Source: Candidatus Omnitrophota bacterium
Lineage (GTDB): Bacteria; Omnitrophota; Gorgyraeia; JAFGIU01
Assembly (NCBI GenBank): GCA_016929445.1
Contig: JAFGIU010000011.1
Location: 43,068-107,067 of the forward strand
Length of the DNA stretch: 64,000 nucleotides
Reading direction: 5' to 3'
Shown here: positions 1-64,000 of the stretch, in pieces
Layout of the letters: the number at the start of each line of letters is the position of its first letter
How positions within the stretch are numbered: the stretch's first letter is position 1
Notes under the pieces: model-generated
Told to the model about the DNA's origin: nothing
The model's input: only the letters and a program-made list of their open reading frames with translations
The model's database searches: none
Translations under genes and position numbers: made by a program

Positions 1-3000
1 AGCGGGAAGGTACGCGCCCCATCGGATACTTATCAAACTCAGAGGAGATTTTCCGTCTGCGTTGGAGTATCAGGCATCGCAGCCGGTTCCTCTTTGTAAC
101 TTAGCTCCGGGCAGCCGTCTGGCCGAATTGTATCAAAAGTTTGGAGTAGAAAAGACGGAACCCCTTTTCCGTCCCTCGATGAAAGATGTCTCTGCTTCGA
201 TGGCCCCTCAGTATGCGGAAGAATACCTCACACGGCAGGTGATGCTGAAGTTCCCTAAACGTGCAGAGCGGGTTCCGGAAGGGGTCGCCGCTCTTTCCAC
301 ATACCACGTGTATTGCTTGGAATTGCGGGAGGATGTGAAAGTAATGGAAGCTGTGAAGGCTTTTGCCTCGGATCCTCTGGTGGAATACGCCCAGCCGGAC
401 TACCAGGTGGAACTGGAATGGCTGCCAAAGGATGAGTATTTTTACACCAGTAACTCCTGGGGTCAAGACTATCCGGATTTGTGGGGATTAAAGGCAAACC
501 AGATGAACATGGAAGATGCTTGGGATATTACCCTGGGCAAGGGCACGGTCGTGGCGGTTGTGGACACGGGATTGGATTATACTCACCCGGATATTGCTGA
601 AAGCCTTTGGATAAATGAAGACGAGGTGCCCGCCAACGGAATAGACGACGATGGTAACGGATTTGTCGATGATATTCGTGGGTGGGATTTTGCAGGACGC
701 ACGTATGATGCTCCTCCGGACAACGATGTTATGGATTTCAATGGACATGGCACACACGTTTCGGGGACTATTGCGGCGCAAGCCAATGATGAAGGTGTTA
801 TCGGGGTGGCTCCCGAAGCCAAAATTATGCCGCTTAAGGGGTTTTGTGATAATGGCTCAGGGTACATTTCCATGTTGGCGGAGGCCATGGCGTATGCGGC
901 GGATAACGGAGCCGATGTCATGAATTGCAGCTGGAGTGGTCCTTCCTATAATATTCATGATTTTGTTGCGGAAAGTGCAGTGAATTATGCGATGACAAGG
1001 GGTTGTGTGGTGGTTTTTGCCGCTGCCAATGACTATGGTGCGGATGCGGGATTCATCAGCCCTCAAAATATGAGCTATCCGGACGCAAAACCCATTGTTG
1101 TATCAGCGAGTACTCCTTTCGACACACCGGCTGTTTTTACCAACGGAGGTTACGTAGTGGATGTCTGTGCTCCGGGTGGGGGAGAGCCCGACCTCCCCGG
1201 TGTCCACACATCTGTGTATAACATTTTGAGTTTGAAGGCTCGATACTTCAACCACTACTATGCAGAGTGGGTGGTGAATGAGAACCTGATACGGCTGGCA
1301 GGCACCTCCATGGCCGCACCGCATGTCAGCGGTTTGGCGGCGCTTGTTCTTGCGAAGAATCCGGATTTGAATGTGGATCAGGTTCGGCAGACGATTCGAG
1401 CCGGCGCACGGGACATCTTTCAGGAGGGTCAGGATTTTCTAACGGGTGTGGGGTGTGTTAATGCCCCGGCCACGCTCGATTGCCCTTTGCCTCCGGAGTG
1501 TTGCATCCATAGTCCATTTGCCGACGGTTCGGTGACACCCGTTGGAGAGTTGAGGATTACCGGAACGGCTTCAGGACCAGGATTTGAGGTTTACCTACTG
1601 AGGGTGGCTTCCTTGGACTCTGCAACACATGATTGGACCTATTTGGCTGAGAGTGTTTTGCCTGTGCAAAACGGTTTGTTGGGTGTGTGGAATGTTGGAG
1701 GGTTGCCTATTGGCTCGTATGGATTGGAACTCACTGTGAAGGGGGCTAAAGATAAGTCATACACGGAATTCAAACGAGTTATTGTGGAGCCTTCTTTTGA
1801 AGTGATTCCCTTTCCGGCAGCTATGTACTCTGTTTTTGGCAACTCCATGGCTGTTGTGCATGGAGCTCCGGTGGGCCATTACAGCGGATACAACGGTTTT
1901 GAGATCAGTCTTGTGGATCTGAGCACGAAACAGAAGCAGGTTCTGCAAAGGACGACCAACTATATAAACGGACTTGCGTATGCGGGTAACGCATTATTCT
2001 ATTTAGAAGAAAGCCGGGGGCTTGTGAAGCGAGATATGGAGGATGGCCGGGAAGAGCTGTTAATGCGATGCCATAGTCTAGCCCGAGACCTGGTCTATTC
2101 GGATGGACGATTAGCGTTCGTTGACGTAGAAAATTCTCAAAACCCAGGCGAGGTTTTTGTTTATTACGTGACACTTTTGGATCTTGCCACAGGCGCAATG
2201 ACCCGTTTGCAGCCCAATCCCACTATGGAATACGCGCGGCTGGCGATCTCAGACAAGTATCTTGTCTGGAATGCATTTGATTTTGACGCGCGAAGACATC
2301 GGCTGTGGCTGTATTCTCTGGAGACTCAGCAGGGGCGGTGGCTCCTTGAAAATGAGGAGCACCAAGCCTATGCCGCGATGGATGGAGACAAAATAGCTTT
2401 CAAAGGGTATGTGAAAAACGTCAACGAGGGTTCATCTCATGCCCATCAATTTCTTGCAGGTGAGTCACGCATCTGTTTGCTGGATATCGAATCAGGGAAT
2501 ATTGAGGATTTGACGGATGAGAAGTCCGAAACACACCCTCCGGCCATTGGCGATGGTTGGGTTGTATGGGAGGTGGTCTGCAGCGGGATGAATTCGGATC
2601 TCTATGGTTTCAATATGAAATCAGGCAAGACAGAAAGGCTGACTGCTTATCCTCTGCCGCAGTTTTGGGCGAATATCAATGGTGGCAGGTTATTTTACTC
2701 GGATATTCGTGCAGGTTTGTTTTGTGACACAGGGTATTACGTGCATTACCAGATATTATCCGGGATGGATCTGTCTATCGGGACCCTTGCTCTGCTCGAT
2801 CCCCGGACAAATGAGTCTCTTGAAGCGGGAGACATTTGGGAGGGGGATGCGGCCAGGGCAGAAGCAACCGTGACCTGGATTGGCGAGAATGATTCAGGCC
2901 CTTTTCAGTGCCGTTGGGATTGGAATGATGAGGGAGATACTCCCGGACCGGCGTTTTCGAGAGTCGTAAATGTTGACAATATGGCACCCGGAGACGAACA

Positions 3001-5302
3001 AACCTTTGAGTTTTTAAGGGACTGCCTCGGCGCGGGAGAACATACCGTGAGTTTTGAGGTAGACATTGCTCAGGTGGTCTCGGATCCAGATCAAACCAAC
3101 AATAAGAGGGAACGAAGGTTTGTGGTTCGGAAGAAGCTTTCGGATTTGGTTCCGGAAAAAATTGAATTTTATGCACAGGAATCAGGGTTACAGGTTTTGC
3201 CCATGCCCGGGCAACCCCTTTTCTTGCGCGTGCCTGTCCTCAATAAAGGGGCAGGTAATAGTGGGGAATTCAAAATGGAATGGGCCCTTACGGGTCAGTC
3301 CTCCAGCTGGGCGAAGATAACGGCATATCCCAACTTGGCGAGTGGAGAAATCTCCACCGGAGAGCAGGCTCAGGTGAGCTGGATTCCTCAAGCGGGAGTG
3401 TACAAACTCAGCGTTCAAGCAGACAGCCAGAGGACGGTAGAAGAATCGGATGAAACAAACAATGAAAGACTGCTCTTTCTTGATATTTCGGACACGCCGC
3501 TAGTGGACTTGGCTGTAGAGGGGCTGCAGTACCTGGCCCCGCCAGGGGTAAGTCCGGGAGGACCCAAGCCTGGGGAAAGAGAGAGTTTTTTGGTGACGGT
3601 GCGCAATGCGGGAGCGCAGTTGGTGAAGTCAGTATCCCTCTCATGGTTTTTTGATGACCGGCTTGTTGGTGTGGCTGAAGCACAGTTGCTGTTTCCGGGT
3701 GGCGTGACCCAGCTTGTTGTTGAGGTCCGGATGCCCCTTGAAGGCGGTTTGCATCAACTGAAAGCACATCTGGATCCGGAGAACAGAGTGATCGAGGGTT
3801 ACGAGAGCAACAACGTTGCTGTGTTGAACATGGATTTGCCGGTGCCGAACCAGCGGCCTCATGCGGTAGCGTTGTTGACGCCGCTCAGAGGCGATGCGCC
3901 TCTGAGTGTGCGCTTTGATGCCTCGCAGAGTACGGATCCGGAAGGTGAAAAACTGCGTTATTGGTGGAGCTTCGGGGATGAAGCCGATAGCCCTTACAGC
4001 GAGTCGATTTCTGGACTCCACACCTTTATGGAGGAAGGATTTCATGCGGTGACCTTGATGGTGACGGATCCCGGTGGGTTGAGTTCCAAACAAACGCAGA
4101 CAATTAAGGTGAGTCCTCCGGCCGCGCCGTTTTTGTGGAGATTCGATCAGGATGGCGACATGGAAGGGTGGAGCACGTATCGAATGCTGGACGTTCGGGT
4201 TCAAGAGGGATCATTGCAGGGTGCATCCAGACACACGTGGGCTCACACCTACAGCCTGTCGAATCTGGGACTTCCGGCAGCCGAGTACGGCAACTTGTTT
4301 CTGAGATATGAGGTGGGGTCCACGCGCAGCAAGGCGACCCTGAAATTGCGCTGGATCACGGAATCCGACACCGTGTGGAACGATGCGAAGCAGGTATATT
4401 TTGAATACACTCCCGGAACCTGGCAGGACGTGCGGATTGATCTCTCAAATCACGCGGAGTGGAAAGGGACAATCCGGCAGTTCCGAATCTACCCCATTAT
4501 CCAGGTGGAGCCAGGAGAACAGATTAGCTTTTCCATCGACAAGATCCAATTTATGCGCACGGGCGAGGAAGATTTGGTTGAGGAGGGAGTTTTTGTGGCG
4601 GGGCCTTTGCAGGGTACCGGCAAGATTCTGCAGTTTGAAGTGGGAGACACTCATACGTGGGGCGCAGATTTCCTCAACAAAACTGCTCATTATCAGCGGG
4701 TGGCCGTAAGCCTTTTTGTGAAAGACGGAGGGGCGGCCTTGATCGACTACAGAATCCACACCAGCAACTGGGTTTCGGTGGGGCCCTGGAAGACAGTGCG
4801 TGCTGAAATCCAGCACACCTTCCTCGGGAAAGCCGGGTACTCAGATGTGATTCTGATTGCTCAAGTGCAGCACTTCAGTAGCCCCGGAGGCTGCGACATC
4901 ATTGCTGAGAGTCTGCCGATGCAGATCGAGGTCACAGACCCGTATGGAGCGGGTACTGTGACCGCAGAAGGTTTTGAGGGTGGTTGGAATTGGAATTTGA
5001 AGGTGGGCGAAAGCGCCCGGTGGGCAGCGAAGTTCAAAAATACCACCAGTGGCGTCAAGTATGTGGCGGCGAGCCTGTTTTATCCTAACGGCCAGGCGGT
5101 GGTGATGGACTCTAAGATGCACACGAGCTACTGGGTGGAGATCCGGCCGCAGCAGACGGTGACGGCGGAGTTTCGTCACACATTCGCGAGCCCGGGTGTT
5201 TATGAGAATGTGATTCTCAAAGCCCAGATCCAAGATTCCAGTGTGGACTCCGGATGGAGAACAATTGGCGAGACGGCGCCGTTCAGAATCGAGGTCGAAT
5301 GA
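1..5302 (+). CDS. Subtilisin-like serine protease (peptidase S8), 5'-partial at the window edge. Domain order: I9-like propeptide, S8 catalytic domain, beta-propeller-like region, CARDB-like repeats, PKD domain, a roughly 150-aa domain shared with the 6364..7665 protein, and two tandem C-terminal ~115-aa repeats.
   Basis: The frame is open from nt 2 with no stop, so the true start lies upstream of the window; the first in-window start candidate is TTG at 62. The catalytic triad motifs are all present: VVAVVDTGLD (Asp), DFNGHGTHVSGTIAA (His), GTSMAAPHVSGLAALVL (Ser). The I9-like propeptide reads AFASDPLVEYAQPDY. The PKD-like segment reads SVRFDASQSTDPEGEKLRYWWSFGD...HAVTLMVTD. The two C-terminal repeats begin HTSNWVSVGPWKTVRAEIQHTF and HTSYWVEIRPQQTVTAEFRHTF. 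Confidence 0.85.
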   Translation, partial: AGRYAPHRILIKLRGDFPSALEYQASQPVPLCNLAPGSRLAELYQKFGVEKTEPLFRPSMKDVSASMAPQYAEEYLTRQVMLKFPKRAERVPEGVAALSTYHVYCLELREDVKVMEAVKAFASDPLVEYAQPDYQVELEWLPKDEYFYTSNSWGQDYPDLWGLKANQMNMEDAWDITLGKGTVVAVVDTGLDYTHPDIAESLWINEDEVPANGIDDDGNGFVDDIRGWDFAGRTYDAPPDNDVMDFNGHGTHVSGTIAAQANDEGVIGVAPEAKIMPLKGFCDNGSGYISMLAEAMAYAADNGADVMNCSWSGPSYNIHDFVAESAVNYAMTRGCVVVFAAANDYGADAGFISPQNMSYPDAKPIVVSASTPFDTPAVFTNGGYVVDVCAPGGGEPDLPGVHTSVYNILSLKARYFNHYYAEWVVNENLIRLAGTSMAAPHVSGLAALVLAKNPDLNVDQVRQTIRAGARDIFQEGQDFLTGVGCVNAPATLDCPLPPECCIHSPFADGSVTPVGELRITGTASGPGFEVYLLRVASLDSATHDWTYLAESVLPVQNGLLGVWNVGGLPIGSYGLELTVKGAKDKSYTEFKRVIVEPSFEVIPFPAAMYSVFGNSMAVVHGAPVGHYSGYNGFEISLVDLSTKQKQVLQRTTNYINGLAYAGNALFYLEESRGLVKRDMEDGREELLMRCHSLARDLVYSDGRLAFVDVENSQNPGEVFVYYVTLLDLATGAMTRLQPNPTMEYARLAISDKYLVWNAFDFDARRHRLWLYSLETQQGRWLLENEEHQAYAAMDGDKIAFKGYVKNVNEGSSHAHQFLAGESRICLLDIESGNIEDLTDEKSETHPPAIGDGWVVWEVVCSGMNSDLYGFNMKSGKTERLTAYPLPQFWANINGGRLFYSDIRAGLFCDTGYYVHYQILSGMDLSIGTLALLDPRTNESLEAGDIWEGDAARAEATVTWIGENDSGPFQCRWDWNDEGDTPGPAFSRVVNVDNMAPGDEQTFEFLRDCLGAGEHTVSFEVDIAQVVSDPDQTNNKRERRFVVRKKLSDLVPEKIEFYAQESGLQVLPMPGQPLFLRVPVLNKGAGNSGEFKMEWALTGQSSSWAKITAYPNLASGEISTGEQAQVSWIPQAGVYKLSVQADSQRTVEESDETNNERLLFLDISDTPLVDLAVEGLQYLAPPGVSPGGPKPGERESFLVTVRNAGAQLVKSVSLSWFFDDRLVGVAEAQLLFPGGVTQLVVEVRMPLEGGLHQLKAHLDPENRVIEGYESNNVAVLNMDLPVPNQRPHAVALLTPLRGDAPLSVRFDASQSTDPEGEKLRYWWSFGDEADSPYSESISGLHTFMEEGFHAVTLMVTDPGGLSSKQTQTIKVSPPAAPFLWRFDQDGDMEGWSTYRMLDVRVQEGSLQGASRHTWAHTYSLSNLGLPAAEYGNLFLRYEVGSTRSKATLKLRWITESDTVWNDAKQVYFEYTPGTWQDVRIDLSNHAEWKGTIRQFRIYPIIQVEPGEQISFSIDKIQFMRTGEEDLVEEGVFVAGPLQGTGKILQFEVGDTHTWGADFLNKTAHYQRVAVSLFVKDGGAALIDYRIHTSNWVSVGPWKTVRAEIQHTFLGKAGYSDVILIAQVQHFSSPGGCDIIAESLPMQIEVTDPYGAGTVTAEGFEGGWNWNLKVGESARWAAKFKNTTSGVKYVAASLFYPNGQAVVMDSKMHTSYWVEIRPQQTVTAEFRHTFASPGVYENVILKAQIQDSSVDSGWRTIGETAPFRIEVE

Positions 5303-5364
5303 GGGCTGTGCCATTCGCGAAACCGGAGGAATTCTTCCTTGCCTTATTCCAGGCGAGAGCCGGC

Positions 5365-5721
5365 TCAAAAAGTAATAACCTTGTCGCTGTCAATAACCCA
5401 CTCCGCCAATTCAGGCATTGTAGATTTTACCGCCCCATCAAAATACGGATGGTTCTTGTAGATGCCGCATCTTGCCATGCAAGTTCCACAGACCTTGACA
5501 GCAACACCCTTGGCAATAAGGTCTTTAAGCATTTGGGACAAGTCTTGGTCGTAGCCTTCAGGCGGCTTGCAAACATCGCGGGCCATATCAACCGAGTCGT
5601 TCATCAGAAACAATCTGACCTCATGTCCTGATTCGGTCAACTTGGCGGCCAAACGCAGACCGTTCCAGGTCACATCGGTGTTGTCGTAGGGCTCACGGTT
5701 AAAGATTACCAGCACTTTCAT
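5365..5721 (-). CDS. DsrE/DsrF-like (sulfur-relay-like) family protein
   Basis: 118 aa. Fold-like pattern MKVLVIFNREPYDNTDVTWNGLRLA...KVCGTCMARCGI, typical of DsrE/TusD-like small proteins. Assignment is by recalled family resemblance only. Confidence 0.55.
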   Translation of the reverse strand: MKVLVIFNREPYDNTDVTWNGLRLAAKLTESGHEVRLFLMNDSVDMARDVCKPPEGYDQDLSQMLKDLIAKGVAVKVCGTCMARCGIYKNHPYFDGAVKSTMPELAEWVIDSDKVITF

Positions 5722-5771
5722 TCGTTTGTCTCCTTTCCTGGGCGGCTTGAGGCTAATCCTTGCTTTTAAGT

Positions 5772-6146
5772 CTATTTCAACGCTTCTTCCACGGCGCGGA
5801 GAACACCCGGAACGCCGGCTGATTTCGGGATTGCCGGACTTGTTCCCACAAGATCCCCCAGGCCGGTTTCTTCTCCCTCTTGTGCCATATCGGTGACAAA
5901 GATAATACGAACGTCCCTCAAATCCTCTTCGGCTCTCAGATGTCTGGCAATGCTGCCGCCGTCTTCATAGGGCATCAAATAGTCAATCAAAATGAGATCC
6001 GGTTTGAAAGCAAGCGCAGCAGGCAAGGCTTGTGTCGCTTCATTCACCGCCTGTACTGCATACTTGCCTGTGGCTTCCAGGGCAGCGCCGACAGCCTCTG
6101 TGATCCCGGGGGAGTCATCGACCAACAGAATTTTCTTTTTGTCCAA
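5772..6146 (-). CDS. Single-domain response regulator (CheY-like receiver)
   Basis: KILLVDDSPGITEAV...PDLILIDYLMPYEDGG...IIFVTD. Carries the receiver Asp pocket and the conserved Lys region. No output domain. Confidence 0.8.
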   Translation of the reverse strand: MDKKKILLVDDSPGITEAVGAALEATGKYAVQAVNEATQALPAALAFKPDLILIDYLMPYEDGGSIARHLRAEEDLRDVRIIFVTDMAQEGEETGLGDLVGTSPAIPKSAGVPGVLRAVEEALK

Positions 6147-6363
6147 GCCTCAAGCTCCTGGCGTTCAAAAACCCAACGGAGTCCTATCCCGTTTATTCGC
6201 AGTATTCTAGCACGGTCTTTAACCACTTGCCGGGGATACTGGATTCTCTTCGAAAACCTGCGATATGATCTATGTCAGGTTGCTAAGTCCGCAATGGGCG
6301 TGTAATAGGGGCTCGCTGAATTGCTGATGTGATATGCAGGATCTGGCAGGAGGAGAGTTAATT

Positions 6364-7665
6364 ATGCATACATCTTCGAGGTTTCTGGTAATGCTGATTG
6401 CTTTTTGCTCGCTCAGTTTAAGTGCGAGTGTGGAGTCTGCCATGGGCTATGAATGGGTTAAGGAGAGTGGAATCAGAGTGATACATGACCTGTCCAAGTA
6501 TCAGCAGGCATCTCCTTCAGTAGTCCGGTTGGGCAATGGGTCGTACAGGATGTACTACTCTGAAGCTCCCCTGCGAGGACTCATGTATGTGGTGAGTGCG
6601 GTGTCCAGCGACGGGTTGCACTGGACAAAAGAACCCGGCATAAGGGTGGGGGGAGAGACTGCCGTTGCAACATATCCGGATGTGGTGACATTAGCCGATG
6701 GGTCTTACCGGATGTACTTTCACAGAAACAGAGTTGGAGGCGGACACCAAATCTACAGTGCGGTTTCTGATGAGGGCTTGTACTGGACTGAGGAGGGTAT
6801 TTTGCTTGTGGACTATGGGGCCATTCCGGACGTAGTCCAACTGCCGGATGGAAACTACAGAATGTATTTTTACTCCCAGTCACAAGAAGCTCTTCTGAGT
6901 GCAATATCCCCCAATGGGCTGGACTGGACCGTGGAGGCCGGTACCCGGTTAACGGTTTTGGACGGTGCCTACACATGCGATGTACACATTGAGGCGGACG
7001 GACGTTTTCGTATGTACCTCGGATCCAGGGGCGGCACAGATACGATTGGCTTTATCAGTAGTGCCGTATCCCAAGACGGGCTGAACTGGGAGTTGGAGCG
7101 GGATTTGAAAATCGACAATGGCGCAATGCCTGAGGTCCTGAGAATGCCCGATGGTCTCTTACGCATGTACTACATTCGCAATAACTGGGACATTGCCAGC
7201 GCGGTTGCTTTGGGCACCGGAGGCCCCCAACCCGCAGGAGTCGCGTGGGAGTTTAATACCGAGGGAGATGCGGAAGGATGGGCTCCCATTCGCGGACTTG
7301 GTTCGGTGCAGGTCAGCGGAGGTTTTTTGCGGGCTGTTGTCACGGACACCAACCCGCATTTGCGCACCGGGGCCGGGAGCCAGCTTGACGCAAGCGAGTA
7401 TCAGACTTTGCGCCTGGGTTACACGTTGACGAGTTCCGATTCACAGGCTCAATTTATGTGGGGTCCGGAGGGAGTGATGCCCGGAAGCGGCGGACGATGG
7501 ATCAGTTTTGATGTGATTGCAGACGGGGTTTCACGGGAGGCGGTGGTCGATCTGAGCCGGAATCCTGCCTGGACCGGAATTGCCGACCGTTTTCGCCTGG
7601 ATCCTCTGCACCGGCCTGAAATCGGGGATTCCGTCGCGATTGACTATATCCGGATCGAAGAATAA
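6364..7665 (+). CDS. Secreted BNR/Asp-box repeat beta-propeller protein (sialidase/glycoside-hydrolase-like) with a C-terminal ~150-aa domain shared with the S8 protease
   Basis: RBS AGGAGG 10 nt upstream of ATG 6364. Signal peptide MHTSSRFLVMLIAFCSLSLSASVESA. Four Asp-box motifs: SSDGLHW, SDEGLYW, SPNGLDW, SQDGLNW. Five blade-like repeats ending DGSYRMYF / DGNYRMYF / DGRFRMY / DGLLRMYY. The C-terminal WEFNTEGDAEGW...IDYIRIEE segment is homologous to the protease segment WRFDQDGDMEGW...IDKIQFMR. Confidence 0.65.
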   Translation: MHTSSRFLVMLIAFCSLSLSASVESAMGYEWVKESGIRVIHDLSKYQQASPSVVRLGNGSYRMYYSEAPLRGLMYVVSAVSSDGLHWTKEPGIRVGGETAVATYPDVVTLADGSYRMYFHRNRVGGGHQIYSAVSDEGLYWTEEGILLVDYGAIPDVVQLPDGNYRMYFYSQSQEALLSAISPNGLDWTVEAGTRLTVLDGAYTCDVHIEADGRFRMYLGSRGGTDTIGFISSAVSQDGLNWELERDLKIDNGAMPEVLRMPDGLLRMYYIRNNWDIASAVALGTGGPQPAGVAWEFNTEGDAEGWAPIRGLGSVQVSGGFLRAVVTDTNPHLRTGAGSQLDASEYQTLRLGYTLTSSDSQAQFMWGPEGVMPGSGGRWISFDVIADGVSREAVVDLSRNPAWTGIADRFRLDPLHRPEIGDSVAIDYIRIEE

Positions 7666-7804
7666 CGGCCCCAGCCGTACATTAACAAGGGAGGCTTGAT
7701 CCCTGGGTCTGGTGTCTCTATACTAGAGGGCTTTAGCGGAATTCTTCCGTCGGACAAACTTTCTCGAGTAAAGAACAGGAATACTTAAGCCAAAGGAGTT
7801 TCTG

Positions 7805-8884
7805 ATGTCGAATAAGGTGAGTGGCGTAGCCCCGGCCGGGGTTGTGACAGGAAAAGCGGTGCAGGAGATCTTTGCTGTGGCAAAGGCTAACAATTTTGCC
7901 CTGCCTGCCGTGAACGTGGTGGGGTCCAACTCCGCTAATGCTGTGATGGAGGCGGCCAAGGCGGTCAATTCTCCGGTAATCATCCAGTACTCCAGTGGCG
8001 GGGCCGGCTTTAACGCGGGGAAAGGTCTGAAGATGGAGAACCTGCAGGCCGAAGTCCTGGGCGCGGTTGCCGGCGCCGAGCACATCCACCGCCTGGCCGG
8101 AGCTTACGGGGTTTCGGTGATTCTGCACACAGACCATGCGGCCAAGAAGCTGCTGCCCTGGATCGACGGGCTGCTGGAAGCCGGAGAAACGCGTTTTGCC
8201 GAGACGGGTAAGCCGCTGTTTAGCTCTCACATGCTGGATTTGTCCGAGGAAAGCCTGGAAGAAAATATTTCAATCTGCGAAAAGTATCTGGCCCGCATGA
8301 GCAAAATCGATATGACCCTGGAGATTGAACTGGGTTGCACCGGCGGTGAAGAGGATGGGGTGGACAACACGGGCATGGACAATTCTCTGCTCTATACCCA
8401 ACCCGAAGACGTGGCATTTGCTTACGAGCGCTTGAACAAGATCAGCGAGCGGTTCACGGTCGCGGCTTCCTTCGGCAATGTTCACGGCGTGTACAAGCCG
8501 GGCAATGTGAAGCTGACCCCGAAGATTCTGCTGAATTCCCAGAAGTATATTCAGGAGAAGTTCGGGACCGGCCCGAATCCCGTGAACTTTGTGTTCCACG
8601 GTGGATCCGGCTCCAGCCGGGAAGAGATCCGTGAGGCGATCTCCTACGGGGTCATCAAGATGAATATCGATACGGACACGCAGTGGGCCACGTGGGAAGG
8701 TGTGATGAACTACTACAAGGCCAATGAAGCTTATTTGCAGGGCCAGATCGGCAACCCCGACGGGGAAGACAAGCCCAACAAGAAATACTATGATCCGCGC
8801 AAGTGGCTGCGTGAGGGCGAGGTTTCGATGATCAAGCGTCTGAAAGTCGCCTTTGAAGACCTCAACGCCTTGGACCGCAACTAG
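7805..8884 (+). CDS. fbaA: Fructose-bisphosphate aldolase, class II (long form)
   Basis: 359 aa, the same length as E. coli FbaA. N-terminal KAVQEIFAVAKANNFALPAVNVVGSNSANAVMEAAKAVNSPVIIQYS. HTDHAAK metal-binding region and FHGGSGS motif present. Confidence 0.9.
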   Translation: MSNKVSGVAPAGVVTGKAVQEIFAVAKANNFALPAVNVVGSNSANAVMEAAKAVNSPVIIQYSSGGAGFNAGKGLKMENLQAEVLGAVAGAEHIHRLAGAYGVSVILHTDHAAKKLLPWIDGLLEAGETRFAETGKPLFSSHMLDLSEESLEENISICEKYLARMSKIDMTLEIELGCTGGEEDGVDNTGMDNSLLYTQPEDVAFAYERLNKISERFTVAASFGNVHGVYKPGNVKLTPKILLNSQKYIQEKFGTGPNPVNFVFHGGSGSSREEIREAISYGVIKMNIDTDTQWATWEGVMNYYKANEAYLQGQIGNPDGEDKPNKKYYDPRKWLREGEVSMIKRLKVAFEDLNALDRN

Positions 8885-8909
8885 TCCATTTCCAGGACGG
8901 TTTTGAGAC

Positions 8910-8950
8910 GGGGTGGCAGTCGCCTTGAGCGATTGCTGCCCCGTTTTCTT
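8910..8950 (+). terminator. Candidate intrinsic terminator downstream of fbaA
   Basis: CGGGGUGGCAGUCGC, loop CUUGAG, GCGAUUGCUGCCCCG (about 15 bp including 3 G-U wobbles), followed by UUUUCUU. Confidence 0.45.
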
Positions 8951-9012
8951 ACGGGACGGTATTAAGGTGCACAGGTTGATTTAGAGCACAAGACAAAGGG
9001 ACAGGAAAATCA

Positions 9013-9846
9013 ATGCGAACAACGACACCACGATACATTATTGTTCTCGTGTGCTTTCTGTGCGCATCTTGCGCTACGGTGCCCTTAACGGGCAGAAGGC
9101 AACTGGCTTTGATTTCGAATCAAAGCCTGCTTTCCATGAGTTACCGGCAATACGATGAATTTCTGAAGGCCAATAAGCTCAGCGGGGATCAGACTCAAAC
9201 ACAGCGGGTCAAGTCCGTGGGACAGAGGATACAACAGGCTGTTGAAAGATATATGGCGGCCAACAATTTGGCGGATGAATTGAGAGACTACGAATGGGAA
9301 TTTAATCTGGTGGAGAATGAGGAAGCCAATGCATGGTGCATGCCGGGCGGGAAGGTGATGGTCTATACGGGGATCTTGCCGGTTACCAAAGATGAGGACG
9401 GATTGGCTGTGGTGATGGCCCATGAGATCGCCCATGCGATTGCCCGTCACGGAGACGAGAGAATGAGCCAGGGATTGCTGACGGAACTCGGAGGGGTGGC
9501 TCTCTCTTCCGCTTTAGAGAAGCAGACGGAAAAGACCAAAAAGATTTGGATGACAGCCTTTGGAGTGGGGACGCAGTTCGGGGTTCTATTGCCGTATAGC
9601 CGGCTCCAGGAAAACGAAGCGGACCGGTTGGGATTGATCTTCATGGCAATGGCCGGGTTTGATCCGCATGCGGCAGTGGCCTTCTGGGAAAGAATGTTGC
9701 AGAAAAAGGACGGACAGCCGGATATTGAGTTCCTGAGCACCCACCCCTCCGGCCAAACACGCATTCAAAATATCAAGGCCGCAATTCCCGAAGCAATGCA
9801 ATATCGAACTCAGGCTCCACCTATGGGTGGTTTTAGCGCTCAGTGA
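9013..9846 (+). CDS. M48-family zinc metallopeptidase lipoprotein (Ste24/HtpX/LoiP-like)
   Basis: Lipobox LCASC in MRTTTPRYIIVLVCFLCASCAT. HExxH motif in VVMAHEIAHAIARHG. Downstream Glu ligand region NEADRLGL. Confidence 0.8.
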   Translation: MRTTTPRYIIVLVCFLCASCATVPLTGRRQLALISNQSLLSMSYRQYDEFLKANKLSGDQTQTQRVKSVGQRIQQAVERYMAANNLADELRDYEWEFNLVENEEANAWCMPGGKVMVYTGILPVTKDEDGLAVVMAHEIAHAIARHGDERMSQGLLTELGGVALSSALEKQTEKTKKIWMTAFGVGTQFGVLLPYSRLQENEADRLGLIFMAMAGFDPHAAVAFWERMLQKKDGQPDIEFLSTHPSGQTRIQNIKAAIPEAMQYRTQAPPMGGFSAQ

Positions 9847-9912
9847 GGCGTAGAATGCCCGTGTGTCGGAAAAGAGGTTTCGCGGGGGAGTCTTAAAAAG
9901 GGAGGCAATCCG

Positions 9913-10005
9913 ATGGGCGACAAAGGCCAGAAGGACAAGGACAAGAAAAACAAGCAGTCCGGTGCAAAAAGGAAAAAGCAGGAAGACAAAAAGAAGAACA
10001 AATAG
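9913..10005 (+). CDS. Candidate 30-aa lysine-rich micro-protein (MGDKGQKDKDKKNKQSGAKRKKQEDKKKNK)
   Basis: Strong Shine-Dalgarno AAAGGGAGG 7 nt upstream of ATG 9913; in-frame stop TAG at 10003-10005. Lies in the intergenic gap between the two M48 genes. The track's 62-aa ORF 9863..10051 is in another frame with a GTG start and no RBS. Confidence 0.3.
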   Translation: MGDKGQKDKDKKNKQSGAKRKKQEDKKKNK

Positions 10006-10047
10006 GGAAGCGCTCAGACAACAGGGCAGCTTCCAGCCATCAAGAAA

Positions 10048-11352
10048 ATGATGAAAAGCTTCCGGATATTCCTAGCCGGCCTTATGGCCGTCAGTCTTAC
10101 TGCTTGTGCTTCCTCCAGTGCCAATCGCGTCCGGATCAGCGAAGGCCATGTGCCCACGCAATTTGCCGACGATGACGCGCGCTACCGCGAAGAATCCCTG
10201 CGCATGGTCCAGGAGCTCCAAACCCAAGGCGCGGTGTGGGACGACCCATGGTTCCAAGACGAGGGCGTTTCTTTGATCCGGCAGATAGTGCCTGAGGACT
10301 TGCAAGGCAAGCACCAGGGGATCCAGTTCCGATTGGTGAAAGCTCCCTCCGTGAACGCCTTTACTGTGTATTCGGGTGATATCTTTTTTCACACCGGACT
10401 GATTTCGCGCCTGACCCACCCGGATCAATTGGCTTTTGTGGCTGCGCATGAGATATCCCACTGGGAGAACCGGGATGTCTTGTATTTCATGAGGAGTTAC
10501 AGGAGCAAGACCGTGGCGGCGCAGATCCTGGATTTGGCTTTGGTGCCTGTGGATGCGCTGGTGACCGGCGGTTTGAGCAATTTGACCCTGAACCTGGTTT
10601 ATGGGGCTTCGGTCACGGGCTACGGCCGCGAGCAGGAATCCCGCTCCGACCAGGAGGCGCTGCTGGCGTTGGAAGACGCCGGCTATGATTTGTCGCGTTC
10701 CACAGAGACTTTCCACATTTTCATGCAAGAGCATGAAAAATACGACCAGGGCCGCCAGTCGGCGAGCTTTTTGTTAAGCCATCCTTCCAACGAGAGGCGC
10801 GTCCAGGACATCACCGCGCAGCTCGCAGAGCAGGGGATAGAGCCATCGGAGGCAATTTCCTTTGATGAGAGCTTTGTGCGGGACACGCGGCATATCCGTT
10901 TGGAAAACGCGGCTCTCAATATTGGACAGGGCCGCTCCTTTCACGCCTTGGACGATCTGCAGGTCCTCTTCCGCATCAATCCCAAAGATCCCCAGGCGCT
11001 GTATCAGCGCGGTGAGGCTTATCGCGTGGCGGCCAACAACTTTAAACGGGCCAAGGGGGAGCTGTCCAAGAAGCATTGGAAGGAGTTGTTCGAGGGCCGC
11101 GCGGAAGAAGAAATTGTGAACGAATGGCGCCGGTCGGCAAGGGCCGCCTTTGAGGAGTCCATTGACGGAGCACCTTTTTATGCAGAGCCGCACAAAGGTC
11201 TGGGCCTGCTCCTGGCGGACCAGGCATCGGGCGAACCCGAGGCACGGCTGGCCAAAGAAGAGCTTCAGAAATATTTGGACATGATGCCTGATGCGCGGGA
11301 CCGCCGCTTTGTGGCCAGCAGGATCAGAACCCTGGAGGAGACGGATGAATAA
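10048..11352 (+). CDS. M48-family metallopeptidase lipoprotein with C-terminal TPR-like helical region (BepA-like architecture)
   Basis: Lipobox LTACASS in MMKSFRIFLAGLMAVSLTACASS. HExxH in FVAAHEISHWENRD. The C-terminal ~150 aa are helical and TPR-like (ALYQRGEAYRVAANNFKRA...). Confidence 0.75.
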   Translation: MMKSFRIFLAGLMAVSLTACASSSANRVRISEGHVPTQFADDDARYREESLRMVQELQTQGAVWDDPWFQDEGVSLIRQIVPEDLQGKHQGIQFRLVKAPSVNAFTVYSGDIFFHTGLISRLTHPDQLAFVAAHEISHWENRDVLYFMRSYRSKTVAAQILDLALVPVDALVTGGLSNLTLNLVYGASVTGYGREQESRSDQEALLALEDAGYDLSRSTETFHIFMQEHEKYDQGRQSASFLLSHPSNERRVQDITAQLAEQGIEPSEAISFDESFVRDTRHIRLENAALNIGQGRSFHALDDLQVLFRINPKDPQALYQRGEAYRVAANNFKRAKGELSKKHWKELFEGRAEEEIVNEWRRSARAAFEESIDGAPFYAEPHKGLGLLLADQASGEPEARLAKEELQKYLDMMPDARDRRFVASRIRTLEETDE

Positions 11353-12172
11353 AATAAGAAATCACGCTTTGGCGCTGGTGGGTTTGATTGCTTTGGGAAC
11401 AATGCTTTCGGGATGCGGTATGAAATGGGTTCACCCTGACTTTGAAGCCCGAAGCGCGCAAATCAGCCGTGTGGCCGTGGTGCCAATGGAGATTGATGTC
11501 TACAAATTGACCTTTGGCGGCGAGCATGAACCCATGCCCGAAGAGATCGCGCAGCTCACCGAAAACAGCATCGAGACCCTGGAACAGACCTTTTCCGATA
11601 AAGGCTATGAGATCAAGAAGCTGGACTTGAGCGATGCGGCGCTGCTCGCGGATCCGGAACTCCGGGATGCCTACCACAAACTCAAGGGCCAGTATTCGCA
11701 GGCTTTGAAGGACATCTCCAAGAGAACAAAGAAGAAGTTCGAGTACAAGGTCGGGCCGGAGATCAATATCCTGGCCGATGAGGCGGACACGGACGCCCTG
11801 GTGTTTGTGGCCATTGATGCCTTCAAAAAGACGGGCGGCCAGATCGCCAAAGATATGGCCAAGACTGTGCTGATTGGTGTTCTGACCGGTTCGGTCATGA
11901 TTCACAATACTTCTGCAGCCAACATGCTGGTTGGTATGATCGACGGCAATAACGGCGATATCTTGTGGCTGAACAACAATGCCACGGAGCAAGCCGTTAA
12001 TGTGTCCAACCAAGAGAAGTCCAGTAAGGTCCTGAGTCGCGTGGTCAAGAAGTATCCCAGGAGGCAGACGGGTATCTCCCCGGAAGACATCGGCACAGCC
12101 GTGGCCGGCGCAGTGGACCCTGCGGCGGAATCCGCTGCTGTGGCGAGCGCAGGACCGGTGCTTGCTCCCTGA
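11345..12172 (+). CDS. Hypothetical lipoprotein
   Basis: ATG 11345 overlaps the upstream stop (ATGAATAA). Lipobox in MNKIRNHALALVGLIALGTMLSGCG. No recognisable catalytic motif. Confidence 0.5.
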   Translation: MNKIRNHALALVGLIALGTMLSGCGMKWVHPDFEARSAQISRVAVVPMEIDVYKLTFGGEHEPMPEEIAQLTENSIETLEQTFSDKGYEIKKLDLSDAALLADPELRDAYHKLKGQYSQALKDISKRTKKKFEYKVGPEINILADEADTDALVFVAIDAFKKTGGQIAKDMAKTVLIGVLTGSVMIHNTSAANMLVGMIDGNNGDILWLNNNATEQAVNVSNQEKSSKVLSRVVKKYPRRQTGISPEDIGTAVAGAVDPAAESAAVASAGPVLAP

Positions 12173-12200
12173 TGAACGGCCCGGCGGAGACAAGGTGCGA

Positions 12201-13595
12201 ATGAGCGGGAAAAAAGCCGCGCTGAGGTTTTGCGGGGGAGCGGGCACAGTCACCGGGTCCAAGTACCACATCCAGTATGACGGGGTGCAGGTATTGTTGG
12301 ATGCGGGCATGTTTCAAGGGTTGAAGGAACTGCGTTTGCGCAATTGGAGCGAGCCTCCTTTTGACCCCGCACAAATCCACGCCGTGATTTTGAGTCACGC
12401 GCACATTGACCATTCAGGCTATCTCCCGGTACTCGTGAGAAAGGGTTTCCGCGGGCCCATCTATTGCACGGCCGGAACCCAGGCCCTTCTGGAGGTCCTT
12501 CTTCCGGACGCGGCCTATCTGCAGCAGGAAGAAGCAAATTACGCCAACAAAGCCGGCTTTTCGCAGCACAAGCCCGCCCTGCCTCTTTTTAGTGCCGAGG
12601 ACGCGGACAAGACGCTCCGGCAGCTCAGGGTCTTTCCCTATGGCGAGGAATTTGAAGCGGCCGGCACCTTGAAGGCCAGGTTCCGGCGTGCAGGGCATAT
12701 TTTGGGATCCGCCCTGGTTGAGGCGGCCTTAGGCAAGGACGATCCTGTTTGCCTTGTGTTTTCGGGCGATTTGGGCCGCTGGAACCAGCCGGTGATCCGG
12801 GACCCGGAGTTGATTGCCGGGGCCGATGTCTTGCTTCTCGAGTCAACCTATGGGGACCGGGTGCACCCGCCCGATCCATTGCCTGATCTGGCCAGAGTCA
12901 TCCGTGAGACAGCAGAAAGACGCGGTGTGCTGATTATCCCCGCGTTTGCGGTGGGGAGAACGCAAGAGCTGATCTGGATGATCCGGGACCTCGAGCAGCA
13001 GAACAAAATCCCCGTGCTTCCTATATATGCCGATAGCCCGATGGCAATCAATGTGACGGACATCTATTGCCGCATCCATGAGGATCACGACCTGAAAATG
13101 GAGGAGCTCTCAAAGACGGAGTCCTGTCCGCTGCACACGCAGAAATTCAGTTACGTGAGGGATGTGGAGGAAGTCAAGAAGCTTCATGGAAAAGACGGGC
13201 CCATGGTGATTATTTCCGCCAGCGGCATGGCCACGGGCGGCAGGGTCTTGCATCATTTAAAGAACCGGCTGCCTGATCCCATGAACACGGTGCTTTTTAC
13301 CGGGTACCAGGCCGAGGGCACGCGCGGCCGGTCCTTGCAGGAGGGAGCGGGGACGGTCAAGATTCACGGGCAGCAGGTGCCGGTCCGCGCAAGAATCGAG
13401 ACTGTGGACGGGCTTTCGGCGCACGCGGACCAGAAAGAGATTTTGAGGTGGCTCAGCGGCTTTAAGGCGCCGCCCCGGGAAACCTACCTGGTCCACGGTG
13501 AAAAACGAGCCTCGGAACGTCTGGCGCAGGTCATCAGGCATGAACTGGGGTGGAAGGTACAGGCTGCCCGGGACGGAGAGACGGTGCTTCTGTGA
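12201..13595 (+). CDS. MBL-fold metallo-hydrolase of the beta-CASP RNA-metabolising family (RNase J / CPSF-like)
   Basis: HxHxDH motif in AVILSHAHIDHSGYLP. Downstream beta-CASP motifs: D in FSGDLGRW, and H in the GLSAHAD region. About 465 aa, consistent with MBL + beta-CASP + RMMBL architecture. Confidence 0.75.
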   Translation: MSGKKAALRFCGGAGTVTGSKYHIQYDGVQVLLDAGMFQGLKELRLRNWSEPPFDPAQIHAVILSHAHIDHSGYLPVLVRKGFRGPIYCTAGTQALLEVLLPDAAYLQQEEANYANKAGFSQHKPALPLFSAEDADKTLRQLRVFPYGEEFEAAGTLKARFRRAGHILGSALVEAALGKDDPVCLVFSGDLGRWNQPVIRDPELIAGADVLLLESTYGDRVHPPDPLPDLARVIRETAERRGVLIIPAFAVGRTQELIWMIRDLEQQNKIPVLPIYADSPMAINVTDIYCRIHEDHDLKMEELSKTESCPLHTQKFSYVRDVEEVKKLHGKDGPMVIISASGMATGGRVLHHLKNRLPDPMNTVLFTGYQAEGTRGRSLQEGAGTVKIHGQQVPVRARIETVDGLSAHADQKEILRWLSGFKAPPRETYLVHGEKRASERLAQVIRHELGWKVQAARDGETVLL

Positions 13596-13667
13596 CGCGC
13601 CGCAATATTTTTGTAGACAAGCATATGCCTATATGATTATATCTCTCCAGTGAGGGAGATTTTTTTC

Positions 13668-13994
13668 ATGAAGATCCAAGAAGTCAGAGACGTGATCAAG
13701 GCCCTGGGAGACGACAGCCGCCTGCGGATTCTGGCCTCTCTCTCCTGCGAGGAAATGCCGGTGAATTCCCTGGCGAGTATGTTGCGGCTTTCTCAGCCGA
13801 ACGTGTCCAGGCATCTGGCCCGTATGCGTTTGCTGGGTTTGGTGGAGGACCGCCGGGAGGGCCAGGTTGTTTACTACCGGATCAGCCAGGCCCAGCCGGG
13901 GTGGGTCCAATCACTTTTGACTAAGGTGTGTGAGCTTTTGGAGGCCACTGACGAAGTGGCGCTGGATACGTGCAAATTACGGCCTCTTGTTTAG
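13668..13994 (+). CDS. ArsR/SmtB-family transcriptional regulator
   Basis: RBS GAGGGAG 9 nt before ATG 13668. HTH region ALGDDSRLRILASLSCEEMPVNSLASMLRLSQPNVSRHLARMRLLGLVEDRREGQVVYYRI. Confidence 0.8.
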   Translation: MKIQEVRDVIKALGDDSRLRILASLSCEEMPVNSLASMLRLSQPNVSRHLARMRLLGLVEDRREGQVVYYRISQAQPGWVQSLLTKVCELLEATDEVALDTCKLRPLV

Positions 13995-14046
13995 GAAAGC
14001 AAACGCTTTGCCAGAACGGGAGCCGTTATCCGGAGGCATGACCGGG

Positions 14047-14424
14047 ATGAGCCAGACAAAGTGGGTTACAGCGGGATTTATATTATTGTCTTTTTGTTTG
14101 TTGATGGCCTGTCCCGGATTTGCGGACGGGGAATGGGACTACGCTTACGGCGTTGTGAAGAGTATTAACGGCAACCAAATTACCCTGAGCGAATACGATA
14201 CGATCACCCAGGAGGAAAGCGAGACGGTCTACGAGTTGAGTACAGCTCTTGTGGTGGAAGGGGACATTCCCCTGGATCAGCTGCAACCGGGGGATGAGGT
14301 GGACCTCGAGTTCGAAAATACCGAGGGTGTCTATATTGCGAAGTCCCTCTCCGCCTGGCGTGTTCCGGTCGAAGAGAATTATGAAATCGAAGACGAGACC
14401 GCAATCTCGTCAGGCATGGACTGA
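14047..14424 (+). CDS. Small secreted acidic hypothetical protein
   Basis: Signal peptide MSQTKWVTAGFILLSFCLLMACPGFADG. Acidic C-terminus (EENYEIEDETAISSGMD). An alternative ATG lies at 14038. Confidence 0.45.
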   Translation: MSQTKWVTAGFILLSFCLLMACPGFADGEWDYAYGVVKSINGNQITLSEYDTITQEESETVYELSTALVVEGDIPLDQLQPGDEVDLEFENTEGVYIAKSLSAWRVPVEENYEIEDETAISSGMD

Positions 14425-14427
14425 AGC

Positions 14428-15744
14428 ATGAAAGATGCACATGTCCTCGTAATTCATTCGGGCTCTTCAAAAAAACGCTTTATCCTGGAAACTGCCCAGA
14501 TGCGGGGCATTCGAGTCACGCTTCTGAACCCCCAACAGAATTGGGCTTCTGAAATCGTTCACAAACTCCATGTTTGCCGTCCGCGAACGGTTCGGGGTTT
14601 GGAGGACCGTGTCCGCAGCATTCATGCGAAAGACCCGGTGGATGGTGTGCTCACCTTTTGGGAAGAAGACGTCCCCACTGTGGCTCTATGTGCCCAGAGG
14701 CTGGGGCTGCGCGGCCTAAGTCCGGATTCGGCTTGGGCCAGCCGGAGCAAATTGGTCATGCGCCGGCGTATGGCCCAGATGGGGCTGCCTGTGCCCGCCT
14801 TTCAAGAAGTTGAAACCTGGGAAGACGCGGCCCAATTTGTGCGCGAACACGGCGCTCCGGCCGTTCTCAAGCCCGAGTTCGGCGCGGACAGCGAATGTGT
14901 GGTGAAAGTCGAAGACGAGTCCCAAGCACAGTGGGTTTTTGACTCTGTTCTGGGCCGGGCCAGAATCCAGAGTGCGGTATACCCCTACCAAAGACAGAAA
15001 TTCCTGATCGAATCGTATATTGCCGGTCCTGAAGTCAGCGTAGAGGGAGTTGTGCAAGGCGGGACGCCGGTCTTCTACGCAGTGATCGACAAGTCGCCGA
15101 TGACGGAGCCGTTTTTCATTGAAAGAGGAGAGGTCACTCCTTCACGTTTGCCAAAGACGGCACAGGCTGGAATTCTCGAGATGGTGGGATCGGCCGTGCG
15201 CGCGCTGGGATTGCGGGATTGCGGTCTGCATGCGGAAGTCAAACTGTCGGCCCAGGGTCCGCAAATTGTGGAGATCGGCGCGCGGATGGGCGGAGACTGT
15301 ATTCACGGGTTGGTTAAAGCAGTTTACGGGGTGGATCTTGTGGAGGAAAACTTCAAGGTCTGTCTAGGGGCAATAGCCACTCCCACCCAGCCGGCCCGTT
15401 GTGTCGCGGTTTCCGAGACTCTTGTGCCTGAGCAAAGCGGAAGGGTTGTCTCCGTGCCGGACCTGAACCAGTGGTCCGGACATGACGAACTGATCGAAGT
15501 GGTTCTCACCGCAAAGTCCAAGAGTATGGTCAGAATTCCTCCTTTGGGGTACGACAACCTTGCGTGGGTAAGTGTCAAGGGCCGCAGCTACCGCGAAGCC
15601 AATCAGGCATTGTCGCGCTGGGTTCAAGTTCTTCAAGAGTCGATTCAAATTGAAACGGTTCACCGGCAGCGGGTTTGCGCCCAGCACAAAGCGAAACACC
15701 TGCCGCACTCAACCGTGCCTACGCTGGCTCATGCTGCCTGCTGA
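14428..15744 (+). CDS. ATP-grasp enzyme, L-amino-acid-ligase-like (paralog 1 of 3)
   Basis: 438 aa. N-terminal pre-ATP-grasp domain, central A-domain (PAVLKPEFGADSECVVKVEDE), ESYIAGPEVSVEGVV, and C-terminal RMGGD loop. The layout matches Lal/BacD/PGM1-like ligases. Confidence 0.7.
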   Translation: MKDAHVLVIHSGSSKKRFILETAQMRGIRVTLLNPQQNWASEIVHKLHVCRPRTVRGLEDRVRSIHAKDPVDGVLTFWEEDVPTVALCAQRLGLRGLSPDSAWASRSKLVMRRRMAQMGLPVPAFQEVETWEDAAQFVREHGAPAVLKPEFGADSECVVKVEDESQAQWVFDSVLGRARIQSAVYPYQRQKFLIESYIAGPEVSVEGVVQGGTPVFYAVIDKSPMTEPFFIERGEVTPSRLPKTAQAGILEMVGSAVRALGLRDCGLHAEVKLSAQGPQIVEIGARMGGDCIHGLVKAVYGVDLVEENFKVCLGAIATPTQPARCVAVSETLVPEQSGRVVSVPDLNQWSGHDELIEVVLTAKSKSMVRIPPLGYDNLAWVSVKGRSYREANQALSRWVQVLQESIQIETVHRQRVCAQHKAKHLPHSTVPTLAHAAC

Positions 15745-17095
15745 TCCGGCTTCGGTGCATCTGTTGGTGGTGCACACCCACGCAGATCCGCGCAGCTACC
15801 TGCCCGCGCTTCAAGCCCAAGGGTATCGGTTCACCCTGCTCAAGAAAAATCCTTCCAAGGAGGATTGGGAGTGCTTTGACCGGGTTATCCGGATAGACTT
15901 CCAGGATTCCTGGGAGGAGGTCTTGAGTCAAGCCGGGAAGCTGCACAGCCAGGATCCGCTTTCCGGGACTCTAAGCTTTTCGGAAAGCGGCGTGCTGGTG
16001 GCAAGTCTCCTGGCAGCGGCTCTCGGTCTGGGGGGAAATGACCCTCATGCGGTCTTGTGCACCCGGAACAAGTACTTGATGCGAAAGACTCTTGAGAGCG
16101 CCGGACTGCGAATGCCCCCCTACCGATTGGTTTCTTCCGCCAAAGCGATATTCGAGGCCTTGCGCGGGCACGGCCAACCCATGGTGCTTAAGCCCATCAG
16201 CGGGTCCTCCAGCTATGGAGTGGTGCGGCTCAATCCGGATATCACGCTTCAAGAGGCCACGGAAGTATGGGAGGAAGTCAGTTCCTATATTCGGACTTAT
16301 CCTGCTAAGTATGCGGAATACCCGTATGAATTTTGGCTGCCCCCCCGCCTGGAGGGTTTGCTCGAATGGGAGGCCATGGATCCGGCAGAGCATCTCATGC
16401 TTGAGGGCTTTGTGGAGGGTGCCCAGGTGAGTGTGGACGGATTTGTGGTGGACCAGGACGTAAAGATTTTCGCAGTGGTGGATGTGGAAAGACAAGCCCA
16501 CGAGAAATGGTTTTTGGAATACCAGGAGTGGACGCCCAGCCGTCTGCCCCGGCCGGTTCAAGATCAAATTCTCCAATGCGTCGAGAATACAGTGCGCAGC
16601 TTGGGTTTGACCCGGTCCATGTTTCATTGCGAGCTCAAGGTGGATTCTCAAGGACCTGTGGTTCTTGAAATTGCGGGCAGGCAAGGGGCCGACAATATTT
16701 CGCGGTTCATTTCGCATACGTGCGGCATCAATCCGTACTTAATCGGGGCGGAGCTGGCTCAAGGACTGAAACCCCAAAATCAGATCAGGCCCCGGGGCGC
16801 CATGAAAATGCGGTATTTCCTGCCCGAACAGACAGGGGTGCTGCGCGGCATTAGCGGACAGAAAAAAGTCTCGGAACACCCCAATGTGGACGAGTTGTAT
16901 TTTGAATTCAATACCGGAGAAAAAATCCAAAGTCCTCCGGAGAGCTATGAGTTTTTGGGATATATTTCCGTGAAGGGGGATTCGGCCGAACAGGTGGACC
17001 GGGTTTTGGACGAGTTGTACCCCCAAATTCAGTTTCAGGTCGAAGCCGAAGAGCCTGTCGAGGCCCTCAGCAATTCAAGAACAATCAACCCATGA
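15731..17095 (+). CDS. ATP-grasp enzyme, L-amino-acid-ligase-like (paralog 2 of 3)
   Basis: ATG 15731 overlaps the upstream gene by 14 nt. Same layout as paralog 1: PMVLKPISGSSSYGVVRLNPD, EGFVEGAQVSVDGFVV, IAGRQGAD. Confidence 0.7.
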   Translation: MLPADPASVHLLVVHTHADPRSYLPALQAQGYRFTLLKKNPSKEDWECFDRVIRIDFQDSWEEVLSQAGKLHSQDPLSGTLSFSESGVLVASLLAAALGLGGNDPHAVLCTRNKYLMRKTLESAGLRMPPYRLVSSAKAIFEALRGHGQPMVLKPISGSSSYGVVRLNPDITLQEATEVWEEVSSYIRTYPAKYAEYPYEFWLPPRLEGLLEWEAMDPAEHLMLEGFVEGAQVSVDGFVVDQDVKIFAVVDVERQAHEKWFLEYQEWTPSRLPRPVQDQILQCVENTVRSLGLTRSMFHCELKVDSQGPVVLEIAGRQGADNISRFISHTCGINPYLIGAELAQGLKPQNQIRPRGAMKMRYFLPEQTGVLRGISGQKKVSEHPNVDELYFEFNTGEKIQSPPESYEFLGYISVKGDSAEQVDRVLDELYPQIQFQVEAEEPVEALSNSRTINP

Positions 17096-18408
17096 AGCCG
17101 TTTTCGTCTGTCCGGGGGCCTGTTCTAGTTGTTCATCCCAGCCGGGACTATTTTGAAAGAGTGCTGCAAGTGGCCCCGAATGCCGTTGCTTTGGCCGGTC
17201 CCTCCCGGGCGGAGTCTTTGCCCGCTGCTTCCGTGATCCCCGCGGATCTGGAAGACGCAGACCGCTGCCTGCGTTTGATTCAAGCGTGGGAGGCGCAAAA
17301 CGGCGTCCGGATCGCGGGCATTGTGACCTTTCTGTGCGATCATCTGGCGCTTACCTCGGAATTGGCCCGGGTTCTCAAGCTTCCTTTCCACGACCAATCG
17401 ACCATTCATCGATCCCGCTATAAGCACCAGACCAAAACCTGTTGGCAGGAAGCCGGAATTTCCACGCCCCGGGGGGTGGAGGTGCGTTCCTCAAAGGAAA
17501 TGGAAACCGTATTGAGCTGTCTTCCCGCAGGCCCCTGGCTATTAAAGCCTGTTTCCGCATCGGGAAGCGAATGGGTGCGCCTTGCCTGGGAACCCGCGGA
17601 ACTGGAAGAGCAAATAGCGGCCGTTGCCGCGGGCCTGGCCCATAAAGCCCGGGATGCCGGTGATCCTGCAGGCCTGATTCTGGTGGAGGAGTATATCCGG
17701 GGCGAAGAAGGAAGCATGGACCTCTTCATTCACGGATCCACTGCAAAAATCATGCGGCTTAACCGCAAATGGATGCAGGAGCGCAAGGAGACTGCCGGAA
17801 CCGTTCTGGGTTATTGCGCTTCGAGATGGACTCCCGCTGAAGAAGAAGAACTCAGGCAGCAGGCCGCAAAGGCGCTGCAGGCCTTGGGAGTCCGAAGAGG
17901 TTTGTGCATGCTGGACTTTATTGATTCCGGAGCCAAGGATGGCCGGACTCCGGACCGGTTTTGCTTTCTGGAAGCCGGCTTGCGTCCCGGAGGAGATTGC
18001 CTGCCCGAATGGTCCCGGTATGCCGGGGGATATGACCCGGTCCGGGCCGCAGTCCTGGTGAGCCTGGGGTGTCCGGTAGAGCTGGAGCCTGTTTCCACAA
18101 GGCACAACCGGGAGATCGTGGCTTTTCATCTGATGGCGCCGCATGCCGGCGAATTAACGCAGGCCCGCTGGGAGAGCCTTCTCGATCATCCGGCGGTTCT
18201 TTCGGTGGAACCCTATTTTTCTCAAGGGGATGTGTTGCGGACCGAAAGCGGGGGATATCAGGACTTGCTTTTAGGCGCGGTCGTGGCCCGGCTCGAACCC
18301 GGAATGTCTCTTCGGAAGTTTTACAGGCAGCTCTATGAAGCGGGGGAATTTGCCATTGTCTCTTCGCGGACTTTCCCGCTTGCCCATGCCCAAAGGAGCG
18401 CGGTATGA
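17092..18408 (+). CDS. ATP-grasp enzyme, L-amino-acid-ligase-like (paralog 3 of 3)
   Basis: ATGA overlap with the upstream gene. PWLLKPVSASGSEWVRLAWEP, LVEEYIRGEEGSMDLF, GLRPGGDC. Confidence 0.65.
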   Translation: MKPFSSVRGPVLVVHPSRDYFERVLQVAPNAVALAGPSRAESLPAASVIPADLEDADRCLRLIQAWEAQNGVRIAGIVTFLCDHLALTSELARVLKLPFHDQSTIHRSRYKHQTKTCWQEAGISTPRGVEVRSSKEMETVLSCLPAGPWLLKPVSASGSEWVRLAWEPAELEEQIAAVAAGLAHKARDAGDPAGLILVEEYIRGEEGSMDLFIHGSTAKIMRLNRKWMQERKETAGTVLGYCASRWTPAEEEELRQQAAKALQALGVRRGLCMLDFIDSGAKDGRTPDRFCFLEAGLRPGGDCLPEWSRYAGGYDPVRAAVLVSLGCPVELEPVSTRHNREIVAFHLMAPHAGELTQARWESLLDHPAVLSVEPYFSQGDVLRTESGGYQDLLLGAVVARLEPGMSLRKFYRQLYEAGEFAIVSSRTFPLAHAQRSAV

Positions 18409-19790
18409 GTCGTGTCAAGGACAGTCTTGTCCGGGGGGATTTGGGGGCACAGGTACGAGCGTTGAGTCCGCGGCATCCGGCTTGGCTCGAGATTGCACGG
18501 CGTTACGGAACGCCCTTGTACCTTGTGGAGGAAGAAATACTGCGGACGCGGGCCCGGAAATTTGTGGCCGCGTTTTCTACCGCGCTCGAAGGAGCAAAAG
18601 TCCATTATGCGCTTAAGGCCAATCCTTTTCCCGCGATTGCCCGGTGTTTTGTGGAAGAAGGCCTGGGATTGGATGCCTCGAGCGGCCTGGAGCTGGAGCT
18701 GGCTCTGCGTCTGGGATGCAGCCGTATTTTGCTCAGCGGCCCCGGAAAAACCGATCCGGAACTCGAACTGGCGCTGGCCCATCCCGGGAGAGTGACGGTT
18801 TTAGCCGATAGCGTGAGAGAATTGGAGCGCATCCACAGCCTGAGCAAAGCAAAGGGCCGGAGCTCCCGCGTGGGGCTTCGCATTTCCACCACTTCACAGG
18901 GACAGTGGAATAAGTTCGGTGTGGCCCTGGAAACGCTGCCCGGAATAATGGCCTTGGCCAGGGACCGTTGGCCGGATGTCCGGATCCGGGGCCTTCAGTT
19001 TCATCAGAGCTGGGTCCGGGATGCCCAAGCGCACACGCACACGCTCAAACAGGTGGGGGCGGTTTTGAGAGACCTGCCTGCGCAGGATCGGGAATCGCTG
19101 GAATTCTTGGACATGGGGGGAGGGTATTATCCCGCGAATGAAGAGGGGATTTATCCCTGGCTTGCGGATGCGCAGGATCTGGTGTTGCCTTCGGCGTTTC
19201 CGGATTTTGACCAATGGTGGGGCCAGGGCCAGCCCTTCTATTTTTTCCGCCCGTGCCTGCCCATTGAGGAAATGGCCTCACGCCTCGGACAGGTATTCAA
19301 AGAGGAAATTAGCTCCCAAGTCCCCCTGGAGCCTTGGCTGGAGCCCGGGCGCTGGTTGGTTAACGGTGCGGTACAAATTTTGCTTCAGGTGCGGGACTGC
19401 AAGACTGAGCAAGCCGTAATTGCGGATGCCGGAACCCATTTGCTAGGGTGGGAGCGACTTGAAATGGAATACGCGCCCTTGGTGAACCTGAGCCGTCCTG
19501 GAGAGGATCAGCAGCGCTGCACTGTGTACGGCTCGCTCTGTACGCCTCATGATGTGTGGGGATACTCCTACTACGGGACCGGAATTCAAGAGGGGGATAT
19601 TCTTGCATTGCTGTACCAGGGTGCGTATGTGCAGACCTTGCAGCAAAGATTCATCAAACCCGTGGCCGCAGCGGCGATGCTCTGTTCAGACGGTTCTTAT
19701 GAGTTGCTCAGCAGCCGGGAATCTTTTGAAGACAGATTCGCCGGACTGGGTGCGCCTGCCGCCCTTGACCCTCCGATCTGCCAAGCGTAA
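18405..19790 (+). CDS. PLP-dependent decarboxylase, Orn/Lys/Arg/DAP decarboxylase family (fold III, alanine-racemase-like N-domain)
   Basis: ATGA overlap with the upstream gene. PLP-Lys motif VHYALKANPFPAIARCFVEEGLGLDASSGLELELAL. C-terminal beta-domain with the GxYxxxL-type region GAYVQTLQQRFIKP. Confidence 0.75.
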   Translation: MSRVKDSLVRGDLGAQVRALSPRHPAWLEIARRYGTPLYLVEEEILRTRARKFVAAFSTALEGAKVHYALKANPFPAIARCFVEEGLGLDASSGLELELALRLGCSRILLSGPGKTDPELELALAHPGRVTVLADSVRELERIHSLSKAKGRSSRVGLRISTTSQGQWNKFGVALETLPGIMALARDRWPDVRIRGLQFHQSWVRDAQAHTHTLKQVGAVLRDLPAQDRESLEFLDMGGGYYPANEEGIYPWLADAQDLVLPSAFPDFDQWWGQGQPFYFFRPCLPIEEMASRLGQVFKEEISSQVPLEPWLEPGRWLVNGAVQILLQVRDCKTEQAVIADAGTHLLGWERLEMEYAPLVNLSRPGEDQQRCTVYGSLCTPHDVWGYSYYGTGIQEGDILALLYQGAYVQTLQQRFIKPVAAAAMLCSDGSYELLSSRESFEDRFAGLGAPAALDPPICQA

Positions 19791-19839
19791 AATTCAGCTT
19801 TGACACAGGCCGGTAATGTCTACTAGGAAGGGGAGAAAT

Positions 19840-20439
19840 ATGAAAAAGACGCTTCTGATCACGCTGGGTGTCATCCTGGCGCTGGTTGTATTATTTTTCA
19901 TGATTTTTGGCGGGGTTTACAACAAGCTGGTAGCCGCGGAGGAGGGCGTGAGCAGCGCCTGGGCCCAGGTCGAAAACGTGTACCAGCGCCGCGCGGATTT
20001 GGTGCCGAACTTGGTCAACACGGTCAAAGGTTTTGCCGCCCAGGAGAAGGATGTGTTGCAGGGGGTGGTGGAGGCCCGCTCCAAGGTCTCCCAAATGAAC
20101 ATCAATGCTTCGGATATCCTCAATGACCCGGCAGCTCTGCAACAATTCCAGGCAGTGCAGGGACAGTTGTCCTCGGCCCTGAGCAGGCTCCTGGTGACAG
20201 TGGTGCGCTATCCGGAGCTCAAGTCCAGCCAGAATTTTCTGACCCTGCAAACCCAGCTGGAGGGGACTGAAAACCGCATTACTGTGGAGCGCCGCCGTTT
20301 TAATGACGCGGCCAAGGGTTTCAATACCTTCCGGAGACAATTCCCGAATAATCTGATTGCGGGAATGATGGGATTCAAGTCCAAGGAATATTTCCAGGCA
20401 GATCAAGGCGCTGACAAAGCGCCGGTTGTCCAGTTTTGA
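19840..20439 (+). CDS. lemA: LemA family protein
   Basis: RBS GGAAGGGGAG before ATG 19840. N-terminal TM then the LemA signature NKLVAAEEGVSSAWAQVENVYQRRADLVPNLVNTVKGFAAQEKDVL...QLEGTENRI. Confidence 0.85.
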   Translation: MKKTLLITLGVILALVVLFFMIFGGVYNKLVAAEEGVSSAWAQVENVYQRRADLVPNLVNTVKGFAAQEKDVLQGVVEARSKVSQMNINASDILNDPAALQQFQAVQGQLSSALSRLLVTVVRYPELKSSQNFLTLQTQLEGTENRITVERRRFNDAAKGFNTFRRQFPNNLIAGMMGFKSKEYFQADQGADKAPVVQF

Positions 20440-21278
20440 TGAAATTCCGTACGTTTGTTTCTGCGGGGCTTCTGCTTTGTCTGATCTTTGGGGGCGGGGC
20501 CTTCTCCCATGCCTTGGAGATTCCCGTCCGTCCGGAAGACTATGTCACTGACCGGGCCGCAATGCTTTCCCCCTCTGCCCGGGCTGAACTTAACCGCGCG
20601 TTGAAGCAGTTTGAGGCCCAGACCTCCAACCAAGTGGCCGTGGTCACCTTTGCGTCGGCGGAGGAGGAGTCCCTCGAGGATTTTTCCATTCGTCTGGCTG
20701 AAAAATGGAAACTGGGTCAAAAAGGCAAAGACAACGGCGTCATACTCCTCATTTTTAAACAAGAGCGCTTGATCCGGATCGAAGTGGGCTATGGCTTGGA
20801 AGGCTCCTTACCCGATGCTTTGGCAGGGCTCATTATCAGCCGGGAAATGGCCCCGTTGTTCCGTGAAGGGGACTATGAGACGGGTATTGCAAGGGGTGTG
20901 CAAGCCATCCTTCAAGCGGTGCAAGGCGAGTACAAGGTTCAAGCCTCTGGCCTGGACGGGCAAGGCGCGCATCCGGATATGGGGGCGCAATACCGGGCAC
21001 TTTTCTTGCTAATCATGTTAGTGGTTCTGGTTCTGTTCCTGACGGACCTGTTTCGATACCGCACCTACCTTAATAACCATCGTGTCTACGCGAGTCGCTA
21101 CAGTTTTTGGGAGTGGTTTTTTCGTTTCGCTTTGCTGTTGGCTGTTCTGTCCATCTTGTTCAGGATTGCTTTTTATACGGCCCTGATGTCCCGGGGCGGC
21201 TATAGCGGAGGCCGGGGAGGGGGTTTTTCCGGCGGCGGAGGGTCTTTTGGCGGGGGCGGCGCCAGCGGAGGCTGGTAA
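20436..21278 (+). CDS. TPM-domain protein (YgcG-like) with C-terminal TM helix and Gly-rich tail
   Basis: ATGA overlap with lemA. Signal peptide. TPM core VTDRAAMLSPSARAELNRALKQFEAQTSNQVAVVTFAS...GVILLIFKQERLIRIEVGYGLEG. C-terminal tail GGYSGGRGGGFSGGGGSFGGGGASGGW. Confidence 0.75.
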   Translation: MMKFRTFVSAGLLLCLIFGGGAFSHALEIPVRPEDYVTDRAAMLSPSARAELNRALKQFEAQTSNQVAVVTFASAEEESLEDFSIRLAEKWKLGQKGKDNGVILLIFKQERLIRIEVGYGLEGSLPDALAGLIISREMAPLFREGDYETGIARGVQAILQAVQGEYKVQASGLDGQGAHPDMGAQYRALFLLIMLVVLVLFLTDLFRYRTYLNNHRVYASRYSFWEWFFRFALLLAVLSILFRIAFYTALMSRGGYSGGRGGGFSGGGGSFGGGGASGGW

Positions 21279-21291
21279 GAAAGGTTTGGCT

Positions 21292-21747
21292 ATGAAGATT
21301 GAACGCGACATGAATCCTGCGCTTTTTTTCTCCCAAACGGAAAAGCAGGCCATCCGCCGGGCAGTGCGGGGGGCTGAAATGAAAACCTCGGGTGAGATCC
21401 GGGTGCATTTGGAACGAAAGGCGAGAGAGCCTTTTTTGGAGAATGCCGAAGAGGTTTTTGAGAAAACCGGAATGACCCGGACGGCCGAGCGCAACGGGGT
21501 GCTTATCTTTATTGGTCTGGCCAGCCGGCGCTATGCTATTCTCGGTGACAAAGGCATCCATGAGAAGGTTCCGGAAGGTTTTTGGGATAAAATCGCCCAA
21601 CAGATGGGGGAGGAGTTCCGTCAAGACCGTTTTGCCGACGGCGTGGTGGCCGCTGTGGAGCAAATCGGAGAACGACTACAGGAATACTTTCCGTACCAGC
21701 GCGATGATGTCAACGAATTGCCGGACGAGATTTCGTATTCTTTGTGA
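21292..21747 (+). CDS. TPM-domain protein (short cytoplasmic-type paralog)
   Basis: ALFFSQTEKQAIRRAVRGAEMKTSGEIRVHLER...GVLIFIGLASRRYAILGDKGIHEKV. An alternative start lies at 21247. Confidence 0.65.
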   Translation: MKIERDMNPALFFSQTEKQAIRRAVRGAEMKTSGEIRVHLERKAREPFLENAEEVFEKTGMTRTAERNGVLIFIGLASRRYAILGDKGIHEKVPEGFWDKIAQQMGEEFRQDRFADGVVAAVEQIGERLQEYFPYQRDDVNELPDEISYSL

Positions 21748-21764
21748 GTGAGGTTCGCAATAGT

Positions 21765-23123
21765 ATGAGCGTTGCTTTAAATCCCGTCCGTTCCGGGCGT
21801 CTGACATTTCCGTTCGGTGTTTACCCCCCGGAAAACAAAGAACTGTCTGTCAATGCGCCTATTGAAGTGCTTCCCACTCCAAAGCGGGTGGACATCCCGC
21901 TGTTGCAGCACACCGGGGCTCCCAATGAGCCTATTCACATCAAACCGAATACTCCTGTGGCCTTAGGGGATCTTGTGGGTCAGTGTGATGCGCATGTCAC
22001 CGCTCCCATCCACGCCAGCATTGCCGGCACAACCACTCTGGGAGCCGTTACCACCCTTCCCAATGGCCGCCACGTGCGGTGCATCTCTCTCAAGGCGGAG
22101 GGCGAACAGCTCGAGGGCCGGGCCTTGTGGGAGGACCAGTTTGGCGGTGACTGGCCTGTGTCCGGGCTGGAGCCTTACGCCCCGGTGGAAATCGTGCAGG
22201 CGATACGCAGGGCGGGAATTGTGGGGCAAGGGGGAGCGGCCTTTCCCTCCCATATTAAAATAGCGGCGCCAAAAGAAAAGCCTGTTGAAACCGTTCTCAT
22301 CAATGGATGCGAATGCGAGCCTTATCTGACTGCGGATGAGCGGCTGATGATCGAGGCGCCGGAGCCGGTGATCAGCGGTGCTTTACTGGTGCAGATCGCG
22401 ACCGGCGCCAAGAACGTAATCATCGGAATTGAAGACCACATGCCGCAAGCATTCGAGGCCCTAAGGCGGGCGGCCCAAGGCACGGCTGTGGAAGTGCGGA
22501 CGCTGAAGACCAAATACCCTCAGGGCGGGGAAAAACAGCTGGTTCTCGGCGTTTTAAACCGCGTGGTGCCTACCGGGGGCTTGCCCCTGGATGTGGGGGT
22601 GGTGGTGGTGAACGTGGGCACAGCAGCGGCCATTGCGCGCGCAGTGCTTCGACGCAAGCCTTTGACCCACCGGGTGGTCAGCGTGACCGGAAAAGGCATC
22701 CGCAACCCTAAGAACCTTTTGGTCCCGGTGGGCGTCAGCTATCGCAATTTGGTGGATTATTGCGGCGGATTGACTGGGGACGCGGCGCGTTTGGTTGCCG
22801 GGGGGCCGATGATGGGCTTTACTCTGGGGTCGCTGGACTCTCCGGTGACCAAGGGCACCAGCGGCCTCACTGTGCTGACTCACGGAGACTTGATTAAAAG
22901 CCAGGAGACATCCTGCATCCGCTGCGGGCGCTGTGTGGACGTGTGCCCCCTCAACCTGGTGCCGACCAAGATCGCGTTGGCTGTCCGGGCCAAGGACTGG
23001 GAATGGGCCGGCCGGTTCCATATCAAAGCCTGTATGGAATGCGGTTGTTGCGCCTATATCTGTCCGGCCCGAATTCCGCTGGTGCAGCTCATACGCACGG
23101 GCAAGGCTCTGCTGCCCAAGTGA
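21765..23123 (+). CDS. rnfC: Rnf electron-transport complex subunit C
   Basis: GGAAFPSHIK NAD/FMN-binding region. Two 4Fe-4S motifs: CIRCGRCVDVCP and CMECGCCAYICP. The track start GTG 21744 overlaps the upstream stop; ATG 21765 is the preferred start. Confidence 0.85.
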   Translation: MSVALNPVRSGRLTFPFGVYPPENKELSVNAPIEVLPTPKRVDIPLLQHTGAPNEPIHIKPNTPVALGDLVGQCDAHVTAPIHASIAGTTTLGAVTTLPNGRHVRCISLKAEGEQLEGRALWEDQFGGDWPVSGLEPYAPVEIVQAIRRAGIVGQGGAAFPSHIKIAAPKEKPVETVLINGCECEPYLTADERLMIEAPEPVISGALLVQIATGAKNVIIGIEDHMPQAFEALRRAAQGTAVEVRTLKTKYPQGGEKQLVLGVLNRVVPTGGLPLDVGVVVVNVGTAAAIARAVLRRKPLTHRVVSVTGKGIRNPKNLLVPVGVSYRNLVDYCGGLTGDAARLVAGGPMMGFTLGSLDSPVTKGTSGLTVLTHGDLIKSQETSCIRCGRCVDVCPLNLVPTKIALAVRAKDWEWAGRFHIKACMECGCCAYICPARIPLVQLIRTGKALLPK

Positions 23124-23143
23124 AACATCGATAGAGACCAAAG

Positions 23144-24130
23144 ATGATGAACGAAAATAATCCGAACCGGCTGCCTTCCATTCACGTGGCTCCGTCCCCT
23201 CATGTGGGAGCTGCCGGACTGAGCACCCAGCGTATGATGATCGATGTGCTGGTGGCCCTGATTCCGGTGATAGCGGCTTCGCTGTACGTATTCGGATGGT
23301 ACGCGGTCCATCAAATCGGAATTTGCGTTTTGAGCTGCCTGATTTTTGAGGTTTTGTTCACCGCAATACGCGGGCGGCGGCCGAGCCTGGAAGATTGCTC
23401 TGCAGCCGTGACCGGTTTGATCCTGGCCTTGTCCATGCCTTGGAGCGTTCCTTGGTATGTGGGTGTGGTGGCCTCAGGGGTGGCGGTCGGCTTGGGTAAG
23501 GTGGTATTCGGGGGACTGGGCCAAAACATCTTCAACCCCGCGATGGTGGGCCGCGCTTTTGTGATGATCTCGTTCCCGGCCGCAATGGGGGTAGCGGCCT
23601 ACACGCGCGGCGGGCATGCCTTGCAGATTCTGACTCAAGCCACTCCATTGACCTTGGCGGCGGAAGGCCACTCTGTGGGATTGATGTCTTTGTTTCTGGG
23701 GAACGTCAACGGGTCTTTGGGTGAAACCAGCGCGCTGGCCTGTTTGCTGGGGGGGACTTACTTGTGTGTGCGGCGCTCGGCTTCCTGGGAGATACCGGCC
23801 GGATGCTTGGGCGCAGTGGCCGTATTCGCGGGAATCGGAGAACTGCTGCACCCGGGCGGAAGCTTTACTTTTCTGCACCACTTGTTGGCGGGATCGCTGC
23901 TTTTTGGTGCTTTCTTTATTGCCACTGATCCGGTTACCAGCCCCTTGACTCCCAAAGGCAAGTGGTTGTTCGGCGCAGGGGTAGGGACTTTGGTCTTGAT
24001 ACTACGGGTATTTAGCAGTTACCCCGAGGGGGTGACTTTTGGGGTGTTGCTGATGAATGCAGGGGTTCCTCTGATTAACCGCTGGAGCATTCCGACTCCT
24101 TTAGGGGGCCCCGTGCCTCCGGCAAAATGA
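23144..24130 (+). CDS. rnfD: Rnf complex subunit D (NqrB family membrane subunit)
   Basis: Polytopic membrane protein in the expected position (VLVALIPVIAASLYVFGW...IFNPAMVGRAFVMISFPAAM). Covalent-FMN threonine region GATPLT-like: ATPLTLAAEG. Confidence 0.85.
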   Translation: MMNENNPNRLPSIHVAPSPHVGAAGLSTQRMMIDVLVALIPVIAASLYVFGWYAVHQIGICVLSCLIFEVLFTAIRGRRPSLEDCSAAVTGLILALSMPWSVPWYVGVVASGVAVGLGKVVFGGLGQNIFNPAMVGRAFVMISFPAAMGVAAYTRGGHALQILTQATPLTLAAEGHSVGLMSLFLGNVNGSLGETSALACLLGGTYLCVRRSASWEIPAGCLGAVAVFAGIGELLHPGGSFTFLHHLLAGSLLFGAFFIATDPVTSPLTPKGKWLFGAGVGTLVLILRVFSSYPEGVTFGVLLMNAGVPLINRWSIPTPLGGPVPPAK

Positions 24131-24143
24131 CGGGCTTGTAAGG

Positions 24144-24791
24144 ATGGGCATTCCGGTGATGAAAAAATTGAATACCGGCCTGGGTTACCTGAAGCAGGCG
24201 TGGCTGGTCTTGGTACTGGCCTTGGTCTTTGGCATGGCTCTGGCCAATGTGCAGGCGGCCCTGGGACCCCGGATTGAACAAAACAAGCTGGACGAGGCCC
24301 TTGAGCAAGTGCCTTTGCTGGTGCGTGGTGCGATTGCCGGGGTGCCGGTTGGACTCGGGGACAGCCGCGTCTACGGGGCCTTGGGAGCGGAGGGGGAGCT
24401 CCTTGGCTGGGTTGTGATGGGAAACGGGCAGGGATTTGCCGGCCGCATCGAACTGCTGATCGGCCTGGACAGGAGCTTGGATACGGTTACCGGGGTTTAC
24501 GTGCTGGACCAGCGCGAAACACCGGGATTGGGAAACCACATCACGGACGAAAAGTGGCGCCTTCAGTTCTTGGGTAAGAAGACACATCTGCCTCTGGAAG
24601 TGATCAAGGAAGGGGTGCCGGCTGCTCACCAGATCGTGGCGGTTACAGGGGCGACCATTAGCTCAAAGAGTGTGGCCCAGGCCGTGAACAAGGCAGTGAA
24701 TCTTGTGAGGAGCCGGAAGGATGTTTTGCAGCAAGAGACCCGGCGCCTCGAGCAGATGCAGCCTGCATCAAAACCAAGAGCAGGGGAATAG
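24144..24791 (+). CDS. rnfG: Rnf complex subunit G (FMN-binding)
   Basis: N-terminal TM plus an FMN_bind domain with the flavinylation motif VTGATISSKSVAQAVNKAV. Confidence 0.85.
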   Translation: MGIPVMKKLNTGLGYLKQAWLVLVLALVFGMALANVQAALGPRIEQNKLDEALEQVPLLVRGAIAGVPVGLGDSRVYGALGAEGELLGWVVMGNGQGFAGRIELLIGLDRSLDTVTGVYVLDQRETPGLGNHITDEKWRLQFLGKKTHLPLEVIKEGVPAAHQIVAVTGATISSKSVAQAVNKAVNLVRSRKDVLQQETRRLEQMQPASKPRAGE

Positions 24792-24793
24792 AC

Positions 24794-25432
24794 ATGGCCA
24801 AAGAAATGCCCACGGCTTTGGAACGCTTCCTCAACGGGATTCTGCCGGAAAATCCGGTTTACCGCCAGCTCTTGGGTCTGTGCCCGACCTTGGCCGTGAC
24901 CAGCGGGGTTGCCAGCGCTATGACCATGGCAGGCGCAACTGCCTTTGTGTTGATTTGCTCCAATGTGATGACCAGCTTGATCCGGGGTTTTCTCAAACCG
25001 CATCTGCGTATCCTAATCTATACCCTGACGATTGCGACCTTTGTCACCATTGCCGACCGCTTTTTGGCCGCGTATATGTGGTCTATGAGCAAGCAGCTCG
25101 GGCCCTATGTGCCTTTAATTATCGTTAACTGCGTCATTGTTTGCCGCTGCGAAGTGTGCAGCAGCAAACAGCCGGTGTTTGTGGCCGCCTCGGATGCGCT
25201 TGGCCAGAGCCTGGGCTTTGGCCTGGCGCTGCTGAGTATTGCGTCGGTGCGCGAGGTCCTCGCAACCGGGGCCTGGGCCGGTCTGAGGGTTCTTCCCGAC
25301 ACCTGGCCCAACTGCGGGGCCATGGGATTACCGCCCGGCGCTTTTATCACCATGGGTTTATTGCTGGGATTAGTGAATTGGGTGTCCGCGCGCCGAAAGA
25401 CCCTTAAAAGCAGCGCGGGAAGCGCCAAGTAA
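24794..25432 (+). CDS. rnfE: Rnf complex subunit E (NqrD family)
   Basis: [45 protein letters not shown], typical of RnfE/NqrD. Confidence 0.85.
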
Positions 25433-25449
25433 GCACGGAGTATCAGAGC

Positions 25450-26196
25450 ATGGAATATTTGGGCACCATCGTGATGATTGCGGTAAGCACCGCGCTCATC
25501 AACAATTTTGTGCTGCATTATTTTGTCGGCATCTGTCCCTTTATCGGCGTATCGAGGCGGGTCGATATGGCCTTTGGGATGGGCTGCGCAGTGACTTTTG
25601 TTATGACCGTGGCCGCGGCCTTGAGTTGGGCCTTTACTTTCTTTCTTCTTCAGCCGGGCGCGCCGGTGACTGCCTGGGTGTGGCACGCAATCAATCCCGG
25701 GGCGGCGGAGACCGTGGATTTGAGCGTGCTCAATTATATTGTGTACATTTTTGTGATTGCCTCCTCGGTGCAACTGGTGGAGATGTACGTGCGCAAGTTT
25801 TTCCCCAAGCTTTACCGCTCTTTTGGGGTTTTCCTGCCGCTGATCACCACCAACTGCGCCATCCTGTTCGCCTGCCTCGAGATCATGAAGCACATTTCAG
25901 GAGTGACAGAGGGAGTCCACGCTTGGGGCCTGGACAAGGCCCTTATTTTTGCGCTTTTCGGAGGGCTTGGATTCACGTTAGCCATTGTGATCATGGCCGG
26001 GATTCGTGAGGAACTCGACTACTGCGATGTGCCGGTGTCGCTCAAAGGCCCGGGCATTACCTTGATTATTGCCGGGATTCTGGCTTTAGCCTTCATGGGA
26101 TTTGCGGGAGTGGACGCGGGCCTCAGGAAAGGCCTGTCCCCGAAGCCTGAGGCAGTATCTCAAGTGGTAAAGGAGACCGCATGGCCACGTGGATAA
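25450..26196 (+). CDS. rnfA: Rnf complex subunit A (NqrE family), with C-terminal extension
   Basis: [45 protein letters not shown]. About 60 aa longer than typical RnfA. Confidence 0.8.
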
Positions 26197-27089
26197 CGGT
26201 GGGCCTGGCCGGGGCGATTCTGTTGTTGTTGGCGGTTGCCATGGCCTATGTGCTGGGCTGGGCGAACCAGGCGCTTGCCGTGCAGGTTGATGCCAAAGTC
26301 ATTGCTGTTGAATCGGCTCTTCCGGGGGCAAACTGCGGCGCCTGCGGTTATGTGGGATGCCGTGAATACGCCCAAGCCGTGCCCAAGGGAGAATCGATCA
26401 CCAAATGCACGGTGGGCGGAATGGGCTGCGTCGCCGACCTGGCTAAAATCATGGGGGTGGAGGTCGAACAGACTTGGCCTTACCGGCCGGTTGTGCACTG
26501 CGGGGCGACCTCAGATCAGCGCTTGCAGAAGACCGAATACCTGGGCGAGCCCACTTGTGCTTCCGCCAATTTGGTGGCGGGGGTGCAAGGTTGCACCTAC
26601 GGCTGCTTAGGCCTCAGCGACTGCGTGGTGGTCTGTGACTACGATGCGATCCATATTATCGATGGCCTGGCCGTGGTGGATTACGGCAAATGCACGGGGT
26701 GCGCCGCCTGTGCCAAGGCGTGCCCGCGGAATATTATCAGCATGGTGCCCTTTAAGTCCGAACGAATCTTTGCAGTCAAATGCTCCAATCAGGATTTTGG
26801 AAAGGAAGTCAAAGCGGTTTGCGAAGTGGGCTGTATCGGTTGCAAGGGTTGCGCCAAGACCTGCGATCTGTTCGAAATGGCGGGGAATCTTCCCAAGATC
26901 AACTATGAAGCCTACGATCCGGATCAGGTGGATTTCGGACCTGTGCTGGAAAAGTGCCCGATGAACAGCTTGGTGTGGGTGGGCAAGCCCAGCGAAAAGG
27001 ATTTGGCCGCGGTTAAGGACCAGGAAGTCCCTGACGAGATCAAGGCGGATTTCAAAACCAGCGTCGACGACGCTGAATGGCGGGGTTAG
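26181..27089 (+). CDS. rnfB: Rnf complex subunit B (polyferredoxin)
   Basis: N-terminal TM. Cys-rich cluster [19 protein letters not shown]. Additional 4Fe-4S motifs [12 protein letters not shown] and [11 protein letters not shown]. Confidence 0.85.
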
Positions 27090-27092
27090 CCT

Positions 27093-27108
27093 TCTCTTCC
27101 TTGCGGAA
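27093..27108. terminator. Short hairpin between convergent rnfB and apbE ends; possible bidirectional terminator
   Basis: TCTTCC ttgc GGAAGA: a 6-bp stem only, with no strong U-tract. Confidence 0.2.
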
Positions 27109-27116
27109 GATATCCT

Positions 27117-28304
27117 CTAAAGTTTTGGGCCCTTGATCAGCCGGGCCTTGAATCCCTTTGTCATGCGGATCTCAGGTTCACCCCCTTCGCCGCTGACGAC
27201 CATGGCTTCAATACCCATATTCCGAGGCAGTGCATCCAGTCCGGGGATTCCGGCCACGCTCAGAGCCGTGGCCCAGGCATCGGCAGCAAGGGCAGTCGGG
27301 GCCAGCACAGTGACCGAAACTGCGTTGTGTGCCGGCATGCCGGTGCGCGGATCAATGATGTGGCTGTAACGCCGGCCCTGAATCTCGAAAAATCGGGCGT
27401 AGTCCCCGCTGGTGCACACGGCTCCTTCTTGGATGGACAGGCGGGCAAGGACCTTGCCGGGTTCGGCAGGATGCCGGATCCCGATTTGCCAGGCACCTCC
27501 ATCGGGGCCCTGGCCGAAACACCGTAGATCGCCGCCCACATCGACCATGCCTCCCCGGCATCCGGCGGATTCCAATTCCTCAACGGCGCGGTCGATTCCG
27601 TAGCCTTTGGCAATACCGCCCAGATCCAACTGAACGGTGGAAAGGAGCTTGATTGCGGCGTCTTCGGTTAAGCTTATCGCGCTCCACCCGGATTGAACCC
27701 GCGCTTCTTGCAACCGGCCGGGGGAGGGCAGGGAGTTTTCGCGATCCGCTTGTCTCCACAATTGAATGAGAGGTCTGCAGGTCACATCAAAGCAACCGCC
27801 GGTCAACCGGTAATAGTGCTGAGCGGCATTCAGTACCTGCAGAGTTGAAGAGGAAAGGGGATATTGGCCGGGTCCTGAGGCATTCCAGCGGGCGAGTTCC
27901 GAGTAGTCGATGTAGCTGCTCATCCTGACTTCGGTTTCCCTGAGCCGGGCCTCGGCGCGTCCCAGCACGATATCGACCTGTGCCCGGGTGGTGGAGGCCG
28001 GCATGATTGCCACCAAGCGGCATTCGGTACTCATCACATCAGCCAGGTCTTGCGTGTAGGGGATTAGATTTTGCGAGGGTCCGGTCTTAAAGAAAGAAAT
28101 GACTGTTATAACGCACAGGGCGGCCAAAAGGATGGGGCCGAGAAGCCTCCGGGTGTTTGTTTTCGCGATTGGGTAGTTCATTGCTTCGTAAGAATAGTAG
28201 GCTCTATCGGAGAAGTCAATGCGCGGTATAATGCTCCATGCTTTGTCCAAATTCCGGGAGTGAGGCTGAATGAGCGCGATACTTTCTGTTTCCAATCTTA
28301 CCAA
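27117..28304 (-). CDS. apbE: FAD:protein FMN transferase (ApbE family), membrane-anchored
   Basis: [23 protein letters not shown]...[11 protein letters not shown], matching ApbE flavin-transferase motifs. N-terminal TM ([19 protein letters not shown]). An internal ATG (MNYPIAK) may be the true start. Confidence 0.8.
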
Positions 28305-29193
28305 AGTCTATGCCGGGGGATTTCATGCGCTGAAGGGTGTCGACTTAGAAATCCGCAAAGGGGAGATCTTTGCCCTGCTCGGGCCCAACGGCGCCGGGAA
28401 AACCACGCTGATCAACACTATTTGCGGCATTGTGAAACCTACCGGAGGGGAAATCCGGGTGGCCGGGTTTGATGTCATCAAAGATTTCCGTGAGACTCGC
28501 TCCTTGATCGGAATGGTCCCCCAGGAGCTGACTAACGAGATGTTTGAAACCGTTTGGAATACGGTTAACTTTAGCCGGGGGGTTTTCGGTAAGCCAGCCA
28601 ACAAAGCTCTGGTGGAAGAAATTCTCAAACAGTTGAGTTTGTGGGATAAGAAGGACAGCAAGACAATGACCCTGTCCGGCGGCATGAAGCGGCGCGTGAT
28701 GATTGCCAAGGCCTTGTCGCATGAACCTCAGTTGTTGTTTCTGGACGAGCCTACTGCAGGGGTCGATGTAAATCTGAGGAAGGATATGTGGGAGCAAGTG
28801 CGAAATCTTCAGAAAACCGGGGTCACGATCATATTGACAACCCACTACATTGATGAAGCCGAGGAGATGGCCGACCGGATCGGAGTAATCAATCACGGCC
28901 AAATCATTGTCACGGATAATAAAATCGACCTGATGAAAAAGCTGGGGCGGAAACAACTGATTCTGGATTTGAGAGATCCGATCGCCGGGCTGCCTGCCCA
29001 ATTATCGCGTTGGACTCTTGCGTCGAACGCCGAAGGAACGCGCCTGACTTACACCTATGATTCCAACAAGGACGATAACGGAATCTCGGAGCTTTTGGCC
29101 GGTTTGGGAGCCGCAGGCATCTATTACAAAGACATTCATACGGACCAGAGCTCTCTGGAAGATATCTTTATCGAATTGGTGAAGCCCTCATGA
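28270..29193 (+). CDS. ABC transporter ATP-binding protein (ABC-2/DrrA-type exporter)
   Basis: Walker [10 protein letters not shown]. Signature LSGGMKRR. Walker [13 protein letters not shown]. Confidence 0.85.
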
Positions 29194-29951
29194 ATTTTTA
29201 CGCAATTAACGCGATCTATCGATTTGAAATGGCCCGCTGGCTGCGCACGATCGCCCAGAGTATTGCTTCGCCGGTAATTTCTACCACCCTCTATTTTGTC
29301 GTGTTCGGCTCGGCTCTCGGTTCCCGCATCCATGAAATCGACGGGGTGAGTTACGGGTCTTTTATTGTGCCCGGGCTGATAATGCTGGCGGTGCTTACGG
29401 AAAGCCTTGCCAATGCTTCCTTCGGCATCTATTTCCCGAGGTTTACCGGAAATATCTATGAGATTCTTTCCGCGCCGCTGGATTATGCCGAGATTTTGAT
29501 CGGGTACGTGGGGGCCGCGTCGAGCAAATCCATTGTTCTGGGCTTGCTGATCTTGGCTACAGCCGCTTTCTTTGTGCCGCTGCAGATTGTACATCCTTGG
29601 GTGATGCTCTTCTTTCTGCTGCTGACTTCACTGACCTTCAGCCTGTTTGGTTTTATCATCGGGATCTGGGCGGACGGATTTGAAAAACTGCAGATTATCC
29701 CGCGTCTGATTATTACTCCCTTGGCGTTTTTGGGGGGCAGCTTCTATACCATCGAGATGCTTCCGCCCTTTTGGCAGAAGGTTTCCATGTTTAATCCCGT
29801 GGTCTATCTGATCAGCGGATTCCGCTGGAGTTTTTATGAAACCGCAGATGTCAGCCTGGGGCTGAGCCTGCTGATGATCGGCGGTTTTCTGGCCGCCTCT
29901 ATTGTTTTGGTGAGGTGGATTTTTGCAACGGGGTACAGGCTGAAAAATTAG
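29190..29951 (+). CDS. ABC-2 family transporter permease
   Basis: ATGA overlap with the ATPase gene. Six predicted TM helices. N-terminal [11 protein letters not shown] motif typical of ABC-2 permeases. Confidence 0.75.
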
Positions 29952-31636
29952 CGGGTGGAGCCTTGATGGCGGAGTGCTTTGAGTTTGGGGTCGGCCAGGT
30001 ACTCGTCCAGGGTGAGATCAGGTTGATCGATATAGGTGCCGTTTGGCAGAAACTCGATGATCCGGTTTGCCACGGTTTGAACAAATTCGTGGTCATGGGA
30101 AGCGAAAATGAGGCTTCCCTTATACTTGATCAGTCCCTGGTTGAGCGCGGTGATGGATTCCAGGTCCAAATGGTTGGTGGGTTCATCGAGTAATAAGACA
30201 TTGGCTCCGCTCAGCATCATCTTGGCCAACATGCACCGGACTTTTTCACCGCCTGAAAGCACGTTGACGGACTTTTGGGATTCCTCCCCGGAGAACAGCA
30301 CTCTCCCGAGAAAGCCCCGGATGTAGGTTTCGTGGGGATCTTTAGAGTATTGCCGCAGCCATTCCACCAGATTCTGATCCGAATTAAAGTAAGTGGTGTT
30401 GTCTTTAGGATAGTAAGCCTGTGTGGTTGAGATGCCCCAGCGGTACTCCCCGGCAGTGGGTTCCAACTCACCCATCAAAATGCGCAGCAAAGAAGTCTTC
30501 AGGAGGTCGTTGGCGCCCAGGAGAGCAATCTTGTCTCCCCGGTTGAGCATCAAATTGAAGTCCGCAAACATGGTTTGGCCTTCAGCTTCATAACTGAGTC
30601 CTTCGACGGTGAGAAGATGGTTCCCGGCTTCCCGGTCCTGGGTGAAGTCGATCCAAGGATATTTTCGGCTGGAAGGCTTGATATCTTCCAGTGTCAGGGA
30701 ATCCAGGAGCTTTTTTCTGGAAGTCGCTTGCTTCGACTTGGAAGCGTTGGCGCTAAACCGGGCGATAAATTCTTGAAGCTCCTTGCGTTTAGCCGCGTCC
30801 TTTTTGTTGGCGTCCCGTTTTTGCTTGAGAGCGAGTTCGCTGGACTCCCGCCAGAAATCGTAGTTTCCGGTGAAAAGCTGGATCTTTCCGAAATCGATGT
30901 CCGCGATATGGGTGCACACCCTGTTGAGAAAGTGACGGTCGTGGGAGACAACGATGGCGGTGTTCTTGAATTCAAGCAAGAACTCTTCCAAGGTCAGGGC
31001 GGTTTCCATGTCGAGCTGGTTGGTAGGCTCGTCCAGAAGCAAGATATCGGGGTTGCCGAACAGGGCCTGTGCCAGCATGACCCGGACTTTCTGTCCGCCT
31101 TCCAGCTGTTTCATCTGAAGCTGGTGCAAATTCTGGTCTACCCCCAAATCCGCCAGCAGCTTGGCCGCTTCGGGCTCGGCATTCCAACCGTCCAAATCGG
31201 CGAACTCGGTTTCCAGATCTGCGATGCGCATTCCGTCTTCGTTGCTGTGCTCACTCTTCGCGTAGATTGCGTCCTTTTCCTGCATGATTTCGTACAGGCG
31301 CTGATGGCCCATGATAACTACCGTAAGAACGGAAAACTCATCGTAGGCAAAGTGGTCCTGCTTGAGCAGGGATATGCGCTCATTGGGCGGGACCATGATA
31401 TGCCCGCGAGTGGGCTCCAACTGGCCGGCAAGTATCTTGAGGAAGGTGGATTTTCCCGAACCGTTGGCGCCGATCAGTCCGTAACAGCGGCCGGCGGAGA
31501 AGTCGATATCCACCTTCTCGAACAGAGTTCGCTGGCCAAATTGCAGGGAAATGCTTCTTGCTGAAATCACGCTAGTGCTTTCTGTAATATGGATTAGATT
31601 CGAAAAAGCGGGTGCTGCAGCGGAGTGCCGGTACAA
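29948..31636 (-). CDS. ABC-F family ATPase (YbiT-like, two tandem ABC domains, no TMD)
   Basis: [43 protein letters not shown] matches the YbiT N-terminus. Second Walker A is [13 protein letters not shown]. Two LSGGxK signatures ([16 protein letters not shown]). The true start is probably an internal GTG/TTG a few codons downstream of the track ATG. Confidence 0.8.
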
Positions 31637-31741
31637 GTATTGCAGTATGATAACACAGAAACCCCTAAATTCTTAAATCCAGCAACATTCGACAAAGTCT
31701 GATAAAGTAGCTGATCTCCGCGAAAGGGAAAAGACAGTCCG

Positions 31742-33580
31742 ATGCCAAATCAAAAACGAAGAAAAGATGTCCGGAATGTGGCGATCATTGCCCATGTCGA
31801 TCATGGAAAAACGACGCTTGTGGACGCATTGCTAAAGCAGACCGGAGCCCATAAATTTTTGGAGGGCGAAAGCACGATCATGGACTCCAATGACTTGGAA
31901 AGAGAACGGGGCATCACGATCTTCTCCAAGAATGCCTCGCTCCAGTATAAGGACACGCTGCTCAACATCGTGGATACCCCCGGCCACGCGGATTTTGGCA
32001 GTGAGGTGGAGCGGATACTCCGGATGGTGGACGGAGTGTTGCTGTTGGTGGATGCCTTTGAAGGCCCCATGCCCCAAACCAAGTTTGTTCTAAAGAAATC
32101 ATTGGAGCTGCATCTGAAACCGATTTTGGTCGTCAATAAAGTGGACCGGCCCAATGCCCGCCCTGAGGCAGTCCAAGACATGACGTTTGACTTGTTTTGT
32201 GAACTCAATGCTACGGACGAGCAGATGGATTTTGCCATTGTGTACGCCTCGGGAAAGGAAGGATGGGCCAAGATTGAGTTGGATGACGAAAACACCGATA
32301 TGCAACCGCTGCTGGATACCATTCTGCACCGGGTATTGCCTCCGGTAGCTGACCCGGACTTGACCTTCAGGATGCTTGTGACCATGTTGGACTACAACTC
32401 TTACGTGGGACGTATTGCTATAGGCCGGGTTTCTGAAGGCAAGGTGACGGTGGGGGATCCGTTAGTGGTGCTTAAACATGATGGTTCTCAGGCCAAGGGT
32501 AAAGTGACGCGGATTATGAAATACCGGGGCCTGGTGAGATACGAAACGGACACGGCGGAAGCGGGAGATATTATTTGCCTGGCCGGGGTGGAGGATATCA
32601 GTGTGGGGGAAACGCTGGCCTCCCCGGCAAATCCAAGCGCCCTGCCTACCATCAAGATCGACGAGCCGACCATTTCCATGAACTTTTCCCACAATACCAG
32701 TCCTTTGGCTGGCAAAGACGGCGGGCGTTTTCTGACTTCGCGTCATGTCCGGGAACGTCTTCAGCATGAGGCTATGATGAATGTGGGGATCCGGATTGAC
32801 GAGGTGGACGGGGGAGAGCGCTTTAAGGTTTCGGGCAGGGGCGAGTTGCATTTGTCCATCCTAATCGAAACCATGCGGCGTGAAGGTTACGAACTGGAAG
32901 TCTCGAGGCCGAGGGTCATCCTCAAGGAAGCTGCCGGAGTGCTTTTGGAGCCTGTGGAAGAGCTGGTCATTGACGTGGACGAAGAATACCAGGGGGCTGT
33001 GATCGAGAAGCTGGGCAATCGCAGGGCGGAATTGAGGAAGCTTGAGCAGAGCGCCGTGGGAACGGTGCGATTGGAATTTCTGATTACTTCACGGGCCTTG
33101 ATTGGATTCCGGAGTGAATTTCTCATGATGACCCGCGGTTCAGGGATTATGTATCAAAATTTTCATGAATACCAAGAATTCAAAGGAGAAATTCCCGGCC
33201 GGGGTGTGGGGGTGCAGGTTTCACAAACGAACGGGAATGCGGTTGCTTTTGCGCTCAACGGCCTGCAGGAACGCGGTGAGATTTTTGTCCACCCGGGGGA
33301 CCGGCTTTACGAAGGAATGATCGTCGGTGCCTGTAATAAGGGGAATGATATGGTGGTCAACGCGACCAAAGAGAAAAATTTGACCAATATGCGGGCGGCC
33401 GGTTCCGATGACGCGATCCGTCTAACCCCTCCGCGGGAGATGACTTTGGAGTTCGCCCTTGAGTTCATCGACGACGGGGAACTGGTGGAAGTCACCCCGA
33501 AGAATATCCGCTTGAGAAAGCAGCACCTCACCGAAGTCGGGCGCAGGCGGGCAGCCAAGAAAGCGGCCCGGGCTTGCTAG
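31742..33580 (+). CDS. typA: Translational GTPase TypA/BipA
   Basis: 612 aa. G1 AIIAHVDHGKTTLVD; G3 DTPGHADF; G4 NKVDR. EF-G-like domains III-V plus the BipA C-terminal domain. Confidence 0.9.
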   Translation: MPNQKRRKDVRNVAIIAHVDHGKTTLVDALLKQTGAHKFLEGESTIMDSNDLERERGITIFSKNASLQYKDTLLNIVDTPGHADFGSEVERILRMVDGVLLLVDAFEGPMPQTKFVLKKSLELHLKPILVVNKVDRPNARPEAVQDMTFDLFCELNATDEQMDFAIVYASGKEGWAKIELDDENTDMQPLLDTILHRVLPPVADPDLTFRMLVTMLDYNSYVGRIAIGRVSEGKVTVGDPLVVLKHDGSQAKGKVTRIMKYRGLVRYETDTAEAGDIICLAGVEDISVGETLASPANPSALPTIKIDEPTISMNFSHNTSPLAGKDGGRFLTSRHVRERLQHEAMMNVGIRIDEVDGGERFKVSGRGELHLSILIETMRREGYELEVSRPRVILKEAAGVLLEPVEELVIDVDEEYQGAVIEKLGNRRAELRKLEQSAVGTVRLEFLITSRALIGFRSEFLMMTRGSGIMYQNFHEYQEFKGEIPGRGVGVQVSQTNGNAVAFALNGLQERGEIFVHPGDRLYEGMIVGACNKGNDMVVNATKEKNLTNMRAAGSDDAIRLTPPREMTLEFALEFIDDGELVEVTPKNIRLRKQHLTEVGRRRAAKKAARAC

Positions 33581-33735
33581 CAGCGATAGGACCTATTACT
33601 CCAAGTGTTTTACTCGATCACGCAGCATAAGGGGAGGACGCGCATTGGGAGGAAGACCGACGGGCGTGCCCGGGGCGCCACACGTGGCCGCCACCGGTCC
33701 TTGTTAAGTTACGTAATCTATAGACCAACACGCAG

Positions 33736-34500
33736 GTGGCAGGCATGCTTGATTTAAGCCAAGTCTACGATCAGGGGTTCTATTCCGGGCATCTGGAAGG
33801 TTCCCTGAGTTCGGCGAAGGTGATTCTGGGTCTGCTCTTTGACTTCTACCACCCAAAATCGGTCATTGATATTGGATGTGGCTACGGCGCTTGGTTAGCA
33901 GTCGCAAAGAGCCTTGGGAGTATTACTTTGAGGGGCCTGGATGGAGATTGGATCGGGGAGGATAATCTGATAGACAGCTCGATCGAGTTTACATCAGTGA
34001 ACTTCGAACGCGATATTGAAATTCAGCAGAGATTTGATTTATGCCTCTGTCTTGAAGTTGCAGAACATATTTCCGAGGGGCAAGCCGGGGCTTTTGTTAA
34101 TCTTCTGTGTAGAGTTTCCGATGTTATTGTGTTTAGTGCCGCCGTCAAGGGGCAGGGGGGGACTAACCATATCAATGAGCAATGGCCCAGCTACTGGATC
34201 GAACGATTTCGTTCCGGAGGCTACGAGTGTTTCGACATATTTAGAGGAAGAATCTGGAATGATGAAAGGGTTGTGTGGTGGTACAGGCAGAATGTGCTGC
34301 TTTTTGTGAATACCCAGGTCCTTGGAAGTCTGTTTGATCCGGGCGATCTAAGGGACTTGGAGAGAAAAGTTTTCGATATGGTGCACCCTGCCCACTATGA
34401 ATGCCGGAGCAAGGAGTATAGGAACACACTGGAGGCCCCCACCCTTAGGTCCTGCATCAGGATGTTCGGACGCTATTTGCTCAAAAAAATTAAAGAATGA
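33736..34500 (+). CDS. Class I SAM-dependent methyltransferase (compositionally atypical, low GC)
   Basis: SAM motif I VIDIGCGYGAWLAV; motif post-I DLCLCLEVAEHI. Visibly lower GC (about 48%) than flanking genes (about 60%). GTG 33736 or ATG 33745 as start. Confidence 0.55.
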   Translation: MAGMLDLSQVYDQGFYSGHLEGSLSSAKVILGLLFDFYHPKSVIDIGCGYGAWLAVAKSLGSITLRGLDGDWIGEDNLIDSSIEFTSVNFERDIEIQQRFDLCLCLEVAEHISEGQAGAFVNLLCRVSDVIVFSAAVKGQGGTNHINEQWPSYWIERFRSGGYECFDIFRGRIWNDERVVWWYRQNVLLFVNTQVLGSLFDPGDLRDLERKVFDMVHPAHYECRSKEYRNTLEAPTLRSCIRMFGRYLLKKIKE

Positions 34501-34510
34501 ACAGTGGTTT

Positions 34511-34903
34511 TTAGCGAACTCCTAGGTGTTGGGCGGTATAGGACTTCTCCACCCCGGCATTGACTGCTTTGAGCAAGTGATCTTGCTCAAAGGGCTTGGG
34601 TATGTAATCGTAGGCGCCTAAGCGGATTGCCTCTTGTGCGATCTCCATGCTGTGGTAGGCGGTCAGCACAAGAATGGGCAGCTTCTTGTCTGTTTGACGG
34701 ATCTTGCGAAGCGTCTCAATACCGCTCATCCGGGGCAGTTTTAGATCCAGAATGAGCAAATCAGGCTGCTTCTGCTTGAGATAGTTCAACACAGCTTCGC
34801 CGTCTTCGGCCATTACCACGTCATACTCGTCCTCCAAAACCAGAGCCACAGAGCGCCGGACTCCTTCTTCGTCATCGCAAACCAAGACGCGTGCCCTTGC
34901 CAT
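34511..34903 (-). CDS. Single-domain response regulator (receiver)
   Basis: RVLVCDDEEGVRR...PDLLILDLKLPRMSG...ILVLTA...YDYIPKPF. Confidence 0.8.
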   Translation of the reverse strand: MARARVLVCDDEEGVRRSVALVLEDEYDVVMAEDGEAVLNYLKQKQPDLLILDLKLPRMSGIETLRKIRQTDKKLPILVLTAYHSMEIAQEAIRLGAYDYIPKPFEQDHLLKAVNAGVEKSYTAQHLGVR

Positions 34904-34906
34904 TGA

Positions 34907-36523
34907 TTACCTCCCTAATGCCTCTGTTAGGGGAATTCCGGGCAGTTCCAGCTCCACGGAAGTCCCCGCGCCGGGAGAACTGCGGAATCGCACCTTCCCC
35001 CGGTGTTCTTCAACGATTGTTTTCACAATAGCCAGTCCCAGTCCCGTGCCACCGGACTTGTTTGTAAAAAATGGCTGGCCCAATTTCGCGAGAATATAAT
35101 CCGACATGCCTTCACCGCTATCCTGGATACAAAGAGATTGCTTTCCGTCGTTGGAGCTGGTCATGACGGTGATTCTGCCTCCCCGGGGAACTGCCTCGAT
35201 GGCGTTGAGGAGGAGGTTGACCAGTACCTGTCTGAACTGGATAGGGTCCACTTCGCAGGGATCTGTTGTCTGGTACCAGCGCCTAAGCTGGATTTCCTTA
35301 TCCACTAACTGAGGGTTGAGCATCTGCAAGACCTCGTCCATAAGAGTGCTCAATTGGAGGGACTCAAATGAGAGTGGTATGGGGCGCGCAAAGGTCAGCA
35401 CCTGCCGCACAATACGATCGATTTTGGTCACCTCTTGGGGCACCAGGCGCGAGAATTCATCCCGGAATAAGGGGTCTTCATAGCGAGTCTGCAATTTCTC
35501 GGCAAGAATCTTGATTGTGGTAAGCGGATTCTTAATTTCGTGAGCCATGCCGGCCGCAAAGATCCCTACAGAACGCTCCTGGTCGGCGTGCAAGAGATGC
35601 GATTCCAATACCTGGCGTTCCTCGGCCAACTGCGGCAAGGAGCCCCGGAAAAAACGTTGGTCCAGCCGGGTCTGTATGTGTTGCAGCAGGGGAATGAAGG
35701 TGAGCGCCAAGAGCAGGGTGGCCCCGGCTGTGACGAGCAAAGAATGGTAGCCGAGGAAGTAGCGCGCACAGTTTTCTATACCAAGCACGAACATGAGATA
35801 TCCGACCGTGAGCAACGCGGTAATCAAGGAATAGAGTACCGCGCGGACAATTACGATTCCCGTGTTCATAAGCTGGTGTCTGAAAATCGCGTAAGTCAAA
35901 GGAATGACAAACAAGAAGATCAAATCGCCGAGAGGGCAGAAGGGAATATCGTAGGAAAGAGGGATTGTGGTAGCCCCCAAACCAAATCCCACTATACTGG
36001 CGATCAGTGTAAGGACAAGAGGCCTGAGTGCAGTCTCGGAAGCATGGTGAAATCGAGCAATGAGCACCGCATGCCCGAGCATGACATTTGCCGTGAAGGT
36101 TAATAGGAACAGCCAGGACAAGGGGCCATATGTGGGGTAATAGGCATACCACAGGCGCGGCTTCACGCCTTCAACCACCCATGGGGTTAATAGGGTCATC
36201 AAGGCAACTCCGGTTGCCAATAGGTAGAGGATTCGGGTCAGAACGGGGTTGGAAGGGTGCCTGGTCAGCGACGACACGGTCTGTTGGAACAGAACCGGGA
36301 TAAAGCAGGCGAGTGCGACGGCCAGCCGTGAAGTCCACAGGACCCAGTGTTCGCTAGGCACAACAGCCAAAAGATAAAAGACGCTCCACAGAGAGACTGA
36401 AACACTGATGGCAAACCAGAGCCGGCTGGCAGGTTCTTTGGGATTGTGGCGGAGCGTGAAGATTCCCAGAGCAAGGATGCTCAAGGCACTCAGGGTCGAT
36501 CCTATGACATGTATGAGAACCAT
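34907..36523 (-). CDS. Sensor histidine kinase with N-terminal polytopic (7TM-type) membrane sensor domain
   Basis: About 9 N-terminal TM helices. H-box AAGMAHEIKNPLTTI; N-box LLLNAIEAV; G1 QDSGEGM; G2 GGTGLGLAIV. Confidence 0.85.
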   Translation of the reverse strand: MVLIHVIGSTLSALSILALGIFTLRHNPKEPASRLWFAISVSVSLWSVFYLLAVVPSEHWVLWTSRLAVALACFIPVLFQQTVSSLTRHPSNPVLTRILYLLATGVALMTLLTPWVVEGVKPRLWYAYYPTYGPLSWLFLLTFTANVMLGHAVLIARFHHASETALRPLVLTLIASIVGFGLGATTIPLSYDIPFCPLGDLIFLFVIPLTYAIFRHQLMNTGIVIVRAVLYSLITALLTVGYLMFVLGIENCARYFLGYHSLLVTAGATLLLALTFIPLLQHIQTRLDQRFFRGSLPQLAEERQVLESHLLHADQERSVGIFAAGMAHEIKNPLTTIKILAEKLQTRYEDPLFRDEFSRLVPQEVTKIDRIVRQVLTFARPIPLSFESLQLSTLMDEVLQMLNPQLVDKEIQLRRWYQTTDPCEVDPIQFRQVLVNLLLNAIEAVPRGGRITVMTSSNDGKQSLCIQDSGEGMSDYILAKLGQPFFTNKSGGTGLGLAIVKTIVEEHRGKVRFRSSPGAGTSVELELPGIPLTEALGR

Positions 36524-36542
36524 TGCTTTAGCTCTTCAACTA

Positions 36543-37103
36543 TTAAAGTGCGGGAGGGCTCGTCACACAAACACAGCGCGCGCGTTTCTTGCCTATATTC
36601 CGGAAGTGGTGTTTTAGAGAAGCATCAAAGTAGATGGTCTGCTGAGGTCCCAAAACATAAGCAGTTCCGTTGACAAACACTTCCATGTTCCCCTCAAGCT
36701 GCAAGACAAATTTCTCGGTGCCGGAACCGGTTTGTTCCCATTGAGTTTCTCCTCCGGGATCAATGGTGATGAACACGGGCATCATTTGCTTTTTGAGAAT
36801 ATCTGTGGTGAGCACGGTCATGCTGGATTTGCCCGCAGTGTGCAAATAAACATCCTGCCGAGACTCCGGCGATTGAACAGTGACCGCATCGCGCTCCTTG
36901 CCGTTCCCCAGATCCCCGTAAAGTTCCGACATGTTGACATCCATGGCGCGGGTGAGATCCACGTGGGACTTCAGCGTGCCGGTCATCTTACCGGTTTCAA
37001 TGCGGCTGATTGTGCCGGGGTCAACGCCCGAAAGCTGGGAGAGTTTCTTGAGAGTGAGGGACTTGGAACGCCGGAGTTCGCGAAGCCTCGGGCCTATTTG
37101 CAT
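36543..37103 (-). CDS. XRE-family HTH transcriptional regulator with C-terminal cupin domain
   Basis: HTH region MQIGPRLRELRRSKSLTLKKLSQLSGVDPGTISRIETG. Cupin region GGETQWEQTGSGTEKFVLQLEGNMEVFVNGTAYVLGPQQTIYFDASLKHHFRN. The track's ORF start at 37163 is probably an over-extension. Confidence 0.75.
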   Translation of the reverse strand: MQIGPRLRELRRSKSLTLKKLSQLSGVDPGTISRIETGKMTGTLKSHVDLTRAMDVNMSELYGDLGNGKERDAVTVQSPESRQDVYLHTAGKSSMTVLTTDILKKQMMPVFITIDPGGETQWEQTGSGTEKFVLQLEGNMEVFVNGTAYVLGPQQTIYFDASLKHHFRNIGKKRARCVCVTSPPAL

Positions 37104-37342
37104 GCACGGCTCCTTGGGGTATTGGCCGAAGGGGTCAATTTGCCAGCCCCGGCAGCTTAGCAAGAAATTGAAGAAAATTCAAACTCTTCGCGCAGATGGG
37201 GGGCATTTTAAAAGAGAAGCGCGTCCGTAAGGGTGGTACAAAAGGCATCCTTTTGGGTATACTACCGCTAGGGTTCTGGACAAGTTCCAGAGATTGTTGG
37301 GGAAAAAGTACCGGAGCAACTCGCTATACATGGAGGTGATCA

Positions 37343-37723
37343 GTGAAAGCAAGGGTTTGGATGAGCGTTGTTTTTGGTTTGGCTTTTGTCCTGTCTCAAG
37401 CCGGGCCGGTATTTGCCGGGGATGTGGCCACTGTGTCGTTTAGCAAGGATAGCCCGGCCAGTGAGTGGGTCCAAGGAATGGACTACGGAGACCAGGCCTG
37501 GGGGAAGCTGGGCTTTGGAATAAAGAATCTCTTTTTGGGCTGGACCTCGATTATCCGGGATACCGAGGCTGCCGGGGATGCCGGCGATAACCGCGCTTGG
37601 GGATTTACCAAGGGTGTGGGGAACGGAATTCTGACCATGGTGGGCGGTTTGGCCCATGCGGTGACTTTCCCGATCACCAAATTGGACGTGAGCTTGCCGC
37701 ACGGCGGTGTTCTAACGGATTAG
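37343..37723 (+). CDS. Small secreted hypothetical protein
   Basis: Signal peptide MKARVWMSVVFGLAFVLSQAGPVFAG. Gly/Trp-rich mature part. No known motif. Confidence 0.4.
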   Translation: MKARVWMSVVFGLAFVLSQAGPVFAGDVATVSFSKDSPASEWVQGMDYGDQAWGKLGFGIKNLFLGWTSIIRDTEAAGDAGDNRAWGFTKGVGNGILTMVGGLAHAVTFPITKLDVSLPHGGVLTD

Positions 37724-37754
37724 TAGTTCAGGGCTCAGCTAGGAATTTGAGACT

Positions 37755-37788
37755 AAGTCCCTACCCTGAAAGGGGTAGGGACTTTTTT
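37755..37788 (+). terminator. Rho-independent terminator
   Basis: AGUCCCUACCC, loop UGAAA, GGGUAGGGACU (11-bp perfect stem), followed by UUUUUU. Lies immediately upstream of the AT-rich tpsA leader. Confidence 0.65.
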
Positions 37789-38013
37789 GTCTCGAGCTGG
37801 ATACGAGGAGTGGGGTACTTTTGTAAAGTTCTGTCAGGCAATAAGTTGCGTATGATTTCTATCAGAGTCAACATTTTTGTTTTGGGAGAAAATATAAGAC
37901 TTTATCCAAAGGGATATTTTTCAATCCAACCGGAATACTTTGTGGGGATTTTGGAGCGGTTGTATTGCCGGTGACACCTTAATTGACGACTGTTGTTCCG
38001 GGAGGACATTCCG

Positions 38014-41000
38014 ATGCAATTCCACGCGCCTTGCAGGCCGCTCGCCTATTTTCTCTCCATCGTGTTGTGTCTCAATACTTCTCCTGTCCAAGCCGGACAA
38101 ATCATTCCAGACAGAAATACGGCCACTTCCTTAGAGACAGAAGGAAGAGTGACCGATGTCCGGACATCCACGATCCAAGGAGAGAACGCATTCAACTCTT
38201 TCCGCAAGTTTGACGTGTACCAAGACAACGTGGTCAACCTGCATCTTCCTGACGGGACTTCCAATCTTCTCAACCTGGTGCATTCCTATGCCACGCATAT
38301 TGACGGCGCTCTCAACTCCATCCAAGACGGTGCAATCGGTGGGAACGTGTTCTTTGCCAACCCGCATGGGATGGTGGTGGGAGAAACCGGGTCCATCAAT
38401 GTTGGTGCTTTAACAGCGATGACGCCCACGCCCCAATATATGCGGGACTTTTTTGATTCCCCGGGTAATCCCTCGGCAGCCGCAGTCAGCAGCCTGCTCA
38501 ACAGTACGGTCCCAATCAATGAAAATGCCTTAATTTCAGTGCAAGGTCAAATCCATGCAATCGGCGATATTGCGCTGCACGCCGGGAAGATCGCGAATAC
38601 GGGACTGATCCAATCCGCGGTCAACATGAGAGATATTCCCGAGGCGCCTGCACTTGCTATCCGGAACGGGGAAATCATCCTCTCAGCAGAGCAGGATGTG
38701 GTGAATGCCGGGATCATCCGGTCGGAGGGCGCAAATGAGGTGGACGGCGGCAAGATCCATATTCGCGCGGGCCGGGACATAAAGCTGGAGGATGCTTCCG
38801 CAGTTTCGGCAAGAGGCCGCGGCGGGAATTCAGACGGGGGGGAGGTCATCATCCTGGCTGACCGGGATGCAGAAATCCTCGGCACGGCACTTGTGGACGT
38901 GAGTGGCGGAGAGATCTCGGGGGATGGGGGCTTTGCCGAGTTCAGCGCTGAGGAGGTGGTCAATCTCAACGGGGGCATATTCCAGGCCGGGGCAACGGAT
39001 GGCGAAGGCGGCAATTTTTTGATTGATCCGGACATCCTCAATATCAACCAAATGCTTCTCAATAGTTCAGACGCCACGTACTTCAGCGGCGGGAACGGTT
39101 ATTTTGAGGCGGACGAGGTGATTAACATTGGCGCCAACACGACGATCTCCAGCCGGCAGATCGAGTGGATGAATCTCCGCAGCCGCCATTTGAGCGACCC
39201 GTCGATTGGGGATTCGGGCAATCTGACCTTTGCCGCGCCCGTGATCAATGTGGGCCGCGGGGCAAGAATTCTGGCCCATGTTTTGGAAGGGGACACCGAA
39301 CACGCTGCCGGCGATATTGCGTTTCTGGCCACGGACACGGATCGCCTTGGATTTGAGAAGAATGCTTACGCGGGCATCAGCATGGAGGACGCGGTTCTCA
39401 AGGGCAAAAATGTTGTTATATCAGCGCTGGCAGATACCTCCTTGCTCCCGGACATGCCGGATGACTCCCCATTGTCCTCTCCTGAAGCGATCGTGGACGC
39501 CATCTTTGATTTCACAGGAGATGCGGTGGTGACTCTCTCCGATGCCACGGCCCTGGTGGCCCTTTCCGGGGACACTCAAGTGGAGGCCAGCGGGAACGTG
39601 GCCATCAAGGCGGAAGCCATTTCGCGGGCCAACCCGCTGATGCCGGGCTATTTGCTGGGCTTTGCCTGGGGCGAATCGCATGCCACTGCCGAAGCCCTGC
39701 TGCAAGACGAGGTTGAAGTCAAGGCCGGCAATGCGGTGGAGTTAAGCGCGGCCACTGAGAATATGGTGAAGGTGACGGCGCGTTCTCATGCCAAAAACAA
39801 ACCCGTGGATGTCACTTTTGTGAAAGCCGAAACCACTGCCGAGACCACGGCGTCCATCGCCGAAGGAGTGACGGTGGAGGCCGGTTTGGGAGGAGTGAAG
39901 GTGGTGGCGACCACGATGAATGATGTGACTGCTACAGCCGAGGCAGTTGAAGTGGGGGCGAGCTCGGCCGGCATTGCCGTGGCGGTTAATGAACTCACCA
40001 CCCATACCAATGCCTTGGTGGCGGGACAGGTGTTTTCCGAAGGAAATATTGAAATCCGCGCGGATGCCGAAACTAAAAATAACCTGACCGAGGCTCACGC
40101 ATCCTCGCTCGGCGATACGGAATCCATCGGCACGCAGTTGAACAATGTCATTAGCGGTGCCAAGAACAAGGTTGCCTCTAAAGTTATCGGTAAGCGAGGG
40201 GCTGATTTCTTCTTTCCCGGCATCAAATCAGGCAAACTCAACTTTGCCGGATCGGTCGCCTATTGTGACAGTACCAACAACGCCAATGCCTCTATTCAGG
40301 GGACCCCTTCCGATCCTGCCCAGGTGGAAGCCCGGGGGAACCTTCTTCTCCAAGCAGCGATTGAAGACAATATGAATATCCACTCTACAGCCAAGACCAG
40401 CTCCGACAAGGTGGCTTTGGGCGGGGCCGTGGTCTTCGGGGGCTATGAAAACAATGCGAATGCGTTTATCGGCCCGGACTCCAAAGTGAATGTGCGGGGG
40501 TTGTTGGCTCTGGATGCCCAGACTGAGGTGCCGTATCCCTGGGAGGTGGATTTCAGCTCTTTTGATGAAGTGATCGAGCATCTTGCGGGGGGTCTGGAAA
40601 ATCTTTTGCTGACTTCTTATGCATTCAATTCCAGTAAAGGGAAGGAATACAGCCTGGCAGGGGCAGTCAATCTCTTTGACTTGGACAACACCTCCAATGC
40701 CTATATTGATGCAGGGGCTTTGGTCAATTCCGACCCCGGCTATGCCGGTAGCGAACAAGCGGTTTCCCTCTATGCGCATAACGACATCAATAGCCTGAAT
40801 TTGGTGGGAATGTGGTCCAGCAAAGTTTTGTTTGGGAGCACGCCCAAAGCGGCTTTGGGAGGATCGTACAATCAGCTCAATACCACCGCCTCAGCCAATG
40901 CCTATATCAATGAAGACGCCGAAGTGAGCGCGAGCGGGGATATTGTCGTGGGCGCAGACTCTCAGCAGAATACGGTTACCGTCACCATGGCCGGGGGAAC

Positions 41001-44000
41001 TGCGGCTAAGGTGGGTGTGGAAGGGGCTCTTTCCAACTGTGATGTGAAGAACACGGCGACTGCCGTCATTGACGATGATGCCGCGATTTCTGCCGGCCAC
41101 GATCTCCTGATCAGCGCCGACGGAGATGTGGATCACCTGAATATAACCGGGGGAGTGGTTAAGGCGCAGAACGTGGGTATCGGGGCCTCTGTCTCGATCA
41201 ATGATGTCACCAGTACGGTGATGGCCGGTATTTCGGATCGAAACACTGAGGCGGTTCCTTTTACAGACAATACCCTGAGCGCCGGCAACCGGGTGACTGT
41301 GACCGCTACTGCGGACAATCAGATCGGGGCGTATTCCTTGGCCGGGACTCTGGCCACAGGGGGCTCCTCAGAGCCGCCGGCCGACGGCGAGGAAAACAAA
41401 GACTCAGGTAAGGGAAAGTACGGCATTGCGGTTTCCGGGGATGTGTCCCTTAATGCGGTGGACGCCGACACTTTGGCTTTTGTCAAAGACGGGGCGGGGC
41501 TTTCTTCGGGTTCCGATACGGGGCTCAGCTCCACGAGCACCTCGGGTATTAGTGCTATTGCCGGATCGGTTGCCATTGCCACGGCCTCGGGCAAATCCTT
41601 GGGCATTGCCGGCTCTTATGCCCAGAACGACTTGACGAACGACACGATGTCCTTTGCAGAAAACGCGACTCTGGACGTGACCGGGGATCTGGGTTTGAGT
41701 GCCACCTCCAGCGGGCAGGTCAAGGCAATCACTGCGGGCGGCGCCGGAGCAGGTAAAGCCGCGGTTGCGGGGGCCGTATCCATGAACGAGATCTCCAATC
41801 GCACGCTTAGCTTTCTAAATGACTCCGCGGTGAATCAGGCGGGCCGACTCGTCCTGAACTCCTTCGACAATTCCCTCACTCATGTCATTGCCGGCGCGCT
41901 CAGTTATGGAGGCAAGGCCGGGATCGGCGCCTCCGTTACTCTCAACGATATGGACAATGTCACTCAATCCTATCTCAAGGACTCTGATGTGGAAGCGGAA
42001 GAAGACATCAGTTTAGAGGCCGCCAATGACAACGAAATCAAGTCAGTGGCCGCGGCCCTGGGCGCAAGCCAGGAAATTGCCGCGTCCGCCTCGGTTTCGA
42101 CCAATGAGATCGCCAATGAGGCAGCAGCCTATATCAGCGGCAACAAGAGTAGCGAAGGCATCCGGGCATCCAAAAATATTGCATTATCAGCCAAGGATAG
42201 CTCCGACATTCTGGTGGTGACAGGTGAACTGAGCGGTTCTACGGGTGCGGCCGGCATCGGTGGTTCGGTTTCGCTCAATGATATTGACAACAAGCTCAAG
42301 GCCTACGTCGAGAACGCGCGGGTGGAGGCCAAAGTCAGTGACCCGGCTACTGCGGATCCGGCGCTATCCGGCAATCTCTTATTGGCTGCGGTGTCTGATG
42401 CTAAGATCCTGGCCATTGCCGCGGGCGGAACCGGGGCCTCCAAGGTGGGGCTGGCCGGCACCGTGACTTTGAACGAAATCGCCAACACGGTAGATACGCA
42501 CATTTCGGGAGGCTCGGATATTGATGCGGCCAATGGCGTGGCTGTGAATGCATCAGATCTTTCGGAAATCCAGTCCTTGGCCGGGGCGGTTGTGGGCGCG
42601 GGCAAAGTTTCGGCCGGAGCCGCAGTAGCCACCAATGATATCGGAAACACGCTTAGCTCTTATATAGCAGGTTCGCAGGTCAGCACTTCGGTGGGCGATA
42701 TTGCCCTTTTGGCTCTCTCAAACGCCAAACTCAAAACGATCTCTGCTGCCGGGGCAGGTGCGGGTACCGCCTCGTTGGCCGGCGCGGTCACGCTCAACGA
42801 TATTGAGAACCAAGTGATTACAGGCATCGTGGACGAGACGGGAGTCCGTTCCGATGTGGACGCAGGGGGCAAAGTCGTTTTGGCATCCACAGACAGCTCG
42901 AGCCTGGACTCTTTGGCCGGTGTGGTGTCCGGGGCCGGGACTGCGAGCGCCGGAGCTTCGGTGGCCACGAACGACATCGGCAATACCCTGGAAACCTTGA
43001 TTCAAAATTCAGATGTGACTTCGAGTTCCGGTAGCGTGGAATTATCAGCCACCTCTTCGGTTTCTCTGAACTCCATTACTGCCGGGGCGACCGGAGCCGG
43101 GTCCTATAGCTTGGGCGGTTCGGTTTCGCTCAATGACATCCGGAACAAAGTCAAAGCCCATATTTCCAGCCAAGCGGATGTGAAGGCCCAGAAAGAACTG
43201 AAGTTGTCCGCAGGCGAGAGCTCGGTGATCAAATCGCTGGCCGGCACGGTTTCCGGGGCGGGCACAGCTTCTATCGGGGCGGCCGTGGCTACCAATGACA
43301 TCGGCAGCGAAATTCAATCGTATATCGACAACGCCGGTGCCGCTTCGCTGAGCGATAAGGTGGAACTGTCGGCCACCACGTCGTCTTTGATCAAGACCTT
43401 ATCCGCGGGTATTTCCGGGGCCGGTACGGCAACCATTACGGGGGCGGTTTCCCTAAATGACATCAGCAATAAAGTGAGTGCCTACATTGCCAATACACCG
43501 GGTGCAGGGCAGACCCCCACAGTCACGGCCCAAAAGAACGTGAACCTGACGGTTCAAGATACGTCGACTATTCAGTCTTTCTCCGGGCAGATCGGGGGAG
43601 CGGGGACCGCTGCCATCGGGGGTTCAGCCAGTTATAACGACATTAGCAACGAGCTTTTCGCCTACACAGAAAATGCCCACGTTCTCTCTAATGAAGACAA
43701 TGTGGCGCTGCTGTCTGATTCGGATTCGAGTATTACGGCGATCTCCGTTGGCGGGTCCGGAGGGGGCACCTTTGCAGCGGCCGGATCCGTGGCGATCAAT
43801 GAGGTGGAGAACAATGCGCAGGCCTTTCACAAGGGCTCGACTGTTGCGGCCGGGGACAACGTGACCGTGATTGCCCAGTCGGATATCGAAACAGGCATCT
43901 ACGGGGGCACCATATCGGGTGGAGGTGCGGCCGGCATCGGCGGTTCTGCAGCGGTGAATCTCATCGGCAATACCACCAAAGCCTTCATTAGCCAATCTTC

Positions 44001-47000
44001 GGACATATCCGCTAAGGGCATGGAGTCTGTGTTGGTGCCCAAGGCCGACAGCACTCAAGCTCAAGAAGCGGTTCAGGGCGTGGCCGTGGTTGCGCTGAAC
44101 CAGGAAGAGATCGATGCCTTTACCGCGAATCTATCCGGCGGGGGCACGGCCGGGTTAGCGGCCACTGTGTCGGTCACTCTGGTGGAGGATGACACGCAGG
44201 CCTTTGTGGACAATTCTTCCGTCAATTCAGACAACTCAGGGGCTGCGGACGATCAGAAAGTCCTGGTGCTTGCCTCAAATGTCACCAATACGGATGTGAA
44301 AGGCGGGGGAGTCGCTCTGGGAGGTGCCGCGGGTATCGGGGCCACTGCGGATATCACCCTCATCGACAACAACACCAAGGCCTATATCCGGAATTCCCCT
44401 GGGGTGCAGGCCAAGAAAGCAGTCGAGGTGAAATCCTATTCCCAGGAAGACGTCAACTCCGCTGTGGTGAGCGGTAGCGGAGCGGGAACTGCGGCAGTGG
44501 CCGGGTCTGTGGCAGTCATTGATGTGGATAGCGTGAACGAGGCTTTCATTAATAACTCCCAGGTGGAATCCGAAGGGGATCTCCGGGTGCTGGCCGAGAA
44601 CGAAGTGGAGCTGGATGTCACTGCGGGGAGCGTGTCCATTGGAGGCGTGGCCGGCGTGGGCGGCTCGGTGGTCGTGAGCAGCGTGGGCAACCGCACCACT
44701 GCGTACATTGCGGATTCCCAGACCGATGCCTTGGGAAGCACCGAGGTCCTGGCCAGGTCGGATGAGGATGTGACGACCTACGCAGCCAGCGGAAATTTGG
44801 GGGGCTACTTGGGTGCGGGCGGTTCGGTGATGGTCACGGGGATCGAGACCACGACTCAGGCTTATATCCATGAAGGCTCCGGGCAGACTCAGATCAATCA
44901 GTCTTCGGACGATGATGAACAGGATCTGAAGGTGAATGCGCTCAATACCTCCAAGGTCAACGACAACGCGGGCGTGGTTGCGGTCGGGGGATTGGCCGGG
45001 GTGGGCGCCTCGATTGATGTCACAACCCTCAAGAATACCGCAACCGCCTCCATCGGATCCGGCGCAAGTGTGCATGCGGGCCGCGATGTGGAAGTGAAGG
45101 CGGCATCCGTCAAGAATGTGGATACAGAAGTTCTGGCCTTTGGGGGCGGGGCCGTGGGAGTGCAAGGCGCAGTCGCCATCATCAATGTGGGCAGTGCCAT
45201 CTCGTCTGAGGGAACGGACGCAGCGGAGAACACGAGTTCGGCGGTGGACGATCAGATTGGCGGCTCTGCGGTGGAGGATCAGCTCGGGAGTTCTGATCTG
45301 GCCGCCTCGTCCCGCACCCGGGTGGATGCCCGGACCACCGCCCTTTCCGTTTCAGATCAATTCGATCCCAGCGCGGCAATGAATCAATCCACCACAGCCG
45401 CTATTGACGGGGCTGCGGTAAGCAGCCGCGGAAATATTTCAGTCGAGGCTTACGATGCGACCCGGGTGGATACCACCTCCGGCGCCGGAGCCCTGGGTAT
45501 TGCCGGGATTGGCGGGGCGGTCGGTGTGGTGAGTTTGGAAAATCGCACAAACGCCTATGTGCAAGACGCAAATCTGAGTGCGGGCGACACGGGCAATGTA
45601 CGTGTGCAGGCGAGCACAATGATTGTGGATTCCGATGTGGAAACAGGCGCCGGGGCCGCAGGCGCGGTGGGCTTGGGCGCGGCGGTTTCCTACATTGATT
45701 CTGAAAATCAAACCCTGGCTTATATCGGACCGAATACGGAGATCGATCATGCCGGGGATGTGCAAGTACTCTCCCAGACATCCTCGGATATCAATGCCGA
45801 GGCCTTTGGCGCGGCAGTGGGCGCCTTGGCCGCTGGGGTGGTTATTTCCGATGCGTCAGAGGCAAGCCAGACAAAGGCCTACTTGGACAGCAGTGCGCGG
45901 ATTGGAGATGCTGCCGATTCCTCCAAGGCGGTTCAGAATTTGAACATTCAGGCAAAAGGCGTTCATGGGGTACGAGCCCACTCGCAGGCAGCGGCGGGCG
46001 GCTTGTTGGCCGGAAACGGGGCCGATGCCACTGCCGAAGCCAAACCTGTGGTGCAAGCCTACATCACGGATGCTGCGGCAGGTAGCAGGACCTCACCCAA
46101 TATCGAACTGGATCAAGATATCCGAATCGGGGCCTATGAGATATCCGATGCCAAAGCCTATGCCGAGGGCGTTACCGTAGCCGCATTGGGAGCGGGAGTT
46201 TCGACTGCCGACGCGACTGTGGCTCCCTCTGTTTCCGCTTTCATCGGCAAGAACAATGTAATACAGGCCGGGGGCGATCTGCTTGTGGAGTCTTCCAATA
46301 ACTACGATGAGGAGGGGAATCTGGCGCAGTGGAGAGCCTATGCAGATGCCACGGCTTCTGCGGGCGCGCTCATTGGTGTGGCTTCTTCTGACGCCGAGGC
46401 CAAAGCCGTTCCGGTGGTACAGGCCTATGTGGGCGAAAACGCGAGTATCCAAGCGGGCGGAATGCTCGGAGTGTTAGCCAAGTCTTATGGAATAGCTGCT
46501 TCCCGGGTGAGCGGTTTCTGCGGCGGCCTGGCCGCCTATGGGTCCAATACCGGCTCCTCCTCGATAGCGAGCTCGGTCAATGCCCATTTGGCCAAGAACA
46601 TATCCGTAGAAGCCGGGAACGTACGGGTGGACGCTGCCAATGTGAATGATACCTATACCAATGCCCGGGCCGGCGCGGGGGGCTTGGTGGCCGGCGCCGC
46701 AGTGAAAGCACTGACTTTGCAGTCGAATACCACCCTAGCCTATATCGATACGAGCGATGAGGATAATGAGCAAAAGATACAAGCGCAGGAGGACGTGAAA
46801 GTAAATGCACAAGGGACTTCTATCTTAAATGCTAAAGCAGACTCCACTTCGGCCGGTGTGGTGGGTATGAGCGGAGGGACCATCCTCAACAGGGCTCAGT
46901 CCACCGTGAATTCGTTTATTGGGGCAAATAACTCCGTAAACGCGGGCCGGGACTTGCGGGTTCAGGCTATCAACTGGACCCGAAAAGACTATATAGGCAA

Positions 47001-50000
47001 TAACATTACAGCCGGGGCGGGTGGAGTATTCGGTGGTGCAGCAGGTACCAGCACTTCTTATCTGGACAATTTCACCTACGCGCACGTTAACGGAAATACT
47101 TCAGCGGGTTCAGCTCGGACTCTCAGTGCAGGAAGGGATTTGACCGTGTCCTCCGAAAACAATGTGTTGGCCTTTGACATGGGTAAATTTTCCTCAGGCG
47201 GCTTGGTTGCAGTTGCCGATGTGCATTCGAATATCTTCAACACCAATCTTGCCGAGACTTCTGTGGGAGAAAACTCAGACCTTCAGGCAGGGAATGATGT
47301 GAATGTAACCTCGCGTGCCATTGCCAACGTGGGCACCGTGACCAACACAAGCACCTGGGGTCTGGCCTCTTCGGGCGATGGCAAGGCCGAAGTCAAAGTC
47401 AAGATTGATAACAACACAAATATAGGGAAGAACGCCCGGATTCATGGGCATCAGGACGTGCACATCGGTGCCGGGGAGGGGCCGGATAATATCCAGAACT
47501 ATCTGATTGCCAAATCCGAGGCGCGCTCTTGGGTTTCCGGCGGTATTCCTCTCAGTGATGTGGTGGGTTATGCGACTCTGGAAGACTACAACGATATTGA
47601 CCTGGCAGAAGGATCCTATGTGAAGGCGAACCGGGATGTCACGCTCAATTCGCTGAGTGGTTTTACGTATGTACAGGGCTATGCCAGGGCCAAGAAGAAG
47701 ACCTATTTGCTCTTTGGAATTCCCATCACTATTTACAGCAACGGAACGCGCGGCACCTGGTATGAGCCCAAGGACAAAGATTACTCAGTCACAGTCAACG
47801 GCACGGTGGAAAGCGGCTTGGACCGGGAGAAGACGGTCTTCATTGATGAGAACGAGCAAATCACGGGAAATATCGGCTACAGCACGAGCATGATTAATCT
47901 GCTGGAAAGGCTGAATGCGAAGATTGATTTACTGGACGGGAAGATTCTGGAGATCGATCCGGAGAACAAGTACCCGAATCATCCGGAATCCGACCTCCTG
48001 GCAGCTCTGTATACGGAAAGAGATCACTTGGTGACCAAGCGGGCCGACTACGAAGGCTTGCCGGATGTCAGACTCATCACGATCGAGGACGCGGCCACTA
48101 GTGGGGGGCAGATCCTCATTAACGGCAACCTCAAGGGGAGCGGGAAGCTCATTGCTCCGGGCAATAACTTCAGAATCGGCATCATGAATGACTCCTTTGC
48201 CCATTTGCAGGTCAATAACCTCGAAATCCCTGAAGACAGTTCCGGCGAAATATTTCTCAATGGCCGCAGCATTATCAGCCACCCTACTGTGGAAATTGAT
48301 TTCGGAGAGAACCTGGGCCGCCGCATTGAGATTTTCAATTACGTGGACTTGGACGACCCGGATCGCGTGCCGGATCCGGATGCCGTGATTCCCTCGGATA
48401 TTGTCATTGACGGCGATCTCACGGCCTATGGCGGAAAAATTGAGATTATCAACAATTCGGGAAGCATTGCCACGGCCGGGGACATCAGTGCGGACGAGAT
48501 CGTAGTCAAGGCCAAACACGGCAGCTTCACCCATGAATACACCCCAGGCCTCTACCACGCGGGAACCGTGATGGTGGGCAACACCATCTATATCAGTGCC
48601 GAAATTCTGGACATCAACGGCACAATCCAGAGCGGGTTCCCGCATCGCTATATCACCATCCCGGCATTCAATCCGGACACGGACCTTATTACCCGCTATG
48701 GAGTGGAGAATGTGATTCCCACAATTGGGGATGAAAACACAGTGGCTGTGTGGGACGCAGAGAATGAGCGCATCAAACTCTTCCGCATTGGCTTTAGCGC
48801 GGGCACGATTGAGCTCTTTGGGGAAATCGTCAGTACGACGGGTGAAGGCCGGATCAAGTCCATGGACGGCTATGGGCAGATTGACATTGTGAATGACTCT
48901 GCCAGGGACCTGGTGGTCCATACGCTGGATTTGAGCGAGAGACTCACCGGAAAAGTAAAGATTACCGACACCGGAAAAAAGACACCGGAGAACTACCCCT
49001 TGACCACGATTTACACCACGGAAGACAACAATGTGTATGTGGAAACAGGCTATAAAGAGCGTTTTCCGGACGGCGCCTGGGAATGGCATCAAGTGGGCAC
49101 GGACACCCTGACAGGCACTAGAAATGCGGAATATGAGCCCTACGAGAACGCTGTGGTGGCTGAGTTCGACGACTGGGCTCTCTCTTACAAGGATGTGCAG
49201 GATAGCTGGACCCACTGGTGGGATGCCATCAAGATCAATGAGGACCGGGATGTGGTCTTCACCCTGGCCGTGGATGCAGTGACCAAGACCCAACTCTTGA
49301 ATAAGTACGGGGTCAAGGCCGATTACCCCATTGCCATTGAATTCACAGGTAATCCGGATCAAGGCGTCGTCAATATCACCAATACCGGAGCCTCGGATAT
49401 TTGGATTAATGGCTCCATTGAGAACCCCAGCGGACCTGTGAATATTTCAAACCAAGGAGGGAGTATCCTGGGTCTGAATTCGACTTTTGTAGTGCAAGGC
49501 GGAGATCTTGATTTCAGTGCGCCTTTGGGCTCGGTGGGTTCTGATGAGCAGGAGATTGTGATCGATACCACGGGAGGATCTCTTTCTGTGCTTGCGGACG
49601 GCATGGTTCGACTTCATGAGGAATCCGGGGATCTCCACATCAATTCCCTAATTACCAACGGAGATGTAGAGGTAGTGGCTGAAGGGTCGATTTGGGATAA
49701 GCCGGACCAGGTGGCGGGTGTGGTGGGCAAAGCCATTTCCTTGACTTCCCAAAACGGCGGAATCGGTACGTCCTCCAATGCTTTACTCATGGACTCGGAC
49801 GGAGTGGTAGGCGCCGAGGCCCAAGACAGTATTTATTTAGTGGAGCAACAGGGGGATCTCTTGCTTGAACAAATTATCTCCCACGAGGGCGACGTTGTTC
49901 TGGGGGTTGACGGCGGGGTGGAAGACTATCACTGGAACGAGGCCCTGGACGATGATACGGCCGAAGAATTGGGCGCCACTTGGGACGATTTGGAGTTGCA

Positions 50001-64000: not shown

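Follow-up and report, generated by a model that had tools for sequence, protein, structure and literature searches.

A predicted jelly-roll module shared by a secreted S8 protease and a beta-propeller protein in an Omnitrophota genome

Carbohydrate-binding modules (CBMs) hold glycoside hydrolases on their substrate, and jelly-roll inserts have been proposed to do likewise for phage tail proteins. In CBM4, CBM6, CBM22 and CBM35, a glutamate of the first strand and an aspartate of the last strand provide a structural Ca2+ site. The jelly-roll sandwich fold is also used for adhesion between proteins and as a purely structural element. Among secreted proteases, the gingipains are T9SS-exported cysteine proteases whose adhesin domains are freed by autoproteolysis. 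The T9SS C-terminal domain (CTD, Por_Secre_tail), PEP-CTERM and LPXTG signals are likewise found on secreted multidomain proteins, as is the module that we describe here.

We analyzed a 64-kb stretch of Omnitrophota DNA, hereafter the window, in which a protease and a propeller protein each carry one copy of this module (Table 1). Omnitrophota have been described as ultra-small and putatively predatory. The protease frame is open from nt 2, and the part within the window corresponds to aa 252-2017 of NCBI MBN1586045.1 (2,017 aa), to which the window ORF is 100% identical over 1,746 aa; the signal peptide of MBN1586045.1 and a first module copy just behind it (aa 44-188) lie outside the window. 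Both the Pfam domain and the Asp/His/Ser triad motifs (VVDTG at nt 557, HGTHV at nt 746 and GTSMAAP at nt 1301) are there, which identifies the first carrier, judged from its sequence, as a Peptidase S8 (subtilase). Three CARDB domains (Pfam, E=3e-30, three stretches) precede the PKD domain. The two repeats of the C-terminal tail resemble each other (Smith-Waterman score 206; shuffles, 27.5 +/- 4.9; z=36); they have no relation to the module and match neither Pfam nor the module profile. For the propeller-protein gene, an upstream ATG at 6334 offers another possible start, yielding 443 aa. A first-pass annotation had placed the two carriers 1 kb apart; the distance of ~1 kb is correct, but two minus-strand genes sit between them, so the protease and propeller genes are separate transcription units.

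Table 1. Features of the two module-bearing genes and the genes between them (window positions in nt)
Feature	Position	Strand	Basis and remarks
S8 (subtilisin-family) serine protease gene	2..5302	+	ORF list; left window edge truncates gene
Peptidase_S8 catalytic domain	536..1453	+	Pfam PF00082, E=2.8e-53, aa 159-464
PKD domain, directly upstream of protease module copy	3848..4111	+	Pfam PKD_4, E=4.3e-16, aa 1263-1350
Module copy in protease, internal	4115..4558	+	aa 1352-1499 of ORF read from nt 62; aa 1623-1770 of full protein
Protease C-terminal tail, two ~120-aa repeats (247 aa)	4559..5299	+	Repeat alignment
DsrE-like gene between the two carriers	5365-5721	-	
Response regulator gene between the two carriers	5772-6146	-	
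Propeller-plus-module protein	6364..7665	+	NCBI MBN1586048.1, 'hypothetical protein JW937_01310', 433 aa, signal peptide
Beta-propeller, five ~50-aa blades	6493..7224	+	Motif scan
Module copy, true C-terminus of propeller protein	7225..7662	+	aa 298-443

Comparison of the protease and propeller copies by BLASTP with compositional matrix adjustment yielded a single 147-column alignment (29% identity, 48% positives, 4 gap positions) at E=7e-13; the first-pass annotation, which had proposed homology at these very places, would have given it up at E>0.01. The Smith-Waterman score of the two copies was 152, against 29.1 +/- 4.8 (maximum 56) in 2,000 shuffles (z=25.7). A profile of 51 copies from other organisms, with window and same-MAG sequences left out, aligned to both segments as well, scoring 135.4 bits for the propeller copy and 104.9 bits for the protease copy (E=1e-34 and 3e-25, respectively, scaled to 1.8 billion sequences). 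Similarity by chance or composition, with no true shared domain, could appeal to the low identity alone; it is refuted by the BLASTP result, the shuffles, the outside-only profile and the size of the family (2,375 members, see below), and its probability is negligible. Homology of the two segments is thus confirmed, and they are copies of one mobile module. A six-frame scan of the window revealed no third copy, and a module-profile scan of the neighboring 4,530-aa ORF found no further ones. The protease copy departs from the family at both 'DP' motifs, with RHTWA in place of TGxDP and FRIYP in place of LRxDP. These are the two most conserved acidic motifs of the family, and since they are gone from the S8-protein copies, these copies may differ in ligand from the other family members.

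An exhaustive HMMER search retrieved 2,375 family representatives (clusters at 50% identity) at E<=1e-3, 689 at <=1e-10 and 70 at <=1e-30, from Omnitrophota, Planctomycetota, Armatimonadota, Acidobacteriota, Sumerlaeota and Firmicutes. A word-indexed homology search returned nothing with the two-copy alignment and a single protein with a 58-copy alignment, which shows that this tool is not very sensitive to the family, not that the module is rare. Scans of 58 diverse copies against Pfam and NCBIfam gave no consistent family: Pfam produced isolated sub-threshold matches, one member each (CBM9_2 0.013, CBM_11 0.013 and Mann_GBD_bact 0.019), and NCBIfam none. The best match of the family profile among PDB sequences (E=0.11) was not a CBM, and no significant match to a known CBM sequence family was obtained in Pfam or among solved structures. 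In the literature on WbsX or PF14307 combined with CBM terms, we found no prior description of the module. These searches show a large bacterial family lacking a Pfam or NCBIfam model, whose copies move, singly or as tandem arrays, among multidomain secreted proteins. A survey of other proteins of the genome, as proposed by the first-pass annotation, identified at least six proteins with at least 15 full module copies in the same MAG, among them a second S8 protease with three C-terminal copies; the same-genome copies are mutually 19-65% identical.

The distribution of copies along the proteins bears on a secretion, sorting or surface-anchoring domain common to exported proteins, which the first-pass annotation had offered as one reading. 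All carriers examined look secreted, and the module had been described as C-terminal in both, which is true of the propeller protein, whereas in the protease the copy is internal with 247 residues after it and the copy outside the window is N-terminal. Among the best 150 proteins, which carry one to eight copies each, many of them in tandem arrays of up to eight, 305 of the 439 copies are internal, 75 C-terminal and 59 N-terminal. Moreover, five of 52 relatives carry a genuine T9SS Por_Secre_tail in addition to the module, and others are named SLH-domain proteins by their sources. No LPXTG or PEP-CTERM signal was detected in the carriers, whose C-termini (...GDSVAIDYIRIEE and ...GETAPFRIEVE) show no motif and no hydrophobic or charged tail. 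The observation that the module does not resemble PEP-CTERM, the T9SS CTD or LPXTG was borne out, as no model matched it, and the module shows neither a Por_Secre_tail/TIGR04183-type match nor the single extreme C-terminal copy of a T9SS sorting domain. Position and copy number all but refute a sorting role, which we consider very improbable.

AlphaFold2 modeled the propeller-protein copy from a 58-sequence alignment with a pLDDT of 96.5, a pTM of 0.90 and 11 strands. The predicted structure is a two-sheet jelly-roll sandwich of the galactose-binding-domain-like class and, in the sense used by CAZy, a discretely folding, non-catalytic beta-sandwich/jelly-roll module. Foldseek searches against the PDB gave CBMs as the best matches (E=6e-6 to 1e-4), a likeness at the level of fold only (6-19% identity), since sequence profiles reach no solved CBM; in BFVD, phage tail protein inserts were matched with TMq up to 0.81. 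Further PDB matches were the cleaved-adhesin domains K1 and K3 of gingipain Kgp (E=3e-4 to 5e-4), the MAM domain of an astacin (7.6e-5) and ephrin-receptor ligand-binding domains. The latter matches are what would be expected if the sandwich were an adhesion module for protein or cell surfaces instead of glycans, binding a protein partner or a prey surface protein and docking the protease there, by analogy with MAM on astacins or with the cleaved-adhesin (haemagglutinin) domains located behind the protease domain in gingipains. In this MAG the module is joined to proteases and to FG-GAP, Kelch-like and other propellers instead of classical glycoside hydrolases, which is consistent with such adhesion. 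So is the view that Omnitrophota are predators or parasites using large surface proteins (10.1101/2023.11.21.568195). We regard protein adhesion as possible, if unlikely.

Outside this lineage, the domains most often found with the module act on carbohydrates. The partner domains in 52 relatives included Beta_helix (5), WbsX (4), GH99 (3), GH5 (2) and CBM_4_9 (2), along with GH18, GH28, sulfatase, SASA esterase and CBM96; some relatives are named SLH-domain proteins by their sources. A genome scan with an alignment of four close copies returned eight loci. Of six ORFs with the module in Planctomycetota and Armatimonadota genomes, five contain a WbsX domain, and in four of these a module copy forms the C-terminus shortly after it. 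In relatives, carbohydrate-active enzymes thus contain it as one uninterrupted module, in line with CAZy usage; this holds in part for the window proteins, which are an S8 protease and a GH43/GH130-like propeller of putative activity.

The architecture of the carriers also invites the reading of a ligand-free spacer or stalk, a rigid beta-sandwich that would extend surface proteins from the cell in the manner of Ig-like, fn3 or CARDB repeats. The tandem arrays of up to eight copies, the co-occurrence of the module with fn3, PKD, CARDB and Big domains, and the modest identity of the same-genome copies noted above would all fit a stalk. Set against this, several positions outside the predicted strands, in the motifs W-x-F, E-G-W, D-P, W-x-G and R-x-D-P, show 80-95% conservation between phyla, an unusual pattern for a domain that acts only as a spacer, and single C-terminal copies directly behind catalytic domains occupy the classic position of a CBM. 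The conserved I-D-Y-I motif lies within the last predicted strand. A pure spacer is, in our estimation, improbable.

Collectively, we consider it somewhat probable that the shared segment, present once in each protein, is a mobile, non-catalytic beta-jelly-roll module of ~145 residues, galactose-binding-domain-like and of CBM type, best read as a glycan-binding or targeting module. The 'CBM-like' proposal of the first-pass annotation is supported by the jelly-roll prediction with CBMs as best matches and by the carbohydrate-active partners in relatives, from which we infer carbohydrate binding. The module would bind a glycan or a glycan-bearing surface and would thereby tether the catalytic or propeller domain joined to it to that domain's substrate. 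In this Omnitrophota genome, large secreted proteins of two kinds, S8 proteases and beta-propeller proteins, may have acquired it, and it probably targets them to polysaccharide-rich material such as a cell envelope or extracellular matrix. Against this reading stand the purely fold-level likeness to CBMs, the loss of the two acidic motifs in the S8 protein, and the window carriers themselves, a protease and a propeller of putative activity, which are at most candidate carbohydrate-active enzymes. A bolder version, in which the family is a new CBM family whose Omnitrophota branch recognizes a glycan on the cell envelope of prey or host, with the 15 or more copies docking S8 proteases and propellers onto target cells, appears distinctly unlikely.

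The label 'BNR propeller' given to the second carrier proved loose. The propeller contains the motif [ND]GxxRMY five times and S-x-[DEN]-G-L-x-W four times; a regular expression for the spacing of the canonical Asp-box, S-x-D-x-G-x-T-W, found none in it, and the repeats S-x-D-G-x-x-W are one residue shorter. The query itself has no BNR Pfam match and only a weak match to GH32N (E=0.0094). It has 167 homologues, and JGI names homologues 'predicted GH43/DUF377 family glycosyl hydrolase'; in Pfam, homologues give partial matches to GH130 (E~1e-9 to 1e-10) and GH32N that cover one to three blades, with BNR_2 below cut-off. Single-sequence AlphaFold of all 443 aa reached a pLDDT of 33. The propeller resembles a five-bladed one of GH43/GH32/GH130 type rather than a canonical BNR propeller, and its hydrolase activity is putative. 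Among the matches listed, none of 119 homologues carries the module, and the propeller-module fusion is therefore specific to MBN1586048.1 within that set.

What is new here is an unnamed sequence family and not a mechanism, as sandwich-type binding modules on secreted enzymes are a well-known design. Because the family has no Pfam or NCBIfam model, its carriers take their annotation from the domains that accompany it or are labelled 'hypothetical protein', and defining it would allow many multidomain secreted proteins to be annotated better; if binding proves true, a CBM family would be gained. The most recurrent partner found here is the poorly characterized WbsX/GH99-like domain. The expansion of the module on Omnitrophota proteases and propellers hints at extracellular enzyme targeting in uncultured bacteria, and if docking to a prey or host glycan were true, a 145-aa domain would offer a tractable handle on what Omnitrophota attach to.

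Among known systems, the T9SS CTD shares with the predicted module the form of a small beta-sandwich; the module differs from it, and from PEP-CTERM and LPXTG, in matching none of their models, in occurring at any position and in being often repeated. By fold, the nearest CBMs include CBM4/CBM22, CBM11, CBM27, CBM28, CBM29, the CBM of the alkaline mannanase 1wky, CBM86 and the laminarin-binding CBM X584. The CBMs of glycoside hydrolases have no detectable sequence relationship to the module, which in this genome is carried by S8 proteases and propellers; structural alignments with them show 6-16% identity. Also near is the 'carbohydrate-binding domain' (residues 482-629) of the megatron baseplate protein of roseophage vB_DshS-R4C (PDB 8gtc_M), together with similar phage tail protein inserts of the pb4 and tip-attachment-protein-J types. 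The gingipain adhesins match the module less well in structure than the CBMs do and have no sequence similarity to it, and there is no sign of autoproteolysis here. K1-K3 of the Porphyromonas gingivalis Lys-gingipain are, like the module, jelly-rolls placed after a secreted protease domain, and these cleaved adhesins represent a possible model for how the S8 protease uses the module.

The approximately 145-aa module common to the S8 protease and the propeller protein had been proposed by the first-pass annotation from sequence alone. BLASTP with compositional adjustment aligned the two copies end to end over 147 columns (E=7e-13, 29% identity), a match that stays significant under composition correction, and Smith-Waterman comparison of copy with copy scored 25.7 standard deviations over 2,000 shuffles. 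A module profile made from 51 copies of other organisms, after removal of all window and same-genome sequences, likewise recovered them at 135 and 105 bits. Collectively, these three results demonstrate that the homology is real and refute chance as the source of the similarity. No third copy was present within the 64-kb window.

Features of the window and further module carriers of the same genome
Feature	Position (nt)	Strand	Remarks
S8 protease ORF	2/62-5302	+	long ORF, open at left window edge
S8 ORF, aa ~480-900	~1500-2760	+	~400 residues between catalytic domain and CARDB repeats
Module copy, protease	4115-4558	+	BLASTP alignment with propeller-protein copy
Protease tail	4559-5299	+	last 247 aa
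Propeller-protein ORF	6334-7665		443 aa
Module copy, propeller protein	7225-7662		BLASTP alignment with protease copy
M48-family metallopeptidase gene	9013-9846	+	N-terminus lipoprotein-like
M48-family metallopeptidase gene	10048-11352	+	N-terminus lipoprotein-like; C-terminal extension contains TPR
Four ORFs in a row	14428-19790	+	similar size, 438-507 aa
4,530-aa ORF	37993-51585	+	rich in Ala, Gly, Ser, Val, Asp
ShlB/FhaC-type TpsB transporter gene	51524-53116	+	POTRA_2 and ShlB, E=7e-32
MBN1587029			second S8 protease; FG-GAP repeats and three C-terminal module copies
MBN1587052			three module copies
MBN1586600			three module copies
MBN1587797			3.2 module copies and Kelch-like repeats

The protease ORF, truncated by the window edge, is 100% identical to NCBI MBN1586045.1 (2,017 aa), which has a signal peptide and a further module copy at aa 44-188, sharing 41-43% identity with the internal one. 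The module had been described as terminal in the protease; it is in fact internal, followed by 247 residues comprising two ~120-aa repeats (Smith-Waterman z=36). These repeats matched no Pfam family and had no relatives among 150 module-family proteins except the protease itself; at the true C-terminus they make up a second domain that has no name. The aa 44-188 copy, left of the window, sits between the signal peptide and a prodomain-like region (...ILIKLRGD...) whose Pfam match is a weak Fervidolysin_NPro-like one alone; were the prodomain to be removed, as happens in other subtilases, this copy would be lost along with it, an unusual arrangement. The ~400 residues that separate the CARDB repeats from the catalytic domain had no Pfam match, their sole match being a faint one to the beta-propeller repeat model TIGR04275 (E=9.5e-4).

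The propeller protein corresponds to NCBI MBN1586048.1 (433 aa, ATG at 6364) and carries a signal peptide. Its designation as a BNR propeller was loose: the propeller has five blades of ~50 aa each, the S-x-D-G-L-x-W motifs are one residue short of an Asp-box, and Pfam matches of its homologues (n=167; JGI name 'predicted GH43/DUF377 family glycosyl hydrolase') were only partial, to GH130/GH32N/BNR_2. The module was found in none of 119 homologues among the matches listed. Two minus-strand genes, DsrE-like and response regulator, separate the protease and propeller genes.

Elsewhere in the window, the 4,530-aa ORF had no Pfam match at E<=1e-4, and its N-terminus resembles a two-partner-secretion domain (...NAFNSFRKFDV...NLLNLV...FFANPHGMVVG...); together with the transporter gene directly downstream, it probably encodes a giant TpsA exoprotein and its transporter. 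The two M48 genes are neighbours. The first ORF of the four-ORF run is ATP-grasp/L-amino-acid-ligase-like (ATP-grasp_4 1.7e-23, LAL_C2 2e-7), and the run is possibly a small cluster of peptide- or metabolite-ligase genes.

Within the same genome, five more proteins labelled JW937_ or MBN158xxxx were checked and four bore the module, giving, with the two window proteins, at least six carriers and at least 15 full copies of 19-65% mutual identity; the copies of MBN1587029 are the nearest to that of the propeller protein (48-60%). Exhaustive HMMER searching across 1.84 billion representatives yielded 2,375 proteins at E<=1e-3, of which 689 reached <=1e-10 and 70 reached <=1e-30. The best 150 of these proteins held 439 copies, 1-8 each (305 internal, 75 C-terminal, 59 N-terminal). 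Module carriers belong to Omnitrophota, Planctomycetota (Thermoguttaceae, Blastopirellula), Armatimonadota, Blastocatellia, Sumerlaeia, Oscillospiraceae, Paenibacillus and Cohnella, and are named in their sources for other domains only or as 'hypothetical protein'. The positions and numbers of the copies contradict a sorting signal, the other reading offered initially, which we regard as very improbable. The family signature is W-[ED]-F...G-[DN]-x-E-G-W...G-x-L...T-G-x-D-P...W-x-G-x-I-x-x-L-R-x-D-P...I-D-Y-I-R, both D-P motifs being lost in the S8-protein copies.

Neither in the window proteins nor in 58 diverse copies did the module match any Pfam or NCBIfam model, and no solved structure was found by sequence with the family profile. 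AlphaFold2, using a 58-sequence alignment, predicted an 11-strand sandwich (pLDDT 96.5, pTM 0.90). Foldseek matches were consistent with the sandwich and included, at lower rank, MAM domains and gingipain adhesin domains; in BFVD, inserts within phage tail proteins matched best (TMq 0.81). A non-glycan adhesin is an unlikely reading of the module, and an inert spacer is less likely still. Among partner domains in 52 relatives, carbohydrate-active or cell-surface modules predominate (Beta_helix, WbsX, GH99, GH5, GH18, GH28, sulfatase, SASA, CBM_4_9, CBM96, fn3, Por_Secre_tail). Of six ORFs on genome contigs that bear the module, five had a WbsX domain, and in four of those a module copy forms the C-terminus shortly past it.

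On the Planctomycetota and Armatimonadota contigs (loci L002-L006), WbsX (PF14307, GH99-like) with a C-terminal module shortly after was recurrent; some proteins bore an additional one or two copies at the N-terminus, and a Laminin_G_3 domain was present in one. This pairing may represent the family's ancestral context or its most typical one.

In summary, the module is a real, mobile and widely distributed jelly-roll that lacks a Pfam or NCBIfam model. It is probably a non-catalytic glycan-binding or targeting module, which in this Omnitrophota genome would have been acquired by secreted proteases and propellers; the initial observation was sound and its CBM-like guess broadly right as to predicted fold. 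When tested, the module fell within no existing CBM sequence family represented in Pfam or by a solved structure. A CBM-like module on secreted enzymes is ordinary in kind; this one is worth defining and testing because its sequence family is new and sizeable and is missing from Pfam and NCBIfam, the two libraries checked.

Follow-up and report, generated by a model that had tools for sequence, protein, structure and literature searches.

L-amino acid ligases (LALs) such as BL00235, BacD/YwfE, RizA and TabS are ATP-grasp enzymes with a three-domain fold. In the phevamine A pathway of Pseudomonas syringae, two ATP-grasp enzymes of the hsv operon assemble an aminoacyl-polyamine by successive acylation, with amino acids, of an amine derived from a polyamine (PMC6187163). 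Among the alanine-racemase-fold decarboxylases, DAPDC, FigC, BtrK and D-ODC form one clade, and for FigC, SbnH, AcsE and MccE as well as BtrK the substrate is an amino acid conjugated beforehand by another enzyme (PMC7857480). In the FigA/FigC (FslA/FslC, rhizoferrin), SbnH and AcsE systems, the amino acid is ligated by its side chain and the conjugate is then decarboxylated, while BtrK of butirosin biosynthesis acts after ligation on glutamate thioesterified to the carrier BtrI (PMC7857480).

In the window, i.e., the whole 64-kb stretch of DNA analyzed here, which is from an uncultured Omnitrophica bacterium, three ligase genes (A1, A2 and A3) and a decarboxylase gene (Dc) follow each other on the same strand (Table 1).

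Table 1. Features of the four-gene operon and its immediate surroundings in the window.
Feature	Position	Strand	Evidence and remarks
Hairpin, then T run	13641..13668	+	Terminator-like site ATCTCTCCAGTGAGGGAGAT + TTTTTTTC; directly 5' of ArsR start codon
ArsR/SmtB-family winged-helix regulator	13668..13994	+	Pfam HTH_5 46 bits, HTH_20 32 bits
Small exported protein, 128 aa	14038..14424	+	Signal peptide, lipobox-like LMAC, acidic C-terminus; read from sequence
A1, LAL-type ATP-grasp enzyme, 438 aa, ATG start	14428..15744	+	ATP-grasp_4 83 bits, ATPgrasp_N 44 bits, LAL_C2 31.5 bits
A2, LAL-type ATP-grasp enzyme, 454 aa	15731..17095	+	ATP-grasp_4 58 bits, LAL_C2 56 bits
A3, divergent LAL-type ATP-grasp ligase, 438 aa	17092..18408	+	ATP-grasp_4 31 bits (weaker), ATP-grasp_3
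Dc, alanine-racemase-fold (fold III) PLP-dependent decarboxylase, 461 aa	18405..19790	+	Orn_Arg_deC_N 92 bits, Orn_DAP_Arg_deC 30 bits
LemA	19816-20439	+	Pfam LemA 188 bits
TPM-domain gene 1	20436-21278	+	Pfam TPM_phosphatase 138 bits
TPM-domain gene 2	21247-21747	+	Pfam TPM_phosphatase 81 bits

The start/stop overlaps of 4 to 14 nt described in an earlier note on this DNA were verified at every junction, with 14 nt shared by A1 and A2 (15731/15744) and ATGA at 17092 and 18405 for A2/A3 and A3/Dc, respectively, and the four genes are one translationally coupled operon. The A2 reading frame is open from GTG 15572 in the ORF list, the in-frame ATG at 15731 giving the 454-aa protein. The neighbors named in that note, an ArsR regulator and a small secreted acidic protein on the 5' side and LemA/TPM on the 3' side, are likewise all present according to Pfam and sequence. 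For ArsR, the ORF list starts at GTG 13650, while the ATG at 13668, following GGGAGA, is the more likely start. The hairpin preceding it probably represents the 5' boundary of the transcription unit; it may terminate the upstream beta-CASP gene and/or mask the ArsR Shine-Dalgarno sequence. The small exported protein, by its sequence features probably a lipoprotein, has weak, sub-threshold Pfam matches only (DUF5666 with 19 bits, CusF_Ec with 18.6 bits at a cut-off of 27). Its stop codon lies 3 nt ahead of the A1 ATG, hence it is probably co-transcribed with A1, and ArsR and the lipoprotein gene are probably transcribed together with the four-gene operon. Both are peculiar to the window, as none of the other window-type loci has ArsR 5' of A1 and the lipoprotein has no counterpart among the related loci. 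The LemA and TPM genes start 26 nt 3' of Dc on the same strand, are found beside Dc in none of the related loci and are preceded by a promoter-like TTGACC-17-TAAAAT at 19765-19793, at the end of Dc; they are probably a unit apart from the operon. Further flanks in the window are housekeeping genes (aldolase, M48 peptidases, beta-CASP RNase, Rnf complex).

As had been proposed with BacD and similar enzymes in mind, all three ligases are nearest to LALs, BL00235 (3vot) and BacD being their top PDB matches by sequence. For A1, these matches reach 98 bits (BL00235) and 75 bits (BacD), and its orthologues are 44-50% identical at a mean column identity of 66%, whereas A3 is more divergent. The A3 family profile gives 429-601 bits for members and 126 bits for the next protein, and the leading fold matches of its AF2 model (pLDDT 86.6) are again LALs (3vot, BL00235; 4wd3, RizA; 3vmm, BacD). 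The A2 alignment shows an insertion of about 20 residues in the central domain. ATP-grasp catalytic motifs are kept in A1, A2 and A3, with K111, K152, E206, D275, E294 and R298-PGGD among the invariant residues of A3. No housekeeping ATP-grasp signature became apparent, in agreement with the earlier note, the NCBIfam models for PurK, Ddl, RimK, biotin carboxylase and cyanophycin synthetase all scoring far below their cut-offs (RimK and LysX only 19-29 bits at cut-offs of 143-276); the BacD and DdaF equivalog models reach only 33-75 bits at cut-offs of 840-850. The tandem paralogs of the note, by contrast, are not recent ones, since A1 and A2 are only 28% identical and A3 shares 21-26% with either of them. 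Judging from the alignments, the three LAL-type enzymes diverged long ago, and all have intact catalytic motifs.

The assignment of Dc as an Orn/DAP/Arg-type PLP enzyme with a K-A-N motif agrees with Pfam, K71 and N73 being invariant in 27 homologues along with H200, GGG238-240, E313, C379, D383 and Y408, and by these residues the decarboxylase is catalytically intact. Its AF2 model (pLDDT 87) matches the folds of D-Orn/Lys decarboxylase, DAPDC, FigC and BtrK at 20-25% identity. Family profile scores are nearly equal for DAPDC (129 bits), FigC (125) and BtrK (119), while BtrK is the top single-sequence PDB match (90 bits). Accordingly, the comparison with BtrJ/BtrK drawn beforehand stands for the pairing of ligase and decarboxylase but not for a special closeness of BtrK, which ties with DAPDC and FigC at the profile level. 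In alignments, LCTPHD of Dc corresponds to CES(G/S)D of DAPDC and to LCTPED of BtrK, and G-W replaces R-P of the DAPDC motif NDxxRP. We take these DAPDC residues to be substrate-binding. Dc belongs to the DAPDC/FigC/BtrK/D-ODC branch, yet as a separate subfamily. The best NCBIfam match of Dc, lysA, scores 161 bits and thereby misses its cut-off of 298, hence Dc is not LysA.

Relatives of Dc are encoded in 417 of 185,579 species genomes, and among the best 80 loci from these 417 genomes A3 lies directly 5' of Dc in about 75. About 25 other loci, spread over at least five further phyla and uncultured throughout (MAGs of Gemmatimonadota, Latescibacterota, Verrucomicrobiota, Handelsmanbacteria and Gammaproteobacteria, besides metagenome contigs), hold the complete four-gene unit, which contradicts the possibility, set beforehand against the proposal, that the operon is not conserved elsewhere. 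Nor do the ligases fall with a housekeeping family or does Dc appear as a LysA/SpeC orthologue, the respective models staying below their cut-offs. In the majority of loci, the A3-Dc pair is accompanied by SpeD-like and GNAT proteins in place of A1 and A2, the SpeD-like pyruvoyl enzyme being present in 46 loci of this non-window architecture. By gene content, the A3-Dc pair is the invariant core and A1 plus A2 one of two alternative add-ons. Hence, three successive ligases and a decarboxylase are indeed present, as had been claimed, but the ligases are not equivalent and the core is A3-Dc. In some relatives, A2 and A3 are fused (856 aa in L002 and L087, 932 aa in L023) and in one case GNAT and A3 (L025), which shows physical and functional coupling. 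Genes 3' of Dc encode histone-deacetylase/acetylpolyamine-amidohydrolase family proteins (8 loci) or an SSF symporter (4 loci), and a Pot-type ABC transporter is found in L087. Control differs between the window with its ArsR and the relatives, which have TetR, sigma-54 activators or c-di-GMP riboswitches, the latter 5' of the operon in some of them. In the source annotations, Dc homologues are designated as diaminopimelate decarboxylase or alanine racemase.

We consider it moderately probable that the operon makes a small amide-linked compound without ribosome or NRPS, by ligation and subsequent decarboxylation. Since the non-DAPDC members of the Dc group act in this way, the substrate of Dc would already be conjugated by a partner ligase. 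By analogy, A3 would use ATP for joining an amino acid via its side-chain group to a partner, leaving alpha-amino and alpha-carboxyl groups free, and Dc might then strip the alpha-carboxyl from the conjugate, resulting in a terminal primary amine; this logic is modeled on FigA/FigC, BtrJ/BtrK and MccD/MccE. A1 and A2 might add two more amide bonds, either before A3 in preparing the partner or afterwards by extension. The compound probably ends in a free amine. It would be expected to be short and cationic, a pseudo-peptide or an aminoacyl-amine similar to a polyamine conjugate; the tri- or tetrapeptide of the earlier note, decarboxylated at its end, is conceivable. A link to polyamines may be drawn from neighbors (the acetylpolyamine-amidohydrolase family, SSF symporter, Pot-type transporter and SpeD-like genes) each present in some relatives only and in none of the window's flanks. 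The literature search returned no paper describing the four-gene operon, in line with the statement in the earlier note that it is not a described cluster.

An ACP, NRPS or precursor-peptide gene is absent from the window, just as had been stated; however, this does not extend to the relatives, as 22 of 24 readable window-type loci carry a conserved 22-31 aa ORF ending in Y/F-G-G-[L/R/H] with its own Shine-Dalgarno sequence and ATG, 5-7 nt ahead of A1. Its third-codon-position entropy is 1.25 versus 0.82 and 0.84, and when codons are compared pairwise, 34% of the differences are synonymous in frame versus 7 and 5% in shifted frames, which indicates that it is coding in these relatives. The ligases might consequently extend or decorate a small ribosomal peptide, at its C-terminus or a side chain, or a LysW-like carrier, with Dc decarboxylating the tethered residue and a hydrolase freeing the product, resembling pearlin-type scaffold-peptide or amino-group-carrier-protein pathways, except that the ligases would be ATP-grasp enzymes; for the window, the scaffold would be encoded elsewhere. 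Scaffold-peptide logic is established in other pathways, acidic-tailed, LysW-like zinc-ribbon proteins (PF21344, 33.5 bits) adjoin A3-Dc in about 10 loci, and C39-like peptidase genes lie 3' of Dc in 7. BtrK and MccE show that the Dc clade can use carrier- or peptide-bound substrates (PMC7857480). Nevertheless, we regard this templated route as unlikely. Neither the short ORF, instead of which there is ArsR, nor a LysW-like ORF exists in the 64-kb window, yet the four enzymes are intact, and in the other architecture most loci have no small carrier gene in their vicinity. Within the window-type clade of the Dc tree, the two deepest branches are those devoid of the short ORF, namely, the window and L017/L020, so the peptide looks like a later gain. 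Moreover, the tight coupling to A1 would result in roughly equimolar translation, better suiting a leader peptide than a consumed substrate, and the enzymes bear no leader-binding (RRE) domain recognizable by Pfam.

The same ligate-then-decarboxylate chemistry could alternatively serve a metal- or sulfide-responsive function, the product being a chelator or thiol-type peptide formed upon derepression of the ArsR/SmtB repressor under metal or persulfide stress, with the CusF-like lipoprotein working in the periplasm. The two genes directly 5' on the same strand and the siderophore pathways of the Dc relatives FigC and SbnH (PMC7857480) speak for it. This assignment is rather improbable, as both genes are unique to the window, the CusF_Ec match remains sub-threshold and the relatives respond to unrelated signals. 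ATP-grasp enzymes acting on protein C-termini exist, namely RimK (ribosomal protein S6) and tubulin-tyrosine ligases (tubulin). With this precedent, the ligases could extend a protein by residues at its C-terminus or a side chain, for example, the acidic-tailed product encoded immediately ahead of A1. This is very unlikely, since that product is exported and does not accompany the operon in any of the relatives, the RimK and LysX models score poorly, and a PLP decarboxylase requires a free alpha-amino acid, better matching small conjugates. A role in primary metabolism, with Dc as variant LysA or ornithine/lysine decarboxylase beside housekeeping ligases (RimK, Ddl, PurK, cyanophycin-synthetase fragments), as lysA being the best NCBIfam match, the annotations of the homologues and the housekeeping flanks might suggest, is hardly tenable considering all equivalog scores far under cut-off, the replaced DAPDC motifs, the rarity of the Dc family, its steady adjacency to A3 and the kinds of regulators.

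Returning to the favored small amide-linked compound, several uncultured phyla share the operon as an intact unit, and it matches no described pathway. Related to it is the uncharacterized sister system of SpeD-like protein, GNAT (PF13480), A3 and Dc in Desulfobacterota, Planctomycetota, Ignavibacteriales and others, having orthologous A3 and Dc (the latter 40-45% identical) in equal order with overlapping genes. In contrast to the window, it employs a small pyruvoyl protein of the AdoMet_dc family together with a GNAT of the Acetyltransf_6 type instead of A1 and A2, is controlled by TetR and/or a sigma-54 activator and lacks the YGG upstream ORF, with LysW-like or C39-like genes in some loci. 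With LALs, which A1 and A3 match best in sequence and fold, the operon ligases have in common the fold, the LAL C-terminal domain and the ATP/Mg and catalytic Arg motifs, and they are expected to share the chemistry, in which an amine attacks an acyl-phosphate intermediate. However, identity to solved LALs is just 13-18% at the fold level, and the operon chains three different ligases tied to a decarboxylase. Like BtrJ/BtrK, it pairs an ATP-grasp ligase with an alanine-racemase-fold decarboxylase bearing an LCTP(E/H)D motif, whereas a gene for an ACP/phosphopantetheine-type carrier such as BtrI is lacking in its vicinity. FigC is among the top sequence and fold matches of Dc, but FigA-type partners are NIS (IucA/IucC) synthetases using citrate, in place of which the operon has LAL-type ATP-grasp enzymes and no NIS synthetase. 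Finally, the hsv operon encodes an amidinotransferase and no decarboxylase, while A1 and A2 could plausibly act in the manner of its ATP-grasp pair.

The earlier note's reading of four open reading frames with overlapping starts and stops (14 nt at 15731/15744, ATGA at 17092 and at 18405) was borne out, and so were the domains it had assigned, with Pfam matches to ATP-grasp_4 or ATP-grasp_3 in the three ligases A1, A2 and A3 and to Orn_Arg_deC_N plus Orn_DAP_Arg_deC in the PLP decarboxylase Dc. Likewise, the ArsR and small exported protein genes 5' of the operon and the LemA and TPM genes 3' of it were found as described. The ligases had been called tandem paralogs, a term that cannot be taken to mean recent duplicates, since A1 and A2 share 28% identity and A3 only 21-26% with either of them, indicating ancient divergence. 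All three and their orthologues keep the ATP-grasp motifs R-x-K, VLKP, E-x-(F/Y)-(I/V)-x-G-x-E and E-(I/M)-(G/A)-x-R-x-G-(G/A)-D, which comprise the conserved ATP-binding lysine, Mg-binding acidic residues and catalytic arginine of L-amino acid ligases (LALs). In PDB sequence searches, the closest solved relatives of A1 are the LAL BL00235 (98 bits) and then BacD, and BL00235 is also the top match of the A3 family profile. A fold search with the A3 model (pLDDT 86.6) ranked BL00235 (3vot), RizA and BacD above biotin carboxylases and PurK, with about 440 columns aligned to 3vot at TM values of 0.71-0.79. The LAL C-terminal domain 2 (PF18603, cut-off 29.4) is matched by A1 (31.5 bits) and A2 (56 bits); A3 gives no such Pfam match, and its C-terminal part aligns structurally with 3vot. 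Sequence matches, together with the fold in the case of A3, place the three proteins, as predicted enzymes, in the LAL branch of the ATP-grasp superfamily. In agreement with the earlier exclusion of housekeeping ATP-grasp families, every housekeeping NCBIfam model stays far under its cut-off, and the RimK family model reaches only 27-29 bits versus a cut-off of 143 on the window ligases.

Features of the operon, its surroundings and related loci (L numbers, other genomes or metagenome contigs)
Feature	Locus	Position	Strand	Remark
A1	window	14428-15744	+	438 aa
A2	window	15731-17095	+	454 aa from in-frame ATG; mechanical ORF begins at GTG 15572
A3	window	17092-18408	+	438 aa
Dc	window	18405-19790	+	461 aa
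ArsR-family regulator	window	probable start ATG 13668		5' of A1
Exported protein	window	14038-14424		128 aa; stop 3 nt ahead of A1 ATG
LemA, two TPM genes, then Rnf complex	window			3' of Dc
Hairpin and T run	window	13641-13668
beta-CASP/RMMBL RNase	window	12162-13595
CARDB/PKD subtilase	window	62-5302		1746 aa
Large ORF	window	37993-51585		4530 aa
A-F-G-G-H-stop	window	13934-13951		within ArsR gene
c-di-GMP-I aptamers	L002	5705-5800, 3476-3571
c-di-GMP-I aptamer	L016	5509-5600
c-di-GMP-I aptamer	L004	4840-4933
c-di-GMP-I aptamer	L007	4825-4917
c-di-GMP-I aptamer	L011	4843-4936
YGG ORF	L002	~6069-6137		just 5' of A1
YGG ORF	L004	~6077-6145		just 5' of A1
YGG ORF	L014	~2174-2245		just 5' of A1
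YGG ORF	L016	~5890-5955		just 5' of A1
YGG ORF	L087, L088, L089-L094, L096, L097			just 5' of A1
Pot-type ABC transporter	L087	1578-5551		directly 5' of operon
Sister-type operon	L056	1648-6378
Zinc-ribbon genes	L079	3591-3791, 3884-4090
Zinc-ribbon gene	L049	6624-6911
Zinc-ribbon gene	L058	11313-11540
Zinc-ribbon gene	L065	11284-11550
Zinc-ribbon gene	L066	6424-6663
Zinc-ribbon gene	L082	11340-11552
Zinc-ribbon gene	L073	11284-11454
Zinc-ribbon gene	L078	11211-11360
C39-like gene	L085	11390-12148		3' of Dc
C39-like gene	L027, L032, L033, L036, L063, L067			3' of Dc
Group II intron catalytic domain	L064	14339-14414	-	54 bits; near sister-type locus

Third-position GC is 0.61-0.64 in the four operon genes versus 0.69-0.73 in most flanking genes (TPM1 0.63), a mild difference for which lower expression or foreign origin might account. 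The nearest homologue of the window Dc, that of locus L087, is only 50% identical to it. Upstream, the Shine-Dalgarno sequence of the ArsR gene is overlapped by a GC-containing hairpin of 7 bp with its trailing TTTTTTT; this element may be the terminator of the preceding beta-CASP gene or a regulatory structure. The metallo-beta-lactamase-fold RNase encoded by that gene finds its top NCBIfam match in type VII CRISPR Cas14 (363 bits versus a cut-off of 800) and is most probably just a common aCPSF1/RNase J-like nuclease. Farther away, the window holds two large ORFs, one of them a subtilase with CARDB and PKD domains.

Invariant in 27 homologues of Dc are the PLP lysine K71 (in K-A-N), H200, the GGG238-240 loop, E313, C379 and Y408. 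The protein carries the domains PF02784 and PF00278, its model (pLDDT 87) superposes on family members at TM 0.7-0.75, and it is predicted on these grounds to be an alanine-racemase-fold PLP decarboxylase of the Orn/DAP/Arg decarboxylase family. The score of the lysA model TIGR01048 (161 bits versus a cut-off of 297.9) sets it apart from LysA, the meso-diaminopimelate decarboxylase (DAPDC). By sequence profile and fold search, Dc is about equidistant, at 20-25% identity, from DAPDC, FigC/FslC, BtrK and D-ornithine/lysine decarboxylase; BtrK is the nearest relative when a single sequence is used, a ranking that fails with the family profile and the fold search. At aligned positions, the C-E-S-(G/S)-D motif of DAPDC is replaced by an invariant C-T-P-H-D and the arginine of N-D-x-x-R-P by G-W-E. 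From DAPDC structures, we take both DAPDC motifs to bind the distal end of the substrate.

Dc homologues with 40-50% identity are numerous in metagenomes, and a scan with one genome per species found Dc relatives in 417 genomes. The best 80 of these 417 are all MAGs from many phyla, among them Omnitrophica, Latescibacterota, Gemmatimonadota, Planctomycetota and Desulfobacterota; in their loci, ORFs were called and searched with the four window proteins. An A3-type ligase lies directly 5' of Dc in about 75 of the 80, preceded by one of two front ends. The window-type order A1-A2-A3-Dc recurs in MAGs of Gemmatimonadota, Latescibacterota, Verrucomicrobiota, Handelsmanbacteria and Gammaproteobacteria as well as on metagenome contigs, with A2 and A3 fused in L002, L087 and L023 and with A1 orthologues 44-50% identical to that of the window. 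It is rare, with only 11 true A1 orthologues among 241 million metagenome records. In the commoner type, a small AdoMet_dc-family (SpeD-like) protein and an Acetyltransf_6 GNAT replace A1 and A2, usually accompanied by a gene for TetR, for a sigma-54 activator or for both; GNAT and A3 are fused in L025. In a neighbour-joining tree of Dc, window-type loci form one clade, within which the window branches deepest, and the other type is the sister of this clade. The operon is conserved as a unit, its four-gene set recurring in other phyla. Family scores, the LysA score and this cross-phylum conservation together speak against the three findings named beforehand as decisive against the earlier reading, i.e., housekeeping ligases, a LysA-type decarboxylase in primary metabolism or an operon conserved nowhere else.

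The sister operon typically runs TetR, SpeD-like protein (about 130 aa, motif ETSLISAHF), GNAT (about 320 aa), A3 and Dc, as in L006, L024, L031, L034, L056, L064 and about 50 further loci. It occurs widely among Desulfobacterota, Planctomycetota, Ignavibacteriales and Zixibacteria, often with a divergent sigma-54 activator alongside, and appears to be uncharacterised. A group II intron catalytic domain lies near one such locus. Among window-type loci, L012 (CAMAVQ010000030.1) belongs to a MAG labelled Gemmatimonas phototrophica, a species with a cultured strain, which would serve as an experimental host if the isolate carries the operon.

FigC, SbnH, AcsE, MccE and BtrK form one clade of alanine-racemase-fold decarboxylases with DAPDC and D-ODC, and these five non-DAPDC members decarboxylate an amino acid already conjugated by a partner enzyme (PMC7857480). 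As the nearest relatives of Dc include this conjugate-decarboxylating set and A3 is its fixed partner, we infer by analogy that the operon works like NRPS-independent ATP-grasp pathways with an added ligate-then-decarboxylate step. A3 would form an amide leaving a free alpha-amino acid head, which Dc would convert to a primary amine. The remaining part of the molecule might be supplied or extended by A1 and A2 in window-type operons and by the SpeD-like protein and GNAT in sister-type ones. ATP-grasp enzymes are able to build aminoacyl-polyamines, as known from phevamine (PMC6187163).

The absence of a precursor-peptide gene, as claimed in the earlier note, holds for the window, where a six-frame scan for [YFW]GG-x(0-2)-stop yielded only stop-to-stop segments of up to 17 codons, none credible and none adjoining A1 (the 6-codon segment ending in A-F-G-G-H-stop within the ArsR gene exemplifies the chance level). 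It does not extend to the relatives: of the 24 window-type loci whose upstream region is readable, 22 have a 22-31-aa ORF directly 5' of A1, the product of which is a candidate substrate. This YGG ORF begins with an ATG behind a Shine-Dalgarno sequence of its own and stops 5-7 nt ahead of the A1 ATG. TAG is the stop codon used by 12 among the first 14 loci and by 17 of the full 22. Its C-terminus follows the pattern (L)-x-(F/L)-(L/F)-x-(Y/F)-G-G-(L/R/H), for example in MSTLRFFPPHRHGYTLHFLSYGGL and MYSHGANQCKSTLQLFYLAYGGR. Entropy at third codon positions is 1.25 versus 0.82 and 0.84, and 34% of pairwise codon differences are synonymous in frame versus 7% and 5% in shifted frames, arguing that the ORF is under coding constraint. 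Locus L017 also lacks the ORF, and its close relative L020 ends before the upstream region; the window and the L017/L020 lineages are the two deepest branches of the window-type clade in the Dc tree. Since the ORF-less lineages branch deepest, the YGG peptide seems to have been added later, and a role as leader or arrest peptide is favoured over that of an obligatory substrate. The ORF may act as a nascent-peptide sensor of the SpeFL or TnaC kind, tying A1 translation to a pathway substrate or product, a less radical reading that would also be novel. Rather improbable, in our estimation, is a ribosomal scaffold whose C-terminus (...L-x-F-L-S-Y-G-G-L/R/H) is extended by the three ligases and finished by the decarboxylase before an amidohydrolase or peptidase frees the product. 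If true, it would represent a new class of peptide-templated natural-product pathway, with ATP-grasp enzymes where pearlin pathways use PEARLs and with the Omnitrophica operon of the window as a basal, scaffold-free form. That YGG merely translates the Shine-Dalgarno GGAGG was rejected, as this motif, though invariant, is 12-14 nt away from the A1 ATG and synonymous variation is seen in the codons around it. Either as a sensing arrest peptide or as a scaffold peptide, the conserved ORF is a directly testable candidate for a new one.

In five window-type loci, a c-di-GMP-I riboswitch (45-51 bits, gathering score 35) precedes the ligase operon (L002, L016) or a FliG-like gene ahead of it (L002, L004, L007, L011), which suggests second-messenger control in Gemmatimonadota and Latescibacterota. 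The Rfam scan of the window gave nothing at gathering score, this riboswitch included; the ArsR-family gene is found there instead. Among related loci, 8 have genes of the histone-deacetylase/acetylpolyamine-amidohydrolase family, 4 have an SSF symporter, L087 has a Pot-type ABC transporter and 46 of the other type have the SpeD-like gene. The polyamine flavour of these neighbours, none being universal and none present in the window, is to be taken as a lead rather than a result. In the polyamine-like transporter of L087, two permeases are combined with a TOBE_2-bearing ATPase and a binding protein of the SBP_bac_8/Lipoprotein_8 type.

Some other-type loci have LysW-like proteins (PF21344) or C39-like peptidases alongside A3-Dc. 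In a minority of sister-type loci, genes right after Dc or 5' of the SpeD-like gene encode small proteins with a zinc ribbon and an acidic tail that ends near W or Y, one matching Pfam Zn_ribbon_LysW at 33.5 bits. As no more than about 10-15 loci out of some 55 have them, such proteins were dismissed as a general A3-Dc partner, and the window yielded no LysW-like zinc-ribbon ORF. A Peptidase_C39-like gene immediately follows Dc in seven Desulfobacterales-type loci without the SpeD-like gene.

The family has no characterised member although it spans more than 400 species genomes, the best 80 loci all stemming from uncultured lineages. Its logic is modular, with a fixed ligase-decarboxylase core and two interchangeable front ends. 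Should the pathway yield a polyamine-like peptide-amine controlled by c-di-GMP, TetR or ArsR, this would represent a new type of cationic metabolite in sediment and groundwater bacteria and would also widen the "ligate, then decarboxylate" clade to ATP-grasp partners. Standard NRPS/PKS-centred searches miss ATP-grasp ligase operons, which have been little explored for small molecules, and this one, widespread in uncultured phyla, is simple to probe by heterologous expression.

Compared with known systems, the BtrJ/BtrK pathway has a dedicated acyl carrier protein, BtrI, whereas the window operon lacks a carrier; as noted earlier for ACPs, no ACP/PP-binding match was obtained among the ORFs between 10 and 25 kb of the window, and none was seen in the related loci examined. 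In NIS siderophore pathways (FigA/FigC, SbnH), an IucA/IucC synthetase adjoins the decarboxylase, but none is encoded by the scanned window ORFs, and the FslC model gives 75 bits versus a cut-off of 500. Graspetide (microviridin-type) maturases are RimK-like, about 320 aa long and equipped with a leader-binding region, and their precursors carry Thr/Ser/Lys-Asp/Glu core motifs, whereas the window ligases are LAL-type proteins of 438-454 aa and such a precursor is missing. From the LysA family, Dc departs in both score and substrate motifs. Judged from gene content and sequence, the operon therefore belongs to none of these pathways or families. The polyamine/ATP-grasp operon of the PSP paper (PMC11237479) is a different system with a glutathionylspermidine-synthetase-like ligase. 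In keeping with the earlier impression of an undescribed cluster, full-text literature searches turned up no description of the gene set, and Li et al. 2019 (Biochem J) or Iyer et al. 2009 (Mol Biosyst) may mention it. The enzyme families are known; the novelty lies in the fixed A3-Dc module, in its two alternative front ends and in the conserved ORF 5' of A1.
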